Positions 1 through 64,000 of a stretch of DNA of 64,000 nt are shown one piece after another. The notes beneath the pieces were generated by a model, which was not told the DNA's origin, did not search any database, and saw nothing but the letters and a program-made list of their open reading frames with translations. The translations under genes and the position numbers were made by a program. The DNA comes from Antedon mediterranea. Taxonomy: Eukaryota > Animalia > Echinodermata. The DNA lies in assembly GCF_964355755.1 (NCBI RefSeq), contig NC_092679.1, forward strand, positions 17,591,432 through 17,655,431, given 5' to 3'. Each line of letters opens with the position of its first letter. Positions within the stretch are counted from its first letter, which is position 1.

Positions 1-883
1 AACTAACAGTGACTTGTTTAACAGTTAGCCTATTTATAATAAAACATACGTAATATAATCAAGGAATCAACAGCCTTCCGTGATATATAATAAATGCAGG
101 GTCACTGTGCTCGTGGTTTTGCAGTAACTCATGGCGATCGATACTAACCGTTAAGTTGTTTATCAGATCCACAAATTAATTACTAACATTATATTCATAT
201 TAATTAAATTGATATCATATAATCAGTCATGTTTAATGAAGAAGAAAAGGTAATGGTTGCCAGACCACTTGTAGCAAACGACAACAGCAAATAATAGCGG
301 TACGGTAGAGGATATTGTTGTTTGTAGAAGCCTATGACCTGAAAAGACCAAGCCTATTACATTAGCCCATTAAACCGATATTATCGATTTGTCACAGAGC
401 TATGTGTATTAACGTTGATTTGTTTAGTAATGATATCCGTTTTACATTGGGCCTGTCGTGTTTGATCATTCTTAACTTGTTCATACTTCCCAGAAAATAT
501 ACATCCTGAGACGTACACACTTTTTAATTAGGCTTAATAATTTCTCCATAACTTGAAATATGATCAATAACAATATCATATTTTCTTGCAATTTAATTTT
601 TTTATGACTTTGCATAAATAAATCTTTTGTTCACCACTGTCTCGAAGTTATTACTAATGTGGTTGCACATTTTAATTAACAATAACAATTCGTTAAACCC
701 GGATTTTTAGTGGTTTACCTTGTCCATGGATCTTGGAATATAGTTCTTTGTGATCGACTTAAATTAGGCCACCTATTGAATATATTGAGTTGTCTTACAT
801 TGCTTACTGAAATAAACATTTACATTCAAATAAAGATTAGGCCTACGTTAATGATAAATTGATGTCTTTTAGTAGTACTATAC

Positions 884-965
884 ATTCTTTTTCATCAACA
901 TCCACAACATTTACCAACATCCACAACATTTACCAACATTTACCAACATCCACAACATTTACCGT
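884..965. repeat. Short tandem repeat (CCAACATTTA / CCAACATCCA-type units)
   Basis: Repeated caacatt/caacatcc units seen directly; they explain the spurious ORF 859..1101. Confidence 0.7.
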
Positions 966-2483
966 ATCCATACATAACCCTGCGTATGAAAAGTTGCCTA
1001 ATGTGGTTATTACAATGTATCCGTGGTTTACTAATAAGGTAATACATTATTATTTTCTTAAACCATGCTTAACCCATTATGTAACACCGTCATTTTCTTA
1101 AAATTGGCGTACGTTAATGATAAATTCAAATGACTTTTACAGTACATCATTCTTTTTATCAAAATCCATTGAACAACAGTGAAACGTTGCGGCAGTGTAA
1201 CCCACTGAATGCGGTTACATAAAGCCATTGGTATTCGCGGTTTATTAATAAGTGTAGACGATGGTTCTCGGAATGATAATGTTCTCCTTATACATTTTCT
1301 GTCGGTTACCATTATTAAAATGTTTGACATTCGTAAAACTAAACTACTTTGTTTCACAGTGTTTGAGATGATTAATAACATTTTAAAGTATAGTTTTTAT
1401 TGTTTGGTAGGGCCCTTTGGGGAGGCGGAGGTCATTTGAGGGAGGTGCTTATTCGAGGGATATATGTTACATTTTTTAGTTTTAATAATATGGTAGCATT
1501 TATAATCAAATGAAATCCTCTAATAGATATGAAAAGTGGTAAAAAAGAATAACAAATGCTTGGTAAATTGTAGATAACAGTGCGGTGAATTCTACTACAA
1601 ATAGTATAATTGTGTTATTATAAATATGTGGATGGACGTTTATTAGATAGTTGGGTGGGGGGGGGGGGGTTTATTATTGTGATGTTTTATTGGAGAGGCG
1701 TTTATTCAAATGAATACCATCCTAATAATTATTAATACATTCTTTAATTTAATCATCTTTTGAAACTAACTGCCGTGGGCCTAAGAAAGAAGACATTACG
1801 GCTTGCAACATGGGCAGACATCTCGGTCCTAACGGGACACAGGAAGATAGCCTACAGTTATTCCTGCAAGCTTACTCTTAATAAAACTCAGCTATCGGGA
1901 TTTCACTCGAAAAATGTCTTATCATCAAATCTCCCAATATATTCTGATTCTTTATGGCGTATATTTAATTTGATCTTTATTAATTTGCAGTATAATTTCT
2001 ATTATTTAACTACTGTACCTTCACACACGCGCGGTATGTTTTAAAATAAACAAAAAACTGAAATGGCTATGACTAATGGCCAACTTAAAGCTCCAGTCCT
2101 ACTATCTGATTTTTTTTTCATCTTCCAAAGGGACACTGTATTGATTGATGGAAAGTGCCTGTTTCCAGTCACCTTTAGGGTCAAATCTATTATTTTAACT
2201 GCTCCCTTGTGTATACAAGAGAGAAAATATTTGAAACCAGGTTGTTGCAAGGTGAACTTATCTTAAACCCGGAAATTACTTTGACCGGGAAGAATTGAAA
2301 TTGAGATGAAAATCTAATGTTGAAATCATAAATTTTGTTAAAAAACTCTTTATAATATCTTCCTAAGATAGAAATATGGAACAATAGCGTCGATGTGAAC
2401 ACTAATGTTATAAAATATACGTTTCACGGTACATCTAAGATAGATAAGGTAGGTATCCAAGGCGGAGATTTGTACCGAAGTTT

Positions 2484-3375
2484 TTGCATTGTGCTCGCTC
2501 GCTGATCACTTACAAAGCGTTACATGGGCTTGCCCCTGATTATATTCGCGAGCTCATTTCTGAATACATCCCGTCGCGCTCTTTAAGGTCTGGTGATCAA
2601 TTTCTTCTAACATTACCAAAATCATCCACTGCTTATGGTAGAAGGTCTTTTGCAGCAATAGCACCTTCATTATGGAAAAAACTTCCACTCTTTGTGAGAC
2701 TTGCTCCTTCAGTCAGTATTTTTAAATCACGACTGAAAGCCCATCTGTTCTCATCCGGTATTAATTAACTTATTCATTCATTCATTTATTCCTTCCCCGA
2801 AACCTTGACTCAGAAATACCGGGATGGTGTCCGGCGGGGGATAGTTTAACCCTAGCTTAAGTTGTGCATGCTTCATTTTACTCTCTATTCTTAATTCTGG
2901 CCCCGAAACCTTGACTCAGAAATACCGGGATGGTGTCCGGCGGGGGATAGTTTAACCCTAGCTTAAGTTGTGCATGCTTCATTTACTCTCTATTCTTAAT
3001 TCTGGCCCCGAAACCTTGACTCAGAAATACCGGGATGGTGTCCGGCGGGGGATAGTTTAACCCTAGCTTAAGTTGTGCATGCTTCATTTACTCTCTATTC
3101 TTAATTCTGGCCCCGAAACCTTGACTCAGAAATACCGGGATGGTGTTCGGCGGGGGATAGTTTTACCTTAATTAAGCATAGTTAAGCTTAGTTACATTTT
3201 TTTTTTTCACATTATTGATTGTCTCCATCCCCAAAACCTCGACTAAGAAATACTGGAATGGTGTCCGGCGGGGGATAGTTTATTACCATTAGTTAAGGTC
3301 CTATGTAAAGCACCTAGAGGGGTCAGTGATCCATTAGGCGCTATATAAATACTGTTTATTATTATTATTATTTAT
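2484..3375 (+). mobile_element. 3' end of a CR1/L2-group LINE (ORF2 C-terminus, 3' UTR and (TTA)n tail)
   Basis: ORF 2484..2768 reads YKALHGLAPDYI...RSLRS...YGRRSFAAIAPSLWKKLP...FKSRLKAHLF, the typical L2/CR1 RT C-terminal motif series. It ends in tataaatactgtttattattattatta near 3343-3372. Confidence 0.85.
2795..3165 (+). repeat. Tandem array of about 105-bp units (3 full plus a partial) in the LINE 3' UTR
   Basis: ccccgaaaccttgactcagaaataccgggatggtgtccggcgggggatag recurs near 2795, 2901, 3006 and 3111, with a further diverged copy near 3228. Confidence 0.9.
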
Positions 3376-4463
3376 GTCAGAATTAACCATAATTTATATA
3401 TAGATGGTAATATTTATTATTAATTATTATTTCCTTAAACCATGCTTAACCGAATTAAATAACAACGTCATCATATTAGTATTATTATTTATATTGTTTG
3501 TTTTCATTGAGACAAAATAAATAACTTATCTCATTCTAATTTTATACATTCTTACATTTAACACGCATTGCTACGTGTGCGTTATGGTATTTTACCTCGA
3601 TTTTTCAATAGTAATTTCCTGTTATTTCAAACATCACACACAAACGTCGTGTACTTCCGATATTTTTGTGAAAATCATTACTCTTTCTATTATTTTCAAC
3701 AATGTGTACATTTTTAGTAGGATAGTAAACAACACAAGTATAGGCCTTTAATGCGTTTTGTGTATTTTTAAATATAGAATCTTGACAAGTTAAACTTACA
3801 TCAATAATGCTTAGATTTTAAAGACAGACGACAGATTTATTTTGTCTGAGTGATGTACATATTTATTTTTATATACAGTACTTCATTATGTTAATTATAT
3901 TAATTTAAATTAAATAAATCACTGTAATAACGTTGCAGGATTAATGACTAATTTGTTTGACTAAAGAAGAGTCTTTTTGAATTGTTGTTTTGATTATATA
4001 TAGAGGGCCCATAGATAATTATCATCTCCCCGCTGCGAAGGAACTGGAAAGGCCACTGTCTGTAAATGTTGAAATAAAAAAGAATAGGTCTAGGGCACCT
4101 CGTCTGTTCGGATCTAGGACTCCTGAAACGCGGGTGCCTATGTGTTTTATTGGTACTCTATACCTTCTCTATACTTATGGTTTTATAAACAAGGCTATAT
4201 ACATGGCTGCAGTCGCGTGCTCAAATTTAAGTTAGTGTTACCGACCGACCGACATAGTGAGCTGTAGAATAGGTGATATGAACAGGTTGGACTTATATGA
4301 GTACGATATCAGCGCTTTATCTTATATGGTTTAAGCAATCTTAGACATTACGTTTGTTTGTTTTACCATGTTTCTTATAGACACATATTTAAATATAATA
4401 TTCTTAATTACCTCTTGTTTCTGAAATTATTTGTTAAAATTGGTATTAAAAGTAAGCACCTAC

Positions 4464-4654
4464 CATTTCCATTCACCGTTTTCAGTAAACTTCAACGTAA
4501 AAATCATCTCCACCGCCAGTAAAACCACCGGTATAAGGAGCAGATAGTAGATCTGATCATCCTCTAAATCGGTCACTCTCCACGCGACCAAAACTCCATG
4601 TACAGCGAATAAAAGTCTCGCCACTACCGCTTTGATGAGAGATATTACAGACAT
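4464..4654 (-). CDS. TMEM26: TMEM26-like transmembrane protein, first coding exon (no further exons recognised; probably left of the window)
   Basis: MSVISLIKAVVARLLFAVHGVLVAWRVT...YYLLLIPVVLLAVEMIFTLKFTENGEWKW resembles the TMEM26 N-terminus (RLLFxxH..VWRV..LLxxE..TL..W). A GTAGGT donor follows TG at 4464/4463. Confidence 0.85.
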
Positions 4655-7600
4655 TTTGATTATTTACATTTAGTTAACTTAGGCATAGACCGCAATTTTC
4701 GAACACAATTAGCCTGTTCGTATAGTCTCCTTGTACAACAATCCTTTTGGTTATTCTAAAATACAATGCTAGAAACAGAAGTATTCCTTTACAAAGCTTG
4801 ATTAAAAAACTGATATAAAGTTAGTTTACTGCTTTCAGTACACAATTTAATCCCAAATTACGACTAGTTCCAATCTTGAAAAAGTTTCAGTTTAGAATTG
4901 GAATAATCACAATCCGATTTGCAGTTTCTTCGGCGCATTCATGGTTGTATTCGACAGAGAGTAATCGTGAAAGTGTGTGTGTGTGAGTTTTCCCATCACC
5001 GAGTCGTGACAAATATTTCTATTGATCAAAAATCCATGTGTCGGAAACGTCATCGGCTAAATCCTATAGGACAATCGTTTTTGTTGCTACGTTACGTGAT
5101 ACAATGGACAAATAGTTTGTTTTGTTGTAATGGTTCGTTGGTCTTATTCTTTTAAATGGATTTAGCAAGAATTATCATACAAAGTTGATGCACAGACGAA
5201 AGGCTAAAATGCTGTATTATCAATAAACACTTCATATCAGTTAAACTTTTCGTTATTTCGGATTGAATGTCAAATGTGAACGCAACGCAATGGAGTTGTT
5301 TTCAATTAATTGATAGCAAAATAATATTAATCACGAATTAAACTATAGTTTTCCATAAAGATAATGATCCAATTATACAGTATTAAGAAAGATCTTTAGC
5401 TATATAACTATAAGTTGTTTGTTACGGTGTAGGTTCAAAACTGTATTTCAACAATATAAGCTAAATATTTCGGCAAATATAGCGTTTCATACGTATAAAA
5501 AATCGAAACGCCGACTGGTGGACTACCCGTTTTATTAGTCTCATATTACTATGTGATTTTTTCTTAAATGCTGTAATATATTATATTGATATAGGCCTAA
5601 TTTCATTTTTATATATGTTTTAAGGATAACCATAAAGTTTTATTGAAGATAATTATTTTTTTTTTTGTGAAAAACCTCGATTGTAGAAAGTGACATGTAA
5701 TAATAATATTCAAGAATTCAAATAGAATGTGGATAGATTTATGCTAAGAAGGAAAATACAAATAAATAGTAGGGCGCGTTCAACAGGAGTTACACAGTGT
5801 GACGTCGTGACATGCTAACTCATAGGGACATGTAGAGAGACATGGGAAGTTCTTTCACTCCATGATCAACACAGTTTTGGTGGATTTTAGGTCAAAGCGA
5901 CGATATGCACAATTAGGTCGTAGGTCACAGGTAGTCACAGACCAAAACCTTCTTAATCTATTTATTTAACAGTAACTTAAGTGTGCAAAATGTGGTTTTT
6001 TTTTTACATTAAGCAATACAGACACATAGGGGGCGCTTGACTTCAACAACTGTACCTTCCAAAAGTATAGTATTTGTAATATATTACGTACTCCACAATA
6101 CTCAAATGTAGGTATTTGAAATTAAACACAAATAATGCACTAGTACAATAACAACGCTTGGTGACATCCTGTCAAGTTTTATTAATTGTTTCTTTATGTA
6201 ATTCCCGGCATGCTATTTCCTGCTGGAGTCATTGCCATTTCTTGAAACTTCTTGTTTTTGGCTGCTAACAGAAAATATTTACTAACTGATACAATACAAA
6301 CAAAATGCTCCAATATTTAATCTTTAATCATCTACTACGATGCAGACAAATTGTTGACAAATACAATTTGATCGAACGCAGATCGATATTAAAATACCAA
6401 GAAGTTGGATAATTACCAGCAGTTCATTTAATAGTACTATATCATACTTCTGTACAAACTACTATAAATTAATGGAAATACCCTTTACTGCATTTTCTTG
6501 TTTAACTTCGGTTTAAATTCTTCTTCAATTCAATTCCTGTCCTATGATTTGCATAATAGACAATTATGTCGTTCTGGGACCGCATCATAATACAATATAA
6601 AAATACCTCCAGAAGGTTACAAAAGCCATGACACATCATCTTTTGTTTTAACATACCTCTATATCCTTCCCTCTATATGCAGCAGATATTAGTAAACCAT
6701 TGACTTTGTATTTCTTTTTAACTCATTTATTCATGCTTTTTCCAGTGGAATGTACGGTTTTTACTGTATATGAAACTTACACACTTGGTTTTCATGTCTG
6801 TTTATTTTTTAAATATTCTAATTCAATTATACACCAATACTACAGTTCGCATTTGCATACGGTTTTAAAGCATCATCTAATATTTATTCAAATTAAATAG
6901 AAGTTTACGTTTATTTCTACAATGGTTCGTGTTATGATTAGACAAACATAATGCTAGAAGTAAAATATACACACTTGAAAGACTTTTTCGACAATAGAAA
7001 CGATAAACGAATTTGCCATTTAAACAGATGTTTAGTTTATTTATTGTTATAATTATAAATTACATAAATAGAAAATGCCTGTATGTATTATGAAAGTACG
7101 TTTTTTTTTATATTTTATTTATTTTTTTCTTTACATCTGAAGACTAAATATTCTGAATGGAAGTTTATTCAAGCATAACGACTTTGTTAGGAATGCTGAT
7201 AATATACAAATAATGAATGTTTATGAGTGTAATGGTACAAATAATGGCAGGAGGTGAATGATGAAAGGGTTATACTCAACGAGGCAAAGCCGAGTTGATA
7301 TACCTTTCGTCATTCACCAAATGCCATTATTTGTACCTTTACACGAATAAAAAACATTCAAGTAGTGTACATGGAGGCCTAGTCAGTCGTGGTTATAACA
7401 ATGGTTAACAATGGGGATAGTATAAGACAATAGAGTATATCATTTAACTAGAATTGTTATATAGATTTGTTATATATTAATATACATTATAATATAAAAT
7501 TAATAAATATTAAATAAAAATGATATGGTTATTTAGTTGCTTGTGATGAGAACAAATGGTTTACATTGGTTGAAGTCAATAGGTGTTATGTTTCGGATTA

Positions 7601-8349
7601 TAATACAATGGTTAACATAGGGTAAGGAAGTGAGACAATATAGTTTTTGTAAGATTTGAATTAGTCATGGATTCAATAAAGATGCACCTGGTTAATTAAA
7701 ACTAGTTAATTGAGGTTTTTGCTTGATGTATGCCGACATAATACAAAGACATAAGTTATTTGATCCGGATATTATAACAATGACTAAAACAAAAAGATAA
7801 GAATGAATAGTTTAAATAGCGTTTACAGGCAAAATATAGGCAAAATTGTAAGTATAAGTCAGATGTACAAATTACTGAAAAACAAATTACTAGGAAGTAT
7901 GAAACAATAGTTATTGTGTTTCGGGGCATATAACAATATATGTTAAAGGTGTCTTCCGACATATAATTAATACGGGGTATTTTATAACAAAGACAAAAAT
8001 AAAAAGAAGACTATAATGAAGTGATATAATAAGTATGTCTTGCTTGATCTTTGGCGACATAATCCAAAGACATAAGGCATTTTCTTCCGGATATTTAGGA
8101 TTTGAAAATAAAGGTTATTTAAGTATGTACAATTAAGTAAATAAAAGGTAATCTTCTGATGTCATGCATAAATTAATTTGTTATGTTTAAATATCGGGGG
8201 GGGGGGGTATTATTTGAAATTCTATGTCAGTGTTTTCAATTACATCGAAGTCACTCAAACTCTAGTACTAGTTCCAAAGTATTACCGTTACACGAGGTTA
8301 AAAGATTAATTCTAACGTGCATACCGGTAATGAACAATAATTTGAAAAC

Positions 8350-8806
8350 AGCAGTCTTAGCGGTAACGAGGAATTTTTGTTAGAAATTCTTGATGACAAC
8401 GATGAATTGGTAAGTTGAATCAATTTGTACAAGAAAAAAAAAAGAAATTTACGTATATTATTTTCCAAATGTTATTAAGATTTAATTTGTTCTGTCTGTT
8501 ACATGGGGTCTTGTTATTTAATTTTCAGATTCGATGTATAGAAGAGTTAATTGATGATCAGAACGAATTATGTAATGAAATGGTAAGTTACTATTTCTAT
8601 AAATTTATTTTTAAAATGGTAATAATATATGATATTTAGTCTAATATAAACAACATTTTGTATTACAGTACGGTATTTTGATTGAAAGTAGTAATAACGA
8701 AAGGGAAGAAACACTTCAATTAGAGAATGACATGGCAGTTGCAGAAATTTGCCGCATTGCAAGAAACAAAAGAGGTAATTTAGACGAAGAAGAAAATGAT
8801 TTATGA
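8350..8806 (+). pseudogene. Spliced small acidic protein gene fragment (left arm): exons ..-8409, 8529-8582, 8669-8806; 5' part disrupted or not identified
   Basis: GTAAGT donors at 8410 and 8583, and acceptors ttttcag (8528) and tattacag (8668), all phase 0. They join EEFLLEILDDNDEL|IRCIEELIDDQNELCNEM|YGILIESSNNEREETLQLENDMAVAEICRIARNKRGNLDEEENDL*. Upstream in-frame stops and no clear ATG. Confidence 0.55.
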
Positions 8807-8823
8807 GTATGATTGCACTTCGA

Positions 8824-8909
8824 CCAATGTTCCGACAGGAAATACAACAATGACAATTGGCTGAAACAAATTTAGTAAATGCCGAATGTAATCCTTTGAC
8901 TGTATATAA
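8824..8909 (+). promoter_or_regulatory. Putative Pol II promoter of the 233-aa ORF (CCAAT boxes and TATA)
   Basis: CCAAT at 8824, ATTGG at 8856 and TATATAA at 8903-8909, about 90 nt before ATG 8994. AATAAA at 9827-9832 follows the stop. Confidence 0.5.
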
Positions 8910-8993
8910 CTCTCGATTATTTTGTAATCTTTACCTCATTCTACAACGCTACAGCGCTCGACAAGACAGACCAAAAACCAACAACTAGTTACT

Positions 8994-9695
8994 ATGGTTT
9001 CCGTGATTGAAATCATTGATCTTACTATGGACTCTGATGTCGAAGAAGATGTTATATATATAAGCAGTGATTCGGAATTTGAAGACGATTTTACAGCAGA
9101 GGAGGAGGAAGAGATGAGGGAAGAGATGGGGGATATGACGTGTTTAATGGCGATTCAACCCCCACCTCCAATGAACGTTGATTTCAATAATGTATCTAAT
9201 ACTGAAGAAGACGAACATTATATATCGAGAATAATTTCTGAAGAGGAGAGGATTGTATACGACGACACGTCATCGGTAGTTGACTACCACCTATTTCTGG
9301 CAAGAAAAGCCGATGTAGAAGATGAGGTAGAAGATGGGGTGTTTGCGGAAGAGTACCTGAACCCTGTGCTGGAGGCGGAGATTAAGAAAGAAACTACCGA
9401 ACTTGAGTACAAAGAAATAATGAGAACAATTGAGAAGGTTTTCATAGAAGAATTTATATTCATTCTGAAGGACATGGTTGAACGTTATAACTTTCACGGC
9501 TCAAGATATGAACAACTCCTAACATTTTTTCGACCAATTCTGGCATTGAAACTTGTGGACAATAGCGCTACCCATTTTGAATGGGCGCTAAACTACTTTC
9601 ATTTACGTTGTATAAATGTTGATGCGTTTGCTAAAGCCATAAAGTTGATTACAAATGATTCAGAACTTTTTAATAAGATTCTTTACCAATTGTAA
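8994..9695 (+). CDS. Intact acidic 233-aa Polinton accessory protein with N-terminal SIM-like motifs (left-arm copy)
   Basis: Longest ORF class in the window, ATG start and single exon. N-terminus VIEIIDLT..VIYISSDSE, acidic middle, predicted helical C-terminus. Confidence 0.75.
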   Translation: MVSVIEIIDLTMDSDVEEDVIYISSDSEFEDDFTAEEEEEMREEMGDMTCLMAIQPPPPMNVDFNNVSNTEEDEHYISRIISEEERIVYDDTSSVVDYHLFLARKADVEDEVEDGVFAEEYLNPVLEAEIKKETTELEYKEIMRTIEKVFIEEFIFILKDMVERYNFHGSRYEQLLTFFRPILALKLVDNSATHFEWALNYFHLRCINVDAFAKAIKLITNDSELFNKILYQL

Positions 9696-9948
9696 TTTGT
9701 ACAAATTTAAAATAATATCTTAACACTTTTCTAATTAATGTTACATATTTTTATAATTCTTATTTCTTTTCGGTAAATTTATTATTATTATGGTTGTAAA
9801 TTATATTGAAATAGAATATGTGTTAAAATAAAGGTTGTGGTTTTTCTTTTAATAGCAACAACAACGAAAATGAATTTGATCTTTGCGTGTTATTTAAGTA
9901 TTTTATTTATTTTTTAAATTTTCATTTGGGTGAATGAGGGTAATGAGT

Positions 9949-10188
9949 ATGGATGAGTACTTAAGAAAAGTATATTACGATCCTAAGCATCCTGATAGTT
10001 TTGGTGGTGTGGACCGACTTTATCAAAATGTAAAATACGATTTAAATATTACCAAGAGACAAGTTCAAGACTGACTGAGCAAGCAAGATACATATACATT
10101 ACACAAATCCATTCAACGTAAATTCAAACGAAACTGGGTACTTGTAAGTGTTATTGATGAACAATGGGGAATGGATTTGGAAAAATAA
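9949..10188 (+). pseudogene. Polinton/Maverick retroviral-like integrase N-terminal remnant (left arm)
   Basis: Manual translation gives MDEYLRKVYYDPKHPDSFGGVDRLYQNVKYDLNITKRQVQD*LSKQDTYTLHKSIQRKFKRNWVLVSVIDEQWGMDLEK*. This fits the YYDP..SFGGV..LY / WL..QDTYTLHK / IDEQW..DL signature. Internal TGA at 10072-10074; truncated just after the first catalytic Asp. Confidence 0.88.
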
Positions 10189-10200
10189 CGTGTATAAAAT

Positions 10201-10345
10201 TTGATTCAGACAAACTGTTTGACTTTAAATTTCCAAAAATCAAAGGAAGTCAATTTTGAAATAGTTGGTAGCATGGTACAAGGAATCGGACTGGAAAAAA
10301 TAACAACAACTAATCCTAACAAAATAACCCGTAAACCAAAATCTC
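10201..10345 (+). pseudogene. Probable C-terminal fragment of Polinton protein-primed DNA polymerase B (left arm)
   Basis: CLTLNFQKSKEVNFEIVGSMVQGIGLEKITTTNPNKITR resembles the pPolB C-terminal pattern GfTLNf.nS..iNFe.vk.lV....kItv.NP.KItR. Recognised by eye only. Confidence 0.55.
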
Positions 10346-11449
10346 ACTCTCTACCATTCAAAAATGATGTAGCGATTTTTTCAAGCGGTATTGTCATGAA
10401 CGTATTGAAAAGAAAATAGTTTTATTGTCAATGATTTGTCAAGTGTTTTATTTTAATTTCAATTACTGTTGTATTGTATTTAGTTTTACCCGTTCATGTT
10501 GGCATGATCAATATTTGCTCAAACTCCATTTTATCGTTATGTTTGTAGTATTTTATAGATTCCCGATCATCGTAATAATGATATAACTAGAATTCGTAAC
10601 CGTGTGTTAGATTCCACGCGTATTATATACATATTGTCTTACTTTAATTCCTTCTCTCGTTATTCACCCGATGTAGTTTGATCAAACAATTGTACCTGAG
10701 CCTGAAAGGTTAGTTGTTATGGTACAAGGAATCGGCCCGGAAAATAATTTGTTTTCTTTTCTGTTAAATTATTATTATGTTTGTGAATTGTGTATTGCAA
10801 TAGATTTGTTTAATGAAATTAAATTAATTAGGCCTATGTTTTGACTTAATTTACTGTCAGTGTAAATTTTTTAAAGTAGTTTTCCTACTTTAATTCACGG
10901 TAAATTTATTTATCGACTTAATTTAATTTGTTTTCTTTTCTGTTGTTGTTAAATGTAATTGCAAACACACGTAATAAATGATTGTGATTATAAATATTCT
11001 GTTTACTTCTTTTAATTTTAAACAGTACAATAGATCTGTAATGTAAAGTTATATTTTATATATAATAAGTAATATTACAAAAATAAACATACAAAATGTA
11101 TAAAGCATAGATTAATTAAATTTAAATACAATTTCTTTATTTCAAAATGAATTTCATTTTCTACGTGTTTTCAATTTTAAATCTTTTAAGAAAGACACAA
11201 TACGTACTGCTAAAAAAATAAAACGCACACAAAAGAAAACAAATTTGAGACGCACGATATGTAACGACGGTTTCAATAAAAAGGCATATTATAAATGTAT
11301 TTTTACCAAATTTATAAAGTAAAGGGTTATTATTGAGAAATATACATTTTAGATAAATGATAACACATCTAAAATTAATTAGAGAGATCAATACAATATG
11401 GTGTTCATAATAATTTGTTTTGATGACTAGAGGAAACATCTGAAGACAT

Positions 11450-11885
11450 TCAACAAAAAACAAGCGTTAACACCATACCAGTCACTAAGAATGCTACTAC
11501 TCTGAAAAAAACATCTCCCTTCCAGCACAGAAACAAATTCTGAACGAAAATAAAAAATAAAAATAATTAGTAAACGAAACACGCGCATTATAAATAAAAT
11601 GAATAATTTAAGAAAAAAAAAAAGAAACATACTAACCGATTTATCGTCATTACGAAGTTCAAATAACGAAAACTTTTCCTTGAAAAATTCACAAGAGACA
11701 CGTTTTACATTTTCTAACTGCATTTCAGTGTCACATTGTTTCGCAACACATGTACATACAACGAGTCCTGTCACAAATCTGCCGACATTTATTTTTTTAT
11801 CGCTCATCATTTGTTCTAATACATAATACAGCGCTTCCGAAGAAATATCTTTACACAATTCTAACACATTAAAATTGTTTTCCAA
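11450..11885 (-). pseudogene. Bcl-2-family-like gene, 5'-truncated, two exons (11885-11637, 11539-11450), in the palindrome spacer
   Basis: BH1-like VLEQMMSDKKINVGRFVTGL. A GTTAGT donor at 11636 and a pyrimidine-rich acceptor ending CAG at 11540 splice in frame to NLFLCWKGDVFFRVVAFLVTGMVLTLVFC*, a C-terminal hydrophobic anchor. Confidence 0.7.
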
Positions 11886-12668
11886 CTTTTAAATTTAATT
11901 AATCTATGCTTTATACATTTTGTATGTTTATTTTTGTAATATTACTTATTATATATAAAATATAACTTTACATTACAGATCTATTGTACTGTTTAAAATT
12001 AAAAGAAGTAAACAGAATATTTATAATCACAATCATTTATTACGTGTGTTTGCAATTACATTTAACAACAACAGAAAAGAAAACAAATTAAGTTAAGTCG
12101 ATAAATAAATTTACCGTGAATTAAAGTAGGAAAACTACTTTTACAAATTTACACTGACAGTAAATTAAGTCAAAACATAGGCCTAATTAATTTAATTTCA
12201 TTAAACAAATCTATTGCAATACACAATTCACAAACATAATAATAATTTAACAGAAAAGAAAACAAATTATTTTCCGGGCCGATTCCTTGTACCATAACAA
12301 CTAACCTTTCAGGCTCAGGTACAATTGTTTGATCAAACTACATCGGGTGAATAACGAGAGAAGGAATTAAAGTAAGACAATATGTATATAATACGCGTGG
12401 AATCTAACACACGGTTACGAATTCTAGTTATATCATTATTACGATGATCGGGAATCTATAAAATACTACAAACATAACGATAAAATGGAGTTTGAGCAAA
12501 TATTGATCATGCCAACATGAACGGGTAAAACTAAATACAATACAACAGTAATTGAAATTAAAATAAAACACTTGACAAATCATTGACAATAAAACTATTT
12601 TCTTTTCAATACGTTCATGACAATACCGCTTGAAAAAATCGCTACATCATTTTTGAATGGTAGAGAGT

Positions 12669-12813
12669 GAGATTTTGGTTTACGGGTTATTTTGTTAGGA
12701 TTAGTTGTTGTTATTTTTTCCAGTCCGATTCCTTGTACCATGCTACCAACTATTTCAAAATTGACTTCCTTTGATTTTTGGAAATTTAAAGTCAAACAGT
12801 TTGTCTGAATCAA
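12669..12813 (-). pseudogene. Mirror copy of the probable pPolB C-terminal fragment (right arm)
   Basis: ORF 12595..12813 is identical in translation to 10201..10419. Confidence 0.55.
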
Positions 12814-12825
12814 ATTTTATACACG

Positions 12826-13065
12826 TTATTTTTCCAAATCCATTCCCCATTGTTCATCAATAACACTTACAAGTACCCAGTTTCGTTTGAATTTACGTTG
12901 AATGGATTTGTGTAATGTATATGTATCTTGCTTGCTCAGTCAGTCTTGAACTTGTCTCTTGGTAATATTTAAATCGTATTTTACATTTTGATAAAGTCGG
13001 TCCACACCACCAAAACTATCAGGATGCTTAGGATCGTAATATACTTTTCTTAAGTACTCATCCAT
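12826..13065 (-). pseudogene. Mirror copy of the integrase N-terminal remnant (right arm)
   Basis: Reverse complement of 9949-10188, including the same premature TGA. Confidence 0.88.
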
Positions 13066-13318
13066 ACTCATTACCCTCATTCACCCAAATGAAAATTTAA
13101 AAAATAAATAAAATACTTAAATAACACGCAAAGATCAAATTCATTTTCGTTGTTGTTGCTATTAAAAGAAAAACCACAACCTTTATTTTAACACATATTC
13201 TATTTCAATATAATTTACAACCATAATAATAATAAATTTACCGAAAAGAAATAAGAATTATAAAAATATGTAACATTAATTAGAAAAGTGTTAAGATATT
13301 ATTTTAAATTTGTACAAA

Positions 13319-14047
13319 TTACAATTGGTAAAGAATCTTATTAAAAAGTTCTGAATCATTTGTAATCAACTTTATGGCTTTAGCAAACGCATCAACATTT
13401 ATACAACGTAAATGAAAGTAGTTTAGCGCCCATTCAAAATGGGTAGCGATATTGTCCACAAGTTTCAATGCCAGAATTGGTCGAAAAAATGTTAGGAGTT
13501 GTTCATATCTTGAGCCGTGAAAGTTATAACGTTCAACCATGTCCTTCAGAATGAATATAAATTCTTCTATGAAAACCTTCTCAATTGTTCTCATTATTTC
13601 TTTGTACTCAAGTTCGGTAGTTTCTTTCTTAATCTCCGCCTCCAGCACAGGGTTCAGGTACTCTTCCGCAAACACCCCATCTTCTACCTCATCTTCTACA
13701 TCGGCTTTTCTTGCCAGAAATAGGTGGTAGTCAACTACCGATGACGTGTCGTCGTATAAAATCCTCTCCTCTTCAGAAATTATTCTCGATATATAATGTT
13801 CGTCTTCTTCAGTATTAGATACATTATTGAAATCAACGTTCATTGGAGGTGGGGGTTGAATCGCCATTAAACACGTCATATCCCCCATCTCTTCCCTCAT
13901 CTCTTCCTCCTCCTCTGCTGTAAAATAGGCACCAGTCATAGCTAGTATGTCTTCGTCTTCAAATTCTGAATCACTGCTTATATATATAACATCTTCTTCG
14001 ACATCAGAGTCCATAGTAAGATCAATGATTTCAATCACGGAAACCAT
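13319..14047 (-). CDS. Intact acidic 242-aa SIM-motif accessory protein (right-arm copy)
   Basis: Near-identical to 8994..9695, with an in-frame 27-bp extra segment and two amino-acid substitutions (V/L, S/I). Confidence 0.75.
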   Translation of the reverse strand: MVSVIEIIDLTMDSDVEEDVIYISSDSEFEDEDILAMTGAYFTAEEEEEMREEMGDMTCLMAIQPPPPMNVDFNNVSNTEEDEHYISRIISEEERILYDDTSSVVDYHLFLARKADVEDEVEDGVFAEEYLNPVLEAEIKKETTELEYKEIMRTIEKVFIEEFIFILKDMVERYNFHGSRYEQLLTFFRPILALKLVDNIATHFEWALNYFHLRCINVDAFAKAIKLITNDSELFNKILYQL

Positions 14048-14234
14048 AGTAACTAGTTGTTGGTTTTTGGTCTGTCTTGTCGAGCGCTGTAGCGTTGTAG
14101 AATGAGGTAAAGATTACAAAATAATCGAGAGTTATATACAGTCAAAGGATTACATTCGGCATTTACTAAATTTGTTTCAGCCAATTGTCATTGTTGTATT
14201 TCCTGTCGGAACATTGGTCGAAGTGCAATCATAC

Positions 14235-14695
14235 TCATAAATCATTTTCTTCTTCGTCTAAATTACCTCTTTTGTTTCTTGCAATGCGGCAAATTTCTGC
14301 AACTGCCATGTCATTCTCTAATTGAAGTGTTTCTTCCCTTTCGTTATTACTACTTTCAATCAAAATACCGTACTGTAATACAAAATGTTGTTTATACAGT
14401 ATTAGACTAAATATCATATATTATTACCATTTTAAAAATAAATTTATAGAAATAGTAACTTACCATTTCATTACATAATTCGTTCTGATCATCAATTAAC
14501 TCTTCTATACATCGAATCTGAAAATTAAATAACAAGACCCCATGTAACAGACAGAACAAATTAAATCTTAATAACATTTGGAAAATAATATACGTAAATT
14601 TCTTTTTTTTTTCTTGTACAAATTGATTCAACTTACCAATTCATCGTTGTCATCAAGAATTTCTGACAAAAATTCCTCGTTACCACTAAGACTGC
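14235..14695 (-). pseudogene. Mirror copy of the spliced acidic IxCxE gene fragment (right arm)
   Basis: Reverse complement of 8350-8806 with the splice sites retained. Confidence 0.55.
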
Positions 14696-15195
14696 TGTTT
14701 TCAAATTATTGTTCATTACCGGTATGCACGTTAGAATTAATCTTTTAACCTCGTGTAACGGTAATACTTTGGAACTAGTACTAGAGTTTGAGTGACTTCG
14801 ATGTAATTGAAAACACTGACATAGAATTTCAAATAATACCCCTCCCCCCCCCCCGATATTTAAACATAACAAATTAATTTATGCATGACATCAGAAGATT
14901 ACCTTTTATTTACTTAATTGTACATACTTAAATAACCTTTATTTTCAAATCCTAAATATCCGGAAGAAAATGCCTTATGTCTTTGGATTATGTCGCCAAA
15001 GATCAAGCAAGACATACTTATTATATCACTTCATTATAGTCTTCTTTTTATTTTTGTCTTTGTTATAAAATACCCCGTATTAATTATATGTCGGAAGACA
15101 CCTTTAACATATATTGTTATATGCCCCGAAACACAATAACTATTGTTTCATACTTCCTAGTAATTTGTTTTTCAGTAATTTGTACATCTGACTTA

Positions 15196-18100
15196 TCTAT
15201 ATATAAATTTACGTAAGGGCAAAATTCGGTAAATCGCGCCTTACTTCTAGAATTTTCACTCGATGGTATGTAAAGTTGGTTCGTACTTTCGGTACTGATT
15301 TTAACCGCCTGATGTAACCCTGTTTACTAATTAAATTGAGTTAAATAATTAGTTATTGACGATTAAAACGAATTTAGGTTAAACGATTTGCCCCAAATAG
15401 GGGTGTTTTCCGATCGTGGTATACACTGTCTAATGGATGTCCGTCTTGAAAAATACCCGCCAAAAAAATGCGAGGAGGCTTCGCATTTTTCTATCTCCTC
15501 CTACGATAATTGTTTTTAATTGCTGAAAACCGGTTGAACAGCTAGAGTACACCATCATAATGTTGAAGACAGGCCGATTTTCTTTAAAAAATACTATTTT
15601 GATAGATTTAATATACGATTATACAAATGTATTGATTTGCGATGAATGGAACATCCCAATCTCTCAGTCTGCCAGAGTTTGGTTTAACACAAGTACTGTA
15701 GGTAAATTTATGAGCCCTTGAACACATACGGTAGGTAAATATATGGGCCCTTTGAGAATAAACTTGCAATACTTTGACAATACTGTAAATACCTATTAAC
15801 TATTTTTGGTCCTCATTTGAATCGAGCATTTCTTAGAATGTTCGTACTGTTAGATGTAATATAAAAATATATACAAATAAACTTTATTACTGAGACTGTG
15901 GATAGGCTCTACTGTTAGATATACAAATAAACTTTATACTGACAGTTCCTTCTCAACGTTTGTATTAATTAATAATTACCAAAAATATAAACGTCGTAGT
16001 GGTGTATCGTGACATGTACTTTAATATTTCAATTGATTATGACAGTGATAGTTTTAACAAAGTATTAAATCGCAAATGTTTTAGGCCTACTGTATTTAGA
16101 GGTATATTATTTATAGGCCTATAAAACATGAACAAAATATTTCGTTACTCAGTGGATAAAGAATATATTTAAAAATTGTTCCTCTTTGTACCTATCCGCT
16201 TTCCCATCCCTCAACCCTAATGTTACATAGCGAGGAGGCTTCGCATTTTCTTATCTCCTCCTACGATAATTGTTTTTAATAGCTGAAAACCGGTTGAACA
16301 GCTAGAGTACACCATCATAATGTTGAAGACAGGCCGATTTTCTTTAAAAAATACTATTTTGATAGATTGCTAGAGTACACCATCATAATGTTGAAGACAG
16401 GCCGATTTTCTTTAAAAAATACTATTTTGATAGATTTAATATACGATTATACAAATGTATTGATTTGCGATGAATGGAACATCCCAATCTCTCAGTCTGC
16501 CAGAGTTTGGTTTAACACAAGTACTGTAGGTAAATTTATGAGCCCTTGGTTTAACACATACGGTAGGTAAATATATGGGCCCTTTGAGAATAAACTTGCA
16601 ATAGGTTCGGAAAATGTTAAAAACCAATTTCTATTATTTGAATCGGTAAACAGTTTCCATTTATTATACATTGATAATGAAACATGAAATATTCCTATTT
16701 ATGTCCCTCGAGGTTCATTACAATTTATATTTAGTAGTCCCACGGACTTCATCTTAGCCACTCCCCCGAGTTCTAAGGCCAAATTTATGATACCCTACTT
16801 TCTATGTAAGTTTAGTTACAGTTAGTTCTTGACGATAATACAACGAATTTAGGTTACACCCTTCGGCCGCGAAAACGTTTCTGTACAAATATGATACCGA
16901 TTGGCTTTATTTCATTCAACAGCGACCATAATCTCGCCAATTACAGGATAGATAAACTATTTTATTATTGATGTGCTTATAAATTAAGACTCATGTAAAC
17001 AGCTTGATTACATCATTTTACAGACAAACGAAACTTTTAAACCTACTGTTTCAATAACTGAGTATAATACTGTATACGTTTTCATAAGTAAGTGCATATA
17101 CATTTTCGTGTTTTCATTGACGAGATTGTAATAGTAACTTCAGTAACTATTACAGTACTTATTTATTATACGATACAAGACAATTGTATCTGACAGGTAC
17201 GTACATTATTCTAAAAAATAAGTCTAGATAGATCCCTTAGGCGTCATAAATCACAGGCCAACAAATCAGTACTCATGACAGAAATTCGACCCAGTTTGGT
17301 TCACACAAATGTTTACAGGAATTTCAACACCACAACCGATGATTTGCCCTAAATATTTAGGTAGACTACAGTTTAATTTTTCACTGAATAGGAGCTTGCA
17401 TTTCCGATTTTCATTTCGCAGAATGTCTAGGTCTATTTATTTAGTTTGGTTCTTATAATATATAAATACAATCAACTTTATTACTGCGGTTCCATCACCA
17501 CCACCACGTGTCGCCCAATTCCCGTACATACATTTCCATTTCTCCCTAATTTCTTTAATCTATATATAAATTTACGTAAGGGCAAAATTCGGTAAATCGC
17601 GCGTTATTTCTAGAATGTGTACTCGATGGTATATAAAGTTGGTTATAATCTCGGTACTGATTTTAACCACCTGATGTAACCCTGTTTACTAATTAAATTT
17701 AGTTAGATAATTAGTTATTGACGATTAAAACGAATTTAGGTTCAACCATTTGCCCCAAATAGGGGTGTTTTCCGATCGTGGTATACACTGTCTAATGGAT
17801 GTCCTCATGAAAAATACCTGTACACAATAATACGAGGATACTTCGCATTTTCCTATCTCCTCCTACGATAATTGCTTTTAATAGCTGAAAACCGGTTGAA
17901 CAGCTCGAGTAGAGTATCATAATGTTGAAGACAGGCCGATTTTCTTTAAAAAATACTATTTTGATAGATTTAATATACGTTTATACAAATGTATTGATTT
18001 GCGATGAATGGAACATTCCAAATTATTTGGTTTAACCATGCTTGCATACCTCCATGATTTAACACAAGTAGGTCAATTTATGGGCCCTTTGAGAATAAAC

Positions 18101-18965
18101 ATAAATAGTATTGTAAAGCTATACAATACTGTAAATAGGTATTAACCACTTTTGATAGCCATTTGAATCGCAAATTTCTTATTGTGTGCGTTGGTAGGCC
18201 TACTGTTTATTATAATATAAACAAATATACTAATAAACTTTATTACTGTGAGTGTGGGTAGCCCCTACTTTTAGATTATAAACACATAATAATATAATAC
18301 TTTATTACTGACAGTTGCTTCACAACGTTTGTATTAATTAATAATTACAAAAAAATATAAACGTCGTGGTGGTGTATCGTTACATGTACTTTACTATTTC
18401 AATCGACTATGACAGTGACAATTTTAACAGTTATTAAATCGGAAATGTTTTACTCTATTTAGTGTTATGTTATTTATAGGCCTATTAAAAAAAAAACCCA
18501 ACCCTCAATAATGTTAGATACAAAATACAAATTGGGTTTGTTTAAACATTTGGACTCATTTTGTGAGAAGTTTCTCTTTTGGAAGTAATTCGCACGGTGC
18601 TAATTTTGGTTGACTACATAAATACATAAATAAATGTTTTATAGTCATGCGGTACGTAGGCCTACATTTTGAAATCGCCAGTTTTTTTACGCTGAAATTA
18701 CTATGTATTCGATAACCATATGTGGGCACGACCTAGATGGTACGCGAGCGAAGCGAGCGTACCATCTAGTCCACATAAATTAATTGTCCTTTATGGAATT
18801 CAGTATTGGTTTTGTTGTCTCTATTTCTGAATACCCCAATTAGGGGGACACTTCCGTTTTTGTTTAGTGTCCCAAAAAAGTCCCCGTCCGTGGATTCTAC
18901 TGTATTCGAGAACCATCTGTGAGCACCCCTAGATGGTACGCGAGCGAAGCGAGCGTGCCATCTAG
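15196..18965 (+). mobile_element. Non-autonomous Helitron inserted in the right arm
   Basis: Starts TC at 15196 and ends CTAG at 18965 after the hairpin gatggtacgc-gagcgaagcga-gcgtgccatc. It is inserted between A and T with no TSD; the left arm shows the empty site (acttatacttac on the reverse strand). Confidence 0.9.
17559..18769 (+). mobile_element. Second Helitron of the same family nested inside the first
   Basis: The same 5' end tctatatataaatttacgtaagggc occurs at 17559 after an A, and the same hairpin plus CTAG ends at 18769 before a T. Confidence 0.85.
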
Positions 18966-20265
18966 TACTTACAATTTTGCCTATATTTTGCCTGTAAACG
19001 CTATTTAAACTATTCATTCTTATCTTTTTGTTTTAGTCATTGTTATAATATCCGGATCAAATAACTTATGTCTTTGTATTATGTCGGCATACATCAAGCA
19101 AAAACCTCAATTAACTAGTTTTAATTAACCAGGTGCATCTTTATTGAATCCATGACTAATTCAAATCTTACAAAAACTATATTGTCTCACTTCCTTACCC
19201 TATGTTAACCATTGTATTATAATCCGAAACATAACACCTATTGACTTCAACCAATGTAAACCATTTGTTCTCATCACAAGCAACTAAATCACCATATCAT
19301 TTTTATTTAATATTTATTAATTTTATATTATAATGTATATTAATATATAACAAATCTATATAACAATTCTAGTTAAATGATATACTCTATTGTCTTATAC
19401 TATCCCCATTGTTAACCATTGTTATAACCACGACTGACTAGGCCTCCATGTACACTACTCATTCATTATTTTTTTTATATAACATCTAAATAGATTCCTG
19501 TCATTTGAATCAAATTAAAGGTAGCCCTAGCCTGGCCTTCATTTAATTCACATTGGCCTAGCCTAATAATAACAGACCTAGTACACAATAGGTGGCGCTG
19601 TTGAAGTTCAAAGGCAATAGTCCGTAAAAAACAAAATATTTCCAAACGCGAAAACGCGAAAAGATTTTTTTTCCGTACACGAAAAAAAGTACTAGTAAAC
19701 AATCGTTTAATAGTGCGTACTATTGAACGCCATGTGACCCACATTCGTTCAATCAATTGACAGGAATCTATTTAGGTGTTATATAATATCCTTTATAAGT
19801 ATCCTATAAACTTGATTAAAGGGTAGCTCCGGCTTCTACAGAGTCAACTTCTTTGGATCGACAAAAAGAATATTAATTTTTATCTTATCGTAATATTTAT
19901 GTAGCACCATTTTTCCGTTCTGCTTAACCGCTGACGAAAAACAAGTGAGGTTTTTTTTTTATCAATGTTGTTCCAAACTTTTATATTTTATAATAAACAA
20001 TAGAAAGTAGTCCGGAACTACTTTTTAAGCATCCTTTTTTTTTAAACTTGATTAATTACATAATAATACTTTCATGATATTAGTAAAACATTGAAGTAGC
20101 TAAATTAGCATTGTCACCATAGAGATTATAATGTTGTAACTAGTGACAATTCAAGCGTGGCACAATGCTGGTAATTAATTTAATAATGAATATTATACAA
20201 TATAGTGACTGTTAGTTGAATGGAGAGTGCAACAGTCAACGAATAGCAATATTCGTTCCATTTAA

Positions 20266-20563
20266 AGATGTATTGTCCCCTAAAACATGAAAAATGAAGA
20301 TTAATTAAATCAGACTTTGAATAGGTTATTTTGTAGTTAATTTTTAAGTTAATCACTTTCATAGAAAAAAACCCCGGAAAAAATAATGTTTTCACTTATA
20401 AAATAACATAATAAATGGTTAAATTCAACCAAAAATCTATTGGCTGGCAGCAAATTTGACCATTTTTTGCCTTAAATTTAATTTTTTTTCAGGTAAATAT
20501 ATTTTTTTTTTCCGATCCAATTTGTAAAATGTAAAAATTATTTTTCAGGGGGACAATACATCT
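20266..20563. mobile_element. Kolobok-like MITE with TTAA TSD
   Basis: ttaa|agatgtattgtcccc ... ggggacaatacatct|ttaa. A related right end lies near 46290-46477. Confidence 0.75.
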
Positions 20564-21179
20564 TTAAAGAATCTACAACAAAACACACCACAGGCTTCAA
20601 GCCTTTAATCGACAAAAAATCCGCCATTTATATCTTGAACCGGATGCCAAGCTACCGGTTCACGCATTTTTTTTTTGGCCGCAGAGCAAAGCAATAATTA
20701 GACAGCGCACTATTTGGTTGCTAAATAGACTACAGTAAGTCCTATCTACCGGCCTAGCCTGTCGCATGGCACAAAAAGCTCAAAATTGGACAATGAATAC
20801 GAACGCAACAAATCAAATCATGACAAGGATATTGGGACTGGGACCATGATGTATGATTTCTACACCGCGCATGAATGATAGGCTTACCTTGCATCGTGGT
20901 GCCACTGATGATATACAGCAAAGTAGTTCGGGGAGGTTTATTTGTATACCTCCTGGGTTAGAAACTAGGCCTAGTAGTTAATAATGCAATTTACCCCGAG
21001 TGAACATTTTGTTATGGAAATAGATGTTATAGGATTCCTCGAATATCGTCAAGGCCGGATTTTATCTCCCAATTTTGTTTACGGCTATAGGCTAGGCCTA
21101 TTCAAGTGGTTATAACTCATTTCAATTTTCAGTTTTCATATTTTCTGGTTAAGGGTTGTTTTCATAACCAATACAGTAT

Positions 21180-23258
21180 TCAATAAAAATTGGAGGAAAT
21201 AAAAATGAATGTATTTCTAAATTCGTTTTGTGTATCAGAAGATGCGACACGACCACGTCTGCTTACAGTAAGAAAGCGCCCTCGTTTTACTTGGTCGCTA
21301 GAGGGCTCATTTGCAGGTCGATCGCGAATACCAATTCTGAATTGTATTAATGATTGAAAAGAAACGAAACATGAGCGCCGACTGAAGCTTTCTCGCCACA
21401 AAATATCGAAATTTTCTTCACACAGAATGTTTGACTCTGTATTCTGAAAAAAAAAAAGAGATATATTTATTATTATGCATCCTATATAATTTTAAAGTCA
21501 GCAATATTGGTCTAATGAATGTGTTTTTGAAAGATTCGAATAGTTTTCAAGCTGGTTTAACTATTTAGCTTGATTCACTTCTCATTGTTCTCATGAGATG
21601 AAACATTTTATAATAAAATTGTAAGGTATTTAAAATTTACTGGCTTTTTCCTAAATCATTTGATTATTATTTCTTCATCATACATAAGTTATGAGATTAA
21701 GATAGATACGTCTGTATATCAACTAACATTTGATTATTGTTTAATTGTTTCTGTTTGAAGATGAAAACTCATTTATATTTAGTGCTGGATTGACCTTTAT
21801 CGATTTTCGGTAACAACAGGCAAGAAAGTATTGAATATAAAGACACATGGATACTTACATTTCTAGCTGAAATCTTGCCATGTTTGTCCATGGACAGATA
21901 AAGACCAGTATCTGCACCCCGGATAATAAACAAACTAGGTCCAACAGCAAATGTTGTCACAAGAACTGAAATCAAATTTGATTTTTATATTTATTTTTTG
22001 TTAATATATATATTTAGGCAAATTGCCAAGGATAACCATAAGCGAATTCATTCACTATCCTTCTTAAAGGTTGTTCACAAGACAAACATAAACAAAGTCT
22101 TATTACAGGAGGTATTTGGGAGTGACGTTGTAATTTGTCATTATAAAACTCCTGACATTATGAACCCAGGACCCTTAAATTTGTAGCCAAGCATCATAAC
22201 CACCAAGCATCATAACCACCAAGCATCATAACCACCAAGCCACAACTTCACTATTTAGATTGGTCAGTTAAGCCTGGTTTCCATAAAATCGCTACACGAC
22301 AGAGCGTAGCGATTCTGTGGAAACGCTAGAATTTATCGGGGATCTAGTACGCGAGCGCTAAATATTCTTTGGTACGCGTATACTATTCATCGCCGACAAA
22401 ATCGGCAAAGTTGAACATGGTTGAACTTTGCCGATTTGACTGCGATGAATCGGGGAGCCTTCCCGATTGCGTCGGCGACATCCGTGCGTGTAGCGATTTT
22501 AATGGAAACGCTGTAGCGATTTTAATGGAAACCAGGCTTTACCAATTAGGTTAGAACCATACAGACATTATAGTGAACTAGGACTATTTTGTAGTTATAT
22601 AGTAGGTCTATTCTAAAACTGGAGGAGTATACAGTAGGTCTAAATTAGAACTGGTATTAGCGTAATAGTATACAATTTTAGTATGTATAGGATTAGGCCT
22701 AGTCCAGCTACTGTAAATGTAACTGGGGAAATAACCTGCGACTTGCAGCCTACTGGGCTGAATTGCAGAACTTCATTAGTACTTCTGAAGGGTGGATTAC
22801 CAACAAAACAGTCAGTTACTTAAAATAGTACAACTAAGCCAACTGAATAGCCAGTAGTGTGTAACGCCTTATTTTTCTGACTAACAACCGGATAGAAGAG
22901 TATTAGTATTATTATTTCCTGAAAAAACCACAGATAGTTCTAAGTAAATCAAATTCATTTGTCACTCACCGTATTTATCTTTACAGTTGGTAGTTCCACT
23001 GACACGGCCTTCAGGACCAATACGAAGAAAGAAACCATTTCGTGATAAAATCTTTTTCACAAATTGGTGGTTTTCGTTCACATTTGTAATATTGGAACCC
23101 ATCTCTTTACTTTCTGAATTTAGTCCGTCGTTGAAGTAATCAACGATTGAGTCGTTCATTTCACTTTGGACAGTTGGCTCAACCAAGAAACTTACTGCTT
23201 CTTCGATTCCCCAGCTGATAAAAGCCCACAACAAAACTATTTTCAGTACTGAATTCAT
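21180..23258 (-). CDS. Divergent secreted FGF-family protein, copy A; exons 23258-22970, 21965-21859, 21443-21180 (about 219 aa)
   Basis: Signal-peptide-like N-terminus; KILSRNGFFLRIGPEGRVSGT; IIRGADTGLYLSMDKHGKI; phase-1 and phase-0 GT-AG introns around a 107-nt middle exon, as in FGF genes. Confidence 0.88.
22271..22538. mobile_element. Harbinger-type MITE in FGF copy A intron 1
   Basis: TIR agcctggtttccat / atggaaaccaggct with TTA on both sides. Confidence 0.75.
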
Positions 23259-24344
23259 CTTTCATACAGTTCAAAAGTTCTGAAAAAAAGAGGAAACGTT
23301 GATACTGAGATAATAGGTAAAAAAAGATGTAATTTTTGTTTATTTGGTATGCATAAACAACAAAAGATAAAGATAAACGGGTATTGTAATTTTAAGTTAT
23401 TATGCTAATTAATTTGATTTAACTTTCCCGTGTAACTTTGTGGAACAGAAATATAATTGTAATTGGGAAAAAATCTGTGTCTGCATAGCTAGGTACTAAA
23501 GGCTCTAAAGACTTTACCACACTAAACATACTGCAATGCAGATCTACATAGCTACTATAGTAAAATATTGATATCATTGGACACCTCATACCATTCAGGG
23601 GACGTTGCTATTAAGGGGACACTTTTCACGAAACCAATCAAGTGAGTGAAATGTATTATACAGACAACCACTAAACCTACGATAGGGATGCCGAATACGC
23701 TTTGCGTGAGAGCTAAATAGACTCACCGTGCTCATGACAGTTGTAGTTAATTCACCAGCTTTTTGTACATATAAAATATGGAAAATAAAGCATCTGAATG
23801 ATAGACAAAAAAACCGGATACGTAACAGCAGGCTAAGACGAATGTGGACAAAGCCTTGACCAATACAGACCGGTTGATGTGGAAGGTGCGCAAGGACATG
23901 CTCAGGAAATGTCAGTGTGGGAGGTTATTAATTGATACAAGGAATAGATAAGTACTTAGCTTCTTGCTCAATACACGGAAAACAATCAATGCTAAAACAA
24001 AGTCTACAGCTGCAGGTTTTTCAATCGAGTAATCTGTATTTCCACAATATTTCATAGCAACTGATTTTCATTTGTTCATTGATTCCGTCATCACTGACGG
24101 TTCGAGACTGCAATGATGGATCGCAAATTAGATCGGTCTTCAGTAAGTTGATATATTATGTGTGTATAGGTTGTCCAATTAATTTACTTTTGTCGCAACT
24201 GATTTGACAAAAGATGCATTTTCTTGTATTGTTTTGTTAAAGTTTTAAAAAATGGAAAATATTGTTGCAGTATAAATTGTCTTCTCAAAAGGAAGAATGA
24301 TTTGAATTATTCTTAATTTATATGTCAGTGGAACTTTTCCGAAA

Positions 24345-24650
24345 GATTCACTCTGAAGGAGTAACAATCTGAACGGCACTCAACCAAACGATTAACTCTG
24401 GTTGGAGTGAATCACTCTAAAGCGGCCCTCTGTAGAATGATGATACACTCAGAAGGAGTAACAATCTGAACGGCACTCTGCCAAACGATTAACTCTGGTT
24501 GGAGTGAATCAATCTAAAGCGGCCCTCTGTAGAACGATTCACTCTAAAAGAGTAACAATCTGAAAGGCACTCTGCCAAACGATTAACTCTGGTTGGAGTG
24601 AGTCAATCTGGAGCAGCCCTCTGTAGAACGATTCACTCTGAAGGAGTGGA
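24345..24650. repeat. Tandem repeat of about 90-95 bp, 3 or more units
   Basis: cactctgaaggagtaacaatctgaacggcactc..ccaaacgattaactctggttggagtga recurs three times. Confidence 0.85.
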
Positions 24651-25560
24651 TCAATCTAGATTAAACTGATTTGATTTAATTCAGCATCATACAAAACAAA
24701 TACAGATAAAATTCAATGAATATACAGATCGAAACATCAACAATATACAAAAAAGGTGATACCCAAGGATAAGCCATAAAAGTGAATTCAACCTAATTCC
24801 CACCCACTCCTAATACCAACTTAACCGTGACATTGAAGAATATCTTTATCATATTTAATTGGCTAATCTTATCTTATATCAACTAATCTTTAAAATGTGA
24901 AAGTCATGCAACTTACTTTCATTAGTAGGCCTACCGTAAGATAGTTAGAAATATTTGTTATATTCTCCTCGTTGAACAACCAGGCTGCTACTGGTTATAA
25001 CAATTCCTTACATCAAATAAATGTTAATGATACATTAATTAGCATAAAAATGTTGAATGTGTGGGTATTTTTGTTTATCTATAAGTTCTACATAAAAAAC
25101 ACCGACCTTTTGTTTATATCAAGAACAAGCAGTTTTCTTTTCCTTTTTTCGATACGCTACATCATTCTCAACTTTTCTTTGTTTTTATTTCTGAAAATGA
25201 CTACATACTTCTACATAAACAAGCCCATATACATAATTGTAGTCGAGTGCTCAAATTTGAGTTAGTGTTTACCGACCGACCAATCGACCGACATAGTGAG
25301 CTGTAGAGTCGCGTTTGCACCGACCTTTTGTATATATTAGCACATTTCTACATTTCAACTTTTCTTTGTTTTTTTTCCAGAAACTAACCTTACTAACACT
25401 ACTTAATATGAGGTGTGGTACCCAACATCCTTCAACAATCTGAACCAAAACTTTACAAATCAAAAGTCATTTTCCACAATCAATATTTCTTGTCGGTTTA
25501 GGTTAAAGTTTATTTATTCTTTTTAAAAATTGATTTATTATTCATTATGATTTTACCTAT

Positions 25561-26355
25561 GGGCCTGTTTCTGCTGCAACTGCTCAAAATACGGTATAAA
25601 AATACGGTATAAAATACGGTATTTTTTATACCGTATTTTTTAGTACCCCGTTTCTGCTAACAATACTTCTTGGGTGGTCGTGTTAAATTTCATCTTTTTT
25701 ACCCAAATTGCCATTCATTTATTTGATCGATAATTAAAAGTCGCAATAAAGGAAGTTTTACGTCTCACTTTCAACAGCCTAGCCCTAGTGATAGAGATGT
25801 TGTGAGAGCACAGAAAACATCGTAATGGGGACAATTAATTCGTTCCCTCCCCGAGTTATTGTATTTTGCAATGTTGTACTGCTTTCGCAGGCTCTTCAGC
25901 TTTGAGTTTACTTGCTTTGGAGACAAGTTTATTCCATACTCCTGCTTTATTTTTTTAGAAATGTCTTTATAAATGTGGTTGTCCCTTTTATTACCTTTTA
26001 GTTGGTCAGACATTTTAGCTTCCCCACACACATTTATTTAGTAAAACTGTGACGTATTCGCTCCACATTTTCGCCGAATATATCTATACATGTGTGTAAA
26101 GCAGCTAACAGCGACAGAAAATAAAAACACGAATGGTGACCTTTTGTCATGTAAAAAAAAAATACGGTATTTTTTATTGGCAGTAGAAACGGGTACAAAA
26201 AATACGGTATAAATTTGTAAATACCGTATTTTATCCACAAATTTTGTGGGGAAAATACGGTATACAAAATACGGTATATTTTTTATGAGCGCAGTTTCTG
26301 CTGCCAAAAATATACCGTATATATACGGTATTTAGTTGGCAGCAGAAACAGGGCC
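25561..26355 (-). mobile_element. Internally deleted Harbinger-type DNA transposon with a Myb/SANT (trihelix) domain remnant
   Basis: Imperfect TIRs gggcctgtttctgctgcaact / agttggcagcagaaacagggcc, with TAT on both flanks. ORF 25771..26031 (IYKDISKKIKQEYGINLSPKQVNSKLKSLRKQY...CPHYD) is trihelix-like. Many subterminal AAATACGGTAT motifs. Confidence 0.75.
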
Positions 26356-27160
26356 TATGTCATTGGGGTTGTAACTATTGTAACAACTTGTGTGTAAGCT
26401 TACTGGCAATGACGCATGCGCAGTTTGATTTCTAGAATATAAATTATGGATCGGATTCCTGTGTAGTCACATTTAAATATTACAGATTGGTGGTTGGTAT
26501 GCAATTAGAACCATCATTGTTCAAGGTTGTCAATCAATCAAATAACATATTTCATGATATGATATTTAAATTTTAAGAAAGAAGCGGGCGAATCCAACCG
26601 AATAGGCCAAAAAAAAAAACGCTTTACGCGTTGGAGTTTAAAGGTCAACTTTACTATGGTTTTTAGTAAAACGGTCCTCTAAATTTCTTAGGTGTTACTT
26701 CAATAATAGAAAATAAACATTTATAGCTCATCTTCGTTACTGTAATCATTGGGTTGACATGCTTAGCCATATGGCAAAATAATTATATCTTCATTTTACT
26801 GTCTTATAAATATTTATTTACACGTTACTCAAAGAAATTTACCGCACATAAACATATTGGTAATCAGGAGTAGATAACCATGGAGTAAAGAATAATTATT
26901 CTTTACTCCATGAGATAACATACATAGCTACCTATTATAAAACTGAAAAAACACTTCAGGATTACATAAGGTCATATACTATTACTATATACATAATATT
27001 AATAAATATTTATTTCTCTTTACACAAAGACATTTTTCTGAACATAAAAATGTTAATCTGCGTTATATATAATCAGACAGCCACCGTTCCGTAACAAAAT
27101 CATTGGTCTAACTTACAAAATGAGAATGTAATGAGTATACTGTAGTCAACGCATACGTTA

Positions 27161-30100
27161 AGTGCTTTTACAAAATAACGAATGGAGTTCAGTTGGCTTT
27201 AGTTTACTTTATTTCAAGGTAAGTGATATTCATCAATAAAACAAAATTTAATTTTCTTAAATTTACAGTAAGAAAATAAACTTCTGGATTTATTTTTTCT
27301 TTTCTATACTATTTGGAACATTTTCTGTAGTTTTTTTGTAAACTTTATATAATTAATTCAGTTTTATCTACTTATAAATAGTAATCCCCGAAACCTTGAA
27401 ATACCGGGATGGTGTCCGGCGGGGGATAGCTTCACCATGTAATATAAGTTCTATTTATTTTTTATTAACTGAAAACATTTCAATGTAAATGTTTTTATAT
27501 GTTTACAAATGACAATAAATTTGCTTGACTTGACTAGTGCATTTTCTTAAAATGTAGTTGAAGTATGGTTTTGTTCAATATGTCAGCAATTTTATGCTAA
27601 TTTTGTTAGGTTAGCAAAGTCCTCCATTGTGGGAGATGACTTACATCCTAGAAACGAGTTATTCTCATTAATACGGAGCGGTCGACGCTATAAATCTATA
27701 TCTACCTAACAAATAGGTCATTGAACAGTTTTTTTCCGTCAGCCATTAGGGCACTCAATGACCAGTAATGTGTGATCAAAGATGAATGCAAAATGTTGTA
27801 TATGTAACTAATTGTATATTTGATTATTTATTAACACTGGAACCAATCAATTTTCTATATATGTATATTTAATGTCGGACAGAATCAAGTATTGTATTGT
27901 TGAAACTCTACTTTTGCGATGATATAGTATTCAATGAAAAAAATACAAATTAAGCAAAAGTTAAGATACTTGCAAAATGCAGAGGGCGTGCTATTAATAT
28001 TTTGGTCTATATTGAAGATACAGATAACTCGAGATTTTAATAAGATTTTGTGATGATGTCACCAATATATCTTTTTCCTGAAATCAATAGGCATGATAGG
28101 TTGGTGTCTATTAGCAAAACTAATCAAGAAATCTGTGGAAGTTATCGTGCAAACTTACAAAAACATTGATACTTATTAGAATGCTTTGGAGCATTTTGCC
28201 AAAGTATTTTATCTTTAAACTTGACATGTAAAACAATAATGTATCGTACAAACTGAGACACATAAAGCAGGTAATAAACATTTAACAAGCAAAATCGTGA
28301 ACGTAAATACGAGCGAAATTAGTTAAAAGAAGAAGAAAAACATCAGAGATAATTTTGATTCCTTAATTAATTTATTTTGCAAATACACAGAATAATTTTT
28401 TTAAAGTCTGGTCACACTCTCGTTATTACGCCTACATCATTTTACACTTACTTACGTACATACTGTATAAAGCGTGGTTCCCACTAGCGACGCAACGCAA
28501 GGACGTAACGCAACGCAAGTGATTGACCAATCACAAGCGATGGCTTATTCGCTTGTGATTGCTAACTGTCTATAACTTCGCTGGTCATTGGTTAAAACGC
28601 TTGCGTTGCGTTTACGTCCTTGCGTTACGTTCTAGTGGGAACCAAGCTTAAGGGATACCCGAGTATGTGTCTTCTGAGTATAGTGGTGTCTCCGAAGAGA
28701 GTGGTTCTATACTGTCCATAGAATGCAGTTTCTAGGCTATAGTGTTTTGATATTTGTTTAGATATCTGTAGATTCATTTCATAGACAATGATAATTATGT
28801 ACGACATTTAAATAACCTTTTGACATTTTGACCGTTTTGTGGCAGAATCATCATAATCGTTATAATTGTGACTTACTGGTAACTGACTGGTAACCGCTGT
28901 ATGAACTTACAAATGGAGTAAAACTTTACGTAATTAAACAAGAATTCTGTAATACTATAGACAGTCACATTAATTTCTATTTGATCTTTTATATAAATCT
29001 ATTCATCGTCGTTACACCATAAGTATGATAAATGCGTACTGTACATTAATAGATGAATTAAACGTTATTAATATTAGGGGGTTTTCGATTTGTGGCGACA
29101 CACGACCTGGAACAAGTTGGGACAATTGATGTGTCGTTGGTTGTCGCATGGGCCTCTAGACACAACCAAAACTTCCTTAATATAACGTCCTCGCATGCGC
29201 ACAATTAATTAATAGTCATCGGTCCGACGCGTATTATAAAACTGAATGGTCCTTTTGGAGGCCAAGCAGATACTCGGTTAATGCAAGCGATGTGTATAGG
29301 ATGGTACTCGCTTAAGTTCGCGTAAATTGTTCTGAAAAATATATACCGGTAGTAGAATAACAAATAGCAAATAACCCCAATTTTATTACATATCAAAATG
29401 TGAAAAACTTTCTAGAAAAGATCAGAAAAACATGAAAAACCAATAATATTAAATATTATACTATTTAATACTATATTAAAAACTATTGAAATCCTTAAGT
29501 TTTTTTTAGATTTAGAAAACACCTTAACCAGCAGAATTCAAATTTAGTAATTTTATCTTAAAATACATTCTTAAACTCAGTTAAGTTTAATGTATTTCAG
29601 GTCAAGAAACCATAAACAATATTAATTTAAGGCATACTGAAAAACCCCGTTTTAAGGCAAAGGGAATGCTACATGTCATGCACTATGTCGCCATCCATTT
29701 AATGGTATGTTCACACGTACGACGCAAATAGTAAGGTAATTCACGGATTAAAATACCAAGGTGTTCACACGTACGGTGTACGTTATATTAATAAATTGCG
29801 TTAAGCTCAGTTCCCACGATCGGTTTTTTTCTTCCGTCTTCCAAAGGGACACTGTATTGATTGATGGAAAGTGCCTGTTTCCAGTCACCTTTAGGGTCAA
29901 ATCTATTATTTTAACTGCTCCCTTGTGTATAAAAGAGAGAAAATAGTGACTTATAATTAAACACACAATTCTGAGCCCCCTACTATTTGGTGTGAACAGA
30001 TTGGCATACTATAACTTATTATTATTATTCTTTATTTGGTCCAATTAAAAAAAATACATCAGAAATTCCTCTTATATACACTGCAGAGATAGTAACAAAT

Positions 30101-33100
30101 ATTCATACAAAATACAAATCAAATACAAATGTCGACGATTTCACTCCATTTCGAAGTGAGGAGGACACGAATTGATGTTCGGATGAAAGTATGTGTAAAA
30201 CTGTGGCATGACGGCGAAAAAAATTGTTGTTCCTCTCTTCTCATAGGCCTATATGGTTTTAATCTCTCTTATTATTTCCTAATTTCTTTTTACTCTCTTC
30301 CCAATTTCATACTAAATGCTGAAAGCGACAAAGAGCGCGCTATATCGGTCCATATTATATAAGACACTGATAATTTGAGGCTTTTGTGACGTCACAAACA
30401 TATATTTTCTGATAATCAATGGATATGTTTTTTATCGTGCAAACAAAATGATATTTAACATGGTTGTCACAAACATTTGCACCGCCCTATTTTTAATACT
30501 TTACAAAACGATGTTATTTTTGATATTATAACATTATTTCCCAACCTGCAGACGACAGGTTAATTTAATTTTATGTTGACCAATTCCATACTTTAGCCTA
30601 ATAAAGTTTTATCGAGGTTAAACATACGAATTATCAACACATTAAACATTTCAGTTTGTTGCTTTCAAGCTTTTCCATTTTTTTTACCTTTTCAATTACA
30701 TTGAATTTGAAGAAAATTAATATTTAACCAAAAGCGGTCTATATCTTGTGGGGTCTTGTACATACAACTTGTGTTAACATTTATAATCTGTGTTTAGTAG
30801 CGTCAGAGGACGCCAATTCTATAACAGCTTTTTTATCGCCTGCTTTGTACAATGATTTGATAATACCACGTATATGTGAAAAACTCATATCGTTCTTTAA
30901 TTAATATGTATACATTTTTATTACGTCCTTCCTAGAAATGTATATAAAACTCATCGAACTCACGAACCTTTGCACTCGCCCTTTTGTTATATTCTACAAA
31001 ACGATGTTATTTGTGATATTATAACATTATTTCCCAACCTGCAGAAAAAAGGTTACTTTAATTTAATATTGACAAATTTCATATTTTATCCTAGTTTTTA
31101 TCGAGGTCAACCCATTGGCCTAAATTTCAGTTCGTTGCTTAGGTTTTTTGTGGTGTTTTTTTTTCAATTTCTTACATTGAATTTGAAGAAAATAAATATT
31201 TATTGAATGAATGAGTGAGTGTTAAGTTTAAACTTAAAAAGGGCTCACTATATGAGAATGTTTACCAGGCGCATTGAGTGCTTTTACAAAATAACGAATG
31301 GAGTTCAGTTGGCTTCAGTTTACTTTAGTCTCAAGGTAAGTGATATTCATTATCCCCGAAATCTCGACTAAGAAATACCGGAATGGTGTCCAGCGGGGGA
31401 TAGTTTATTACCATTAGTTAGGGTCTAATGTAAAGCACCTAGATGGGTCAGTTACCCATTAGGCGCTATATAAATATTGTTTATTATTATTATTAATATC
31501 AAAAAAACAAAATTAAATTTTCTTAAATTTGCAGCAACAAAATAAATTTCTGGATCAATTTGTTCTTTTCTATTTGGAAATTCATATAATTAATTCAGTT
31601 TTATCTACTTATAAATAGTAATCCCCGAAACCTTGAAATACCGGGATGGTGTCCGGCGGGGGATAGCTTCACCATGTAATATAAGTTCTATTTATTTTTT
31701 ATTAACCGAAAACATTTCAATGTAAATGTTTTTATATGTTTACAAATGACAATAAATTTGCTTGACTTGACTGGTGCATTTTCTTAAAATGTAGTTGCAG
31801 TATGGTTTTGTTTAATATATCAGCAATGTTATGCTAATTTTGTTAGGTTAGCAAAGTCCTCCATTGTGGGAAATGACTTACATCCTATAAACGAGTTATT
31901 CTCATTAATACGGAGCGGTCGACGCTATAAATCTATATCTACCCAACAAATAGGTAATTGAACAGTTTTTTTTCCGTCAGCCATTAGGGCACTCAATGAC
32001 CAGTAATGTGTGATCAAAGATGAATGCAAAATGTTGTATATGTAACTAATTGTATATTTGATTATTTATTAACACTGGAACCAATCAACCAATCAAACTG
32101 AAACACATAAAGCAGGTAATAAACATTAATAACAAGCAAAATCGTGAACGTAAATACGAGCGAAATTATAGTTAAAAGAAGAAGAAAAACATCAGAGATA
32201 ATTTTGATTCCTTAATTAATTTATTTTGCAAATACACAGAATAATTTTTTAAAAGTCTGGTCACACTCTCGTTATCACGCCTACATCATTTTACACTTAT
32301 TTACGTACATGCTGTTGTATAAAGCGTGGTTCTCACTAGCGACGCAACGCAAGGACGTAACGCAACGCAAGTGAATTGACCAATCAAAAGCGATGGCTTA
32401 TTCGCTTGTGATTGCTAACTGTCTATAACTTCGCTGGTCATTGGTTAAAACGCTTGCGTTGCGTTTACGTCCTTGCGTTACGTTCTAGCGTTACGTTCTA
32501 GTGGGAACCAAGCTTAAGGGATACCCGAGTATGTGTCTTCTGAGTATAGTGGTGTCTCCGAAGAGAGTCACGAGAGTGGTTCTATACTGTCCGTAGAACG
32601 CAGTTTCTAGGCTATAGTGTTTTGATATTTGTTTAGATATCTGTAGATTCATTTCATAGAAAATGATAATTATGTACAACATTTAAATAACCTTTTGACA
32701 TTTTGACCGTTTTGTGGCAGAATCATCATAATCGTTATAATTGTGACTTACTGGTAACTGACTGGTAACCGCTGTATGAACTTACAAATGGAGTAAAACT
32801 TTACGTAATTAAACAAGAATTCTGTAATACTATAGACAGTCACATTAATTTCTATTTGATCTTTTATAGAAATCTATTCATCGTCATTACAGCATAAGTA
32901 TGATAAATGTGTACTGTACATAAATAGATGAATTAAACGTTATTAATATTAGGGGGTTTTCGATTTGTGGCGACACACGACCTGGAACAAGTTGGGACAA
33001 TTGATGTGTCGTTGGTTGTCGCATGGACCTCTAGACACCACCAAAACTGTCTTAATATATAACGTCCTCGCATGCGCACAATTAATTAATAGTTATGTCA

Positions 33101-34996
33101 TCGGTCCGACGCGTATTATAAAACTGAATGGTCCTTTTGGAGGCCAAGCAGATGTATAGAATGGTACTCTCTTAAGTTCGCGTAAATTGTTCTGAAAAAC
33201 ATATACCGGTAGTAAAATAACAAATAGCAAATAACCCCAATTTTATTACAGATCAAAATGTGAAAAACTTTCTAGAAAAGATCAGAAAAACATTTAAAAA
33301 AACAATAATAATAAATATTATACTATTTAATACTATATTAAAAACTATTGAAGTTTTTTTTTTAGATTTAGAAAACACCTCAACCAGCAGAATTCAAATT
33401 TAGTAATTTTATCTTAAAATACATTCTTAAACTCAGTTAAGTTTAATGTATTTCAGGTCAAGACATGGAAACATAAATAATATTAATTTAAGGCATACTG
33501 AAAAACCCCGTTTTAAGGCAAGTGTATGCTACATGTCATGCACTATGTCGCCATCCATTTAATGGTATGTTCACACGTACGACGCAAATAGTAAGGTAAT
33601 TCACGGATTAAAATGCCAAGGTGTTCACACGTACGGTGTACGTTATATTAATGAATTGCGTTAAACACACAAGTCCAAGTTTGAGCCCTTACTATTTGGT
33701 GTGAACAGATTGGCATACTATAACTTATTATTATTATTCTTTATTTGGTCCAATTAAAAAAAATACATCAGAAATTCCTCTTATATACACTGCAAAGATA
33801 GTAACAAATTATACATACAAAATGCAAATACAAATGTCGACGATTTCACTCCATTTCGAAGTGAGGAGGACACGAATTGATGTTCGGATGAAAGTATAAT
33901 GTGTAAAACTGTGGCATGACGGCGAAAAAAATTATTGTTCCTCTCTTCTCATATATGCTTTTAATCTCTCTTATTATTTCTTAATTTCTTTTTACTCTCT
34001 TCACAATTTCGCTGAAAGCGACAAAGGGCGCGCTACTTAATATTTCGGTCCATATTATATAAGACACTGATAATTTGAGGCTTTTGTGACGTCACAAACA
34101 TATATTTTCTGATAATCAATGGATACAGTATGTTTTTTATCGTGCAAACAAAATGATATTTAACATGATTGTAATGTTTTATCACAAACATTTGCACCGC
34201 CCTATTTTTAATATTTTACAAAACGATGTTATTTTTGATATTATAACATTATTTCCCAACCTGCAGACGACAGGTTAATTTAATTTTATGTTGACCAATT
34301 CCATACTTTAGCCTAATAAAGTTTTATCGAGGTTAAACATACGAATTATCAACACATTAAACATTTCAGTTTGTTGCTTTCAAGCTTTTCCATTTTTTTT
34401 TACTTTTCAATTTCATACATTGAATTTGAAGAAAATTAATATTTAACCAAAAGCGGTCTATATCTTGTGGAGTCTTGTACATACAACTTGTGTTAACATT
34501 TATAATCTGTGTTTAGTAGCGTCAGAGGACGCCAATTCTATAACAGCTTTTTTATCGCCTGCTTTGTACAATGATTTGATAATACCACGTATATGTGAAA
34601 AACTCATATCGTTCTTTAATTAATATGTATACATTTTTATTACGTCCTTCCTAGAAATGTATATAAAACTCATCGAACTCACGAACCTACGAACCTTTGC
34701 ACTCGCCCTTTTGTTATATTCTACAAAACGATGTTATTTGTGATATTATAACATTATTTCCCAACCTGCAGAAAAAAGGTTACTTTAATTTAATATTGAC
34801 AAATTTCATATTTTATCCTAGTTTTTATCGAGGTCAACCCATTGGCCTAAATTTCAGTTCGTTGCTTAGGTTTTTTGTGTTTTTTTTCTTCAATTTCTTA
34901 CATTGAATTTGAAGAAAATAAATATTTATTGAATGAATGAGTGAGTGTTAAGTTTAAACTTAAAAAGGGCTCACTATATGAGAATGTTTACCAGGC
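27161..34996 (+). repeat. Tandem segmental duplication (27161-31270 and 31277-34996)
   Basis: Both units start agtgcttttacaaaataacgaatggag and end gagaatgtttaccaggc. The duplicated spurious ORFs 28625/32491 and 30970/34697 confirm the pairing. Confidence 0.92.
28471..28648. mobile_element. Harbinger-type MITE (second copy near 32323-32514)
   Basis: TIR agcgtggttcccactag / ctagtgggaaccaagct with TAA TSD. Confidence 0.75.
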
Positions 34997-36656
34997 ACCC
35001 GAAGGCGGTCTGATTGAATACGGTCTTTATTAGTTAGTTTTGTTATTGTATAGCCAGATAACAATTAACAGCTGTTCTTCTGTTCTATAATTGTACATTG
35101 TTTATATACACAATTGGATGGGGTCTTAAGACACATTGCATTATGGAGGAATTAGTAACTAGTTTATCTATGTAAGTATATCTACATTATTATTATGCCC
35201 GGTTATTATGTCTGTCTAATGACAGGGCCATACACGTGACTGAGTTGGTAGGCACCTCCGTCTGTGTTGATGGTTTGGGTTCCACGTCGTCGGATCCAAA
35301 TGGTATCTCTGACGCGTCTGTTGTTTACATCGGTTCTCTATTGATGATTTTAAGTTTTGTTCAGTAATTACCCAGAATTGGCCCTTTAAAGGTAAATCTA
35401 TTTAATAACATATTTGTTACTTTTCTGAAGAAGCTTTTCGAGGACGGCGAAACTGTCAAGCAGGTTAGTTTTCTCACTCATTTTTGGAAGTTTTTTTTTC
35501 AAAAAGAATTATAAATTCATGAATATCCAAAACCATATGAACATTTATAATCACATATTATATATTATTGTCTAATAGATTTTTGTTAAGCATGCGTTTA
35601 TGAGAGCGCCTTTAGAAAGCTAAACTTTTTTTAGAAACTCAAATTCTATTAAGTAGTGATGGAATCTGTCGACCTCTGTTTCGAAATTGTGTGAAAGTAA
35701 AGATTTTCTGTTATTCTCTTCTCTGGCAATGTCCTAGCCTATATACGGTTTGCCTGTTGTTATACACTTAAGCTTATACTGGGTATAGTAGCATGATACA
35801 CATAATGAATTTGTATGAGTTGAATGGGAAGACTATTTTCATTCGTTGAAAGATTGTTCTAATTACCGAAGCGGACTCGTGTTATATCGACAGTGCTTTC
35901 AACGAATAAAAACGTTCTCCCCATTCTCAACTCACACGAGTTCATTATTATTTTTGATATTAAGTGTAAGTGTAAAAGTACACTTTTATTCAATGAATTC
36001 TCTGCTTCAATCTTGAATTAAATAATAATAATAACTTTGTTATATAAGAATAGTATCGAATTATAAGGTACACTGAGTAAACATGAACTTTTAGCGGTAA
36101 TAACTGACATTTTCAAAAACTGTATTCGGCAAATGTGTACATTATAAAACATTTTCAGACCTATTTTATGTGTATGTTGAACGTTGTGCTGTTGTTGCTG
36201 TTTGTCATCGATTTTCAAGCCTGTTTTCCAGTCGACGTTGAGTTGCGGCGAGTTGGCGTTGAATTGATCGGAATTTACAGGAAAAGGTGATTCTAAATGA
36301 TTTCTTTCCAAGAGATATCGGGGGATACCTTTTAGGCATTGTGGTAGAAGTAACTACGCTCATTGTGACCATTGTTTGAACCTAAACGTGTGTGCTTGTT
36401 TTATTTTATTTAGCATATCGGTCGGTCAAATTTGAACAAAACCATATACATGGCTGCAGTCGCGTGCTGAAGGTAGTGTTTACCTACCAACACAGTGAGC
36501 TGTAGAGTCGCGTTGCACGCGACTAAAAATGGCGGGAAGTAGACCTAATTAGGTTATATGCATTAATGCATATAACCTCTTGATTCTGTCAGGATCTTTA
36601 TTTATTTATTTATTCTTTCCTTAGCACTATTTTGCCCGTGAATTATCTTTTTTCAT

Positions 36657-38990
36657 TTTTTTTTTTTTTTTTTTTTTTATTTATTTCAAAAAATACAACC
36701 ATAACACAAAATCACTTAAATATAAAGTAATAGGTATCAAAATGATATGACCGTTTAAATAAAGTAACTTACAGTGATAAAACAATATTAAAAACTATAA
36801 ATTATTAATTCCATTCTTTTTTTAATGTAAATAATTAATTAATTTGGTAAATGCTGTGTTTTCCACAATTATGTAACTAATCTAACTAAATATAATTGTA
36901 TTAATCAAATTAGCCAAAGATATACATTTACTAACATATTAATTTTTTTTTTGTCTTTACATAGTAATAATAAATAATACTCATATACATACACACACAA
37001 ACACCCAAATATATCTTAATCTGTACTATAACCAAGGAACTATTATAATTGTATTAATTAAAATCAGATAACTACATTTAACAACATAACCATTTTTGTT
37101 TCTTTAAAAAAATACATAATATATTTTTAATTATCTGTATTGTAACCAAGGAACTAATAGTATGCCTATAATAAATAATTAAAAATATCTAACAAGTGCA
37201 AGTAATAATTTCTGGTTTACATTTTAATTCAATACAATAATAAAGAGCAAGCGTAATAATAATAATACACAAAAGTAAGTCATTTTCTCGAGAAACAGTA
37301 TCATTAAGTTATTAAATATAGGCCTAATCAATTTACTTTGAGATGTTGGTATTTTAAAGATTTTTTTAATTAGGGCTCTGTATATATTTTTTGTACTCAT
37401 ACTTTCTAATTCTTGTTCTTCATTCTTTACTTCCACTATAAACCCTCTCTTTTTATAATTTTTTCGTAAAAACCCTAGCTTCATGTTTGCTTTCCACTGT
37501 GGGAGTATTGCAGATATCGTCATTCTCCAGTTAGCCTCTCTTTATCCACGTATTAAAGACCCCTTCCCTGCAATTTTGGACGTTTTTTGGAAAATAATAC
37601 ATATATATCACTTTAAAAACATTAAACCATGTCATTCCTTGTCTTAAATGTACGTTTTATGGTAAATTATGATAAAAAGTGAGAAACAATGCACTACCTA
37701 AGTAGCTCGCGGCGATCGACCTCTCGTGGACGGTCTTAGGCCTAGCCTGGCTAGGCTTAGTTTTGTAGGCCTAGCTGGTAAACATCGGTAACGTGCGAAC
37801 ATCGTACGCTAGCTATATACCTAGCCTGACGTTGTATAGTTGCTGCATTAATTGTCTTTCTATTTTTGCCAGACTCCGTTGATACAAATTGGGGAAAACC
37901 CGGTATTTTCGCTGAAAAGTTAGGAGTCTTCCATTAATTGTTTTGGCCTCACGATCGATCGAAAAGTGGGCGAATTACAGGTGAAAAACAAAAATATCAA
38001 TCCGCGCGCAATGCATTTTGGGATTTATAGCGGGCCGCTATAATTATTAAAATCGACTTATTTTTCACATTTTTAACCGTTTAAAGACGAAAAAAGTTAT
38101 TGCAATAGGACCATATAGTATTATTTTTACATTAAATATAGTTTGTGATCTTAAATTAGATCTAAAAAACGTAGGGAATGGGGCTTTAAAGGGAATGATA
38201 TTACCGTTTTCATAAAAAAGGTCGCTTACTAAACATATCCCAACATCTCTGAGGCTCTTGTAATAAAATGGCTTGCCATGTATATGCATGTGCCTATTAA
38301 ACCATATATATTGGGACCCTTCGTTTACTGTATCAGGATGTATTAATTCGAAATAAGCGTTTAACATATCCTTATAAAACAATGGAGTATTTTTCCAACT
38401 ACGGACACAGTCCGCGCTTACATTACAATAAAAAATAGTGTCGCCTCCTTGCTTATTTAGGAACCTATGTAGTAGAGATCTCCATGCTGCATTGACATTT
38501 ATGTTATATCGTTGTATCCATTTTATCTTTAATGCCTTAAACATACTTTTGATATCTACCATTTTTAAGCCGCCTTCTTCAATATTCCCAATTAATATTG
38601 TTCTTTTTATCATACCTTTACCACCGTTCCATAAGAAATTGAATAGAATTGTTTCAATTGATTTAACTACATGGGGCGGTATAATGTATGATAGATGCTA
38701 AATATATAAATTGGGATATTGCGAATGTTTTAATTAAAATAATTTTTCCTGCTAAGGTTAGTTGTCTGGTTCTCCATATGTTTAATATTGTTTTTAGTTG
38801 TTTAATTATCGTTTCGAAATTACATATTTCCCGTTGTCTTTCATTATAAGAAAAGTAAACTCCTAATGCTTTTACTGGTTGTTGTGGCCATTGCATATGT
38901 ATTGGTTTGTTTTTACATCGCCTATTTTTTATTTTTATATTTAATTTCAAGCCCGATATTTTTGAAAAAAAATTTTTTTTGAATTATCTT
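36657..38990 (-). mobile_element. 5'-truncated, decayed L1/Tx1-clade LINE with poly(A) tail
   Basis: ORF fragments VKALGVYF..WRTRQLTLAGKIILIKTFAISQFIY and EEGGLKMVDIKSMFKALKIKWIQR, plus STKNIYRALI. Poly-T on the + strand near 36657-36678. Confidence 0.85.
37557..38185. mobile_element. Kolobok-like MITE interrupting the Tx1 ORF2
   Basis: ttaa|agaccccttccct ... agggaatggggct|ttaa. The LINE homology breaks at GNIIPFK. Confidence 0.75.
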
Positions 38991-41900
38991 GACATCAGTT
39001 TCATCTAGCTAAGTCAATTTTTCAGAGTATATTCCCTATGGCCAGGAATCGATGTGGTTATGTTTTCACGGTGCGCAATCAATCATTACGCGGTCTACGC
39101 GCGATTTAACGAAATCACGTTTGTAATCATACCTTCACAAGCATGAATCACAATTAAACAAAATTTGGTACTCATAAATGTCAGGTCATATTTCATCATA
39201 TGGCAATACAATTACGTGCGTAGCGCATATAACTCTTGGGTACGCGCACTTAAAATGTTCAAAATTGTCAAAATTTATTTTCGATGAAATTAGAGTACGT
39301 TTCAGGCGCAGATTTTTGCACGCGCACTGCGCGTTAAACGTTAATGCGCACTCTTTTTGCCCGATTTCTGTTTTACAGTCTTTCTTTAATAATATCATCA
39401 TATTTGATTCACTTTTCAACTCGAAATTGCGTTATACGAGCACGTCAAAAGTGACAGGCTACGCACGTATAAGTTAACAAAATGGTGAAAATATGCTAAA
39501 TTTTTAAATTAATATATATCGTCAGAATGCTGGGGAACACCTATTTTTTATTTCATTTTCTTGAAGTGTATGTATCATATGTATGATTTATTATCAAATT
39601 AAGAGAACGAAAGTTGATTAAGTCTTCATTAATTGCATATTGAATTAAAAAAAAAATAATTTCGACAATCAAACAAATTATGACATTTTCTTAGGCCGAA
39701 ATAACAAACTTAACATTAACTTTCTTTCTTAAGAAGTTCATATATTAAAGTTAAAAGTATATAGTTTGACAGTGCATCATTTTTTTTACATTTTTAAAGA
39801 TGTCATCATAGTAAAAAATTATAATTCATTGCGGTATGTAATAATCTATTTGCACCAAAGTGGTTACTGCATAGTAAATACACGGAGGAATTTTTCTACA
39901 ACTTTTAGTCAGTTGTGTATGGCTCGATGGTCTGTGCTCGTGTCTATGGCATTCAAGGTACCGAGATCGAGTCTCACCTTGGGAAACGAAATAAGATTTT
40001 TTTTATTATCCGTATTGTTTGTTCAAATTTATTTCTTAGTGTATAGATTATACACATGATTTATAATGAAATCTAGATAAAAATTAACTTATGTCTTTAT
40101 TATTATGTAACAACAAATGTGGTTTATGACATTATACGCATATGGATCTTTGATCGCATCGTGATACCGGCTATGGTGTTCGCGTTAGCAAGGTCCTATC
40201 ATATATTATAAATAAATAAAGATTCTGAGAAAATCAATCAATCAATATATCTTTTAAAAATCAATTATCTTTATCTAAATCAATGCATATAACCTATAAT
40301 TCGTCATAGTGACGAATTAAATCTATTTTCAAAATTATTTTTACAAATTTGAAATAAAACATAGTAGGCCTATATACTTCAAATTCAATAGACTTAAAAC
40401 GTAAGTAGGTCTACTATCTCGTTACAATAGTCAGATTTTCATTAATGATAATACTGTAATTAAATTTAATCTTTATTGCACCAAGAATAAGCAAGAGCGA
40501 TACTAGATTAAAATTTTGCATTATTTCGTCAGCTCTGTTAATTCAGGTGTTCTATATAGGCCTATACTAACTAACTATACTTAGTTTGTGATAAACTACA
40601 TGTTTCCTCATATTTTAAAAACTTAAATTTTTATTATATCTCTATTATACATTATTACAATTATTCGTTCTGTTCCCTTTCAAAATTTATAAACTTTTTG
40701 TTGTGTTTTTCTAAATCTAAAATAATAATATTATGCTTTCGACTTAAATTCAACTTATGAATGAATGTACTTACCCTTATTTTTTAAACAGTAACAGTTC
40801 AGAGGAAAACTTCTTCAGAAATGGCGTAAAGCGATTTAGTTATTACAGTTGTTAGACGTTTACTGTTGTGAACATTTAAATAAAATGTATTATATAAAAA
40901 TATTTTCTGGAACTTTCTGCCTAAATATGGAAATGGGCGTTACTACAAACAGAGATCAAAGTTTACGTCTAATTATCATTGTAGTTAAATTTTATCTGAT
41001 GTAAAACAAACATTTTGACATGAATTACTTGGATAACTTTTGACTTAGACCTACATTACTCAAATTTAAAACGTTTCAGGTCATACCAGCTTGACAATAG
41101 AGAAACTTACTTTAAGGTCTTGCGCAATCCAAATTATCTGGGGAGATGAATAAAATCCAACTTTAAATAGGCCATTTTGTAATTTTTGTAAAGTTATTCA
41201 CTTTCGCCGCAAAAAAAAAAAAAATAGCAAAAACATTTTTTTCACAAAGCTAACATTATCTTTTCCCGCGATTTATTTTGTATTTACGACGACAGGATCA
41301 CGTGATTGTGTAATCCTGGATAAAGATGTTAAATAAGCTAAAATAGTAATGATTTTGCTTATATAAAAAAGTGAAAACAAACAGTTAAATTTAACACAAA
41401 AAAAACTTATTTACTTCCATGACAATAGGATTTCTTGACTATTTTATTACTTAATTTAAGCTACAGCTTTCCAAGTAAATATTTATTGACAATAAAGCTA
41501 AGCAGACCAAACAAGATTTTAACGAATATACAAATCGTTTTTATAAGATTAAAAACTGTTAAAAAACTATGAACGTCAAGTTTTTTATGCTGTTTATTTG
41601 TTTAGAAATACAGTGTTTCTTTTTAGTTATTGTATAAGTATCTTAGACATTGTTCATATACTAGATTCGCTAGACCCCCAGCTAGACAATTTATTGTTTT
41701 GCAAGGATAAGGCTGGCCCATCGGTTAAAATATTTGTTTGAGCAGGGAATATTCACTTTTCCCTGGCTTGAGTCCATCACTTGCAATTTGCAATTTATAA
41801 TTTTAAATACATAATTTGTTGTTATTAATTGATACCGGTGTCTGCTTTTGCAAGTTTCTTGTTGAGTCGTTGAGTCTACATGTTTGCTTGGTGTCTAGTC

Positions 41901-42176
41901 TTCACTATTCCGGGCAGAAATAATTGTTTATACAGATAGTCTTTAAGGAACTATTGTCTATGGGCTATGTGCATTATTACGGTAGTAGACCTATTTTTCC
42001 TAACCTTACTGTATATCCAGTAGGTACGTGTATGTACATGGTTGGCACGTTATGATGTTTAGATTGAGAAGATAACCTGAACCATAAAATGAATATTTAT
42101 GTCCCTCCCAACTGATCTTTGGTGTGTGATTTCAGTTGTTCATTGCCCGTACGGTTTAAATTTTTGAGCATTACAG

Positions 42177-42275
42177 TTTTTAGTCGCGTGCAACGCGACT
42201 CTACAGCTCACTAGGTCGGTCGGTCGGTTGGTCGGTCGGTAAACTCAAATTTGAGCACGTGATTGCAGCCATGTA
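42177..42275 (+). repeat. Short HINE/DINE-like repeat with (GGTC)n; reverse copies near 4190-4270, 25220-25320 and 36440-36530
   Basis: tttttagtcgcgtgcaacgcgactctacagctcact followed by ggtcggtcgg. Confidence 0.6.
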
Positions 42276-43236
42276 TTGTTGTTTGACGTTAACCTAACTT
42301 GAACCTAAACCTAACTGGACGCATGTTTATCGAGGAATTGTGATCGGTAGCTTAACTGGAATAATACAACAGGGAAGAGTGAGATTCACATTCCCTGATC
42401 TATTTGAGGGCCTAATTGATCCTTTTTCGGCCGAAGAGTAAGACTATTTGTACAAATCAAAGATTTAGTTAATACTCAGTAAGAAACTACATAAGAAAAA
42501 ACAAATGATATTTACCATTAGAATACTATCTTGTAAGCCGGTTGTCCTGTCAATGTCGAGTTGCGGTGAGATGATTTGAGTTTCGTTGAGTCGACACAGT
42601 TACAGGAAAGGGGGTGAACATTGATATCAATGCAGGATAGATCACTGTCATTTTAATTAAATGACAGGAAAATTGGTTAAAAACCTCATAACAATCTACC
42701 GCAACCTCACATTGACATTGTAGTCAATGAAGACAGGCGTAAATTGCTTACAAATATTCGCTCGACTTATTTTGTTTTGCTTGAGTTATACATTTCAAAG
42801 CGTTGATAATTCATATTCGAAACTTAGTTCCAATATATCTTGAAATGTATATGCCATCCTTTTTTACTGTACACTGTAATTTATATTTCAATAAATTATT
42901 TGTTACACAAATAAAATAATAATAATAAATAGAAATATAACAAATACTGCGGGTATACGCACTTTGTATCACAGTAATGTTAAATACCAGCAATTATGGT
43001 TGTCTAGGTGTAACCTATGTTGAACTTGCCTTTCTGAACTTATTGTTTGATGCTTACCGATGCTTGCTAACCCTTCGTCTTTTTGAAAAAACAATACCAG
43101 AGACGTACACGATATTATTTTCCGTTCGTACTCAAAAAGACCTCTAATTAAAATCATAATTCGTGAGATGGTTGTTTTCTTCAGTGATGATAACTCACAA
43201 CAAACTGTAAAATAATGGTCTGTGAGCTGTAGGTTA

Positions 43237-45054
43237 AGCCTGGTTTCCATTTAAATCGCTACACGCGCAGATCAACTTTGCCGATTTTGTCGGCGATGAA
43301 TCGTATTCGCGTACCAAAGAAAATTTAGCGCTCGCGTACTAGATCCCCGATAAATTCTAGCGTTTCCATAGAATCGCTACGCTCTGTCGTACGTGTAGCG
43401 ATTTTATGGAAACCAGTGGCCGTATTCACCAATCTCACTTAGGCTAAGGGAAATACTTACCCTTAAAATTTAAGAATTCCCTTAACAAAGGGAAACACTT
43501 AAGGTGTATTCACAAATGAGTTAAGGGATTCACTTACCTAAGGAAAAACACTTAATTTAAGGGTAAAACTTAAGGGTAAAAATAATCATAAATATTCATG
43601 AGTTTCCCCATTGTCCAATCACAGAGAGGATTTAATTCCCTTATGGTCCAATCACTTTCCTCTCTAAAACTAATTTGCATATTTAAAAAAAGAGTAAGGG
43701 GTTGGGGGGACGGGGAGGATGGAGAGAAAAGTGTGTGGACGATGATCAATAAAAAGAAAATGGCAGTCAAAACAAAAACAAGTAAATGAATATTATTCCT
43801 AGACTAATTTGTATGAGGATCAAGCAAAATAGGTCTAGCCTAGATGCTAATAACAAACCAACATTCTGTGTAGGCCTAAACCTGTCTGTATTGAGGCATA
43901 TGCATCCGAGGGTGGTTACTGGGCAGACCAACAGGGAGCCTAGCATCTCTACCTAGCCTAGGCCTAGCCTACTACTAGAATGGGGGATAATTTCTATTAA
44001 CAACGAAATGGGAAGCCATCTTTCACGAAAATCCACTCAAAACAAAAAATAAATGAATATATAGGCCTAGATAGACTAATTTGTATAGTGAAGATCAGCA
44101 AAAAAGGTCTAGGCCTACTCAAACCAAACATGAATCCTAGTCTGGTTAGTGGGCACACCAACAGGGGGCCTAGCATCTCTACCTAGCCTAGAGGGGCTAT
44201 CTACAAGTAGGCATAATACTCGCACATACAGAATCGCCAGCACAACCAAGTTACTGAATAGTTTAGAGAACTTTTAAGGGACCTCGAAGGTCCCTTAAAA
44301 GTTAAGGGGAAATAGACCAAGTTAGGGTTTCCCTTAACCTTCAACCCTTTGTGAATACCACTTAAGTGAAACCCTTAATATTTTCTTGATTTAAGGGAAA
44401 TTCTTAGGATTTAAAGTTCCCTTAACTATTCAGACCTTGACGATTCTGTATGTGCTATGCCTACTTGCAGATAGCCACAGTCTAGGCTAGGTAGAGATGC
44501 TAGGCCCCCTATTGGTCTGCCCACTAACCAGCCTAGGATTCATGTTTGGTTTGAGTAGCATTTAGACCTTTTTTGCTGATCCTCACTATACAAATTAGTA
44601 TATGCCTATATATTCATTTATTTTTTTTGTTTTGACTGCCATTATTTTCGTGGAAGATGGCTTCCCATTTCGTTGTAATAGAAATTAGCCCCATTCTCTA
44701 GTAGGCTAGGTAGAGATGCTAGGCCTCTGTTGGTCTTCCCAGTAACCTGCCTAGGGTGCATATGCCCCAATACAGACAGGTTTAGGCCAGCTACACAGAA
44801 TGTTGATTTGTTAGTATATATAAGCTAGACCTATTTTTCTTGATCCACAATTTAGTCTAGGTCTAATAGGCCTATTCATTCACTTGCTTTTGTATTGACT
44901 GCTATTTTCTTTTTATTGATCATCGTCCACACACTTTTCTCTTCATAGGTAAGTGAATCCCTTAACTCATTTGTGAATACCCCTGGAATTCTTAAATTTT
45001 AAGGGTAAGTATTTCCCTTAGCCAAAGTGAGATTGGTGAATACGGCCACAGGCT
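43237..45054. mobile_element. Copy of the 22271-22538 MITE family, split within its right TIR by a foldback element
   Basis: agcctggtttccat at 43237 ... atggaaaccag|insertion|caggct. Confidence 0.7.
43417..45048. mobile_element. 1.6-kb foldback-like non-autonomous DNA transposon with CAG TSD
   Basis: cag|tggccgtattcaccaatctcactt ... aagtgagattggtgaatacggcca|cag, with long diverged inverted arms and no coding capacity seen. Confidence 0.85.
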
Positions 45055-45056
45055 TT

Positions 45057-45574
45057 ATAGTCCAGTAAAATATCACCTTCACCATTGCATAACGTTAGTA
45101 GTCAACGAGATTCTCACCGTAGGTTCTAAACATTATGTAAAGATCATTTATTGATGTTGCGTCGCGTAAAAGTTGGGATTTGTGGAGAAAATGAAGTTTT
45201 TATACGCAGTTTTTGCTTCCTTTCGTCGTGGTTTGTTTTCATCGAAAAATGACGTCATGGGGCATAAGTGAATGACACGCCATTGTCGACATTTGCGTTC
45301 GTATTAAAAAGTGAATTTTAAATGTACGAATATGGTATTAATTATCTGTATTACATTGTATTATTATGTATCACATATATAACAAGTCATTTTGATAAAA
45401 AATAAGTCAAATAAATATGAAAAACAAAGGAAAATTGTGATTGTAATTGTGATCCCAACTTTTACGCGACGCAACATCAATAAATGATCTTTACATAATG
45501 TTTAGAACCTACGGTGAGAATCTCGTTGACTACTAACGTTATGCAATGGTGAAGGTGATATTTTACTGGACTAT
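45057..45574. mobile_element. MITE with near-perfect TIRs of about 120 bp
   Basis: atagtccagtaaaatatcacc...aaagttgggat is mirrored by atcccaacttt...ggtgatattttactggactat. Confidence 0.85.
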
Positions 45575-46933
45575 TAGTACGCTAGCAAAAAAGTAGCACA
45601 AACAACCCAGCATAATATGATGTAACGGTGGAGCATATACAGTGTAATTCAGATGACGTCATTATATAGTTTAGTATAACAACATCCATTAATAGCCTAC
45701 TACGGGTAGTAGGAAATTTCTTTTCTAGACTAAACAGTAATGACGTGCTTTGTACTGTATGTCTACTTTAGGTTCCAACCACGAGCAAACTCTTAATTCG
45801 CAGCGCAAACAAAAGATAAAGTCAAAAGTCAGACAGTAAGAACAAATTTGTTTTGCAAATGAAAGGAAATTGGTTATATTATTATGTGTTGTACTCTAAT
45901 CTACCGTGTAAAAACTTGGAATTTGTGTTGTCTAACTCGGAGTTTGTACAAGTTTGCAAACCACAGTTTGTTAACTAAACGCCGCTTTTGACTGAGTAGG
46001 TGTTCTTTTTAATAAGACGTTCTTATCACTAGTGTTTGAAAGTAGGCTAAATTATTTTACTGTACAGTAAAGATTGTTTTATAGTTTCAGATATAGATTT
46101 ATTTTATCAATGAAAAAACTAAATCGGGTGAGATAAGTTTCACTCAGTGTGTAACACCGATGTGAAATGGCATATTTTTTTTATATATTTTACAACAGCG
46201 CCCTCTTTTTTAAATACATTTTTTTTTTTAATCATTTTTTGCAGTTTTTAAATTTTAATCCTTTATTGTTGTAGGAATGTAGGTATTTATGTCTCTCCAT
46301 AAAATAACAAGATAAATGGTTAAATTTAACCAAAAATCCAAATTTTTTTCAGGTAAATACATTTTTTTTTCGATCCAATTTTTGGTCAAAGTGGATAACT
46401 ATTATGTTACATTAAAATGGAATATTCAACAAAAATTCTTTTAAGAATTATTTTTTCAGGGGGACAATACATCTTTAAAACAAAATAATAGTATAGATAT
46501 AAAATATCTATATCAAGATCTATAATCATCAATCTATAATTACAGTATACGATGCCTACATAATACTAATTTCTCAAAAAGACTTGAGTTATCTAATAAC
46601 ACGAAAGGTAGGCGTAGGCTACCTATAGTATTTACAGGCTTTCATCGTGAGGCACTCGCCGTCATAAACGAATCGTCCTTATATAAAATGTGTGAATTAA
46701 ACTTAATTAATTAATTCATGAACATCATTTTACATTTATGTTCATACGCTGATATGCATATTATTTACATGCTTTATTGTTAGTCTAACTAAGCTTAAGT
46801 TCACTCAGCTGTTACCTAGCTTTTCCTGCATTTAATTAAAGTAGAAAGAATCTCTTACTCTAGCTTAAAGTTTAAACAACTTTATTTGGTAACAAAAACT
46901 AAATTTCCTTGCGTTTAGGAACAAAACGAATAA

Positions 46934-49663
46934 TTATGAAATTAAGATGAAATTGCTTTTAAACTCAACGTTATTTGCCGATGATGTAGCTCTTCCTCCC
47001 TTACCGATTGAAAGGTAGCGACCGCGTCGTTTTCCGTTAGAAGATACTGTCTGTGAGCGTACTTGCTTACCGACTCTGAATTGGGCTAAGGACTGGAACG
47101 TCACAAAGCACGAACGACGGCTGAACTTTTCGCGCCACAAAATATCCGAATTTTCTTTAGAAAGAATATTTTCAGCTGTGTCCTGTAATGTAAATAAAAA
47201 TAAAAAGTTTATTTCAATTTTTAAGATTTGTTTTATGCTTATTGCCGTTCTCAACATTCGACTCATTGTTGCCAAGATATATTTCTTAACCCTTGACACC
47301 AAACTAGTATCATTTTTTTCATTATTTTTTTTTTATCTTATATTAAAAAAATGCAATCAACTTTTAATAAGCCATGTTTGTAATAATGATTTCACTTATT
47401 TATAAAAGAAAAATTATTAATTTTGATATAGTAAAAACAAAACACATATTGGTTAATTTTTGTTTTTTTTTAAATTATAATTTTATCAGCTAAATATTTT
47501 TTTTTTCGATTTACATTTAAACATGGTCTATTTAACAAATAAAGTTTATTTAATTTTTTTCATGGGAACAATTATATTGATATAATAAAAACAAACTATT
47601 TCCATACACACAATGCCTGTCGGTTAATTTTTTTTTAAATTACAATTTTATCATGTAAATATTTTTTTTCGATTTATATTTTTACATTTAAACATGTCAT
47701 TTTCAACAAATACAATTTATTAAATCTTTTATGAAGATTAACACTGAACACTGAGAAATATTTGGCCCTGATAACAATGGTTTTGTTTATTAGAGTACAG
47801 TACATACAGCACTTTATGTTATGTTATGTTATGTTATCTATCTTGTTAGACTTACATTTCTAGCCGACACCTTTCCCGCTTTGGTCATTGATAAATAAAG
47901 ACCTGACTCACTTCCACGAATGATAATTAAACTAGGACTAACAGCAAATGTCGCTACACGTACTATAAAGTAAGAATAATACCTGTAGTATATAAGATAG
48001 ATAATGTTTTCAAACAGTTAATACTGTATTTACAGTAATGGTTTTTGTTTAGTCATGGCCTATAGTTTTCCTTTTAAAACTTATATTTTTAGTTTAGAAT
48101 TATCAAAACAAGAATTATAATAAAGACATATGTTCACGTTCATAATTATGACAAACTGGCACAATGAATTCCAACATTATTATATCAACAAAAAAGAAAG
48201 AGAGAGAAAGGGAACTATAAATAATAGGTACAATATAGGTTAAGCGGAAGTCAAATAACTATTGAGGGAGGTAACATTCTTTATTGGAACCGCCGCCGTT
48301 TATTCGTTAACCTTGACATCATGTGACCTAAGAGAAGCTTGTGATGTACAGGGTAGGCCTAGCTATTTATTATGTGTAAACCATGTACCTGTAGGGCTAA
48401 ATCAATCTGTAGTCCTATAGTATGCCTATACTGTACGTGTCAAAACTGAATTTTACATCGCACATAAGACTATACTAAAAATGCGGCCTTTTTTTAAACT
48501 GATAGATTGTAAAAACAATATTATAAGATAGAGTCTGGTGTGGTGACCACTTAAATTCGTTTATCCGACTGCTTTATTAGTGTTAGGTTTCTTCAAGAAG
48601 TTTAAAGTTGGGTATCATTTTTCTCTTTTATTATTTATTATTTCTAGAAAATGTAACTGTATTTTGTTTTTATTTGAGAAAATAAATTTATTGATTGAAA
48701 AAAAAAGTTTAATTTAATTCACCTTCAAAATTTACCAAATTTATCAAATTTATGATTATTTAATATTTGATTTAATGAAATATTTTCAAGAGAAAAAATC
48801 ATTCTTATTATTACTCTTGATATGACATAAACTCTGTGATGAGTTTGTTTTAATGTGTAATTTCTTCCTGTACATTATTGATAGCAGTCTTAACTCACAA
48901 ATTGGCAGGTACCGGTAGTAAGTAAATTAAACTCTATTACGAATGATGGAAAATACGAACGTAAATTGAGGAGGTTAATTTGCAAATTAACCTATCTATA
49001 AAATATAGAATTTAATCAAAAGGATCACGTGTGTTTACGTAATTTAGTACTATATTAAAGTGAAAAAAAAACTCTATAAAGTCAAATTAAATTACTGTGG
49101 ATTTCAATGGCTGCGTCAAGAGAAATAAGCAAAAAGCTAAATCAAAACGATATCAGGAATAAATTGCAAAGTTCATTATTATTATTAAACCAATGTAGAT
49201 GTTAGTGGCGATTTCAGCGCTGTTAGTTGTGAATTGAATAAAATAAATATACAAAATAAAATAAAAGGAATAATAAAACAACCAATATCTTTCTTTGAAA
49301 CAGAAATAATTGTACTCTTTTTTTTCGTTTTTCCCTTGTTTCTTTCCTCATCATTTTACATGTGAATAATGGAACATTTATACATAATAATGAAAGTAAA
49401 TTTTATAACATAATAGTTTACTTACCATATCTATTGTTACAATCGTCTGTTCCACGTACACGTCCATCTGGTCCAATCCATAGGAAGAAGCCATTTCTTG
49501 ATACTATTTTATTTGCGTTTTCTGTTGAAGCATGAAAGCGTTTTTCATTGTATTCCGTTATCTTCGTGTAAACAGCTGGAATAACTTGCAAACTCACAGA
49601 TAGGTTTAGAAAGGCAAACAGCGAAACCCAAGTAAAATATATTTTCCTTGTCTTGAACAACAT
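46934..49663 (-). CDS. Divergent secreted FGF-family protein, copy B; exons 49663-49426, 47962-47856, 47182-46934 (about 197 aa)
   Basis: KIVSRNGFFLWIGPDGRVRGT; IIRGSESGLYLSMTKAGKVSARN; DILWREKFSRRSCFVTFQSL. Same intron phases and 107-nt exon 2 as copy A. Confidence 0.88.
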
Positions 49664-52600
49664 TCTCAATTAACAATTTTATATCTGAAAATAAAACTAA
49701 TTGCCTTGTTAATTATTTGTTTCTATCTTTCAAAAAAGATAACTACTGAAAATACAAATATCCACGTATTTTGAGAATGAAAAAAAAAGTTTTAAAACGT
49801 TAAAGATGTTTGAGGTAAACCTATTCGCCTGCTTTCACAATGTAATTTGATTCTGAGAGGCGCACAGAAGTTGTTCATCTTGTGACTAGGCCAGTCAGAC
49901 TGAACTATACACTTTTGGGGTTACATATTATCGAATCAATTACATTTATTTTATCTGCCAAATCGTTTCAGGTCGATCCCCCTAGATGTTATTGAAACAT
50001 TCCACGCTCATTGTAGAAAAGTGCAACTTATTTCTTTTTTATTTATGCTAATGACGTCAAACAAATGGTTTTCCAGATTTTAACTACCTCGCATTTAGGT
50101 GTCTTTATATTCAATCAATCTTATAATTTGTTTTCGACCAATTAATTTAAATTTAAATAGAATGTTTTGAGTTTCTTTAGGAATAAAATTCTTCATCAGC
50201 ATAACAAGTCAGTAAAAGTAATGAGCTTTCGACCTTTTCTTTAATGAATATTTTTATCTGTAAATATCACAATCTCATGGGAAAACATATTTGGTAAACA
50301 CGTTTTTTTTTGTAATTTGGAATTTGTGATTTAATTGATTCTGAAAAAGAGGGAGATTTAGATTAAGAATTTGATAGCAGCTACTATCCTTGTGCTTCCA
50401 ACATATTATATGTTTATATTTTTCAATTTATGTTCTTATTTTTAAAATATAAACATTATTATTAGTTATGTTTTTTTTTATTTAGTGTCATAGCTAGAAA
50501 TCAATGGAGAATAAATTAAAGATAAAATAATAATTTCCATGTATATTCTGTACAAATATAAAGATATATTTTTTCTTCAATTAGACAACTATTGCTATTC
50601 ACTTAAACATTGTTTTTAATTATAATTATGTGTTAATCACTAAAAACAAATGGAGAATGACCGAAAGAATGAATTATGTCTGTAGATAAAAAGATGTCAA
50701 TACTTTGCACTTTTAGATAATTAAAGAATACTTAACGAACAAAAGAGAAAACCGGTAAATAAGGATAAAATAATTTAAAATTACAATACAATACTACAGG
50801 ACCCCAACGGAAATAAACCTAGGTAATTGGTTTTTTGGGGCTATCCTGGTCGAAATCAACTTAACTGTTTTATTCTCATGTTCATAACTTTATTCTGCTG
50901 TTCTCTTTTTAACTGAACGCTTTTTAATATTCTTTTGTCTTTTTATAACTTGTTTTTTTTTATGACTTTTTTAAACTATGGTACTGAACGATATTCTGTT
51001 TTAATGCTGTATTTTATGCCATTTTTAAACCATTTTTAAGCCATTTTTTAACCTTCATTTTAGACTTTTGCATTGTTTTTTGATTGTTTATAACATTTTT
51101 CCCTTCTTTTTAATTGTCTCAAGTTTTAACTTTTTGTATTGTAACATTGTTATGTAATCATGTATTGTATGTTGATTTTGACAGAATAAATGAATGAATG
51201 AATGAATGAATACTGTTGTTTTTTTTAGGATAAGTTATGCATGCTTGTAGCAATACAAAACAGATATCTTTAAACAGCATATTTTGAATAAAATAAAACT
51301 ATATTAGAAAACCATTACAAATGTTCAATACGACATATTCATTACACAGGGGACTAGTAAATCCAATTCGAAACGTGTCTTGTTCTTATATGTAAACAAG
51401 CACGTTTAAAACAGATAATTGTTGTGCGTGACTTCAGAATTGAAATGACGTAAATTACTTTATCCTGCGTCAGAACTTTCGTGTACAGATTAATTGTTGC
51501 ACGAACAAATTGGAGATTGGTTCGGGAGGGATGGCTCTGTCTTTTTATAATAATTTAAATCACTATTTTATTCATTATTTTGGCAAAATCGAACAACTGT
51601 AGAATGGCCAAATTAAAAGTTTGATTTTATTCATCTTTGTTTTTCATGTTTAGATGCACAATACATTTTGAAAATAGTTGGATTTTCGTGTTCTGCAGTG
51701 ATATGAGTGTCAGTTTTACTGTTATATCTTCTGGCTAAACATATTGACAGAATTAATAACATTATGAGCATAATGCTGTAGTTAGGCCTATCCATGAAAT
51801 AAGTGTACAGTAGTAGGGTAGTTACATATTATAATATGACAATTTCCTCTAATTTTGTATTTTAAATGAAATAAACGAACTATTCATTTTCAATAAATGT
51901 ATTACATTAATATTATTACAATGTTTGGTATACCAAGTTTGTGAATTAAAATGCAGTAAAATATTAAATGTTTAAATTTGTTTTCTAAAAAAATGAATAC
52001 AATTTTAGTCTTAAAGTTGCTCAATTTTGCCGATAAAAACCCCAAAATTTTGATTTCCCTGATTTAAAAAAAAGACAAAATAAATGGTTACATTTAACAA
52101 GAATTCCATTTTCTTTCCCCCCTTTTTTTCCAGTTTATTTGGTAAATATTTTTTTCGATCCATTTTGAATGAGTATTATTCGACATCAAAATGGTGTATA
52201 GGCGGCCTAAAAAAATACTGTACAATTTTATATTTTTCAGAAAGATTTAAACCTAGAACCAAAATAAAATATTAAGGCTTAAACAGTAAACGTGAGGTTT
52301 TCTATGGATTTTCTATCTCATATTATTCATTTTCCAGTTTAAAAAAAATCAAAAACACGACTGTCTTGATGTGTTGCCAAATATCAAAATAAAATGGCTG
52401 CTGTCGATAGGCTCTCACACTAAAAGTTAGAAACAATGCATTATATTTAAGCGATTAACACATTTTAAACAATTACAAAGGTACAGTATTAAAAATAAGT
52501 AATTTACAGATTAAAACAATTTTTATTTTAGTTAATATAAGTTTCCATTAATCTTTGTTTAATGCATTCTCGCAAACACCGCACTACTTGTTTATCAGCG

Positions 52601-55600
52601 CATGAATATTTGTTTTTCTCTCTTCGGTATTATTGATTATTTGTTCACACCATGAAGGAATAAGTTCAAATAAGTATATTAAAAAATCTTTTTTTTACAG
52701 ATCTTCATCTATTAACTTAATTATAAAGCTTTCTTTCTTTTATCAAATGTGTATTAAACCTATAGGTGTTGTTGATTATCGAGTAACAATTTAATTCTAG
52801 CGTATTTCATTCGAATAATATTATCTCAAGTGATTCGTAATATTTTACCTGGCGTAAAACTGTACACTTTCGAATTTCGTATGGATCTTTTCTTTTTCTT
52901 TATTTATTTTAACAAAATGTTCATATATTTATTTTATATTTTGTAAGTAAAATTATGAAAAGTATGAATATGTAAAGTATAAATGTTTTTTCTAACTATG
53001 GTTTATAAAGTGTTATAAAATCACATTGCTTTGGTTGATAGGACTTGGCTACTTTGGTTCAGCCTCTCTGATTGGCCAAAGCGATTCTCATAGAGTTGAT
53101 TATCTGTCTAGTGACCAATCCTAGGGGAGATATTTCAGTGTACGTTTCCTCCGAAGTATAAATTAAAATCAAGAAGAACAAGCTCAATAGCTTTAAAATC
53201 TAAGTTTAATCTACATCTATTCGTTTCGACCAGCAGGCAGGTATAGAGAAATTTGAGGAGGGAAAGGTTTGTATTAGGCCTATAGTTGGTAAAGTTAAGC
53301 GTAATGTGAAATTTAGGCTTACCGTATACACTTTACGATTAATTTCAAAGTTAGGCCTATTGACACCCTTTACGAATTGTAAGTTAGGCCTACTGATACC
53401 CTTTACGATTTCAATGTTAGGCCTACTGTTTTTTAGTTTTCGTTCACTAAATATGTTGTTTTAAGGTTTTTCGTAGGTGACAAGGTATCAGAACGAGGAA
53501 CAACAATTAGAAGAAAACTGTAGAAGGTGAGTTTTTGTTCGCAATTGTTATTTGTAATCGTACATCTAAATACACTTGTTAACATTTTCGGATTATATCT
53601 AAAATATTCGTTGATCGATAAGATAACACTTAACGTGACATAATTCTTTTTTTTATAAATAAACCAATGGTGATTCCAAATAATAAGGAATATATTGATA
53701 TATCGATCTATTTGATCATCAATATGTGATCTGTTCCTTTATTTAGAATTACCCTATAGTTTTATTTATCTGAATTTAATCTGTGGATCTTTTAGATTGT
53801 TTACCACAGTTAAAATTAACAATTTTGTTCGTTGAAAGTTTCATCATTTCGTTCAGAGAGATTTAAAAATCGTTGAAACTTATGACAATGAATACTAAAA
53901 TGCAAAGTAAACGCTTATTTTTTCTTTGAATTTAAAAGCAAATTTAACATATAGGTTGTTCAATTTGAAAAAAATGTAATATCTTTTTTTTGGTCCCTTT
54001 TTCAAAGTTTACAATAATTTTTTCTAAAAAAATTGTCTAAATTGTCAGGAGATATTTTAATTCGTTTGCCTAGTTTAAATTTGCATTAAAAAACACAGAA
54101 AAACATTAATATTGGTTAAAAAACATCGACTTGTTGTTCGGTTTGAAGAAATTAAATATTCTTCAACTTTTATTTTGTAGGCCTACCTCTTATTTTCATT
54201 TAGTTTAAATTAATATCGAAATGCTTAGAAGAAGCTTAGAACTTAGAAAAAAAAAATGGTTAAAAAGAACATCTCCTTATTGTTCGGTTTAAAAATCTTA
54301 CATATTCTCTAACTTGTATTGTGCTCCTTTTGTATTTTACATATTTAAAATAAATTTTGCTTAATGCAATAATATCGAAATTATTTAAAGAACTCCGCCT
54401 TGTTGTTTGATTTGAAGAAAATGATTTAATCTATGCCTGGGCCTATCAGTTGCTTTTTTTTACAACATAATCAATTTTGCACAAGAAATTAAGATCGAAT
54501 TGCTTAAGAAATTTTCATTTCGTTGAAATATTTTTCTTCGAATTCTAATTTAGAAAACAAATTGAATATTGTGTCTAAAACATCGCCCTGTTGTAAGATT
54601 TGGAAACAAAAATATTCTACAAATCAACTTTGCTTAATAACATTGTATCAAAATGATTTAAAGATTCTCATTAAATTATATTTATTTGAATTTTAAAACA
54701 AATAACTATTGGTTAAAAAACGTATTTTTGTGAGGTTTGAAGAAAATTATAATTTTGTTTTTGGTATTTTTTTTTAATACAACAAAACATAATATTAAAC
54801 TGTTGAGGAGATTTCAAATCATTAAATCATTTTCCTTTGAATTAGAATTCCAAAAAAAAAACATTTTGATTGTTTCTAACGGATTATAGAACATCACCTT
54901 CTTGTGAGTGGTTTCTTTTGCTTAATTTTGTTAAGAAATTAATATCGAATTCGTTTTTCAATTATATTTCTATTCAGTAAGAAAATGTAGTATTGCTATT
55001 TTCTTTTCGTTTTTCATCGCAAAAATCATCAAAAAAAAATTCTGTTTACGAAATTAATATTTTTAGATACTGAGGTTTAAAATTCGTTAAAAAACTGTGA
55101 AATATAGGAAATAAAATTGAATATATTGCTGAGGTTGTGTAAAGTATCATTTTAAATGATTTTCAAATTTTTATTTTAAATTAAATTTTAAGAAAAAAAA
55201 ACGCACTAACCATTTAATAAGATTTTAAATTCGTTAACTCTTTTTTTCGTATTTCATATCTTTATTAATATTCAGAGTTAAATGAAAACAAAACAATGAT
55301 ATTGTCTACATCCAGTAATAATAATTAAGTTTTGTTTTATGTTTATGGCCGACGTCAATTAGTTTTAAATTCATCTAAATGATGGATGAAACTAGTAACT
55401 AGTAGTATTATAATAATTAATTTGCTTGGTAAATTATATTATAAATATTTGTTTACTGAACTTGTTAAGTATATTCATATTGTACTACATTGTATGTGAT
55501 GTATAAATATTTATATAATGATGCTACGTACTTGATAAAACTATAAAATATGGCCTCATACGTGTTATGTACGAAATAATCATCAATAGTTTATTTCGGT

Positions 55601-56102
55601 TTAAATGTATTAGTTACAGAGAAATTCATTGTTATGTTTCCTTTTTTGTTTGTATACTTTACGCGTCTTTGGGGAGCGCTCTATTATGTCATCGTCTCTG
55701 CTGAGTACTCATTCGTCTACATGAGCCTGTAACCGAAGTCCCTATCCTTTGCCTGAGTCGGTAAGATCCCAGCAACCGTCCCGCATTACCTTATTAGGGA
55801 TCTTCCTATTTGCGAAGACCTACTGTAAGACTACCCATTATTGTGTCGTCGGTCGTCGCCTATACTTAAAATATGTCGAAGTGTCGAGCACACGTCCCAA
55901 TGTTCCCGCATGCGCACAATGTAACTAGTCCTCGGTTCTTGGTCGTCGCAAATCGCCAACTCCCCCATTATTATCAGGGAAGAGTTAATTAATTTAACTC
56001 TTCCCTGTTATTATGTACACAATTCTACAAAAATAGTTATAGGCTAGTACTCTTGATTAGCAATATTTCTTTCGAAATAACGAATCTTGGAAATATGAAG
56101 TG

Positions 56103-56937
56103 AATTATTCAAATGACTTATTCTCTCGCGTGGCACGTCACTAACATTTGATTGCTATATTGTTTATTTATTATATCGGCCCACTTATGAATAAATAAAA
56201 CATAGACTGCCCTCTATTATTGCAGTCGAGAAAACAACATACACTGTTTGAGTTGAGCTGCAAAAGAAATGAAATTGAAAATCAATTTAATGAAAATGTA
56301 AATAAAAATAAAAAATGGCAAACAGTGAGATTATTGACCCTGATTTAAACTTAAAGTTGATAATGTAGGCCTATTGTAGGCCTACTTTGGAAAGGAAAGA
56401 GAATCTACGCGAGTGAAAAAAGACTCCAGCTGAGATTCGAACTCGGAACCGTTTGATTTGATATGCAAACGCACTAGTTTTAATCATGAAGTCTGTATGT
56501 ATTCAATGGTAGGGCAATTAATTATTCAAATGACTTATTCTCTCGCGTGGCACGTCACTAACATTTGATTGCTATATTGTTTATTTATTATATCGGCCCA
56601 CTTATGAATAAATAAAACATAGACTGCCCTCTATTATTGCAGTCGAGAAAACAACATACACTGTTTGAGTTGAGCTGCAAAAGAAATGAAATTGAAAATC
56701 AATTTAATGAAAATGTAAATAAAAATAAAAAATGGCAAACAGTGAGATTATTGACCCTGATTTAAACTTAAAGTTGATAATGTAGGCCTATTGTAGGCCT
56801 ACTTTGGAAAGGAAAGAGAATCTACGCGAGTGAAAAAAGACTCCAGCTGAGATTCGAACTCGGAACCGTTTGATTTGATATGCAAACGCACTAGTTTTAA
56901 TCATGAAGTCTGTATGTATTCAATGGTAGGGCAATTA
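56103..56937 (+). repeat. Tandem duplication, 2 x 417 bp
   Basis: aattattcaaatgacttattctctcgcgtgg starts at 56103 and 56520; the copies look identical by eye. Confidence 0.92.
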
Positions 56938-57749
56938 TGTTTACTTTCCGTGTGTTGTGCAGCGACCTCAGTTCTCGACTGCGCACGCGCAACAGAAATC
57001 TATGTCTAAGGTAATTTTGCATTTATTGAAATGAGAGCTCGCGGAAGAGATACCTAAATACTGAAACAGAACACAAACCATGGTTTATTTACTATGTTTA
57101 GGTATCCATTACGAGCCCATATATTGTATATATGTATTATGTTAAGATCTTGCACAAATATTTTATAAATTTAAGCCTATAAAGGCCTACCCTACATTAA
57201 TAAAATTCCCATCTTGGACCATGTCTTCATTAGTCCCATAAAGTTTATGCCTGTTGTACTGTAGGCCTATTTGAGTAATTTTTCTTAAATTAATAAAATC
57301 GTTGAAACAATACAGACAAAACTGCACTTCAGGCCCAAGCCATTCGCACCCCTTAACTCTAGTGCAGCATTCTAGATTTACCACCTGAGAAGCGATAGAA
57401 AGGCGTGAGGAAATAATGTATACTGTTTCATGTGTATAATGTTTTCCACATAATCATCCATGACGTTTTGTCGCTTGATTTTAGGCTTTCGATTATCAAA
57501 TCAGATTCCTTAGATTATTCTTAATTTTAAACAGGGAAAGTGAGATACTCACTCTTACATGATTTTAACATCCTTCGTTTAAAAATGTAAATCTTAATTT
57601 GGAGAACTTAAAAAGGGCCAGCTTTTATATTGCCGTCCTTCTGCTTTCGTAATTATGCCATAAATATTATAATATGACCGTGAGTGAAAAAATGTCCCAC
57701 CTGACTTTATGAGTAGGTAACATACAGAACACATTAACATTGAATGTTA

Positions 57750-58841
57750 GGCCCTGTTCAGACCCATGGCGTTAGACCGTTTTAGCGTACAACGTTACTA
57801 GCAAGGTCACGTTACAAACCGCAGAGAAAAAAACGAGGTGTTCAGACCCATAGCGTACGATTATCGTTACAACGGAAGTACGTCATTCAGGTTGTTTCTA
57901 GTTGCATATTCATGTGCTCTTACCCACGTGTTTTCATCATTATTTCCACTGTGTATAGGCCTAGGCCTAGATCTCAGCCCTACAATTATGACAAAGTTTG
58001 CCGTAAATAAAACAACATACCTCAGCATTTATTTAAGAAAAATATAGTAAAGCCAAATTTCTGTTTCTATTGTTTTTATTTTGTATTTTGTATTAAAAAA
58101 CATTTTCCCCAGGTTCTTGTGTTACGAAAATAAAGCAGGCCTCCTAATGATGAAGAAAAAATTGATTGTGATAGTCTATCCAGTCCAGTCAAAGATATAT
58201 ATTCTTTGTTCCAGTAGGTTGAAAATAATCCTTAACTTGCTAATAAAAGGGACACAGCTCCCCTTGTTTGTTTACTGATTTTTTTAGGAGTTAGGGGGTT
58301 TTCAGCATTAAACTTGTCCAGTCTAGTCTGCCTTGTATATGAATGAGTGACTTGATGTCCCACGCTAGTTTTTAGCTTGAATGAAATGCGTGAATGACTC
58401 TAGGCCTAGCTAGGCCTAAAAGCGGATGGGATCGTAGTCCCTATGTTTAAATACAAGGTGCATGTATTTATGTCATTTGTTAGAAAATATAATGGTAATC
58501 AGTTGATAGTAGTTTGTAGCCTTTGTAACAGTTGTATTTGTAGTGTAGTTAGGCCTTATTTATTCTGGCCTTTTTGTTATTGAAATCCATCTCACACATT
58601 GACGATACAAGATGTCAGCCTAGGTCAAACCTTGTTTCGCGTCATAACAGGAAACGTTCTGATTGGATACAACGTTGACTTACAGTAGCGTCGTACGCTA
58701 AAACGGTACTATCAACCGTTTTCCACTACAACGCTACAACCGTTGTACGACGCGTTGTACGCTAATCCCCAACTGTTCAGACACACATTCTTTTAGCGTC
58801 GTACGCTAAAACGGTCTAACGCCATGGGTCTGAACAGGGCC
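57750..58841. mobile_element. Harbinger-type non-autonomous element with TTA TSD
   Basis: tta|ggccctgttcagacccatggcgttagaccgttttagcgtac ... gtacgctaaaacggtctaacgccatgggtctgaacagggcc|tta. Confidence 0.88.
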
Positions 58842-59848
58842 TTAATGTCCTTTTCTAATTTTATGATAGTGTAATAACACTGGTAGACTTAAGTTATTAA
58901 CCTCAGTCCCCATAGATTATGAAGCAGTGCTTTAGAAGTTAAAGTTCAAAATACTTATGGGTAAAACTTATAGTAATTTGTTGTATTAATTCACAGTCCC
59001 AAAATCACCGGAAAATATAGAAATAATGTATTCGCACGTCGAAATACGTTTCTGAGTTTCTGATTGGTGTAGGCTATAGCGTAGTTTCATCGCAAGTAAA
59101 TTTCATTTATATGCATACGCATGCGTATAACTAGACACTTTCGACTCATTTTCGACTTATGGAAAAAAAGCTTATATTATTATACATTTTATACTGTAGA
59201 GATTTTTAAAATGGTTGAAACTTGAAACGTTTTACAATTTTCTAAACAAAGGTGTAACATTTCTAAAACTACCCTCCAAAACTATGATTAATATATTATG
59301 GTACAGGAATGGTTAGTTAATAGGCTTCAGTTTGTTAAAGATTCCACACATTGCGGATAAACCTATAGATTTTAAACCTACGTAGTTTTTGACGTCATCA
59401 TTGCATTCGGAAATTGAAAACTCGGAGTTAAGCTTAAAAATTGCTTTAAATATTTCCTCCTAAGGGTTCCGTACGTATATTTTGATTGGTTGGCTTGTTT
59501 TGTTGGAAACGAAGTTTGTTGTACTTTAAAATTCAGCATTTTCACGGACCCTTTATTTTCGCAACTTTCGCGATTGGACAACGATCGCGAACATTAGGGG
59601 CACGCGAAAATTGTAAAACAGTAATTATGTTGTTGGTTACAATGATTACAATACATCACACATGAAATTAAACTTATCATTAAAATCAGTACATATTGTC
59701 TTTTTATTTTAAAAATAAGCATATTTGTACATTCTTATTCTAAGTTTCTTAACATATACGGTACCATTATTGTTTTTTGTTTATACATTCATAATAATTT
59801 AATCAGAGCCGAAAAAATGCATCCACTAACCATCTACTTTCCCTCTAT

Positions 59849-60431
59849 CATATTGATCTCCTAGTTATATTGACCCCTAGTTATATTGACCCTCGAGTTA
59901 TATTGATCCCCTAGTTATATTGACCCTCTAGTTATATTGACTCTCTAGTTATATTGATCCTCTAGTTAAATTGATCCTCTAGTTAAATTGATCCACTTGT
60001 TATATTAACCCTCTAGCTAAATTGATCCTCTAGTTATATTGACCCTCTAGTTATATTGACCCTCTAATTATATTGACCCTCTAGTTATATTGACCCTCCA
60101 GTTATATTGACCATCAGTTATATTGACCATCAGTTATATTGATCCTCTAGTTATATTGACTCTCTAGTTATATTGACCATCAGTTATATTGACTATCAGT
60201 TATATTGATCCTCTAGTTATATTGATCCTCTAGTTATATTGACCCTCTAGTTATATTGACCCTCTAATTATATTGACCCTCTAGTTATATTTACCCTCTA
60301 GCTATATTTATCCTCTAGTTATATTGACCCTCTAGTTATGTTTACCCTCTAGTTATATTGACCCTCTAGTTATATTGATCCTTTAGTTATATTGATCCTT
60401 TAGTTATATTGACCCTCTAGTTATATTGACC
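59849..60431. repeat. Minisatellite of about 17 bp (TAGTTATATTGACCCTC)n
   Basis: More than 30 contiguous units with no unique spacers. Confidence 0.95.
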
Positions 60432-61416
60432 ATCATTTTAAATCTCAAGTTATTACTGACTTTCTTATACTGACCTTCTTAACGCAATTATTATATAATT
60501 ATAGCTTAGCAACGATGGAATAATTATATATTTTGTTATATATTAGGCCTATCTCTATATTATAATACGTATTACAATTAAATTTTAATATTTAATATTG
60601 TATAAAAAAAGCCCAATAGTTCACCCTCGCAAGGCTTAGTAGTGTGTGGCGAAAGTAATTTAGTAGTAATTAAAAAAAGCGACCGATGTCGTATAAATTC
60701 CAATACTATTAAAATCAAAATATGCAATATTCAAAAGCATTTCAATCTATTATTAAAGAAAAACTATTTGAAAATATATGTACAGCTGCAAGTAACTTTG
60801 GAAGTCACGTATACAGAATTATCCAAATTAAAGAGCCCGCATCCGACCCCGTGTGGATAATAATTTACGTACGTAATCGATGTAGAAATATGAATTATTC
60901 ATCATATTCCGCTACCTTATTGAATATTCATTAGGTGTGGTGTAAGAATTAACTTGACTACAATTCGCTTTTACAAATGCTTTCCACCGAGCACCAAGCC
61001 GTTCACCACCTGTATAGTCGAATGGTTTAAAATATGGATTTTACATGTCGCTGTATTGGGTTCGAGTCCCATGAGCAACTTTGTTTACTAAGAGATTTAG
61101 AGGGTTAAGTTACGTTATAGTTAGGAAATAAGTCGACTATCTTGTCATTCTTTCACATAGAAAATAATGAATAATTCATGATTTCTGAACCGCTTACTGG
61201 ACGAGAAAAAAAATTCGCTGGCCGGAGTGGGAATTGATATTTTAAATACTATCAAAGCATGAATTTATTGGCGGAAGGCAAACAAACCTATTCTAGAACG
61301 TTTTCTATATAAGATAAAACACAAATAATAATACGAGCTAGCACAAACTACCGTAAGCATTGGATAAATAGACGAACTAACTACCCGTTCCATTTTTGAT
61401 CGTTCAAAATTCCATT

Positions 61417-63915
61417 TTACGATATTAGGATAAAATTAGATTTAAACTCCGTGTTAGTTTCCGATGAAACTACCCGGCCGTTTCTGTTAATTGTGAGAAA
61501 ACGCGTCGTAGTCCTACTCGGAAACACTTTCTCGAAATTGCGTTTATTTACTTTAACGTGTACTAACGACTGAAAGGATATAAAGCAGGATCGTCTGGAT
61601 TTTTCCCGCCATAAGATATCAATATTTAGTTCAGACAGGATTTCTTCCTCTGTGTTCTGAAAAAAAAAAAATTTTAACTGTACTATTTTCGTCTGTTATC
61701 ATCTTCACCATACTTTTTATCATCGTCTAATCCTCTAATACACCATCATCATTATCATCACCATCTATAATCACATATCTTATATCATCACCACCATCCT
61801 CATCATCATCGTCATCGTCAAGAACAACATCAACATTATTATGATCATCATCATCATCGTCATCATCAAGAACAACAACAATATCATCATCAACATCATC
61901 ATCAAGAACAACAACATCATCAACATCATCATTAAGAACAACATTATCATTATCATCATCATTATCATCAAGAACAACAACAACATTATCATCATCATCA
62001 AGAACCAAAACATTATCAACGTCATCAATAACAACATTATCATCATCAAGAATAACATCAACATTATCATCATCATCATCATCAAGAACAACAACAATAT
62101 TATTATCATCATCGTCATCATCATCATCATCATCATCAAGAACAGCAGCATTATTATCATCACCATCATCATCATCAAGAACAACAGCATTATTATCATC
62201 ACCATCATTATCAAGAACAACAACATTATCATTATTATTATCATCACCATCATCCTCATTGCATTATCTTTATTGTCAGCCATCATCCACTTCTTAAAAA
62301 GAACATAACACTGTTTTAGTTTCTAGGCCTACATACATTTCTTGCAGATATTTTCCCAAGCCTGTCCATTGATAAGTAAAGTCCTGATTCAGTGCCTCGA
62401 ATGATGACCAAATTAGGTCCGACAGCAAAAATGGTTAATTCAACTATAATGTAAAACAAAAAAAATTATTCATACAGTATTATGCAAAATATGCAACATT
62501 TACCAGCATCATATTACATTAATTCGTAAACAATTAACTCATTAGGGTATCAGAGGGACATAATAATGATAATATGGAACTCTGATGGGCATGGGTTCGA
62601 GCATATCTGTACCATACTGATTGCATCCTTAGGCCAGATGCTCTACTCTCATTGCCTTGTCCTTTAGATGGGATGTAAAGCAGTTGGTCTCGTGTACGTA
62701 CAGTGCACGCTAAAGAACTTGGTACTGTTTGAAAAAGAGTAGGGGATCCTCTCCCGGTGTGCTGACTTGGTAGGCGCCGCACTGCTGGCTGCCGCCGTGG
62801 GTCCGTGGAGTGCCTAATCCGAATTTCCTCAGTTTCCAGTTAAGCTTGAGGACCAGAATAAAAAACCTTTACCTTTTAACCTTTGATTCATATAGAGGAG
62901 ACTTTGAGGTGTCCATGTCCGAAATAGTATCATGTAATATGGTGCCTTTCGGCCCAAACCTTAATATCTAATTTAGTAATTGGCAGACAGAGAAACAACT
63001 ATATACGAAATATAAAGACTATACTTGCGAATGTTGTTCTTCTTAGTTTAATTCTTATTAAAACAACATAACAGCAATGTTATCAATTTAGTTTTCTGTT
63101 TTGTGAGAATCTTTGTATTTGATTTCTTTATTACAATAGCTGTTCATAATGACAATCGCATTTTACGATAAACGTGGTCGAAAATACAGTCTCGCCTAAC
63201 CCAAGTATTGTTACTGTACACTCTATACTCTCTACAATAAACAATGTTATACATTGTATTATTTATTTTATAATATTTCTATACAAAGTGGTTATAATTA
63301 AATAAGTATTGTCAAACAATGGAATTGCTAAACATGAAATAACATAAAATCGAACTTTGAATAGGCGCCATTTTGTAGTTTGAATAAAGTCACTCACTTT
63401 CTCCGAAAAACCCAACAAACATGATTTCGCTTCAGTCGTTATCTTTCGGTTTATTTTAAACAAAAATAAACCGGTTTATTTTAAACAAAAATAAACCGGT
63501 TTATTTGGGGGTTTTTTCCGAAGTAAATAACTATTATTCTACATTAAAATAGCATATTCAATAGATTTTAAAGTTATTATTTTCAGAGAGAAATTAATAT
63601 ATCTTTAATAATTAATTTTTTACGAACCGTATTTGTTTTTACAGTTACTTGTGCCATGGACATGTCCATCTGGTCCGATCATCAGAAATAAACCAGTTCT
63701 TGACAAAACTCTTTTTACAACTTTATGATGGTCCAACCTGGCTTCCTCGGTATCTGAGGTCGTCGTCTCCCTGTTTTCTGATTTGTCGTTAAAATAAGCC
63801 AATGTGGATTGGTTTGTCTCTATCTCCACCGTTGATTCAATCAGCGAACCCAGGATAACGATAACACAAATGGCATATAAAGGACACACAGTGACATTTT
63901 TGGTACTGGAGACAT
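61417..63915 (-). CDS. Divergent FGF-family gene, copy C; exons 63915-63628, 62443-62337, 61656-61417; 1-nt frame disruption near the start
   Basis: RVLSRTGLFLMIGPDGHVHGT; IIRGTESGLYLSMDRLGKISARN; DILWREKSRRSCFISFQSL. ATG 63915 is out of frame with the FGF core. Confidence 0.78.
61697..62290. repeat. Compound (CAT)n/(CAA)n microsatellite in FGF copy C intron 2
   Basis: Direct reading; it generates the poly-D, poly-M and poly-I ORFs. Confidence 0.95.
62540..62878 (+). mobile_element. Decayed tRNA-derived SINE with a Deu/Nin-like core in FGF copy C intron 1
   Basis: B-box-like gggttcgagc near 62593, core gaaaaagagtagggg..cccggtgt and tail acctttaccttt. Confidence 0.55.
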
Positions 63916-64000
63916 CTTCTTCTATTTTCAAATCAAATTATCTGAAAAAATGTATTCAAGTTTTTTCCCAGTGTAAAGCTTTGTCTACACTATCAAACTA

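Follow-up and report, generated by a model that had tools for sequence, protein, structure and literature searches.

Polintons or Mavericks (polintoviruses, adintoviruses) are the closest described systems to the element reported here. As given in a survey of 134 intact vertebrate Polintons, their terminal inverted repeats (TIRs) span 46–1,447 bp, with a mean of 402 bp (PMC8097293), and Bcl2 homologues have been reported in adintoviruses (PMC8097293, PMC8502044). Our element shares with this group its (AGT)2//(ACT)2 ends, a 6-bp target site duplication (TSD), an integrase of rve-type ancestry and accessory genes near an end, but it holds no intact core gene and both of its ends come from one parental end. 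Copy-back (snap-back) defective viral genomes, described as occurring mainly in negative-sense RNA viruses (PMC13506859), resemble it in having a terminus copied in reverse complement, a panhandle, a short unique loop and, probably, a dependence on helpers, whereas the element here is integrated DNA and we infer its replicative origin. In the literature we found no direct description of a replication step of this kind in Polintons.

Two further systems bear comparison. The extended-TIR (2RT) copies of Galileo, and other foldback transposons, likewise recruit internal sequence adjoining one TIR into the other end, in non-autonomous copies; Galileo, however, is a cut-and-paste transposon of the P superfamily, with TIRs of up to about 1.26 kb that are attributed to chromosomal repair (PMC3573991). 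Expansion of Polinton inverted repeats has also been reported, according to Marzo et al. (PMC3573991). The core-gene-poor virophage and PLV fragments described from Halocafeteria keep TIRs and TSDs and are suggested to move with the proteins of complete copies, but the palindromes described there are short and terminal (52 nt) and are not whole-element mirror images (bioRxiv 10.64898/2026.07.28.741278).

Structure and target site

We analyzed a 64,000-nucleotide stretch of Antedon mediterranea DNA (contig NC_092679.1, positions 17,591,432 to 17,655,431), referred to here as the window, and give positions within it. The window holds a Polinton/Maverick derivative in which a parent's first 4.5 kb is joined to the first 3.77 kb of the same parent in inverted orientation. 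The left arm (7361–11126, plus strand) starts with AGTAGT and is followed by a unique spacer of 761 bp (11127–11887); the right arm (11888–19459, minus strand) is the left arm inverted, is split by a Helitron and ends with ACTACT at 19459. Self-BLAST pairs 7361–7854 with 19459–18966 (99.8%) and 7854–11126 with 15196–11888 (98.7% with gaps), the matches ending exactly at the element termini. Aligned globally, the arms differ by nine substitutions and three indels over 3,766 bp, in addition to a 3,770-bp insert, a divergence of 0.24%; the indels are 4, 5 and 27 bp long, and the right arm has the extra bases in all three. The arms make up 91% of the 8,329 bp that remain once the Helitron is subtracted, and at 3,766 bp they lie outside the TIR range of vertebrate Polintons.

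Both termini are flanked by CATTCA (7355–7360 and 19460–19465, plus strand), a 6-bp TSD of Polinton/Maverick type, and the terminal motif is one of the two, (AGT)2//(ACT)2 or (AG)3, that mark these elements. From flank composition, the chance of this 6-mer at a given site is 3.5e-4. The insertion target is a high-copy, MITE-like element (7199–7360), recognized by its depth (88,000 in run X1, against 33 in the flank) and by a terminal repeat match. Its right terminal repeat is split by the insertion, with the final 6 bp at 19466–19471, beyond the right TSD; when the flanks are joined, 15 of 15 bases match the MITE's other end, and hence the two flanks belong together. The terminal 20-mer has no internal copy at up to five edits, the terminal 19-mer had no match in viral or metagenome contigs, and there was no match in Rfam.

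Helitrons characteristically have a 5′ TC, a 3′ CTAG after a hairpin, and an A/T insertion site without a TSD. The 3,770-bp insert in the right arm (15196–18965, plus strand) starts with TC, ends with a hairpin and then CTAG, and lies between A and T; with two 5′-like and two 3′-like ends it is a composite, non-autonomous Helitron, and it entered the right arm later than the palindrome formed. The initial annotation, made from sequence alone, had described the AGTAGT/ACTACT ends, the CATTCA duplication, inverted arms of about 3.77 kb around a 761-bp spacer, and a Helitron in one arm; each of these holds in the termini, the self-BLAST and global alignments, and the ends of the insert.

Genes and gene remnants

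A Polinton-type integrase is represented by its N-terminal 77 codons at 9940–10179 (plus strand). Matches were found in 25 of 35 candidate proteins (best 81% identical; all 25 with PF00665), and homology stops at 10179 in 24 of these and at 10215 in one. The homologues carry rve and many also carry chromo. An intact retroviral-like integrase is absent: 77 codons of about 355 are left, with an in-frame stop at 10072 that appears to be present in the multicopy contigs described below as well. The stretch at 10204–10368 (plus strand) is probably what remains of the C-terminal part of a protein-primed DNA polymerase B. Of 1,284 window tiles, this one gave the best match, a weak one (E 0.089), and none of 500 shuffles reached its score against two of seven query tails. 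Full-length profiles gave no match to an intact protein-primed DNA polymerase B, and neither did a BLOSUM45 tblastn of one polymerase. Mirror copies of both remnants lie at 12646–13074 (minus strand).

Core genes were sought with 31 profiles built from 87 integrase loci. The integrase alone gave a strong match (E 5e-25), and four others were marginal (E 0.015–0.09). By profile search there were no remnants of a packaging ATPase (profile identified by Pfam), a protease (by motif), a major capsid protein (by weak Pfam matches in two of eight members and gene order) or a minor capsid protein (assumed from gene order), in agreement with the absence of capsid, ATPase and protease genes first reported. 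The Polinton origin proposed at the same time is supported by the integrase fragment, the end motifs and the 6-bp TSD. The description of the surviving content as mainly cargo needs one amendment: the arms also hold the integrase fragment and, probably, a polymerase tail.

The remaining genes are less familiar. An acidic ORF of 233 aa (8994–9695, plus strand) lacks 27 bp that are present in the right arm and in family contigs, and its mirror copy encodes 242 aa (13319–14047, minus strand). Its N-terminal motifs we take to be of the SUMO-interacting type. Relatives were found among none of 396 candidates and none of 1.84 billion representatives, nor was there a match in viral contigs, Pfam or PHROGs; matches in Atlas were all 0.87 or lower and were not used. 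A small spliced acidic gene is predicted at 8339–8806 (plus strand; exon model by eye, tentative start, introns 8410–8528 and 8583–8668), mirrored in the right arm and with no family match.

A 5′-truncated Bcl-2-like gene at 11450–11888 (minus strand) has a predicted intron (11636–11540) and a predicted hydrophobic tail exon (11539–11450). It matches PF00452 over profile positions 21–86 of 100 with an E of 3.2e-5 and 24.8 bits, below the curated cut-off of 31.4. The frame stays open right up to the join between spacer and right arm. The fragment matched no Bcl-2 chain in the PDB and none of nine candidates in a protein search. A weak resemblance to an ORF adjoining the integrase in locus L002 (32% over 37 aa, E 0.24 against all loci) was left out of account.

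The parental family and the derived join

Contigs of a multicopy family stop matching the element at 11887 and continue with non-arm letters that they share, in runs X2, X5, X8, X9 and X6. These five runs cover three organisms and four studies (three without the possible source study); runs with small word shares and no aligned contigs are not counted. In X2 the form that continues past 11887 has a depth about 31 times that of the flank. The boundary at 11126 is crossed natively in X9 (41 + 76 letters) and, at about 18 times flank depth and with under 31 letters on one side, in X2; the left arm is thus colinear with the family through 11126 into the spacer, which is native parent sequence. No contig bridges 11887|11888 in X2, X5 or X9, where the bin counts add up exactly without one, and in X8 none of the eight listed pieces, of 18, does so. 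Since contigs drop rare variants, the join need not be missing, but it is not a frequent form. Because family contigs continue past 11887, the join at 11887–11888, where parent sequence ends and the inverted copy of 11126–7361 starts, is a derived feature; the family's native ends are not these long arms.

Private alleles tie the arms together. At 7446, 7743, 8955 and 9731 every aligned contig in all four runs compared differs from the allele common to both arms. Alleles that both arms have and family contigs lack indicate that the arms descend from a single molecule, although gene conversion between the arms could also account for them. One of these sites, 7446, lies just 86 bp inside the terminus, so the copied stretch extended nearly to the end. 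Relative to flank depth in X2, the allele at 9074 that only the left arm carries reaches 1.1 times, the arm-shared alleles at 8307 and 8338 reach about 2 times, and a third shared site, 8998, gave 3.9.

The initial annotation read the element as an inverted duplication of one parent end, to be given up if parents natively carried 3.8-kb TIRs. The arms, and family contigs running past the join and across 11126, support the duplication and show no such native repeats for this join. Its suggestion of a satellite class fared less well: a second copy of the join was not seen, and depth fits one locus. Nor was a second copy of the palindrome with another TSD seen in public contigs, and the element looks like one insertion rather than a satellite that has been amplified.

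At about 8056 the depth of the family drops by a factor of 1.8 to 7.8 (terminal/subterminal ratios of 2.9, 1.8, 3.2 and 7.8 in four runs), a step that hints weakly at a possible native terminal repeat of about 0.7 kb in the parent (7361–8055). Three of the four runs show greater depth in the inner regions than at the termini, which a simple parent with short TIRs does not predict. The outer 695 bp holds one of the nine arm differences, as expected for one age (p = 1.0, with little power). The parent's other end was not seen in family contigs.

None of the 87 integrase loci is close at the DNA level, the integrase stretch alone aligning (65–79%), and none of those of at least 4 kb has an inverted repeat above about 0.4 kb, most being partial contigs of distant relatives. 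With its Polinton ends and TSD, its lost core genes and its kinship to the multicopy family, the element is a non-autonomous Polinton derivative. The parent from which it directly arose had probably lost its autonomy by then, its integrase being truncated, a point overlooked earlier.

Origin of the palindrome

Our preferred reading, held at about even odds, is that the palindrome was made by copy-back during the element's replication, before integration. The route draws on protein-primed, strand-displacement replication. The parent would be a member of the multicopy, already non-autonomous family, its integrase cut after 77 codons beside the probable polymerase tail. A polymerase supplied in trans would start at the left end, leave its template at 11887, resume on the complementary strand at 11126 and run back to the same end. 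The product would be linear, with an authentic left end on either side, and a helper's integrase, also in trans, would then insert it with a 6-bp TSD. As in copy-back genomes, both ends come from one terminus, and a unique loop of parental sequence lies between them. The inverted match near the join (nine of ten) was not significant (p 0.07–0.29), and microhomology at the junction was dismissed as chance.

Two chromosomal routes would yield the same product as template switching before integration. One of these, asymmetric central deletion, is a known fate of long chromosomal palindromes. Here the parent would itself be palindromic, with arms exceeding 4.5 kb, and both the centre and the inner part of the right arm would have been deleted from this copy; the palindrome would then be older and family-wide. 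Family contigs that run past 11887 and cross 11126 natively are equally expected on this view, and inner regions are as deep as the termini or deeper. The depth step at about 8056, seen in four of four runs, fits short native TIRs, although diverged subterminal cassettes would mimic it, and the integrase loci of at least 4 kb, mostly partial contigs of distant relatives, lack the long inverted repeats that this history calls for; we think it rather improbable. Extension in place, which we rate as unlikely, would start from an ordinary member inserted with CATTCA: after a later break or large deletion its right end would invade the left repeat, copy 3.77 kb inward and rejoin at 11887. This keeps the TSD, fits a single locus, lets arm-private alleles build up at the locus before copying, and follows the route that Marzo et al. 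proposed for Galileo (PMC3573991). The Galileo TIRs reported there, however, reach at most about 1.26 kb; the 7446 allele in both arms would place the start of copying within 86 bp of the end or call for later conversion; and the outer zone is not older or more diverged, a comparison of low power.

Two other readings fare far worse. That 3.8-kb arms and a 761-bp centre are normal for the family, and this element typical of it, would sit easily with a family that is multicopy in several organisms, but the deep X2 form past 11887 comes with zero contigs carrying the join, the join cuts the Bcl-2-like gene, and window-type alleles stand at only about 2 times flank depth at two of the three shared sites checked. 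For this join the reading is largely refuted, and we consider it very improbable. Equally remote is an assembly artefact, or a pair of independent head-to-head insertions. The join is indeed bridged by no contig, but nine substitutions, three indels and a Helitron between the arms are unlike a fold-back read; the TSDs match and the MITE end is restored; both arms have private alleles in common; and the X2 allele depths at 9074, 8307 and 8338 (8998 standing higher, at 3.9) speak against it.

The replication mode of animal Polintons has been deduced from gene content. With two copies of one end, a clean TSD, and a parent and breakpoint that can be identified, a palindrome spanning the whole element turns the replication model into something countable: copy-back products should turn up at multiple loci, with new TSDs and with joins that recur, and repair products should occur with full-length alleles at the same site. 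The boldest reading, to which we give somewhat less than even odds, is that the extrachromosomal, protein-primed replication of animal Polintons sheds palindromic copy-back genomes, which helper integrases then insert. The present locus would then be a founding event with parent and breakpoint still visible, a chromosomal fossil of that replication step and the start of gene-poor palindromic Polinton satellites; if it is only a one-off chromosomal rearrangement, it is a curiosity. Surveys that require an integrase and a polymerase 4–40 kb apart, as described in PMC8097293, would overlook such elements. With gene conversion ignored, and with rates of 1e-8 to 2e-9 per site per year assumed, the 0.24% divergence of the arms would translate into an age of roughly 0.1–0.6 million years.

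Structure and Insertion Site

The element (7361–19459) starts with AGTAGT and ends with ACTACT, the exact stopping points of the window's self-alignment, and has a CATTCA target site duplication (TSD) on either side. Its arms (left, 7361–11126; right, 11888–19459) lie inverted about a spacer (11127–11887); compared over 3,766 bp, they differ by nine substitutions (0.24%) and indels of 4, 5, and 27 bp. The right arm also holds a 3,770-bp insert that starts with TC, ends with a hairpin and CTAG, and sits between A and T, with both ends duplicated internally. TC, a hairpin plus CTAG, and insertion between A and T are Helitron hallmarks; the insert is a Helitron that arrived after the arms had formed. 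Self-alignment and arm comparison thus bear out the termini, TSD, inverted arms, and Helitron in one arm described in the initial annotation. The insertion target was the end of a MITE present at very high copy. The six bases past the right TSD restore the MITE terminal repeat, and 15 of 15 bases match the MITE's other end; with the repeat completed across the insertion, the two flanks must formerly have been adjacent.

Gene Content

Each arm carries an acidic ORF (233 or 242 aa), for which no homologue was found in any search, and a predicted small spliced gene. An integrase N-terminal fragment (9940–10179; the first 77 codons, with an internal stop) matches 25 of 35 candidate proteins when the stop is read as X (best identity 81%). 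All 25 have an rve domain and many a chromo domain, and in 24 the homology stops at 10179. Directly after it, 10204–10368 scores best in the window against a polymerase B C-terminus profile (E = 0.089, 1,284 tiles); shuffle tests against seven tails gave 0/500 for two, 7/500 and 10/500 for two others, and no signal for three. It is a probable remnant of a polymerase B tail. ORFs from 87 loci with an integrase supplied 31 profiles; among them only the integrase profile matched strongly, and none of those for the ATPase, protease, capsid, or full-length polymerase gave a hit, in agreement with the initial annotation, which found no capsid, ATPase, or protease genes. The Polinton ancestry proposed there is established.

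A minus-strand Bcl-2-like frame in the spacer stays open to the join with the right arm; its PF00452 match (E = 3.2e-5) falls short of the curated cut-off, and an intron and a hydrophobic tail exon are predicted for it. Bcl2 homologues have been reported in adintoviruses (PMC8502044). One of the 87 loci has, just upstream of a Polinton-type integrase, a 168-aa ORF with a hydrophobic C-terminus (L002:927–1430); it weakly resembles the Bcl-2-like fragment and has no Bcl-2 match in Pfam.

Relatives in Public Contigs

Part of the stretch is present in 18 of the 20 public runs listed (share >0.2 in 11), from organisms coded A to D. All runs are assembled contigs. X1 and X2 are one sample, possibly the source; both match the left flank without any difference. 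Depending on region, the element there is 5 to 83 times as deep as the flank, a contig depth that gives no true copy number. Contig matches end at 11887 and run on into common non-arm sequence in five runs (at least 255 letters in X9, 81 in X6, and 11–18 in X2, X5, and X8), and contigs cross the 11126 boundary in left-arm fashion. The parent thus runs colinearly through arm and spacer and beyond, so the join 11887|11888 is a new feature; the mirror arms are derived in this copy and are not the normal family ends. These contigs speak against the long arms being the parents' native terminal inverted repeats (TIRs), an outcome the initial annotation had allowed for. Two differences, placed at 9916 and 10036, set apart an X1 contig (9873–10078, ~8 times flank depth); the integrase stop at 10072 appears to be shared by this family contig, though it lies near the contig end. 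Given that apparently common stop, the immediate parent was probably non-autonomous before the palindrome arose.

Family copies also vary in structure, with a 178-bp tandem step-back at 10768–10945 (depth 4,553 in X2) and, at 7806–8014, a skip of 209 bp from one 56-bp repeat to a similar one. In organism B (X6), depth over the small spliced gene region (8056–8791) is far lower than in the adjoining regions, and upstream of it the sequence of one contig is different, as for a variable subterminal cassette.

At 7446, 7743, 8955, and 9731, the arms agree and every aligned contig differs in all four runs (among 40 of 341 difference rows listed). Because these alleles are common to the arms and lack a contig match, the arms either descend from a single molecule or were made alike by conversion. 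Residual depth of the window allele in X2 is 2.07 and 1.99 times flank at two shared sites, 3.88 times at a third, and 1.13 times at a left-arm-only site, a weak hint of a single two-armed locus. No contig bridges the join in X2, X5, or X9, where bin depth exactly equals the no-bridge prediction, or among 8 of 18 pieces listed for X8. Contigs would be expected to lose a join that is rare and flanked by deep sequence, and lack of a bridge is therefore not evidence of its absence; even so, the join is not common in the family. No satellite family of the kind suggested initially emerged from these contigs.

Origin of the Mirror Arms

Among the explanations for the mirror arms, copy-back during replication ranks first, at about an even chance. 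To the observed geometry, parental continuity, single origin of the arms, and later Helitron, it adds a replication switch and integration in trans, both of which we infer. In strand-displacement replication that starts at an end primed by protein (PMC11161782), the polymerase would switch from 11887 back to 11126, giving a molecule with two left ends that a trans-acting integrase could insert. No significant microhomology was found at the proposed switch point. Of the copy-back by template switching initially proposed, the inverted duplication of a parental end stands; its replicative origin is the favoured reading, with two chromosomal routes as rivals. The private allele at 7446, only 86 bp from the end and in both arms, and arm divergence with no older outer zone (at low power) count for copy-back and against in-situ TIR extension by break repair, a route proposed for Galileo (PMC3573991) that we consider unlikely here. 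About equally unlikely is that a larger palindromic parent lost its centre by deletion. All four runs show family depth dropping at ~8056, a hint of a native TIR of 0.7 kb, but inner regions are deeper than termini in three of the four, so depth does not settle the matter of a larger palindrome.

Comparison with Known Elements

With copy-back as its origin, the element would work like a copy-back defective genome (PMC13506859). It is a non-autonomous Polinton derivative rather than an autonomous Polinton, and its arms are 2.6 times the maximum TIR length in a set of 134 intact vertebrate Mavericks (PMC8097293). Among the integrase-bearing loci, L043:1–10447 is a Polinton-type contig, nearly complete, whose inverted repeats measure ~0.4 kb (88% identity). 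Whole-element palindromic Polintons are not described in the paper listings and passages covered, among them passages of PMC11414722, PMC3014272, PMC6431247, PMC5499653, and bioRxiv 10.64898/2026.07.28.741278. PMC3573991, citing three papers of which one is Jurka et al. 2007, mentions reports of expanded Polinton inverted repeats, and a prior description of palindromic Polintons is possible. The contribution of this locus is that its parent and breakpoint are both visible; no second insertion was seen.

Other Features of the Window

A tandem duplication of ~3.7–4.1 kb occupies 27158–34996 (27158–31270 versus 31274–34996; 92%–94% identity, with indels), and a perfect 417-bp tandem duplication at 56103–56937 is either very recent or an assembly duplication. 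A 210-aa open frame at 38065–38697 (minus strand) resembles, by eye, the C-terminal part of a LINE reverse transcriptase ORF and has no Pfam match. The nested inverted structure at 43410–45574 includes an imperfect 1.2-kb self-inverted region (43719–44946) and a perfect 123-bp inverted pair (45057–45179 and 45452–45574). Farther along lie a 17-bp minisatellite of 35 copies (59841–60431) and a degenerate CAT repeat (61744–62259).

Follow-up and report, generated by a model that had tools for sequence, protein, structure and literature searches.

Cargo genes of nematode Mavericks lie between the left terminal inverted repeat (TIR) and the integrase gene (10.1101/2022.07.12.499685). Among the accessory genes of adintoviruses are Bcl2, IAP and Oncoid (PMC8502044), and in Fig S2 of that paper the label Adintoc5:Bcl2 is printed ahead of Integrase; SUMO, a host tag with a part in gene silencing, receives 0 mentions in its main text and the accessible part of its supplement. 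Adenovirus E1A relies on the word EVIDLT to bind Ubc9, and it changes PML bodies (PMC5030357). SUMO-dependent repression targets incoming DNA-virus genomes (PMC4907222, PMC4276917), and recruitment that depends on SUMO-interacting motifs (SIMs) drives the silencing of incoming viral DNA (PMC4907222). The I/V-DLT core binds SUMO2/3 and is the SIM of PIAS1 (PMC4907222), and phospho-SIMs have been described for PML and Daxx (PMC4276917). Among plant transposons, counter-silencing proteins are known, such as VANC of the Arabidopsis VANDAL elements.

The literature searched, which excluded subscription journals, contained no description of a SIM-bearing Polinton protein, nothing on a Polinton with a death effector domain (DED) and nothing on Adintoc5 by name. 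Host-manipulating accessory genes of Polintons are already known, and the one at the locus described here carries SIM-type motifs, falls outside the Oncoid definition and has no detectable relative. The locus was found in a window of 64,000 nucleotides of Antedon mediterranea, the whole stretch of DNA that was analyzed. Its sequence supports an accessory gene carried by a Polinton, the product of which has two textbook motifs of the SIM type within an acidic arm.

Anatomy of the element and its cargo slot

The gene is contained in a Polinton/Maverick derivative of 12.1 kb (7361-19459; mean GC 31%), ending in TIRs with AGTAGT..ACTACT termini. Its main features are as follows.

7355..7360, no strand: left copy of the target-site duplication (TSD), a 6-bp hexamer identical to 19460-19465
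7361..7854, plus strand: left TIR, 494 bp, starting with AGTAGT, 99.8% complementary to 18966-19459
8341..8806, plus strand: remnant of a small, putatively spliced acidic gene, with predicted exon pieces ..8409, 8529-8582 and 8669-8806, all in phase 0
8824..8941, plus strand: candidate promoter, with CCAAT at 8824, TATATA at 8903 and an Inr-like TCATTC at 8936
8994..9695, plus strand: intact orphan open reading frame (ORF), 233 aa, 27.5 kDa, pI ~4.2
9827..9832, plus strand: AATAAA as a candidate poly(A) signal, weak, with 0.46 occurrences expected in 200 nt
9949..10185, plus strand: N-terminal remnant of a putative Polinton-type integrase, with one internal stop and cut after ~79 codons
11427..11888, minus strand: Bcl-2-like ORF (match to Pfam PF00452 with E 1.2e-4, its 23 bits falling short of the curated threshold of 31.4)
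11888..15196, minus strand: inverted duplicate of 7854-11126 (98.6% identical in 3309 alignment columns), in which the twin ORF lies
14047-13319, minus strand: twin ORF, 242 aa, with 3 point differences from ORF 8994..9695 and an indel of 27 nt that preserves the frame
18966..19459, minus strand: right TIR, pairing with the left TIR
19460..19465, no strand: right TSD copy, the same hexamer as 7355..7360

Long inverted ends with AGT-repeat termini and a 6-bp TSD are the signature of Polintons/Mavericks, and judged by its ends the element is Polinton-type. No Pfam match to PolB, packaging ATPase, protease, capsid or integrase was obtained in the six frames of the element read with X, a search that frameshifted remnants could escape, and the copy was treated as non-autonomous. 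This is consistent with the proposal of the sequence-only reading that the neighbouring core genes are destroyed, the integrase remnant being recognized only by eye, as a probable Polinton-type N-terminus, with no Pfam rve match. The place where this remnant ends is bridged by contigs of two coded organisms, B and C, so the cut is common to the family. Together with the intact ends and the TSD, the shared cut reads as that of a non-autonomous family that would be mobilized in trans.

Rfam gave no match inside the element. Older internal duplications, 84-98% identical, occupy its right part (15195-16126, 16227-16603 and 17558-18490), in which no gene family was recognized. A short imperfect hairpin element, over which the read depth was very high in each of the four runs compared, adjoins the left end (7199-7351); it is likely a high-copy MITE, into or beside which the Polinton inserted.

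ORF 8994..9695 is the longest plus-strand frame of the element, with 255 aa from stop to stop vs. 99 for the next, and the chance of such an open frame in DNA of 31% GC composition is 7e-9. The intact ORF of 233 codons previously read from the sequence is real. Its openness in both arms of the duplication had also been counted in its favour; as one arm is an inverted copy of the other with 98.6% identity, the twin frame adds no separate evidence. The start of the duplication falls precisely on the left TIR's inner edge, and contigs of three other runs (X5, X6 and X7) end their match at 11887, so the junction seems particular to the window copy. A recent rearrangement and an assembly artefact are both possible origins, and the structure could have arisen from template switching in replication or from assembly.

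The ORF sits in the interval from the left TIR to the integrase-like remnant and has a GC content of 38%, vs. the element mean of 31%. With this position, the raised GC and a neighbour gene with predicted introns, it has the characteristics of Maverick cargo and occupies the known Polinton cargo slot. It resembles in these three respects the nematode Maverick cargo genes WASP and KRMA (10.1101/2022.07.12.499685). Unlike these, the orphan protein shows no enzyme or ubiquitin-like domain and no detectable host-gene origin, and its ORF is more, not less, conserved than its own flanks. With respect to adintoviruses (PMC8502044), it is similar to their accessory genes in being a small non-core gene of short linear motifs and CK2 sites, and it shares with the Adintoc5:Bcl2 label the slot ahead of the integrase and a Bcl-2-like neighbour.

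The start context of the ORF is strong. The CCAAT, TATATA and AATAAA words proposed earlier as promoter and poly(A) signal are indeed present, but such words abound in an element so rich in AT, where 200 nt contain 0.38 CCAAT, 0.89 TATA and 0.46 AATAAA; the spacing of TATA and the Inr-like TCATTC upstream of the ORF is rarer (shuffle p 0.005).

Two further accessory genes, absent from the sequence-only reading, were new in the element. The Bcl-2-like ORF, whose 5' end is cut by the duplication junction, has a hydrophobic stretch near the ORF end and yielded no close relative in the homologue searches. The acidic gene remnant has GTAAGT donors at 8410 and 8583 and acceptors at 8523-8528 and 8663-8668; its putative exon 2 starts with an IxCxE-like word, and stops occur upstream in the exon-1 frame of the window copy. 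By these sequence features it may be an Oncoid-like gene, and the two genes together look like host-interaction genes.

SIM-type motifs in the acidic arm

The N-terminal part of the orphan protein contains the following features.

9003..9026, plus strand: SIM-type motif 1, VIEIIDLT (residues 4-11), of the PIAS/E1A type, compared with VIDLT and EVIDLT
9051..9077, plus strand: SIM-type motif 2, VIYISSDSE (residues 20-28), with an S/D/E tail of the phospho-SIM type and CK2 consensus sites
9381..9392, plus strand: candidate SUMO acceptor consensus IKKE (K131), from a regex scan; a short, common motif

The tandem SIM-type motifs reported by the sequence-only reading were confirmed at both places. 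They contain the (I/V)DLT or psi-psi-x-psi core of SIMs and adjoining acidic or phosphorylatable residues. In 100,000 composition-preserving shuffles, [VI][VI]DLT occurred in 0.2%, a hydrophobic core leading into an S/D/E run in 5%, and both in 0.01% (~1e-4), values that are optimistic because the patterns were picked after the sequence was seen. Residues 1-135 comprise 31% D+E and 5% K+R, while residues 136-233 have an ordinary globular composition; on this basis, the acidic arm is probably disordered. The protein has a net charge of about -37, hydrophobic residues set among D/E runs, and 12 S/T-x-x-D/E sites, which could serve as CK2 acceptors and are common in acidic proteins. Regex and Pfam scans of the 233 aa revealed neither a classical NLS nor a RING or any other catalytic part.

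With regard to cellular proteins, motif 1 fits the I/V-DLT core of PIAS1 (VIDLT; PMC4907222), and motif 2, whose hydrophobic core leads into serines and acidic residues, is similar to the phospho-SIMs of PML and Daxx (PMC4276917). The likeness is at the motif level only, and unlike those proteins, the orphan has no detected SP-RING, RING or other host domain. Like the orphan, E1A with its CR2 (PMC5030357) is an acidic linear-motif protein in which an (I/V)IDLT word precedes S/D/E residues. Unlike E1A, the orphan protein lacks an overlapping LxCxE, a zinc finger and detectable sequence homology; beyond E1A, it adds the second, phospho-SIM-like motif and a predicted helical C-terminal domain. 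Membership of the Oncoids was also considered. According to the definition in PMC8502044, the protein is not an Oncoid because LxCxE, CR1 and paired CxxC are absent, CK2 sites being the shared trait.

The reading that we favour, with a probability of roughly 0.45, is that of an E1A-like host-interaction hub, whose acidic arm would dock SUMO or Ubc9 through the two SIM-type motifs and thereby blunt the SUMO-dependent repression of the element. The joint rarity of the motifs in shuffles (1e-4) argues for it, as do the SUMO2/3 binding of the (I/V)DLT core and its identity as the PIAS1 SIM (PMC4907222), the use of EVIDLT by E1A for Ubc9 and PML bodies (PMC5030357), the acidity of residues 1-135, the cargo-slot position and the host-interaction-like neighbours. 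Under such a scheme, the TATA/Inr promoter would drive transcription of the orphan gene and CK2 would phosphorylate SIM2. SIM1 and SIM2 would then engage SUMO or Ubc9, their distance of 16 residues possibly suiting poly-SUMO or multi-SUMOylated targets. The protein might compete with, or redirect, SUMO-dependent repressors at the element DNA, and its helical C-terminal domain could recruit a partner. From this analysis, an anti-silencing role would be a reasonable inference. In its proposed role, the protein is comparable to VANC, as a transposon-encoded counter-silencing factor; unlike VANC, whose function has been shown, its own is deduced, and the element class, kingdom and sequence are different.

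Speaking against the SUMO-hub reading are copies with a frameshift in codon 22, the weak pN/pS signal and the lack of an NLS, RING or catalytic part in the protein. Further, acidic-hydrophobic words occur in activation domains too. The protein could act on the element's own promoters as an acidic activator of transcription or as a chromatin adaptor; the apparent SIMs would then be activation-domain words and SUMO incidental, and the helical domain may bind DNA or polymerize in a SAM/PNT-like manner. The net charge and the hydrophobic residues within D/E runs agree with this, and residues 189-222 gave a weak phmmer match to the PNT/SAM domain of ETV6. However, that match was a sum across engineered triple repeats, each stretch contributing 5.6 bits; it was lost with a longer query and was absent from further searches of PDB sequences and of Pfam with sub-stretches. 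In addition, an activation domain has no need of a word as specific as the exact (I/V)IDLT, and we regard the activator as quite unlikely.

As a small, soluble candidate with two mutable motifs, the orphan makes testable the question of whether Polintons fight SUMO silencing like adenoviruses.

The C-terminal domain and the search for relatives

The C-terminal part of the protein is predicted to form one domain.

9399..9692, plus strand: predicted all-helical C-terminal domain, with helices at residues 136-164, 170-185, 192-205, 209-219 and 223-232 in two low-confidence AF2 models

The sequence-only reading had proposed, from a by-eye pattern, a possible death-fold C-terminus, and modelling followed by a fold search as its check. 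Single-sequence AF2 models of residues 133-233 (pLDDT 52) and 108-233 (pLDDT 48) agreed in their helices, five or six in number, although at low confidence. A death fold did not occur among the fold matches listed, and neither did a Bcl-2-like one. Foldseek with the same models gave no match at E < 1 (model 1 was left out of the comparison with PDB), and the best VIA matches, with Z 7.1 (rmsd 3.1, 74 aligned) and Z 6.4 (rmsd 3.3, 61 aligned), were generic helical hairpins. Likewise, neither the whole protein nor five sub-stretches had a Pfam match to death-effector or Bcl-2 families. The RxDL motif, characteristic of DEDs, was absent from the 233-aa protein by regex. Taken together, these results do not support a death fold.

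A related possibility is that the protein counteracts cell death: its C-terminal domain would adopt a diverged version of the Bcl-2-like or death-effector fold, its SIM arm would do no more than localize it, and it would work with the neighbouring Bcl-2-like gene in keeping host cells alive. The all-helical prediction is compatible with this, as is the presence of a Bcl-2-like gene within the same element. The register of the C-terminus with BH4/BH3-like helices or a DED was drawn by eye and is not a test. Against this possibility stand the lack of a Pfam match to either family, the missing RxDL and the first predicted helix (136-164), an unbroken stretch of 29 residues without Gly or Pro at a place where the DED has two helices. 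Moreover, comparing the protein with the Bcl-2-like ORF of the same element brought out no similarity (E 0.26). Even with the Bcl2 and IAP genes of adintoviruses and the place of Adintoc5:Bcl2 ahead of the integrase in its favour (PMC8502044), we hold an anti-cell-death function to be unlikely. The Bcl-2-like reading of residues 113-233 and the SAM/PNT reading are equally unproven.

No homologue of the orphan protein was found in a 5.8-billion word search of proteins (of near lengths, and with the C-terminal part vs. longer proteins), by phmmer against 1.84 billion proteins, or in viral contigs, phage records, PDB sequences, Pfam and PHROGs. Matches to Skp1 (E 1.4 and 0.48) were discarded as chance hits to an acidic patch, and a metagenome locus (L001) as a chance 8-residue word inside a bacterial enzyme gene. 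Neither the integrase remnant nor the two motifs retrieved adintovirus loci from the viral contigs.

Copies of the ORF in public runs

Parts of the stretch are contained in 20 runs from 8 studies, which are filed under four coded organisms and a label for an aquatic metagenome; none of the 20 is on record as RNA, and copies were examined in 6. Copies of the ORF region were near-identical, ~1-3% apart (97-99% identity). In run X3, the summed contig depth was far higher over the ORF than over the flank, a value that is not a copy number and gives only a hint that the region belongs to a multi-copy family. Nearly all contigs differ from the window at 8998 and 9223 (codons 2 and 77), so the window copy bears private changes.

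The in-ORF differences listed among copies (n = 20) comprise all 18 of a four-run comparison and 2 more from the 40 listed, out of 244, in a second comparison. Eight were synonymous, 12 non-synonymous and none a stop; 20 neutral changes were computed to yield no stop 40% of the time. None alters the core of either SIM. Among these differences, pN/pS was 0.37-0.53, with p 0.03, 0.07 or 0.13 depending on the transition bias assumed, and significance was reached only without favoured transitions. The dN/dS comparison suggested in the sequence-only reading thus revealed a synonymous excess, but as a weak signal. Per base, differing places had about half the density in the ORF stretch (801 nt) that they had in the remaining 4200 nt of 7000-12000 (8/801 vs. 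101/4200 in X3 and 8/801 vs. 85/4200 in X7), where an adjoining high-copy repeat inflates the outside rate and the two sets of comparisons used different thresholds. Purifying selection on the orphan ORF is suggested, and this weak constraint, with 8 of 20 differences synonymous, no stop and both SIM cores unaltered, argues for the protein as a SUMO-docking hub. The frameshift noted above is a 1-nt insertion in codon 22, inside SIM2, present in contigs of two of four runs (X9, at about one third of the depth, and X13).

These data also bear on a neutral explanation, in which a once-useful accessory gene of an autonomous parent, or a captured host fragment, is carried as a passenger by a young non-autonomous family and is already decaying. 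With copies only ~1-3% apart, an open frame is no proof of selection, frameshifted copies exist, and the adjoining accessory genes are broken in the window copy. On the other hand, there is the synonymous excess, the ORF is less variable than its flanks, and the family spread with a dead integrase, its cut bridged by the contigs of B and C, and yet mostly kept the frame. We consider a mere passenger improbable; it would be one more orphan in a known cargo slot, and it does not exclude the SUMO-hub reading for the parent element.

A broader and doubtful proposal, built on the sequence features of all three accessory genes, is that animal Polintons carry an early module like adenovirus E1 but of unrelated parts, namely a tandem-SIM anti-silencer, a binder of pocket proteins through IxCxE and a Bcl-2-like blocker of cell death, and that the non-autonomous family would keep the SIM gene under selection as self-protection from silencing. 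In that case, an animal DNA transposon would encode a counter-silencing factor aimed at SUMO.

Several other repeats were observed elsewhere in the window. A tandem duplication of ~3.8 kb, 93-97% identical, spans 27335-31270 and 31573-34996. A 182-aa ORF on the minus strand (38065-38613) resembles by eye a C-terminal piece of a LINE retrotransposon ORF2 and has no Pfam match, and nested inverted repeats at 43410-45574 form a foldback-like element. Finally, a 17-bp minisatellite and a trinucleotide-like low-complexity repeat are located at 59778-60523 and 61682-62300, the latter yielding two spurious ORFs.

Follow-up and report, generated by a model that had tools for sequence, protein, structure and literature searches.

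The Bcl-2 mimics encoded by DNA viruses restrain cell death of the Bax/Bak type, and in adenoviruses, herpesviruses and poxviruses the corresponding genes are not known to contain introns. Homologues of Bcl2 and IAP have also been observed in adintoviruses (Starrett et al. 2021, PMC8502044), and the Bcl2 label appears three times among the Beta-PolB maps in Supplementary Figure S2 of that paper. The string "splic" is absent from its main text, and Supplementary Figure S1 may show similar cases. The adintovirus integrase type combines an rve domain with a C-terminal chromodomain (PMC11071296). Mavericks (Polintons) are recognized by (AGT)2 ends and 6-bp duplications, and the core genes of intact vertebrate Mavericks are intronless (PMC8097293). 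Nematode Mavericks carry intron-bearing cargo, namely wasp proteases and krma kinases (bioRxiv 10.1101/2022.07.12.499685), and BCL-2 is mentioned in a planarian LTR element (PMC6431247). In nearly all animal bcl-2 genes an intron lies directly after the codon for the BH2 tryptophan and the transmembrane tail is encoded by the next exon (PMC7527217, PMC8998228); in pro-survival bcl-2 genes the BH1-to-BH2 helices are held in one exon, and the Bax/Bak layout has 4-6 exons (PMC8998228). The literature search, with most subscription papers outside its scope, found no paper on Bcl-2 in Polintons or adintoviruses beyond PMC8502044 and none devoted to palindromic non-autonomous Polintons.

The locus described here lies within a stretch of 64,000 nucleotides (referred to as the window) from the echinoderm Antedon mediterranea (contig NC_092679.1, positions 17,591,432 to 17,655,431), wherein part of a Bcl-2-like gene occupies the centre of a palindromic element. 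With a probability of roughly 0.78, this remnant is a 5′-truncated, likely dead accessory gene of the Bcl-2 family, with a predicted intron and tail anchor, carried on a non-autonomous Polinton/Maverick (adintovirus-type) element and left at the centre by a fold-back copying accident.

Architecture of the palindromic element

The element spans positions 7361-19459 of the window (12,099 bp), and its features are listed in Table 1. Its inverted arms at 9088-11126 and 11888-13926 are separated by a spacer of 761 nt, and the Bcl-2-like frame is cut at the arm boundary (11887/11888). When the Helitron is set aside, an 8,329-bp palindrome remains that consists of two 3,766-bp arms around a 761-bp centre. 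The arms are 99.7% alike; the palindrome is taken to be real and young because 8 substitutions and 3 indels distinguish its inner arms, and 1 letter its terminal inverted repeats (TIRs).

Table 1. Features of the element and of its Bcl-2-like centre (window coordinates)
Feature	Position	Strand	Remarks
Target-site duplication CATTCA, left, 6 bp	7355..7360	.	
Left TIR, 494 bp	7361..7854	+	AGTAGT start (Maverick/Polinton end motif)
Left inner arm	7855..11126	+	TIR-arm-centre order common to other family copies
Tentative gene X, left copy	8346..8803	+	Approximate, mirrored from right copy and arm alignment
Acidic ORF, left copy, 233 aa	8994..9695	+	Two SIM-like motifs; 27-nt in-frame deletion relative to right copy
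Decayed N-terminal rve/chromodomain integrase fragment, left copy	9949..10182	+	Mirrored coordinates
3′ region of Bcl-2-like gene	11127..11449	-	AATAAA at 11141; + strand AATAAA also at 11217, 11275
Predicted last exon, 29 residues	11450..11539	-	Hydrophobic tail-anchor-like end, then stop
Predicted intron, 97 nt, phase 0	11540..11636	-	Sequence signals; PMC7527217, PMC8998228
Surviving Bcl-2-like coding exon	11637..11887	-	About helices 3-7; degenerate BH1 "NVGR"; 5′ end cut by arm boundary
Right inner arm, inverted copy of left arm	11888..15195	-	8 substitutions and 3 indels over 3.27 kb
Decayed integrase N-terminal fragment, right copy, 78 codons	12832..13065	-	One internal stop
Acidic ORF, right copy, 242 aa	13319..14047	-	Two SIM-like motifs; open
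Tentative spliced gene X, right copy	14235..14700	-	Bounds approximate; exons short and acidic, IxCxE in one of them at 14517
Non-autonomous Helitron in right arm	15196..18965	+	5′ TC, 3′ hairpin and CTAG
Right TIR	18966..19459	-	1 difference from left in 494 bp
Target-site duplication CATTCA, right, 6 bp	19460..19465	.	

The Polinton-type parent proposed by the initial annotation is borne out by the AGTAGT repeats, which carry the Maverick end motif, by the 6-bp duplication and by an rve integrase fragment in each arm. This fragment is 56-81% identical to the N-termini of six proteins with a Pfam rve domain, four of which also have a chromo domain (E down to 3e-33), and no counterpart was found when it was compared with viral contigs. 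Between 6500 and 20500 there is no open reading frame (ORF) over 264 codons, and no PolB, ATPase, protease or capsid match to Pfam was obtained among the element frames scanned; the element is therefore regarded as a non-autonomous derivative and not an intact Polinton.

Helitrons are defined by a 5′ TC and a 3′ CTRR with a subterminal hairpin, and they insert without a target-site duplication (PMC6544945). The 3,770-bp insertion at 15196-18965 has such ends: an A precedes TCTATATA at one junction and the hairpin and CTAG are followed by T at the other, so that the insertion sits between A and T. It explains the entire asymmetry of the element. As the Helitron is likewise unique DNA, in the right arm, the Bcl-2-like gene is not the sole unique cargo that the initial annotation had made of it. 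The Helitron contains a tandem duplication of 0.95 kb (83.6%) and repeats its terminal hairpin once more at about 18697-18770.

The insertion site of the element lies within a palindromic host repeat of high copy number (window 7200-7360 and 19460 onward). In one public sequencing run (X12), contigs carry this host repeat uninterrupted at 7360, which represents an empty site; by eye, 27 of 30 letters match the right flank. Elsewhere in the window, nested short inverted repeats at 43272-45574 suggest another fold-back element, and the minus strand holds, at about 21200-23300, 46900-47350 and 61400-63950, three host genes related to one another, whose exons are FGF-like and whose starts resemble signal peptides. 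These match Pfam FGF at E 0.035 and 0.11 only, and may form a tandem FGF cluster.

Two further genes may be recognized in each arm. The acidic ORF is open in both arms while the adjoining integrase has decayed, and it holds the motifs IIDLT and VIYISSDSE, called SIM-like after the SIM consensus. Its structural model (pLDDT 53) is helical in the C-terminal half; no Pfam or NCBIfam family and no fold match was found for it, and none of 396 homologue candidates held. The tentative gene X has GTAAGT donors, and in each of four runs its summed depth is lower than elsewhere in the arm; some members of the family may lack it or carry a diverged form. The adintovirus "Oncoid" (E1A-like) proteins are characterized by LxCxE, usually with a CK2 site, by CR1 and by paired CxxC (PMC8502044). 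As the six frames of 11127-15196 contain no strict LxCxE (one IxCxE occurs at 14517), gene X does not conform to this definition, and the CR1 pattern was found only outside ORFs. An apoptosis, cell-cycle and SUMO module had been envisaged for the parent virus. The case for it is weak: "cell-cycle and SUMO modulation", drawn from SIM-like motifs and IxCxE with no strict LxCxE and no homologue or fold for the SIM-like ORF, stays a guess from short motifs.

The Bcl-2-like remnant and its predicted tail exon

The BH1-like segment MMSDKKINVGRFVT, noticed from the letters alone, belongs to a minus-strand frame, open between 11888 and 11430. Its assignment to a Bcl-2-like gene is upheld by the 84-residue part 11888-11637, which matches Pfam PF00452 (Bcl-2) at E 3e-5 with 24.9 bits, a score below the gathering cut-off of 31.4. 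Exon residues 7-69 align with profile positions 21-86 of 100 (66 of the 100 positions, the query being a fragment), and among the 28 window frames scanned the match is confined to the exon frame and its read-through version. In BH1, which reads NVGR, the Asn, Gly and Arg are retained and the Trp of NWGR is replaced. The GGW of BH2 was not found at the exon end; since many viral Bcl-2 mimics are without clear BH motifs, this lowers the case for a canonical family member and not that for a Bcl-2 fold.

Structural comparisons point in the same direction at low strength. In the ESM Atlas, Bcl-2 clusters rank first (0.91 and 0.90), with a recognition value of 2229 that falls under the 2300 mark and counts as weak support; the Atlas and BFVD lists include poxviral, herpesviral and E1B-19K clusters. 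The AlphaFold single-sequence model of the exon consists of four helices with a mean pLDDT of 47. When this low-confidence model was compared with the PDB by Foldseek, BFL-1/A1 was the top entry (E 0.6, probability 0.82), the nearest structural entries being A1/BFL-1, Mcl-1 and Bcl-xL, and by title 36 of the 45 rows listed are Bcl-2-fold entries in what is a redundant library. Against BFVD the same poor model retrieved a gammaherpesvirus Bcl-2 at the top (E 0.67). The Foldseek check that had been proposed thus places BFL-1/A1 and herpesviral Bcl-2 first, but yields no significant entry: among the rows listed none reaches E 0.001, the top Bcl-2 rows being at E 0.6 or more. VIA-align gave no Z of 8 or more, and one Bcl-2-fold entry (GIV66, Z 5.1) at rank 49 of 50.

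Sequence searches with the exon were largely silent. There was no Bcl-2 match among PDB sequences by phmmer (TBP appeared at E 0.7 or more), among 1.84 billion representative proteins or in NCBIfam; none of six candidates held in a word-index search of 5.8 billion clusters for longer homologues, and none of ten stretches from viral contigs. A sushi-repeat protein, the sole match in the 1.84-billion-protein search, was rejected as spurious. A three-sequence profile matched A1 and Mcl-1 in the PDB (best E 0.0017), and as two of its three rows are NWGR-bearing ORFs from a metagenome locus (L022, see below) this is not independent support for the window exon. The Bcl-2 identity of the predicted product rests on one significant profile match, several concordant weak results and gene structure.

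The GT-AG intron at 11636-11540 that the initial annotation removed is likewise predicted here, with phase 0 and strong acceptor signals. It begins with GTTAGT, ends with TTCAG and lies between codons; the acceptor is the most pyrimidine-rich of the 28 AG sites in the centre, and a branch-like CTAAT is located 27 nt upstream of it. At 20% GC, the intron is poorer than the exons on either side of it (33% and 37%). Of 62 GT sites, 8 are equally good as donors, the predicted one among them, so its choice is set by the frame and not by strength. Removal of the intron restores the predicted terminal transmembrane helix that had been described, a 17-residue hydrophobic stretch (mean hydropathy 2.25) directly before the stop. 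In an acceptor control over the whole window (66 frames), 1 of 23 equally strong acceptors yields a terminal exon of 20-45 residues with such a tail, under thresholds that were chosen after seeing the case.

The exon ends 15 residues past the last Pfam-matched residue, where 14 profile positions remain. With the PF00452 profile presumably ending at the BH2 Trp, the predicted intron would lie within about one residue of the ancestral BH2 intron position, though GGW is lost. This proximity to the cellular intron suggests an old capture, at the DNA level and not via mRNA, of the putative gene from an animal host. The unbroken exon across these helices would fit the pro-survival gene layout better than that of Bax/Bak with its 4-6 exons. 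In a diverged copy from run X3, 61 letters replace 29 at 11591-11621, inside the predicted intron, and a contig from run X9 is 30 letters longer over the Bcl-2-like gene; the length change among copies appears to fall within the intron. Among the contig joints listed for the runs compared, none corresponds to the predicted intron, which speaks neither for nor against splicing.

Copies elsewhere and the origin of the centre

Part of the stretch is present in 18 of the 20 public sequencing runs listed, from 10 studies, and six of these runs were compared with the window. Contigs from three of four runs (X1, X5 and X3, three studies) match the centre to exactly 11887 and then continue into non-arm DNA for 255, 255 and 81 letters; that of the fourth run, X9, also stops matching at 11887, with 18 letters left. 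The join of the left arm to 11127 is found in X1, X5 and X3 as well, and in X1 the TIR is joined directly to the arm end. These contigs identify the left half, in the order TIR, arm and centre, as the shared family form and the 11887/11888 join as derived; among the contig pieces listed, none bridges it. The boundary at 11887 is thus a real cut, in agreement with the initial annotation, which had placed the cut exactly there. An 824-nt contig from X5 spans the point at which the integrase is cut, so the integrase deletion predates the window copy, and a 1,377-nt contig from X3 (36 differences in 307 letters) departs from the window sequence at 12834, as a longer relative would.

In X1 the depth of the centre bins is 488-681 compared with 33 for a 2,771-nt flank contig; summed depth does not equal copy number, yet a contrast of this size shows that the Bcl-2-like centre is clearly not a single-copy host locus. 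A captured host sequence absent from related Polintons had been named as an outcome that would speak against a viral gene; the centre is instead multi-copy, judged by the depth in X1, and in three runs copies continue upstream. At least 6 letter differences among copies fall in the two exons, and among the differences listed, 5 of 6 being non-synonymous, no recent purifying selection is visible on the predicted coding sequence. Two runs labelled as other organisms (X5 and X11) cover the element with little or no cover of the host flank at 4457-7026, from which horizontal spread is not claimed, as a coverage hole proves nothing.

An integrase profile search of metagenome contigs gave 34 related loci, most of 1-3 kb. 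Within the 265 ORFs scanned there (all 264 of at least 90 residues and one of 86, a set in which short or spliced genes would be missed), Bcl-2 was recognized at 1 of the 34 loci, L022, at 5603-5944 (Pfam Bcl-2 E 2.5e-4; TIGR00865 E 2.6e-6). This ORF resembles the window exon over BH1 only (9 of 20 residues), and the locus therefore indicates that the cargo type recurs and not that the genes are orthologous. L022 shares with the window a related integrase (51% over a 35-residue second piece) and Bcl-2-like ORFs nearby, one of them convergent with the integrase; it differs in that its ORFs are short, apparently unspliced, have a canonical NWGR and occur in both of the 539-bp inverted repeats around a capsid/protease-like block. 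Of full-length copies in sister Polintons, for which the initial annotation had advised a search, there are thus partial signs in the contigs of X1, X5 and X3 that run past 11887, and L022 is the single related integrase locus with a Bcl-2 ORF. The L022 repeats (122-654 and 5589-6125, 95%) flank a degenerate Polinton-like block with an integrase and with penton-, hexon- and protease-like frames, the last three named by resemblance, and each Bcl-2-like ORF points inward. Beside other related integrases there are BIR (IAP) domains (L009 2427-2738 and L015 7677-8096), IAP being the other anti-apoptotic cargo of PMC8502044, and TBP, Fic and collagen-repeat domains (L016 180-740, L005 181-705 and L031 3-822, respectively).

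Three other explanations of the remnant have to be weighed. That palindrome and cut are an assembly artefact, made from fold-back chimeric reads, is extremely unlikely: the near identity of the arms and the fact that long palindromes are a known source of mis-assembly would invite this suspicion, but the arms are set apart by their substitutions, their indels and a properly ended Helitron, and a single site distinguishes the TIRs. The 6-bp duplication is the same at both ends, at several positions where the arms disagree one arm stands alone and other runs carry the letter of the other arm, and the X12 contigs show the flanking host repeat uninterrupted at 7360. It is also very unlikely that the truncated gene is functional in the window copy, with the palindrome selected to carry it. 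Translation from a Met pair at 11810, where an ATG-started frame exists, or splicing into the AG at 11887-11886 would then yield a short membrane-anchored helix-5/6 protein, and neither the predicted intron nor the last exon nor the poly(A) signal is damaged. The AG is not among the best acceptors, however, its surroundings being AT-rich without a pyrimidine tract, and no Bcl-2-like frame was seen in the upstream arm among the frames scanned; as an acceptor for an arm exon it was dropped, since contigs run past 11887 into non-arm DNA, which makes the junction a cut. A Bcl-2 fold without its N-terminal helices has, as a matter of general knowledge, no BH3-binding groove, and the three listed differences that all covering runs share but the window copy lacks are all non-synonymous. 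The window remnant, which is without these helices, is probably dead.

The remaining alternative, passive capture of a host bcl-2 piece that never served the element (Pack-MULE-like cargo) and is multi-copy only because the element is, must be considered improbable, though less so than the other two. In its favour are the host-like character of the predicted intron and its closeness to the conserved BH2 site, the lack of introns in the core genes of intact vertebrate Mavericks (PMC8097293), the intron-bearing host cargo of nematode Mavericks (bioRxiv 10.1101/2022.07.12.499685), and the exon differences listed, 5 of 6 of which change the residue and give no sign of recent purifying selection. 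Against this, the protein is far from cellular Bcl-2, with no NWGR or GGW and no match in 5.8 billion clusters or 1.84 billion representatives, the frame, splice signals and tail anchor are intact, and Bcl-2 accessory genes recur in Polintons. A recent capture would account for this combination less well than a long history as a coding viral gene.

The fold-back copying accident can be outlined as follows. An ancestral Polinton would have taken up an animal-host bcl-2 gene as DNA and kept the BH2 intron while the protein diverged; by analogy, the uncut protein would have been tail-anchored in mitochondrial or ER membranes, likely restraining death of the Bax/Bak type during element replication. 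An internal deletion, which is seen in other runs, cut the integrase after about 78 codons and may have founded the short multi-copy family without core genes, in which the apparent order is TIR, gene X, SIM-like ORF, integrase stub and the convergent Bcl-2-like gene. Polinton replication is modelled as protein-primed, end-primed synthesis. Such synthesis would have reached 11887, switched template and turned back to copy the 3,766 bp it had made first, thereby restoring a second TIR, with the mirror arm replacing the 5′ part of the gene and the far end. The 8.3-kb palindrome integrated with a 6-bp duplication, for which an integrase from another element would be needed, and the Helitron and a few independent mutations evidently accumulated in the arms later. 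Given the contigs that run past 11887 and the shared left join, the central location needs no selective explanation and is most likely a fold-back by-product; the meaning that had been attached to it falls away, as the centre is whatever lay between two fold-back breakpoints.

A wider and speculative proposal, which is unlikely, would see in the short parent family the satellite of an autonomous Polinton virus. Having lost all genes for replication and capsid, the family would retain nothing but genes for control of the host: one for a SUMO-binding acidic protein, one for a spliced IxCxE protein, and a Bcl-2 with the ancestral animal BH2 intron. It would exist as many copies in several related hosts and would form copy-back palindromes, comparable to defective-interfering genomes in linear DNA viruses, to be fixed in the germline by a helper integrase.

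Comparison with described systems

The locus adds one more case to the animal Polintons with Bcl-2-like genes and fits the notion of Polintons as real viruses that manage host cell death, while the position of the predicted intron, close to that of the BH2 intron in cellular genes, speaks for uptake from an animal in the form of DNA and not of mRNA. Comparison with uncut copies locates the fold-back breakpoint to a single base, which would make the element a clean example of how a palindromic non-autonomous Polinton originates. The suspicion that such accessory genes had already been reported proved justified by the adintovirus Bcl2 and IAP homologues of PMC8502044: the cargo type is already in print, the window copy is a broken gene, and the field is unchanged.

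Like the window gene, the adintovirus Bcl2 of PMC8502044 is Bcl-2-like accessory cargo of an element whose integrase is of the rve type; the window gene differs in that it is predicted to be spliced, is 5′-truncated and resides in a non-autonomous palindrome without polymerase or capsid genes. With the viral Bcl-2 mimics (adenovirus E1B-19K and the herpesvirus and poxvirus vBcl-2 proteins) the window shares a divergent Bcl-2-like sequence on a DNA-virus-related genome, yet with none of them individually is there a significant match in sequence or structure. Cellular Bcl-2, Bcl-xL, Mcl-1 and A1 correspond to its predicted structure in having one BH1-to-BH2 exon, a phase-0 intron at BH2 and a transmembrane tail in the last exon (PMC8998228, PMC7527217), whereas the window gene has NVGR for NWGR and no recognizable GGW, is missing the BH4/BH3 part in this copy and lies on a mobile element. 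Nematode Mavericks (bioRxiv 10.1101/2022.07.12.499685) are unlike the window in that they carry other protein families, are largely complete and are shown to have undergone horizontal transfer; in common with it, their spliced cargo genes lie near the Maverick end, between TIR and integrase, and are probably host-derived as DNA.
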